Part shown: positions 1-15,975 of the stretch, in pieces
Numbering within the stretch: position 1 is the first letter of the stretch
How the letters are laid out: every line of letters begins with the position of its first letter
Assembly (NCBI GenBank): GCA_043748535.1
Contig: JAYTMY010000302.1
Location: forward strand, 1-15,975
Source: Lentisphaeraceae bacterium
GTDB taxonomy: Bacteria > Verrucomicrobiota > Lentisphaeria > Lentisphaerales > Lentisphaeraceae
Length of the DNA stretch: 15,975 nucleotides
Reading direction: 5' to 3'
Made by a program: the position numbers and the translations under genes
Notes under the pieces: generated by a model
Seen by the model: only the letters and a program-made list of their open reading frames with translations
Databases searched by the model: none
Told to the model about the DNA's origin: nothing

Positions 1-1
1 C

Positions 2-2347
2 AAAGATGGCTCGCTCTACTGGGTCAGCAGCACCATCGTCCCCTTCCTCAATGCGGAAGGCCGCCCTTACCAGTACGTCGCCATCCGCACCGACATCACC
101 GAGAGGAAACGGACGGAAGAGAGTCTGCACAATTCGCTGCTCTCAGTCAAAAACCTCGAAATGGCCCTCGATGAACACGCCCTGGTGTCCATCGCCGACC
201 CCCAGGGCAAGATCATCTTCGCCAACGACAAGTTCTGCGCCGTCTCCCAATACAGCCGGGAGGAACTCCTCGGCGCCGACCACCGCATCGTCAACTCCCA
301 CCACCACCCGCCAGAATTTTTCCGCCAGCTGTGGGCGTCGCTCAGCGCCGGCAAGACCTGGAAAGGCGACATCTGCAACCGCGCCAAGGACGGCTCACTC
401 TACTGGGTCAGCAGCACTATCGTCCCCTTCCTCAATGCCGAAGGTCGACCCTACCAGTACGTCGCCATCCGCAAAGACATCACCGAACGCAAGCTGATCG
501 AGCAGAAGCTCGAAGCCGCCCTGACCGCCAAGAGCGACTTCCTAGCCACCATGAGCCACGAGATCCGGACGCCGATGAATGGCGTCATTGGCATGGCCGG
601 CATCTTGGTCAAGACCCGCCTCGACCCAGATCAGCGGGAGTGTGCCGAAACCATCCGCTCCTGCGGCGAAAGCCTCCTCACCTTGATCAACGACATCCTC
701 GACTACTCGAAAATCGAAGCCGGCAAACTCGAACTCGAGCAGACCCAGTTCTCGATGCAGATGCTGCTCGATGAAATGCTCGCTCTCTTCTCCGACAGCG
801 CCGAGAAAAAGGGGCTCACACTCAATTATTCAGTTCCCCACAGCCTGCCCAGCCAACTCGTCGGCGACCCCGTCCGAGTCCGCCAGATCCTGATCAATCT
901 CGTCGGCAACGCCCTGAAATTCACCGAGCGCGGCGGCATCGAAGTCCGCATCGGCATCGACGAAATCTGCAACAGCCGCGCCAGCCTCGACATCGCCGTC
1001 ATTGACACTGGCCTGGGCATGAGCCCGGAGCAGGTGCAGCGGATCGGGCAAGCCTTCGTCCAAGCCGACTCCTCGACCACCCGCCGCTACGGCGGCACCG
1101 GCCTCGGCCTGTCGATCAGCAAGCACCTGATCGCCGCCATGAACGGCGAATTGCAGATTAGCTCCAAGCCCGGCGTCGGTTCGACCTTCCAGGTGAAACT
1201 CTCCCTGCCGGTCGGCGTCGACGCCGACGACATCTATCACACTCTCGCCGGCAAGCGTATCTGCGCCGCGATTGCCGATTCACCTTTGCGCCTGCAGGTG
1301 AGCCAGCTGGCGCAGCGCTGGAACCTGCAATTCCGCTGCTTTGCCGATGCTCTGTCGCTGATGCAAGCCCTGCGCACCCCGGAGGAGAAGACGGACCTCA
1401 TCTTTGTCGATCAGCATCTGCCCGGCATCGACGGCCCGATGCTCTGCTCCCTCATCCAACGCGATCCTGCCTTGAGCCGCTTGCCCCTGATCTACAGCTG
1501 CGACGAAGGCCATCAGGACAATCCAGACATCAAGGCCGCCGTGGTCCTGCGCCGCCAAGCGCTCCGCCCCGGCGTCCTGCTCGAAGGCCTCGGCCGGATT
1601 TTCCGGCCCGCCGCTGAGACCAAGCTCAAGACCGCGATCAACCCGATTTCTCGCCTCGGTCGCATCTTGGTGGCCGAAGACAACGCCGTCAACCAGCGGG
1701 TCATCCGCCGCTTCTTGGAAAGCTTCGCCGACAACATTGACATGGCCGTCAACGGCCAGGAAGCGCTGCAGCTCTTCAGGAGCAACCGCTACGACTGCAT
1801 CTTCATGGACTGCCAGATGCCGGAGATGGACGGATTTGACGCGACTCGTATGATTCGCATCCTCGAGCACAAGACGCAAACGCCGCCGGTGATCATCGTC
1901 GCCCTCACCGCCAACGCCTTGAGCGGCGACCGCGAACGCTGCCTCGCCGCCGGGATGAGCGAATACCTCAGCAAACCCCTGCGCTTTGATGATCTGAAAG
2001 CCTTCTTCGCACGGGTCTTCCCTGGTGGAGGCAGCGTCAGCCCGGATAGACTCGATCAATTCTTCGCCGCTGAGGACATTCGCGAAATCCGCGTCCTAGC
2101 TCTTGAGACCTTCGAGTCCGAAAGCCTGAAAGCTTCGGAAGCCTTTAGCGGGCAGAATTACAAATGGCTCGGCCAGGCGGCCCACAACATTAAATCCGTC
2201 GCCGCCACCTTCAACTTCGACCGTCTCGCCGAAGTCTCACAATCCCTGGACGCTGCCGCCCGAGCAGGCGATCAGACTGGGATCGCCGAGATCTTCCCGC
2301 TCTGGCACGCCAGCCTGGGCGAAGCCATCGCGGAGCTGAAGAGCTGA
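2..2347 (+). CDS. Hybrid sensor histidine kinase / response regulator with C-terminal HPt domain. 5'-partial: the reading frame is open from nt 2, so the gene starts upstream of the window.
   Basis: Frame 2 has no stop from nt 2 to the TGA at 2345-2347, so the ATG at 161 listed in the ORF track is an internal Met. A PAS-like segment (…SIADPQGKIIFANDKFCAVSQYSREELLGADHRIV…KDGSLYWVSSTIVPFLNAEGRPYQYVAIRKDITERK) is preceded by a near-identical PAS C-terminal segment at nt 2-106. HisKA H-box MSHEIRTPMNGVIGM. HATPase N-box LINLVGNALKFTERGG, G-boxes VIDTGLGMS and GGTGLGLSISKHL. Two receiver-like modules (…DLIFVDQHLPGIDG… and ILVAEDNAVNQ…DCIFMDCQMPEMDGFDATRMIR…LSKP). HPt-like C-terminus (HNIKSVAATFNFDRLAEVSQSLD). 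Confidence 0.9.
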   Translation, partial: KDGSLYWVSSTIVPFLNAEGRPYQYVAIRTDITERKRTEESLHNSLLSVKNLEMALDEHALVSIADPQGKIIFANDKFCAVSQYSREELLGADHRIVNSHHHPPEFFRQLWASLSAGKTWKGDICNRAKDGSLYWVSSTIVPFLNAEGRPYQYVAIRKDITERKLIEQKLEAALTAKSDFLATMSHEIRTPMNGVIGMAGILVKTRLDPDQRECAETIRSCGESLLTLINDILDYSKIEAGKLELEQTQFSMQMLLDEMLALFSDSAEKKGLTLNYSVPHSLPSQLVGDPVRVRQILINLVGNALKFTERGGIEVRIGIDEICNSRASLDIAVIDTGLGMSPEQVQRIGQAFVQADSSTTRRYGGTGLGLSISKHLIAAMNGELQISSKPGVGSTFQVKLSLPVGVDADDIYHTLAGKRICAAIADSPLRLQVSQLAQRWNLQFRCFADALSLMQALRTPEEKTDLIFVDQHLPGIDGPMLCSLIQRDPALSRLPLIYSCDEGHQDNPDIKAAVVLRRQALRPGVLLEGLGRIFRPAAETKLKTAINPISRLGRILVAEDNAVNQRVIRRFLESFADNIDMAVNGQEALQLFRSNRYDCIFMDCQMPEMDGFDATRMIRILEHKTQTPPVIIVALTANALSGDRERCLAAGMSEYLSKPLRFDDLKAFFARVFPGGGSVSPDRLDQFFAAEDIREIRVLALETFESESLKASEAFSGQNYKWLGQAAHNIKSVAATFNFDRLAEVSQSLDAAARAGDQTGIAEIFPLWHASLGEAIAELKS

Positions 2348-2363
2348 CCCTCGCCAAAACACA

Positions 2364-2402
2364 GAAAACGCCGCCGCGATGTGATCGCGGCGGCGTTGTT
2401 TA
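2364..2402. terminator. Bidirectional intrinsic terminator hairpin between the convergent kinase and DUF4340-like genes.
   Basis: Perfect 13-bp GC-rich inverted repeat acgccgccgcgat / atcgcggcggcgt (2368-2380 and 2384-2396) with loop gtg. It is flanked by aaaa on the left and tgttt on the right, which gives a U-tract on either strand. It lies 21 nt after the + strand stop and about 20 nt after the - strand stop. Confidence 0.5.
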
Positions 2403-2416
2403 CGCTCGTCCCTGGA

Positions 2417-3880
2417 TCAGGGAGCGGCAGGTGCCGGAGCCGGGACAGGCGCACCGGGCAGAGGCGGCAAGTTCAAGGCGCCGGGGACTTTCACCGGAGC
2501 CTTGGCCTTGCACAGCTTTTCCAGCTTCGGCCGGACGCTGTCAAAGCTGTCGCCGGGGATGACGTAGTACCAGTCAGCGAAGCGGCGGTTCTGCGCTTCG
2601 GCCTTCTCCTTGGCTTCCTTCACATCGCGCTCCCAGATCAACTTGGCGTTTTTCGCCGTCTCCCAAGTGGCGAAGGCCGCGTCGTAAGCGGTCTTCTCTT
2701 CCGGCTTGGCGCCTTCCGCGAGTTTCTTCGGCTCTTCTGGCACAGCGGGCGCCGGGAAGAGACTGTCGTTGAAGGCGCAGTTGACGAAGAGATAGCGGTT
2801 GGCCGAGCCTTGCGGCTTGACCTCCTTGCCGTCTTTGTCCTTGGCCAGGGCGGCGGCGCTGCCAGCGTCCGAGGGGTCGCCGTAGAAGACTGCGCCGAAG
2901 CGCAGGGTGTAGGTGACGCCTTTGCTGGTGGCGACGGTGAACTCGCCTTCGTTGGACATCAGGCCCTGCTCGGTGACGAAGAAGCCGCGGCTCTGCAGAT
3001 CGCCCGCTTCTGCTTGACTGAGACCGCCCTTTTCACCCTTGAGGATGGCAGCCAGTTTTGCCGGCTTGGGGCGGACGCTGACCAGGCGGAGCTGGGTCAG
3101 AGCTTGACTCACAGCGTCGACGGCGGTGGAGTCGATCTCCATGCCTTCCGGCGCCGTAATGCCAGCGCCGAATTTCCAGGCTTGATCTTGATGCTCGAGG
3201 CGGTAGCCGCCCTTCGATTTGATCGCGCCGGAGTCAATCGAGTAGTCGCGCAACTCCATCGCCTGCAGGTCGCCTTGGCCGATCTTCAGCAGATCGGTGT
3301 CGACCCAGTCGCCGAAGTTGGTGGAGACCTGGGCATCGGTCTTGACGGCGTAGGTTTTCGACTCGCCGGTGACGCGTACATAACGCCAACCGGGGCGGTT
3401 CTCGAGTTCCTTGCCGAAGATGTAGCTGGCAAGCTTGGCGCCACGGCCGTCTTTGAGGGTGAATTGAATGCCGCGGCCGCTGATGGTCTTGGCATTGAGG
3501 TCGGCGGGATCGACGACACCGAGCTCGACGAAGTCACCGGGGCGGTCGGAACGGATTTCGTTCTTGACCAGGCCGACGACTTGTGAGGCGGCGGTCTTCA
3601 GGCGTTCCTTGGCATCGGCCGGGTAGCCGTAGTGGCTGGGGAGCGACCAGCGGCCGTCTTTGAGCTCGACTTTGAAGTTCTTGAACTGGCCGCTCTTCTC
3701 ATCGAAGCTGACCACTTCCAAGCTGCTCGCGGCAGTCGGATCTTTGAACTCGGCGAAGAAGGGCTGGCCGAGGTCGGAGAAGGCCGCGGTTTCACCCTGG
3801 CTGGGGTTGAGGAAGACGGCGGCGGCGAGGGCACTGCCAGCGAGGGCGGCAAAGCACAGGGTTTTGAGGGATTCGCTCAT
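2417..3880 (-). CDS. Secreted/periplasmic protein, probably a DUF4340-family protein of the kind commonly encoded after gldG-type ABC auxiliary genes.
   Basis: 486 aa. N-terminal signal peptide (MSESLKTLCFAALAGSALAAAVFLNP). Pro/Ala-rich C-terminal tail (…LPPLPGAPVPAPAPAAP). Start ATG lies 2 nt after the stop of the upstream permease/GldG gene (TGATCATG), so the two are translationally linked. The family call rests on conserved operon context (ABC ATPase, ABC-2 permease, GldG, DUF4340) recalled from memory; I have not verified a motif. Confidence 0.55.
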   Translation of the reverse strand: MSESLKTLCFAALAGSALAAAVFLNPSQGETAAFSDLGQPFFAEFKDPTAASSLEVVSFDEKSGQFKNFKVELKDGRWSLPSHYGYPADAKERLKTAASQVVGLVKNEIRSDRPGDFVELGVVDPADLNAKTISGRGIQFTLKDGRGAKLASYIFGKELENRPGWRYVRVTGESKTYAVKTDAQVSTNFGDWVDTDLLKIGQGDLQAMELRDYSIDSGAIKSKGGYRLEHQDQAWKFGAGITAPEGMEIDSTAVDAVSQALTQLRLVSVRPKPAKLAAILKGEKGGLSQAEAGDLQSRGFFVTEQGLMSNEGEFTVATSKGVTYTLRFGAVFYGDPSDAGSAAALAKDKDGKEVKPQGSANRYLFVNCAFNDSLFPAPAVPEEPKKLAEGAKPEEKTAYDAAFATWETAKNAKLIWERDVKEAKEKAEAQNRRFADWYYVIPGDSFDSVRPKLEKLCKAKAPVKVPGALNLPPLPGAPVPAPAPAAP

Positions 3881-3882
3881 GA

Positions 3883-6543
3883 TCAGTTGACTCCGCGAAG
3901 ACGGTTGGCGGGGGCGCCGCTGGATTCGCGGCGACGACGGGAAATGAGAATGAAGAGGCCGAAAATCACCGGCACCAGGGGCGGCAGGACGGCGGCGGCA
4001 AGACGGACTCGGGTGCGACGGTCTTCCATCACGGTCTCGACATCAGCGCGGGATTTTTCGACCCGCGCGGCGGCGGCCATTTCGATGTCGACGCGGCGCA
4101 TCTCGAGGAGGCGCTGCTGGTAGGACTGGGTCTGCTCCAGTTGCATCTGTTTCTCTTCGTCTTTCAGGTCCTTGCGGGTGCTGACTGCGGTGACCGCATC
4201 ATCGAGCTGTTTCTGGGCTTCGGCGATGGCCTTCATGGTCTCGCCTTCGGATTGCAGGCGGATGCCGTCGAGGGCTTTTTCCTGATCCTTGCGGCGCGCT
4301 TCGAACCAGGCGAGATTGCGCTGCTTCGGCCGCTTCTTACGGAGGTCGAGGAAGGATTCATCGCCGGCGAGGGAGTCGATGGCATTGAAGAAGAAGGCGA
4401 AGTTATCGAAGTCCAGCTCGCGGTTTTCGGCGCGCATCTGGAAGATCGGGTCGGCCATGAAGTCGAGGTCGGCGATGACGACGCAATCGACGGCTTTTCC
4501 TTGATCGCCCGAGCCAGTGAGGCGGGCGGCGAAGCAGGGGGCTTCCGAAGTGGCGGCGCGGCGGACGCGCTCGCCCGGTTGCTTCATCCGGGGCTGCCCC
4601 ATCATGGCGCCTTCCATCAGTTCGCTGCAAGGGGTCAAAGTCATGACCCCGCCGCCGGCATTGAGCAGGGGCTCGAACTTCATTTTGGAGCCTTCAGCCA
4701 GCTTCAGGCTGCCAGGGTAGAAGAGCACCATTTCCTGCAAGGAGGAACTGATCTTCGGAGTTTCGGCGAAGCTGTTGAAGTCTTCACCGCGACCGAGGAA
4801 GAGGTATTCCGGCGGCAGTTGTTTGAACTGCGGGTGCGGATTCCAGGTGTTGCCGGCGACGAGATCTTTGTGGACGGTCATGCCGATCTTGCGGAAGAAG
4901 GCTTCGATGTCGCCTTTCGGGGCGGGCGGCTGGCCGCGGGGATCGGGCATGTCGGCCATGAAGGGCGACAGCTTCATTTGCAGAACGCTCAAGGGGTCTT
5001 GCAAAAGCAGGCTGCGGCCGCCGCCGAGGATGTGGCTGGCGAGGCGGTCGAGCTCGGGCTGGCCGAGGGTCGAAGGCTGGACCACGAGGAGGACATCGAG
5101 ATCGGCCGGGTAGGGCGAGGCGGGATCGACTTCCATAACCTGGTATTGCTTGTCGAGTTCGCTCGCCATCTGCCAGGCGGGGGTGCTCTGGAAGGTCTGG
5201 TAGTTCATGCCGCCGCGGATATTGGCTTCGGTGCGAAGCAGACCGAGCTTCTTGCGTTCGGTGACCGAAGCGGTGCGGATCGAGTGGGCCAGCTCATACT
5301 CGAGCGGCAGGGCCGGACCGACGAAGGGAATGACCCGTTGCTGCGCGCCGGAGGAGATGGCGACGCCAAGGAAGACCTGGCTGAGATTGACCGCGCCGCT
5401 GCTGGCATCTTGGATCGAGCGGGCTTCGATGCTGAAGCGGTCCTTGGCCTCTTTCGCCGCCGGAGTGTTCACTTCGGTGTCGACAATGCGAACCTGAACC
5501 TTGCCCTTGCTCATCGCCTGCATTTCGCGCAGGGTGGAGAGGAGCTGTTCACGCACCGGGGCGACCATGCCGGGCACCTTGGGCGAGACAAAGGCCTCGA
5601 CCAGGACGGGGCGTTTCAGATCCCCCAGGAGATCGTGGGTCACCGGCGACAGCGAGTGGATCTTCTCGGCGCTGAGGTCGAGGCGGGCGGGGAATTTGCG
5701 CAAGATGGCGCCGACAGCCGCGAGGGCGAGGAAGACGAAGGCGACGCGCAGGGCGTAGTGCAGGCCGAGGCCGGCCGAGGCGGCATTGCCGTTAGCCCAG
5801 TGGCGACGCGCCAGCAAAATGCGGGCGACGTAGAGCATCAAGGCGGCGCAGCCGAGGAAGCCGAGCAGGGCCTTGAGCGACAAGACGCCCGAGCTGACTT
5901 CCTGGAAGAGCGGCGACAAGCCGGAATCGCGGCCAAAGCCGCTGCGGTCGAGGAAGGCCGCCAGCGAGGGGATGGAGCCGGCGGCAGTGGCGAGATAGCC
6001 GGTGCTCAGCAAGGCGCCGTTGATGGCGACGCCGAGGATGAAGGCGACCGTCGCATTGCTGCTCAGGATCGAGGCGACCAGGCCGGCGGCGATCATCGCG
6101 GCGCCAAGCAGGAAGTAGCCGAGGAAGGAAGCGAAGATCAGGCCCGGATCGGGACTGCCGACGAAGCCGAGAACCGGCAGGATCAAGGCGGAGAAGAGGA
6201 GCGCGACCCCAAGCGTGGCGAGCAAGCCGAGGTATTTGCCGAGGACGACGTCGCCGTCGCGAGCCGGCAGGGTGAGGAGATATTCCTCCGTGCCTTGGCG
6301 TTTCTCTTCCGCCCAGGCGTGCATGGTCAGCACCGGAACGAAGAAGAGCAGCAGCATCGGCATGGCGCGGTTCAGCGGCGCCAGATCGGCGATGTTGTCG
6401 AGGAAGAATCGGCCGTCACCCCAGAACTGCGCGAAGGCGCAGGCCGCAGTGAAAAGCGTGGTGAAGACATAGGCCGCCGGACTGGTGAAGAAGGCGCCCA
6501 CCTGACGGCGGAAGAGGGCGGCGATGACGCGGGTTTGGGACAT
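3883..6543 (-). CDS. Fused ABC-2 family permease (N-terminal, about 6 TM helices) and GldG-like ABC-transporter auxiliary domain, with a C-terminal TM anchor.
   Basis: 886 aa. N-terminus MSQTRVIAALFRRQVGAFFTSPAAYVFTTLF… is typical of ABC-2 permeases, followed by multiple hydrophobic helices. A large extracytoplasmic domain of about 580 aa follows. Near the C-terminus there is a coiled-coil-like stretch, then a TM helix (LAAAVLPPLVPVIFGLFILISRRRR). This layout matches GldF+GldG fused in one polypeptide. It sits directly downstream of an ABC ATPase gene. Confidence 0.8.
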   Translation of the reverse strand: MSQTRVIAALFRRQVGAFFTSPAAYVFTTLFTAACAFAQFWGDGRFFLDNIADLAPLNRAMPMLLLFFVPVLTMHAWAEEKRQGTEEYLLTLPARDGDVVLGKYLGLLATLGVALLFSALILPVLGFVGSPDPGLIFASFLGYFLLGAAMIAAGLVASILSSNATVAFILGVAINGALLSTGYLATAAGSIPSLAAFLDRSGFGRDSGLSPLFQEVSSGVLSLKALLGFLGCAALMLYVARILLARRHWANGNAASAGLGLHYALRVAFVFLALAAVGAILRKFPARLDLSAEKIHSLSPVTHDLLGDLKRPVLVEAFVSPKVPGMVAPVREQLLSTLREMQAMSKGKVQVRIVDTEVNTPAAKEAKDRFSIEARSIQDASSGAVNLSQVFLGVAISSGAQQRVIPFVGPALPLEYELAHSIRTASVTERKKLGLLRTEANIRGGMNYQTFQSTPAWQMASELDKQYQVMEVDPASPYPADLDVLLVVQPSTLGQPELDRLASHILGGGRSLLLQDPLSVLQMKLSPFMADMPDPRGQPPAPKGDIEAFFRKIGMTVHKDLVAGNTWNPHPQFKQLPPEYLFLGRGEDFNSFAETPKISSSLQEMVLFYPGSLKLAEGSKMKFEPLLNAGGGVMTLTPCSELMEGAMMGQPRMKQPGERVRRAATSEAPCFAARLTGSGDQGKAVDCVVIADLDFMADPIFQMRAENRELDFDNFAFFFNAIDSLAGDESFLDLRKKRPKQRNLAWFEARRKDQEKALDGIRLQSEGETMKAIAEAQKQLDDAVTAVSTRKDLKDEEKQMQLEQTQSYQQRLLEMRRVDIEMAAAARVEKSRADVETVMEDRRTRVRLAAAVLPPLVPVIFGLFILISRRRRESSGAPANRLRGVN

Positions 6544-6592
6544 TTTTGAGCTCAGTAAAGAGGTTAAGTGGTAAAGAAGTAAAGGTGAAGCC

Positions 6593-7312
6593 TTAGGCCT
6601 TGGCGGCGGTCAGCTGATGGAAGACCTCGTCGAGGTTCGGGCCTTTGGCCTTGAGCTCTTGCACGGAGCCGTCGAAGACGAGGCGGCCGGCGTTGACCAG
6701 CAGGACGCGGGAGGCCATGGCTTCGACTTCTTGGAGGATGTGGGTGGAGAGCAGGATGGTCTTGGTCTTGGCCAACCGAGCGATGAGCTCGCGGACGCTG
6801 CGGATCTGATTTGGATCGAGGCCGGAGGTCGGCTCGTCGAGGATCAGCACTTCCGGATCGTGGAGGAGCGCCTGGGCCATGCCGACGCGCTGGCGGAAGC
6901 CCTTCGACAACTTGCCGCAGGGCTTGTGCAGGACTTCTTCGAGGTGGCAAGAGTCGACGACGCGGTCAATCGCTTCCTGAACCTTGTCGAGCCCGCGGAT
7001 ATCGGCGGCGAAACGCAGCGATTCCAGCGGCGTCATGTCGAGGTAGAGCGGGCCGTTTTCGGGCAGGTAGCCGAGGCGGCTGGCGCCGGCGATCCGGTCG
7101 TTCTGCATGTCGTGCCCGGCGATGCGGCTGGCGCCTGCCGAGGGGGCGAGGAAGCCGGTGAGCAGCTTCATCGTCGTCGACTTGCCAGCGCCGTTGGGGC
7201 CGAGGAAGGCCGCCACTTGGCCACGCGGTATGCTGAAGCTGATCTGCTCCACCGCCGTGAACTGGCCGTAGTATTTGCTGAGCCCTTCGGCTCGGATCAT
7301 TTCTTCACTCAT
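6593..7312 (-). CDS. ABC transporter ATP-binding protein (GldA/CcmA-like ABC-2 subfamily ATPase).
   Basis: 239 aa. Walker A GPNGAGKST, Q-loop, ABC signature LSKGFRQRVGMAQAL, Walker B LILDEPTSGLD, H-loop LLSTHIL. SD-like AGGAGC about 9 nt upstream of the ATG at 7312. Confidence 0.92.
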   Translation of the reverse strand: MSEEMIRAEGLSKYYGQFTAVEQISFSIPRGQVAAFLGPNGAGKSTTMKLLTGFLAPSAGASRIAGHDMQNDRIAGASRLGYLPENGPLYLDMTPLESLRFAADIRGLDKVQEAIDRVVDSCHLEEVLHKPCGKLSKGFRQRVGMAQALLHDPEVLILDEPTSGLDPNQIRSVRELIARLAKTKTILLSTHILQEVEAMASRVLLVNAGRLVFDGSVQELKAKGPNLDEVFHQLTAAKA

Positions 7313-7581
7313 GTTCTTCTATGCTCCTGTTGGGAAAAGTACGGACGCATCTTATCCGGGCTCGCCAGTCCGGCAAACCCCCGTCCAAGTGTTTAAGGAC
7401 GATTGACAAAGAAACTTGTTGCATGGGTCAAGATGAATTTTCGGTCAGAAGTCGCCCTCGATTCTCAAGTTTTTCCAAACTCGTAAGGATCGAACAGCAA
7501 AAAAGATTTGGCATTCGGGGACAAGAGGGAGTATGATGTGGAAGCTGACTTGTGAAATTGAAACTGAACTGGAGAATGAAC
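7313..7581. promoter_or_regulatory. Divergent intergenic region, AT-richer than its flanks. It presumably carries the promoters of the ABC/GldG operon (-) and the flotillin gene (+). No convincing sigma70 -10 element was found.
   Basis: 269 bp non-coding between divergent starts. TTGACA hexamer at 7403-7408 sits inside a loosely palindromic TTGAC…N19…GTCAA element (7403-7431). Strong SD-like GAGGGAG at 7525-7531. Confidence 0.3.
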
Positions 7582-9840
7582 ATGATGCTGCACACATCGC
7601 TCATATTTGGGAATCCCCTTTTGGCGCAATCTGGCTCCGGCTGGGGCTATGATATGTTTAAGCTCTTCGGAATCGTTGTTGTAGTCGGCTTGGGCAGTCT
7701 TTTTGTCCTGTGGTTGGTTTACGCGGCATTATTCGGTTATCGCAAGGTCCAGCAAGGCTCGGCCATCATCCGCACAGGCCGAGGCGGGTCAATGGTAAGC
7801 TTCGACGGCATTTCAGTGACTCCCTTGATGCACCGCATGGAAGTGATGGACATCTCGGTCAAACGGGTAGAGATTTCCCGCCACGGCGCCAGCGGACTCA
7901 TCTGCAAAGACAACATCCGGGCCGACATCAAGGTCGCTTTCTTCGTTCGAGTCAACAACACCCAAGAAGATGTCCTCAAGGTCGCCGGCATGATCGGCGT
8001 CGAGCGCGCTTCCGACCATCAGGCCCTGATGCACCTCTTTGAAGCCAAATTCTCGGAAGCGCTGAAAACCGCCGGCAAGGCCTTCGATTTCGAAGATCTC
8101 TACACCAAGCGTCTTGAGTTCAAGGAACAGATTAAGCAATTGATCGGCACCGACCTCAACGGCTACCACCTCGAAGACGCCGCCATCGACGAACTCGAAC
8201 AGACTCCGAAAAACCTGCACAACCCCGACAACGTCCTCGACGTCCAGGGTCTCGACAAGATCACCCGCATCACCCAAGAGCGGAAGATCACCATCAACGA
8301 GAAAGAGCGCGAACAGGAAAAGGCGATCACCCGCCAGAACGTCGACGCCCGCGAAAAAATCCTCGACATGGAGCGCGAATTGGCCAACGCCGAAGCGACC
8401 CAGCGCAAAGAGATCGACAGCCTGCGCGCCCGCACCGAAGCCGAGACCCACAAGGTCCAGCAGGAAGAACGCCTGCGCGCCGAACAGGCCCGCATCAACA
8501 CCGATGAACAACTCGCCATCGCCGAAGAAAACAAGAAGCGCCAGATCATCGTCGCCGAAAAATCGAAAGAGAAGACCGAAGCGGTCGAAACCGAACGGGT
8601 CGAGAAGGACCGCGCCCTCGAAGCCACCGAGCGCGAGCGCGTCGTCACCCTCGCCCAGATCGAGCGCGACAAACAGGTCGAGATCGAGCGCAAGACCATC
8701 CAGGAAGTCATCCGCGAACGCGTCGCCGTCGAGCGCACCGTCGCCGAGCAGGAAGAGAAGATCAAAGACACCCGCGTCTTCGCCGAGCTCGACCGCCGCA
8801 AGGCCGACGCCACCAAGACCGCCGAAGCCGCTGGTGACGCCATCTTGATCACCGAGTCCCGCAAAGCCGAAGCCAGCAAGAAATCCGCCGAGCTCAATGC
8901 CGAGCGCGATTACACCGTCGGTGTCCGTCAGGCCGAAGGCGACAAGAAGCGCGCCGAGCTGTACTCCGAAAAAGCTCTCGTTGAAGCGGAAACAGCGAAA
9001 AAAGCCAGCGCTCTGCACGCCGAAGGCATGAAGTCGAAAGCCGAAGGCGACGCCGCCATGCAGGCCGCCCCCGGCATTGCCGACGCCCGCGCCAAATCGG
9101 CCCTCGCCGAAGCCTTCGAGAAACAAGGCAAGGCCGAAGCCAGCGTCCAGCTCGCCATGGCCGAGTCCGCCCTCAAACAAGGCACCGCCGAAGCCGACGT
9201 CTACCGCCTCAAGGCCCAGGCCGAAGCCCAAGGCCGCCTCGCCAACGCCGAAGCCACCCAGAAACAGGGTGCCGCCGAAGCCGACGTCAGCCGCCTCAAG
9301 TACGAAGCCGAAACCAAGTTCATCCACGACAAAGCCGAAGCGATGAAAAAGCTCGACGGCGTCGGACGCGACCACGAAGAATTCAAGCTTCGCCTCGCCA
9401 AGGAACAAGCGGTCGAACTGGCCCAGATCACGGTCCAGGCCGACATCGCCGCCGCTCAATCCGAAGTCCTCAAGGCCGGCCTCGCCTCCGCCAAGATCGA
9501 CATCGTCGGTGGCGACACGATCTTCTTCGACAAGCTCATGTCCTCGGTCATCAAGGCCCGCGAAATCGACTCCCTCGTCGGCCGCTCCAAGACCCTCACC
9601 CAGGTCAAGGACACCTTCTTCGACGGCCAGGGCAATGGCGACTTCAAAGCCAACCTGCGCGGCTTCGTCGACAAGTTCGGGGTCAGCGCCGAGGAGCTCA
9701 AAAGCCTCAGCACCACCCGCCTCCTTAACAAGCTCGCCGGCCAGGCCCAAGGTGGCGACAAGGATCTGATCAACCAAGCCATTGCCGCCGTCCAGTCCCT
9801 CGGGCTCGGCGACAGCAAGGCGGGAGACCTGCTGAAGTAA
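7582..9840 (+). CDS. Flotillin-family protein (SPFH/band-7 domain; YqiK/FloT-like) with an N-terminal TM helix and a long Glu/Ala/Lys-rich coiled-coil C-terminal region.
   Basis: About 750 aa. TM helix FGIVVVVGLGSLFVLWLVYAALFGY. SPFH core QGSAIIRTGRGGSMVSFDGISV…CKDNIRADIKVAFFVRV…, which I recall as collinear with E. coli YqiK. Degenerate repeats (KQGTAEADVYRLKAQAEA / KQGAAEADVSRLKYEAE). Stop TAA at 9838-9840. Start uncertain: GTG 7552 (as in the ORF track), ATG 7576, ATG 7582 (GGAG 7 nt upstream, chosen here) or ATG 7654 (immediately after the stop of a uORF). Confidence 0.85.
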   Translation: MMLHTSLIFGNPLLAQSGSGWGYDMFKLFGIVVVVGLGSLFVLWLVYAALFGYRKVQQGSAIIRTGRGGSMVSFDGISVTPLMHRMEVMDISVKRVEISRHGASGLICKDNIRADIKVAFFVRVNNTQEDVLKVAGMIGVERASDHQALMHLFEAKFSEALKTAGKAFDFEDLYTKRLEFKEQIKQLIGTDLNGYHLEDAAIDELEQTPKNLHNPDNVLDVQGLDKITRITQERKITINEKEREQEKAITRQNVDAREKILDMERELANAEATQRKEIDSLRARTEAETHKVQQEERLRAEQARINTDEQLAIAEENKKRQIIVAEKSKEKTEAVETERVEKDRALEATERERVVTLAQIERDKQVEIERKTIQEVIRERVAVERTVAEQEEKIKDTRVFAELDRRKADATKTAEAAGDAILITESRKAEASKKSAELNAERDYTVGVRQAEGDKKRAELYSEKALVEAETAKKASALHAEGMKSKAEGDAAMQAAPGIADARAKSALAEAFEKQGKAEASVQLAMAESALKQGTAEADVYRLKAQAEAQGRLANAEATQKQGAAEADVSRLKYEAETKFIHDKAEAMKKLDGVGRDHEEFKLRLAKEQAVELAQITVQADIAAAQSEVLKAGLASAKIDIVGGDTIFFDKLMSSVIKAREIDSLVGRSKTLTQVKDTFFDGQGNGDFKANLRGFVDKFGVSAEELKSLSTTRLLNKLAGQAQGGDKDLINQAIAAVQSLGLGDSKAGDLLK

Positions 9841-9871
9841 GTGCCTCCAGGTTGATTTGATCCTGTTTCAG

Positions 9872-9910
9872 AATAGGGCCTATAGAATCTATAGGTCCTA
9901 TTTTTCTTCT
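9872..9910 (+). terminator. Candidate intrinsic terminator of the flotillin gene.
   Basis: Near-perfect palindrome aatagggcctatag-aat-ctataggtcctatt (about 14-bp stem, one G-U pair) followed by TTTTTCTTCT. It lies 32 nt downstream of the stop codon. The stem is AT-rich, so confidence is moderate. Confidence 0.45.
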
Positions 9911-9915
9911 CCGAG

Positions 9916-9988
9916 CTACCGGGGGGTCAGGACGGTTCAGGCCACCGGGGGTTCGCGTCCACCGGGGGTTCAAAACCCCCGGCTACCA
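9916..9988. repeat. Repeat-rich element resembling a tRNA 3' half (T-arm plus acceptor 3' strand), with degenerate tandem copies. Not an intact tRNA.
   Basis: Three copies of (c)accggggg(g)t(t)c at 9918, 9945 and 9961. Perfect hairpin ccggggg-TTCAAAA-cccccgg (9962-9982), T-loop-like, followed by ggctacc-a (acceptor-like). No complementary 5' acceptor strand, D-arm or anticodon arm could be found on either strand. Confidence 0.4.
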
Positions 9989-10031
9989 TCCTCCGATCGC
10001 TCCGCGATGAACGCAAAAACGAGAAGCCTTC

Positions 10032-10697
10032 ATGAATCACAAGCCCCTCCCCGCTTATACACGACTGACACCTGAGCTTCGCCGTCGACTGCTCTTGCGT
10101 CCGGCGCAAGAATCCCTCGGCCCTCTGGCTTGGTGGTTCAGCGGGCTTTTGAGCTTTGGCTGGATCTGGGTCGCGGGTTCACTCAGCACTTATTTCATCG
10201 AAGTGGGCTTCCTCCTTCATCGTCCGGCGGTTTTGCCCTGCATGCCGAATAGTGATCTAGCCGGGTGGATCGGCTTTGTCGGAACGGGGCTGCCGCTGCT
10301 GATGTTCGGCCTGGATCGACTGCAGGTTTTAGCACCAGCTCTCCAGCGTCCCTGGCCGCATTGGCGACGCTTGCAAGTGGCGTTTGTCAGAAGCTTGCCT
10401 TTGCTGAGCTTCTTGTGGATGATGGTTTTTTTGCTGCAGCTTCGATCCCATCATCGGCTTCCCGGCGATGGAAACTGGCTCCTGATTGCACTGAACACCG
10501 GCGCAGGCGTTTACACCCTGCATCTCTGGCGACATCTGATCTGCAAGCCTATGTCTCTGCAGGGAGTTCTGGTTCAAATGAAATCCAGAATGACTAAAAA
10601 AGTCCTGTTGATCATGCTGTGTATATTTATCGTCTACTGCGTGCTCATTGCAGCGTTTATCCTCTATGCCCTGAACAAGGCCAAAGTCCCATGCTGA
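10032..10697 (+). CDS. Hypothetical multi-pass membrane protein (about 5 TM, Trp-rich) with atypical codon usage.
   Basis: 221 aa. Hydrophobic helices LAWWFSGLLSFGWIWVAGSLSTYFI, IGFVGTGLPLLMFGL, LPLLSFLWMMVFLLQL, WLLIALNTGAGVYTLHLW, VLLIMLCIFIVYCVLIAAFILYAL. GC3 is visibly lower than in flanking genes, and the last about 130 nt are AT-rich (about 45% GC). Stop TGA overlaps the next start in ATGCTGA. I recognise no family. Confidence 0.55.
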   Translation: MNHKPLPAYTRLTPELRRRLLLRPAQESLGPLAWWFSGLLSFGWIWVAGSLSTYFIEVGFLLHRPAVLPCMPNSDLAGWIGFVGTGLPLLMFGLDRLQVLAPALQRPWPHWRRLQVAFVRSLPLLSFLWMMVFLLQLRSHHRLPGDGNWLLIALNTGAGVYTLHLWRHLICKPMSLQGVLVQMKSRMTKKVLLIMLCIFIVYCVLIAAFILYALNKAKVPC

Positions 10698-11854
10698 AAA
10701 CCCTCGCCATCGCCAACTACCGCTCGCTCCGCGATGTCCGTCTCGCGCTCGGTCCGCTGAACCTGATCACCGGGGCCAACGGCTGCGGCAAGTCGAGCGT
10801 CTATCGCTCCTTCCAGTTGCTCGCCAGCGCCGGACGCGGCGGCATCATTCCGGGATTGGCCCGTGAAGGCGGCATCGAGTCGACCCTCTGGGCCGGCTCT
10901 GAACAAGGAGCGCTGCGGCAGTTGCGGCAAGGAAAACCGGTGACCGCCACCGTGCGGAGTGAACCGATCAACCTGCGCCTGGGTTTCGCCACGGAAGACT
11001 TCGGTTATCAGATCGATCTCGGTCATCCGCCATCATCACCCCCTTTGAATTCGCCATTTGATTTGGATCCGGCGATCAAATGCGAAGCCATCTGGCATGG
11101 CCCGACCTTGCGACCTGGCACCCTTCTGGCGGAGCGCCGCGGCCCGCTTCTGCGTAGCCGCGACAAGGCCGGAACCTGGTGCATTGTTCATCAGGATCTG
11201 CCGGCATATGAGAGTCTTTTTGAGGCCCTCAGCGACCCGCGTTCTTCGCCCGAGGTCTTCCTGCTGCGCGAACGCCTGCGCAACTGGCGCTTCTATGATC
11301 ATTTCCGCTCCGATGCCGAGGCTCCCGCTAGGCGAGCCCAGATCGGCACGCGCAGCTTTGTCCTCGATCACGACGGCGCCAATCTCGCGGCGACGCTGCA
11401 GACGATCCGGGAACTCGGCCAGCCCGGTCTGCTGGAGCGAGCGGTGGCCGACGCCTTTCCGGGGGCGGAATTGGAGACCAGTAGTTCCCATATCCAGATG
11501 CGGCAGCTCGGCCTCTTGCGCCCCCTCGCCGCTTCCGAGCTGTCCGATGGCACCTTGCGCTATCTCCTGCTCTGCGCCGCTCTGCTCAGCATCCGCGCCC
11601 CTGAATTGCTGGTCCTCAACGAACCGGAGAACAGCCTGCACCCCGATCTCCTGCCCGCCCTCGGCCGCCTCATCCGTCAGGCCGCCGAGCGCACTCAGGT
11701 GCTGGTGGTGTCGCACTCCTTGCCTTTGATCGAAGCTCTGAACCGCGATCCCCGCTGCCAGCATCATCCCCTCGAAAAAAACGGCGGCGAAACCCAAATC
11801 ACCGGGCAGGATCCACTGATCAATCGCCCCTCCTGGCAATGGATGCAGCGATGA
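10691..11854 (+). CDS. ABC/SMC/OLD-like P-loop ATPase (AAA_15/AAA_21-type) with no recognisable nuclease domain. Walker B reads NE rather than DE.
   Basis: 387 aa from ATG 10691 (the ORF track starts at an upstream TTG/GTG, 10619). N-terminal LAIANYRSLRDVRLALGPLNLITGANGCGKSS (Walker A). Signature-like SDGTLRYLLLCAALL. Walker B/D-loop LLVLNEPENSLHPDL. H-loop VLVVSHS. The start overlaps the stop of the upstream membrane gene, so the two form an operon. Confidence 0.8.
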   Translation: MLKTLAIANYRSLRDVRLALGPLNLITGANGCGKSSVYRSFQLLASAGRGGIIPGLAREGGIESTLWAGSEQGALRQLRQGKPVTATVRSEPINLRLGFATEDFGYQIDLGHPPSSPPLNSPFDLDPAIKCEAIWHGPTLRPGTLLAERRGPLLRSRDKAGTWCIVHQDLPAYESLFEALSDPRSSPEVFLLRERLRNWRFYDHFRSDAEAPARRAQIGTRSFVLDHDGANLAATLQTIRELGQPGLLERAVADAFPGAELETSSSHIQMRQLGLLRPLAASELSDGTLRYLLLCAALLSIRAPELLVLNEPENSLHPDLLPALGRLIRQAAERTQVLVVSHSLPLIEALNRDPRCQHHPLEKNGGETQITGQDPLINRPSWQWMQR

Positions 11855-11860
11855 AGAGCT

Positions 11861-11879
11861 GGTGGTGTAAAACCCCCGG
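11861..11879. repeat. Right copy of an imperfect 19-bp direct repeat (16/19 identical; exact 11-mer aaaacccccgg). The left copy is at 9964-9982. Together they bracket the membrane+ATPase cassette.
   Basis: Left gggggttcaaaacccccgg versus right ggtggtgtaaaacccccgg. The left copy is about 50 nt upstream of the cassette's first start. The right copy begins 7 nt after the ATPase stop codon. Confidence 0.35.
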
Positions 11880-11886
11880 AGGTCTT

Positions 11887-12510
11887 TTATTTGCCCCGAA
11901 CCACGCCAAATCGCGCCGCCTCTTCGGGGCTCAAAGCCTTCTCGTCGCTGAGCACGATTTTCGACAGGGATCCGGCGGGATCTTCGAGGGTCACTTGATG
12001 GATCGAGACGCCTCCTTCGACGAGGATGCGGCGAAGGCCTTTGGCCATTTCGGCGTCCTTCGGCAAGAGCTCCAGGGTCCAGGCGTCGGCCTTGCCGCCG
12101 GCTTTGACGGTGAATTGTTTTTCGAGCTCTTTCAGGTCGGCGGCGAAGAGGGCGGCGAAGGTGCCGGCAAAGGCCGCCAGCATCGGCTGGTCGCTGGCTT
12201 TGATCTCGCTGCGGCGATTGCGGGAATCGCGCTGCACCAGGGACTTTGCGTTGATCGCAACCGACGAAGCAAAGGGTTTTTCCTGTTGCCACAAAAGGCC
12301 ATCCTGACGCGAGATCAGAAGGCGTCCAGAGGAACGCAGGGGACGGCTCAAAGCGGGCAGATTTTTTTCTTGAGAGAAGCTGGCGGACCAATCGGCCTTG
12401 CCGGCGAAGCGCTGACGCAAGCTCGCCACCAGCTCAGGCGCGGGAGCTTCTTGAGGAGCCGGGGTCGGCTCGGCGGCAAGCATGGCTAGAGCGGCGAATA
12501 GCGCGATCAT
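11887..12510 (-). CDS. LolA-like periplasmic protein (outer-membrane lipoprotein carrier fold). Last gene of the lyase operon.
   Basis: 207 aa. Signal peptide MIALFAALAMLAAEP. Strong SD AGGGAG 7 nt upstream. Loose LolA-like pattern (…LISRQDGLLWQQEKPF…, …WTLELLPKDAEMAKGLRRILVEGGVSIHQVTLEDPAGSLSKIVL). Convergent with the ATPase gene, with only a 32-nt gap. Confidence 0.55.
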   Translation of the reverse strand: MIALFAALAMLAAEPTPAPQEAPAPELVASLRQRFAGKADWSASFSQEKNLPALSRPLRSSGRLLISRQDGLLWQQEKPFASSVAINAKSLVQRDSRNRRSEIKASDQPMLAAFAGTFAALFAADLKELEKQFTVKAGGKADAWTLELLPKDAEMAKGLRRILVEGGVSIHQVTLEDPAGSLSKIVLSDEKALSPEEAARFGVVRGK

Positions 12511-12579
12511 CGGCGATCTCCCTGATTTTACTCAGCTTCAGGAACAACTCGATCGGGACGATCGAGCCACATTGAGCAC

Positions 12580-13008
12580 TTACAAGCCTTGCTTGATGTG
12601 CGGGAGGAGGCGGTCACGGAAGGATTGCGGCGAGACGAAGAGCATTTCGCCGCTGGCGGCGTCGACGGCGACTTGTACGGTGGTGCCCTTGCACAGGCGC
12701 AGGCCCTTGGGGTCGCGCAGCTCATAACGCACTTTGACGCGGTTTTCCCACTCGATCAGCTCGGCGCTGCAGACCAGCTTCATGCCGTAGCGGGCAGGGT
12801 AGGAGAAGCGCAGTTGACAGTCGACGACGGGCCAGATGTGGCCGCAATCCTTCATGTCCTGGAAGTCGTAATTGACGCCGCGGAAGAGGACGTTGCGGGC
12901 GGCTTCGAAGTAGCGCAGGTAGTTGCCGTGCCAGACGACGCCCATGGGGTCGCATTCGTGGAAGGCAACTTCGATGTCGGCGGTGGCGCGGAGGAAGACG
13001 GGAGTCAT
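12580..13008 (-). CDS. Hotdog-fold acyl-CoA thioesterase (4HBT/YbgC family).
   Basis: 142 aa. Active-site region HECDPMGVVWHGNYLRYFEAAR, matching the DxxGhVxHxxY motif of 4HBT thioesterases. Confidence 0.8.
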   Translation of the reverse strand: MTPVFLRATADIEVAFHECDPMGVVWHGNYLRYFEAARNVLFRGVNYDFQDMKDCGHIWPVVDCQLRFSYPARYGMKLVCSAELIEWENRVKVRYELRDPKGLRLCKGTTVQVAVDAASGEMLFVSPQSFRDRLLPHIKQGL

Positions 13009-13046
13009 GGATCAGTTTTTCCGTGTGGTATTGCGACGCGGCGGTT

Positions 13047-14576
13047 TCATTGGGGTTCCAGCGGCCAGTCGCCGGCGAGGACGGCGTGGCTGAGGGAGCG
13101 GAGTTCATTTTCCAGTTCGCGATCCTCGCCGAGGAAGGCGGCGTGGCGGCGGACGGCGGCAAAGGCCTGTTGGCCGCGTTCCGACAAGGCGCCGAGGGCG
13201 AGCTGGCCGCGGCGTTGGCGGATCTCGACACCTTGCGCCGAAGCCAGGAGGCAGGCGGCGGCGTTCTGCGAACAGAGCTCGGCGATGCGCAGGGCGTCGC
13301 GAGCGGCGATGGTACCCATGCTCACCTTGTCCTGATTGTGGCACTCGGTGGAGCGTGACAGGATGCTGGCGGGCAGGGTCAGGCGGGCGGCTTCGGCGCA
13401 CCAGGCGGTGGTGGCGATGCTGACCGCTTTGAGTCCGTGGTTGATCGGGGCGCGTTCGCCTTCGGCGCCAGAGAGGTTGGCGGGCAGGCCGTGCGAGGCA
13501 TGGCGGTCGGTGAGCAGGGCCATCTGGCGGTCGAGCAGGTCGGCGATGCCGGCGAGCTGCGACTTCAGGCTGTCGGCGACATAGGCGACATGGCCGCCGT
13601 AGAAGTGGCCGCCATGGAGAAGCTGGCCGTCATCGGGGTCGATGAGAGGGTTGTCGTTGGCGGAATTGAGCTCGATGACGAGCATCGATTCGAGGTGCGG
13701 CAGGGCGTCGAGAAGGACCCCGACGACATGCGGGGCGCAACGCAGCGAATAGCGGTCTTGCAGACGGTTTTCGCCGCACACCAGGGCGGTGCCGAGGTGG
13801 GAGCGGATGGCGCCGGCGGCGCGGGCCAGACCCGGGTGCGGCTTGGCGCTCATCAGGCGTTCGGAGTGGTGGCCGGGATTGCCGCGGATGGCTTCGATAG
13901 CGAGGGCGGTGGCGGCACAGGTGGCGCCGCAGATCGCTTCGGCGCGACGCAGGGCGAGGGCGGCGATCGCGGTCATGACGCTGGTGCCGTTCATCAAGGC
14001 CAGGCCTTCTTTCGGCTGCAGGACGAGCGGGCGCAAGCCGGCGCGGGCCAAGGCGTCCGATGCGGGTTCGAAGCCGGAGCCCTCGGCGGTCCAGACTTGG
14101 CGGCGAGCACAAAGTACGGCGGCGACATAGGAAAGGGGAGTGAGGTCGCCACTGGCCCCGACCGAGCCTTCGCGGGGGATGCGCGGCAGGATGTCGCGAT
14201 TGATCAATTCGGCGAGGAGATGCACTAGTTCCGGCCTGACGGCGGACCAGCCGCGGCTGACGGAGGCGAGGCGGGCGGCGAGGATGGCGCGGGTCTCTTC
14301 GCGGGAGAAGGGTTCGCCGAGGCCGCAGCCGTGGAAGCTGACCAGTTGGCCGGGGAGTTCGGCGACGAGATAGGCGGGGATGCCGACGCTGCACGAATCG
14401 CCGTAGCCGGTAGTGACGCCATAGATGACGCCGGTTTCATCCCAACGGCGACGCAGGGCATCGGCGCCGAGTTCGAGACGGGCCTTGAGATCGGGCGACG
14501 AGGTGTCGATCCGCAGTTTTCCGGCGGCGGCTTGAACCAGATGGTCCAGGGTCCAATCCTCGTGCCCGAGACGCAT
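13047..14576 (-). CDS. Aromatic amino-acid ammonia-lyase, MIO-dependent (HAL/PAL/TAL family). Substrate not resolved.
   Basis: 509 aa. MIO-forming Ala-Ser-Gly in GSVGASGDLTPLSYVA. YGVTTGYG motif. QDRYSLRCAPHVVG. NGTSVMTA. Not next to any hut genes. Start ATG is 2 nt after the stop of the upstream small ORF. Confidence 0.9.
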   Translation of the reverse strand: MRLGHEDWTLDHLVQAAAGKLRIDTSSPDLKARLELGADALRRRWDETGVIYGVTTGYGDSCSVGIPAYLVAELPGQLVSFHGCGLGEPFSREETRAILAARLASVSRGWSAVRPELVHLLAELINRDILPRIPREGSVGASGDLTPLSYVAAVLCARRQVWTAEGSGFEPASDALARAGLRPLVLQPKEGLALMNGTSVMTAIAALALRRAEAICGATCAATALAIEAIRGNPGHHSERLMSAKPHPGLARAAGAIRSHLGTALVCGENRLQDRYSLRCAPHVVGVLLDALPHLESMLVIELNSANDNPLIDPDDGQLLHGGHFYGGHVAYVADSLKSQLAGIADLLDRQMALLTDRHASHGLPANLSGAEGERAPINHGLKAVSIATTAWCAEAARLTLPASILSRSTECHNQDKVSMGTIAARDALRIAELCSQNAAACLLASAQGVEIRQRRGQLALGALSERGQQAFAAVRRHAAFLGEDRELENELRSLSHAVLAGDWPLEPQ

Positions 14577-14578
14577 GA

Positions 14579-14767
14579 TCAGGACTTCCCTTGCGCCTTT
14601 TTGGCGGGTGCTGCTTTGGCGGCGGGCGCGGCAGTCTTGGGCGCGGCTTGGCCTTTGTAGGCGAGGATGGCGGCAGCGACGATCTCGTCGAAATCGAGAT
14701 CGGTTTCCGCTTGCAGGTGCAGAAGGTGTTGGCTGCTGGTCTCGTCCAGCTCGATATCAATGCGCAT
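14579..14767 (-). CDS. Small ribbon-helix-helix (CopG/ParD-like) DNA-binding protein with a Lys/Ala/Pro-rich C-terminal tail. Likely regulator of the lyase operon.
   Basis: 62 aa. MRIDIELDETSSQHLLHLQAETDLDFDEIVAAAILAY follows the beta-strand/helix/helix pattern of ParD-type RHH proteins (compare RLTIDMTDQQHQSLKALAA). Tail KGQAAPKTAAPAAKAAPAKKAQGKS. SD GGAGAAG 11 nt upstream. Confidence 0.5.
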   Translation of the reverse strand: MRIDIELDETSSQHLLHLQAETDLDFDEIVAAAILAYKGQAAPKTAAPAAKAAPAKKAQGKS

Positions 14768-15076
14768 GGATATAGCTTCTCCGTTGAGTGGGGGGAATAT
14801 GCTGCCGCGACCTTTGACGGCAAGTGCGGCGGCGGGAATTGTCGGAGAGGTGAAGAGCTTTAGGTGTTAGGATTGAGCTGGCCTGCCGTCCGTGATTTGC
14901 TGGTGCGAAGCTTCATATCGTTCTTGCGCTTTGCGCAGAACGAGCGGTCCCTCACGAAAAATTCACACACTCGGACATTGCGTAACGGGGCTTTCCCGAG
15001 ATATTAGCGCCCCGTTTCGCTCCCTAGGCGGAGCACGGAATTCCCCGCGTACACGAGACCTTGCCTGGAGATGCCG
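14768..15076. promoter_or_regulatory. Divergent promoter/operator region between the RHH-lyase operon (-) and speA (+).
   Basis: 309 bp non-coding. Imperfect palindrome TCGTTCTTGCGC-ttt-GCGCAGAACGA at about 14918-14943, a candidate RHH operator. GGAG 6 nt upstream of the speA ATG at 15077. Confidence 0.3.
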
Positions 15077-15975
15077 ATGAGCCCGAACCCTGCCAAACAC
15101 CCTGCCGACGCCAACGGCGGAGACTGGAACCCTGATCACTACTACAACGTCTCCCGTTGGGGTGATGGCTTCTTTACCATCAATGACAAAGGCAACCTCT
15201 GCGTCACGCCGGAACGTCGCGACAACGGCCCGACCATCGACATCTCGGAAGTGATCGAAGAAATGATCGCCCAGAAGATCGAGTTCCCCGCCGTCATCCG
15301 TTTCCAGGACATCCTCCGGGCCCAGGTGAAAAACCTCAACAAAGCCTTCCGCACCGCCATCGAGGACAACAACTACCGCGGTCGTTACTGCGGCGTTTTC
15401 CCGATCAAAGTCAACCAGATGCGCGAAGTGGTAGAGGAAGTCGTCGACGCCGGATCGCCCTACGACTACGGTCTCGAAGCCGGCTCCAAGCCCGAGCTCC
15501 TCACCGTCCTCGCCTACAACACCAATCGCAATTCCCTCACCGTCTTGAACGGCTACAAGGACCGCGACTTCATGCGCCTCGCCCTGCTCGCCATCAAGCT
15601 CGGCCGCAAGTGCATCCTGGTGATCGAGAACTACTCCGAAGTCGCCCAGATTATCGCCATTTCGAAAGAGATGGGGATCAAGCCGATGATTGGCCTGCGC
15701 GCCAAATTGGCGATCCAGTCGAAAGGCAAATGGGCCTCGTCTTCCGGCGACCGCGCCAAGTTCGGGCTCACCTTGCCCGAAATCGTCTCAGCCGTGCGCA
15801 CTTTCGGCGAAGCCGATCTCTCCGATTGCATCAAGCTTCTCCACTTCCACATCGGCTCGCAGATCTCCGACATCGCGGTGGTCAAACAGGCCGTCTCAGA
15901 AGGCGCCCGCATCTACGCCAAGCTCCACAAGATGGGCTGCAAACTGGAATACTTCGACGCCGGCGGCGGCCTCGC
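15077..15975 (+). CDS. speA: Biosynthetic arginine decarboxylase, N-terminal about 300 aa. 3'-partial: it runs off the window.
   Basis: Translation MSPNPAKHPADANGGDWNPDHYYNVSRWGDGFF…YCGVFPIKVNQ…GLEAGSKPELL…NGYKDRDF…GKWASSSGDRAKFGL…LLHFHIGSQ…YFDAGGGL. These segments line up with the E. coli SpeA motifs I recall (YPIKVNQ, LEAGSK-EL, NGYKDR, GKWQSSGGEKSKFGL, LLHFHLGSQ, FDVGGGL). An alternative ATG lies 6 nt upstream (15071). Confidence 0.9.
   Translation, partial: MSPNPAKHPADANGGDWNPDHYYNVSRWGDGFFTINDKGNLCVTPERRDNGPTIDISEVIEEMIAQKIEFPAVIRFQDILRAQVKNLNKAFRTAIEDNNYRGRYCGVFPIKVNQMREVVEEVVDAGSPYDYGLEAGSKPELLTVLAYNTNRNSLTVLNGYKDRDFMRLALLAIKLGRKCILVIENYSEVAQIIAISKEMGIKPMIGLRAKLAIQSKGKWASSSGDRAKFGLTLPEIVSAVRTFGEADLSDCIKLLHFHIGSQISDIAVVKQAVSEGARIYAKLHKMGCKLEYFDAGGGL

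What the first reader, a model, noticed from the sequence alone, without database searches (positions are those of the whole stretch)
11887..14767. Orphan RHH / ammonia-lyase / hotdog-thioesterase / LolA-like operon resembling the starter-and-export part of aryl-polyene or flexirubin clusters
Four tightly spaced minus-strand genes. The RHH stop and lyase start are 2 nt apart, and a 38-nt gap separates lyase from thioesterase. They encode a MIO-dependent aromatic ammonia-lyase, a 4HBT thioesterase and a signal-peptide LolA-like protein under a small RHH regulator. I know the ammonia-lyase + thioesterase + LolA-like combination as a signature of aryl-polyene/flexirubin/dialkylresorcinol-type gene clusters. 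In those, a TAL makes 4-coumarate as the starter and LolA-like proteins handle the lipid product. Here there is no KS/CLF, ACP, CoA ligase or MMPL exporter. The operon is bounded by speA on one side and the foreign cassette on the other. So it is either a trans-acting fragment of a split cluster or an uncharacterised small pathway, for example production and export of a cinnamate or urocanate-type metabolite.
Basis: partly seen in the sequence, partly recalled or inferred. Interest (0 to 1): 0.6.

Follow-up and report, generated by a model that had tools for sequence, protein, structure and literature searches.

The report
Detached aryl-polyene lyase–thioesterase–LolA operon
This is a real four-gene operon whose three recognisable genes are a piece cut out of the widespread bacterial aryl-polyene pigment-lipid gene cluster. 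A Verrucomicrobiota lineage keeps it intact and under selection with no other pathway gene within the about 24.8 kb examined, which is a modestly interesting variant of a known system.

Summary
Four same-strand minus-strand genes lie at 14767-11887, separated by gaps of 2, 38 and 69 nt. They encode a 62-aa ORF, a 509-aa MIO aromatic ammonia-lyase, a 142-aa 4HBT thioesterase and a 207-aa LolA-like protein.

The lyase is not HutH. It is 34% identical to a bona fide HutH and carries Gln, not Glu, at the HAL/TAL discriminating motif. It belongs to a lyase clade that almost always sits inside complete aryl-polyene (APE) clusters, in the fixed order lyase, ApeK thioesterase, ApeL LolA-like protein, ApeM. 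The thioesterase is 42% identical to E. coli ApeK and the LolA-like protein 32% identical to ApeL.

In this Verrucomicrobiota lineage only these three genes remain, preceded by a conserved promoter-like 5' region and a lineage-specific small ORF. The same 2.96-kb unit occurs in three related genomes in three unrelated contexts. All four genes are under purifying selection (dN/dS 0.03-0.29).

I found no KS, CLF, ACP, ligase or MMPL gene, or remnant of one, in the about 24.8 kb examined. I could not test whether the rest of the pathway lies elsewhere in the genome. The RHH assignment is only weakly suggested.

Verdict: a new variant of a known kind, of moderate interest.

The parts
14768..14843 (-). 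Conserved 5' region of the unit. It contains a sigma-70-like TTGCCG (14818-14823), a 16-nt spacer, CATATT (14796-14801) and a GGAGAA ribosome-binding site (14777-14782).
   Evidence: DNA homology among the three genomic contexts starts sharply here. About 62 nt are nearly invariant, whereas the coding sequence is 90-93% identical. The promoter reading is by eye (8 of 12 matches). The consensus scan, which needs 9 of 12, reported nothing.
14579..14767 (-). Lineage-specific small ORF of 62 aa: an acidic N-terminal domain of about 40 residues and a basic Ala/Pro/Lys tail. It is a possible RHH-like regulator.
   Evidence: dN/dS is 0.08-0.14 across three genomes, and the first 38 residues are identical in two of them. 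There is no Pfam, NCBIfam or PADLOC hit. Only one hit was found among 1.84 billion representatives, from the same lineage. The AlphaFold2 model gives coil 1-8, helices 9-21 and 26-39, with pLDDT 76-85 over the N-terminal 40 residues. The best Foldseek hits are the RHH proteins Reg576 and MatP, but with E = 2.2 and 4.3.
13047..14576 (-). MIO-dependent aromatic amino-acid ammonia-lyase of the aryl-polyene-associated clade, predicted to be tyrosine-type (TAL).
   Evidence: PF00221, E = 7.7e-142. It scores below the HutH, FlxA, PAL and TAM equivalog cutoffs. The ASG triad is present in GSVGASGDLTPLS. Tyr52 aligns with the residue altered in PDB 3kdz, and His82 with the His of the SgTAM 'SH' motif. 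Motif 2 is NQD (Gln), against NQED (Glu) in HutH. Identity is 50-58% to APE-embedded lyases and 34% to HutH. It forms a deep branch inside the APE-type clade.
12580..13008 (-). ApeK-type hotdog (4HBT/YbgC-family) thioesterase.
   Evidence: PF13279 and PF03061. It is 42% identical to E. coli CFT073 ApeK, E = 6e-40, and the HxxDxxGVxWHGNY motif is conserved. It lies downstream of the lyase in 71 of 80 related loci. dN/dS is 0.03-0.29.
11887..12510 (-). ApeL-type LolA-like periplasmic lipid-carrier protein with a short hydrophobic N-terminus.
   Evidence: PF19574 LolA_3, 3.9e-17. It scores below the housekeeping LolA equivalog cutoff, 49 against 112 bits. It is 32% identical to E. coli ApeL, E = 5e-25. 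It occupies the colinear position in 66 of 80 loci. A GGGAG Shine-Dalgarno sequence lies upstream of the ATG. Homology among the three contexts ends exactly at its stop codon.
11785..11804 (-). Candidate intrinsic terminator about 85 nt downstream of the LolA-like stop codon, outside the conserved unit.
   Evidence: The pattern scan found a 6-bp stem followed by a T7 run. The number of such sites in the region equals the shuffled expectation, so this is weak evidence.

Best explanation
The locus is a self-contained transcription unit: a promoter-like region, a small ORF, a lyase, a thioesterase and a LolA-like gene. Its three recognisable genes derive from the contiguous lyase-apeK-apeL segment of an aryl-polyene (APE) lipid gene cluster.

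Shown:
- The lyase belongs to the APE-associated MIO-lyase clade and has TAL/PAL-type, not HAL-type, active-site motifs.
- The thioesterase is an ApeK homologue and the LolA-like protein an ApeL homologue.
- The unit is conserved, intact and under purifying selection in three related Verrucomicrobiota genomes, and the sequence held around it in each carries no other APE gene.

Inferred mechanism:
- The lyase deaminates tyrosine to 4-coumarate, the aromatic starter.
- The ApeK-type thioesterase edits or releases aryl or acyl thioesters.
- The secreted ApeL-type protein shields an aromatic lipid during transit across the periplasm.
- This chemistry needs a ligase, ACP, ketosynthases and an inner-membrane exporter. 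The most likely arrangement is therefore that the operon acts in trans with unlinked polyene or lipid genes, in a genome whose operons have been heavily reshuffled.
- The small ORF may regulate the unit.
For: Identity of the genes:
- Pfam assignments.
- ApeK 42% identical and ApeL 32% identical to the E. coli CFT073 proteins.
- Lyase motifs and identities and the NJ placement.

Origin in an APE cluster:
- The trio is colinear in 66-71 of the 80 nearest loci, and 12-19 of 19 APE genes surround it there.
- Explicit examples are Jeongeupia, Lentisphaeraceae and the Ralstonia megaplasmid.

Functionality:
- dN/dS is 0.03-0.29 for all four genes in all three pairwise comparisons, similar to speA at 0.10.
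- The 5' region is nearly invariant.

Split clusters and gene-scale rearrangement are plausible:
- Methylobacter clusters end directly after the lyase.
- The Lentisphaeraceae cluster ends after the MMPL-like gene.
- In this lineage, homology around the housekeeping gene speA is also confined to the gene plus 122 nt upstream.

Ascribed roles of ApeK, ApeL and ApeM come from PMC8253772 and bioRxiv 10.1101/2020.12.19.423268. TAL as the flexirubin starter enzyme comes from PMC3992019.
Against: - No partner genes were found. None lie in the roughly 20 kb held around the lyase in any of the three contexts, and there are no remnants at E < 1.
- A search seeded with the Lentisphaeraceae ApeH/ApeI protein gave no hit attributable to this 62% GC lineage. 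That search would probably miss a divergent orthologue, so it is weak evidence.
- ApeK's biochemical role is unresolved even in E. coli and Xenorhabdus (PMC8253772).
- The lyase's substrate is inferred from two motifs only, and the flexirubin paper warns that sequence alone does not predict specificity (PMC3992019).
- Without ApeM and ApeN it is unclear how ApeL would receive cargo.
Confidence: 0.5

Rival explanations
1. Autonomous small pathway. The operon works without a polyene synthase. For example, the lyase makes 4-coumarate (or a beta-amino acid, if it is an aminomutase). The thioesterase acts on a thioester supplied by general metabolism. The LolA-like protein carries or presents a phenolic or lipidic product in the periplasm.
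For: - The unit carries its own conserved promoter-like region and a private small ORF.
- It moves and persists as exactly these four genes in three contexts.
- It is under purifying selection.
- No APE partner was found anywhere that could be searched.
- The best PDB match of the lyase is a tyrosine aminomutase.
Against: - There is no activating ligase, so the thioesterase has no dedicated substrate.
- There is no inner-membrane exporter, so the periplasmic carrier has no dedicated supplier.
- Every relative of each gene that could be placed in context works inside a full APE cluster.
- The whole genomes were not inspected.
Confidence: 0.25
2. Evolutionary relic. This is the surviving fragment of an APE cluster whose other genes were deleted. 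It is still intact but no longer serves the pathway.
For: Reduced fragments exist elsewhere. Photobacterium chitinilyticum keeps only CLF-ACP-lyase among unrelated genes, and a Burkholderiaceae MAG contig has the lyase alone.
Against: - All four ORFs are intact in three genomes separated by dS of about 0.04-0.8 (mostly 0.2-0.4), with dN/dS of 0.03-0.29.
- Active-site motifs are fully retained.
- The upstream region is more conserved than the coding sequence.
- A neutral relic would show frameshifts and dN/dS near 1.
Confidence: 0.1
3. Split histidine-utilisation regulon. The lyase is HutH, and the neighbouring genes are unrelated to it.
For: The best NCBIfam hits by score are histidine ammonia-lyase models, and several sources name homologues 'histidine ammonia-lyase' automatically.
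Against: - The score of 369 is below the hutH equivalog cutoff of 539.
- It is 34% identical to a HutH from a hutIHGU operon, against 50-58% to APE-type lyases.
- Motif 2 is Gln, not the HAL-specific Glu (PMC3992019).
- It lies outside HutH in the NJ tree.
- No hutU or hutI is nearby.
Confidence: 0.02
4. Mobile or defence-island cargo. The 2.96-kb unit is a mobile cassette that inserts into variable regions, and its function is connected with the neighbouring toxin-antitoxin and defence genes.
For: - There are three different insertion contexts with sharp homology boundaries.
- Neighbours include a HEC-01A-like ATPase, Unstab_antitox/ParE, PIN/RHH, MazEF and a 1796-aa DUF3686 ATPase.
Against: - There is no recombinase, terminal repeat or target duplication at the boundaries.
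- The housekeeping gene speA shows the same gene-limited homology between these genomes, so gene-scale shuffling looks general in the lineage.
- Divergence of the unit (dS 0.17-0.35) is similar to that of speA (0.40), as expected for vertical descent.
- GC3 matches the neighbours.
Confidence: 0.05

Closest known systems
apeK-apeL segment of the aryl-polyene (APE) cluster of E. coli CFT073 (c1193-c1192) and Xenorhabdus doucetiae
   Same: The gene order is thioesterase then LolA-like. Identity is 42% to ApeK and 32% to ApeL. The thioesterase shares the same hotdog motif.
   Different: The E. coli cluster has no ammonia-lyase and uses 4-hydroxybenzoate as starter (PMC8253772). There, apeK and apeL are embedded between apeJ and apeM among 18 genes. 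Here they stand alone with a lyase and a novel small ORF.
Lyase-containing APE-type clusters of Proteobacteria and Lentisphaeraceae (for example Jeongeupia sp. HS-3, the Ralstonia solanacearum megaplasmid, Stenotrophomonas, Vibrio/Photobacterium)
   Same: These have the same three genes in the same order, 50-59% lyase identity and identical (F/Y)HGCG and STECHNQDKVSMG motifs.
   Different: There, CLF, acyltransferase, two ACPs, ApeH/I ligase-dehydratase, GT2 and LpxL-type acyltransferase lie upstream. MMPL, DUF3261, KS, DH, KR and KS lie downstream. None of these is present here.
Flexirubin clusters of Chitinophaga and Flavobacterium (FlxA TAL, thioesterases, LolA-like export genes)
   Same: An MIO lyase with a HAL-like motif 1 and a TAL/PAL-type Gln at motif 2 makes the 4-coumarate starter. 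A LolA-like protein is implicated in pigment export (PMC3992019).
   Different: The FlxA equivalog model scores 270 bits against a cutoff of 700, and LolA2_flexi scores 56 against 125. The genes are therefore not orthologues of the flexirubin proteins, and no DAR genes are present.
Naturally split or reduced APE loci (Methylobacter spp.; Photobacterium chitinilyticum)
   Same: They show that the cluster can be broken next to the lyase, or reduced to a few genes.
   Different: Different subsets survive: CLF to lyase in Methylobacter, and CLF-ACP-lyase in P. chitinilyticum. The lyase-ApeK-ApeL subset with its own promoter region and small ORF was seen only in this Verrucomicrobiota lineage.

Membership tests
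Aryl-polyene (APE) biosynthetic gene cluster | Presence of the core genes KS (apeO/R), CLF (apeC), ACP (apeE/F), DH (apeI/P), KR (apeQ) and the transporter apeM (definition used in bioRxiv 10.1101/2020.12.19.423268) | tested here: not met
   tblastn with 19 Jeongeupia, 4 Lentisphaeraceae and 4 L086 APE proteins finds only the lyase, thioesterase and LolA-like genes in the window, L081, L082 and L089. Nothing beyond chance appears at E < 1. The Pfam context tables agree.
Aryl-polyene (APE) biosynthetic gene cluster | Accessory genes apeK (thioesterase) and apeL (LolA-like), adjacent and in this order | tested here: met
   42% and 32% identity to E. coli CFT073 ApeK and ApeL. The genes are colinear in 66-71 of 80 related loci.
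Aryl-polyene (APE) biosynthetic gene cluster | Remaining core genes present elsewhere in the same genome (split cluster) | not testable with these tools
   The whole MAGs cannot be read. The ApeH/I-seeded search gave no hit attributable to this lineage, but it would miss divergent orthologues.
Histidine ammonia-lyase HutH | Score above the TIGR01225 equivalog cutoff | tested here: not met
   369.3 bits against a cutoff of 539.15.
Histidine ammonia-lyase HutH | Glu in the NQED motif (motif 2; Glu in HAL, Gln in TAL/PAL per PMC3992019) | tested here: not met
   The window has HNQDKVSMG. Rhizobium HutH has ANQEDHVSM.
Histidine ammonia-lyase HutH | Linkage with hutU, hutI or hutG | tested here: not met
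   No hut genes occur in the sequence held for any of the three contexts. Compare the hutIHGU operon in L093.
MIO-dependent aromatic amino-acid lyase/aminomutase (PF00221) | Family profile match, the Ala-Ser-Gly MIO-forming triad and the catalytic Tyr | tested here: met
   PF00221, E = 7.7e-142. GSVGASGDLTPLS is present. Tyr52 aligns with the position that reads F in PDB 3kdz; that this is the SgTAM catalytic Tyr63 is from memory.
Tyrosine ammonia-lyase (TAL) | His at the selectivity-switch position and Gln at motif 2 | tested here: met
   His82 aligns with the His of the SgTAM 'SH' motif. The C-terminal motif region best matches RsTAL 2o6y, with NQD. That the aligned residue corresponds to the published selectivity-switch His rests on my memory of the SgTAM and RsTAL structural papers. 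The preceding residue is Phe or Tyr, a clade-specific feature.
Tyrosine ammonia-lyase (TAL) | Measured preference for L-tyrosine; lyase rather than 2,3-aminomutase | not testable with these tools
   This needs an enzyme assay. The FlxA, BagA and Tyr_2_3_mutase models all score below their cutoffs.
Housekeeping LolA lipoprotein chaperone | Score above the TIGR00547 equivalog cutoff | tested here: not met
   49.3 bits against a cutoff of 112. The protein matches PF19574 LolA_3 better than PF03548.
Ribbon-helix-helix (RHH) transcription factor (small ORF) | Profile match to an RHH family | tested here: not met
   No Pfam hit at E < 10, and no NCBIfam or PADLOC hit. There is no homologue outside the lineage.
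Ribbon-helix-helix (RHH) transcription factor (small ORF) | Strand-helix-helix fold | tested here: inconclusive
   The AlphaFold2 monomer has an extended stretch at 1-8 and two helices, with pLDDT 76-85 over the N-terminal 40 residues. The top Foldseek hits are RHH proteins, but with E = 2.2 and 4.3. The residues of the putative strand that would face outward are acidic, which is unusual for DNA contact (read from the sequence).

The most novel reading that the evidence does not exclude
The lyase-ApeK-ApeL trio, with its private small ORF, is an autonomous functional unit that needs no polyene synthase. It would be a minimal system that makes a tyrosine-derived aromatic acid, or a conjugate of it, and delivers it to the cell envelope. 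If so, these three genes would form a separable sub-module inside all lyase-containing APE clusters, and the unresolved role of ApeK would be tied to the lyase product rather than to the polyene chain.
Probability: 0.2. Interest if true: 0.6.

Novelty: new variant of a known kind. Interest (0 to 1): 0.38.

Why it matters
APE clusters are described as the most widespread bacterial biosynthetic gene-cluster family, yet the roles of ApeK and ApeL are only postulated, and I found no characterisation of the cluster-borne lyase in the literature I searched. A lineage that keeps exactly these three genes, under selection and as a separate transcription unit, is a natural dissection of the pathway. 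It suggests they may form a functional sub-module and offers a simple system for testing what they do. It is also a practical warning for genome mining. Cluster-based tools would miss this locus, or call the lyase 'histidine ammonia-lyase', as several sources already do.

Tried and rejected
- **Looking for the missing APE genes in the same organism.**
  - I searched the protein collection with the Lentisphaeraceae ApeH/ApeI protein and inspected the two most divergent PVC-clade hits. Their contigs are 39% GC, like Lentisphaeraceae, not 62% like this lineage, so they are not from it.
  - The search lists only the top 120 hits and would miss a roughly 35%-identical orthologue, so the result is inconclusive.
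- **P0002 and P0003.** These scored as closer lyase relatives, but P0002 is a 700-aa protein with an internal duplication, about 58-61% identical and located inside an APE-like context. P0003 sits on a 2.7-kb contig. Neither is an intermediate form.
- **Mobility.** I found no repeats or recombinase at the unit's ends. The speA control showed that gene-limited homology is not special to this unit.
- **Origin of the small ORF.** It is not a remnant of the upstream LpxL-type acyltransferase. No similarity to any APE locus was found.
- **Other searches that gave nothing.**
  - Rfam found no RNA family in the window.
  - The sigma-70 scan found no promoter at its threshold.
  - A look-up of the histidine-kinase gene, meant to extend the contig view, found nothing on record.
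  - Literature searches found no paper on the lyase of proteobacterial APE clusters in the held library.
  - Cimermancic et al. 2014 was not found under the PMC id I recalled.


Full report
**1. The observation**

The window has four consecutive minus-strand ORFs:
- 14767-14579, 62 aa.
- 14576-13047, 509 aa.
- 13008-12580, 142 aa.
- 12510-11887, 207 aa.

The sequence shows the small-ORF stop (14579-14581) 2 nt from the lyase ATG (14574-14576). It also shows gaps of 38 nt and 69 nt between the next genes.

Pfam assigns the three larger products as follows:
- Lyase_aromatic, E = 7.7e-142.
- 4HBT_2 and 4HBT.
- LolA_3 and LolA.

The small ORF matches nothing in Pfam, NCBIfam or PADLOC, even at E < 10.

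speA starts at about 15078 on the opposite strand. A convergent AAA_21 ATPase gene ends at 11854. Only the RHH label and the signal-peptide label lack direct support.

**2. Where the window comes from**

The lyase is encoded on a 41.9-kb metagenomic scaffold (ENA ERZ28573510, locus L081).

Proteins more than 90% identical occur in MAGs labelled Verrucomicrobiota (GCA_039798785.1, locus tags RL095_2757-2759; GCA_945877655.1) and in several metagenomes. The nearest named relatives of both the lyase and speA outside this lineage are Lentisphaeraceae/Lentisphaerales MAGs, at 55% and 64-66% identity.

**3. The lyase is not HutH; it belongs to the aryl-polyene-associated clade**
- It scores 369 bits on the hutH equivalog model, whose cutoff is 539. 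It is also below the cutoffs of the FlxA, BagA, PAL and aminomutase models.
- I aligned it with a genuine HutH from a Rhizobium hutI-hutH-hutG-hutU operon. The two are 34% identical, against 50-58% to the lyases of APE-type clusters.
- The MIO triad (GSVGASGDLTPLS) is present. Tyr52 aligns with the position that reads F in PDB 3kdz. That this position is the SgTAM catalytic Tyr63 is from memory.
- At motif 2, HutH reads ANQEDHVSM. The window enzyme and every APE-type lyase read HNQDKVSMG. Glu at this position marks HAL and Gln marks TAL/PAL (PMC3992019).
- The C-terminal motif region matches Rhodobacter TAL (2o6y) best. The whole protein matches Streptomyces tyrosine aminomutase best.
- At motif 1 the clade has (F/Y)-H, with the His aligned to the His of the SgTAM 'SH' motif.
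- An NJ tree places the window lineage as a deep branch inside the clade of 86 APE-type lyases, with HutH and SgTAM outside.

A tyrosine-type substrate is therefore the best inference. Specificity cannot be read from sequence alone, as PMC3992019 makes explicit.

**4. The three genes are a contiguous piece of the APE cluster**
- In the 80 closest lyase loci of a species-representative genome collection, a homologue of the window thioesterase follows the lyase in 71. A homologue of the LolA-like protein follows that in 66.
- I used the 19 proteins of the Jeongeupia cluster as probes. Nearly all of those loci carry 12-19 of them around the lyase.
- The order in Jeongeupia is CLF, acyltransferase, two ACPs, a hypothetical protein, the ApeH/ApeI ligase-dehydratase, GT2, an LpxL-type acyltransferase, then lyase, thioesterase and LolA-like. 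These are followed by MMPL, halogenase, DUF3261, KS, ApeP dehydratase, KR and KS.
- The annotated Ralstonia solanacearum megaplasmid shows the same arrangement.
- The experimentally studied E. coli CFT073 cluster has apeK (thioesterase) and apeL (LolA-like) in the same order. The window proteins are 42% (E = 6e-40) and 32% (E = 5e-25) identical to them.
- Published work proposes ApeK as a releasing or proofreading thioesterase. It proposes ApeL, with ApeM and ApeN, as the machinery that moves the APE lipid to the outer membrane (PMC8253772; bioRxiv 10.1101/2020.12.19.423268).

**5. In this lineage the piece stands alone**

The window, L081, L082/L083 and L089-L091 contain only the lyase, thioesterase and LolA-like genes. 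Relaxed searches at E < 1 with 27 APE proteins find no remnants in the flanks.

The unit occurs in three unrelated contexts:
- speA | unit | AAA_21 ATPase.
- Pel9A-like/IclR/sulfatase | unit | Unstab_antitox, DUF3686 ATPase, PIN/RHH.
- L27-Obg-PP2C | unit | DUF2062-MlaE-ABC ATPase.

DNA homology between the contexts is 90-93%. It begins sharply about 76 nt upstream of the small-ORF ATG and ends exactly at the LolA-like stop codon.

The upstream 62 nt are almost invariant. They contain TTGCCG-16 nt-CATATT and a GGAGAA ribosome-binding site (read by eye). The unit is thus a complete transcription unit of 2.96 kb (window 11886-14843).

**6. It is maintained by selection and is probably not specifically mobile**
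- Nei-Gojobori dN/dS for all four genes in all three pairwise comparisons is 0.03-0.29, at dS mostly 0.2-0.4.
- The small ORF gives 0.08-0.14. Its first 38 residues are identical in two genomes despite synonymous changes, so it is a real gene.
- As a control I took speA. Its orthologue in GCA_039798785.1 (94% identical, dS 0.40, dN/dS 0.10) lies on another contig, far from the unit, with different neighbours on both sides. DNA homology there is likewise limited to speA plus 122 nt upstream.
- Gene-scale reshuffling therefore seems general in these genomes. The three contexts are not evidence for a mobile cassette.
- No recombinase or terminal repeats flank the unit. Its GC3 resembles that of its neighbours.

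**7. The small ORF**
- It has no homologue outside the lineage among 1.84 billion representatives and no similarity to any APE locus.
- A single-sequence AlphaFold2 model gives an extended N-terminus, two helices (9-21 and 26-39; pLDDT 76-85 over the N-terminal 40 residues) and a disordered Ala/Pro/Lys tail.
- The two best Foldseek matches are RHH proteins (Reg576 and MatP), but with E = 2.2 and 4.3.
- The N-terminal domain is strongly acidic, which is unusual for a DNA-contacting ribbon.

'RHH regulator' remains a guess.

**8. How it most likely works**

Shown: the gene identities, the origin in an APE cluster, the intactness and the purifying selection.

Inferred:
- The lyase makes 4-coumarate from tyrosine.
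- The ApeK-type enzyme hydrolyses an aryl or acyl thioester.
- The ApeL-type protein chaperones an aromatic lipid in the periplasm.

These steps need a ligase, an ACP, ketosynthases and an exporter. I therefore favour action in trans with unlinked genes, at about 0.5.

Two observations make split arrangements credible. Methylobacter clusters stop right after the lyase, and the Lentisphaeraceae locus stops after the MMPL-like gene.

I could not inspect the whole genomes. A search seeded with the Lentisphaeraceae ApeH/I protein found nothing attributable to this lineage. That is weak negative evidence.

The rival readings are:
- An autonomous small pathway, about 0.25.
- A relic, about 0.1. Selection argues against it, although reduced remnants such as CLF-ACP-lyase in Photobacterium chitinilyticum do exist.
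- A mobile or defence-linked cassette, about 0.05.
- A hut gene, about 0.02.

**9. Comparison and verdict**

By the published core-gene definition the locus is not an APE cluster, because the core genes are absent. Its genes are nevertheless members of the APE accessory families (the lyase clade, ApeK and ApeL).

It is best described as a new variant of a known kind: a detached, separately promoted lyase-ApeK-ApeL operon with a novel small ORF. So far it has been seen only in one Verrucomicrobiota lineage.

Interest is moderate at 0.38. The case is a useful natural dissection of a very widespread but poorly understood pathway, but it is not categorically new.

Noticed in passing
window 10032-11854 (+): Two overlapping genes lie next to the unit. 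One is a 221-aa ORF with no family match. The other is an AAA_21 ATPase that matches the PADLOC candidate defence protein HEC-01A (E = 4e-41), and more weakly AriA and MADS3. This is probably a two-gene defence system.
   Followed up: partly
window 7552-9840 (+): A 762-aa SPFH/Band 7 protein gene has an unusually strong AT skew (0.43-0.48 over 8001-9500). It also contains an internal repeat of about 130 nt (9124-9254 against 9210-9341, 74% identical).
   Followed up: no
window 9959-10018; L081 14559-14806; L082 6103-6336: A 94-nt tandem repeat has 2.6 copies in L081, but the window appears to hold only a single ~60-nt copy of this stretch (9959-10018). The window and the ENA scaffold therefore differ here, by assembly or strain. 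Related copies in both orientations occur in the L082 genome, which suggests a lineage-wide intergenic repeat element.
   Followed up: partly
L082 about 9540-9640: A (GTGAGGGA)n microsatellite lies immediately upstream of the conserved 5' boundary of the unit, in the L082 context only.
   Followed up: no
L081 7561-9622 against L092 9878-11940: Between genomes about 90% identical in nucleotide sequence, homology around the housekeeping gene speA is limited to the gene plus 122 nt upstream. All neighbours differ, and a resolvase gene sits next to speA in L092. In the two loci examined this suggests unusually fine-grained, gene-scale genome shuffling in this Verrucomicrobiota lineage.
   Followed up: partly
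L014 8592-11518 (Photobacterium chitinilyticum): A reduced APE remnant consists only of CLF (Ketoacyl-synt_2), one ACP and the lyase. It is flanked by unrelated genes: a glycosyl-transferase-family-3 N-terminal-domain protein upstream of CLF, with a GFO/IDH/MocA oxidoreductase and a LysR regulator beyond it, and an MCP gene downstream.
   Followed up: partly
L028, L068, L076, L079 (Methylobacter and Methylomicrobium): In these loci the APE-type cluster ends directly after the lyase. The thioesterase, LolA-like, MMPL and second KS/DH/KR block are not adjacent. This is a natural split of the cluster at the same junction.
   Followed up: no
L086 299-2401 (protein P0002): A 700-aa lyase has an internal duplication of about 190 residues, so the region equivalent to residues 270-450 is present twice. 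It lies in an APE-like context. It is either an assembly artefact or a real duplication.
   Followed up: no
L089 12850-14940: In one of the three contexts the LolA-like gene is followed on the same strand by DUF2062, MlaE and an ABC ATPase (Mla-type lipid transport). This may be coincidental, but it is worth checking for co-transcription.
   Followed up: no
window 2417-7312 (-): A putative operon encodes an ABC ATPase, a fused ABC-2 permease/GldG-like (ABC_transp_aux) protein and a DUF4340 protein. A hybrid histidine kinase with PAS, HisKA, HATPase, two receiver domains and Hpt lies at 161-2347 (+).
   Followed up: no
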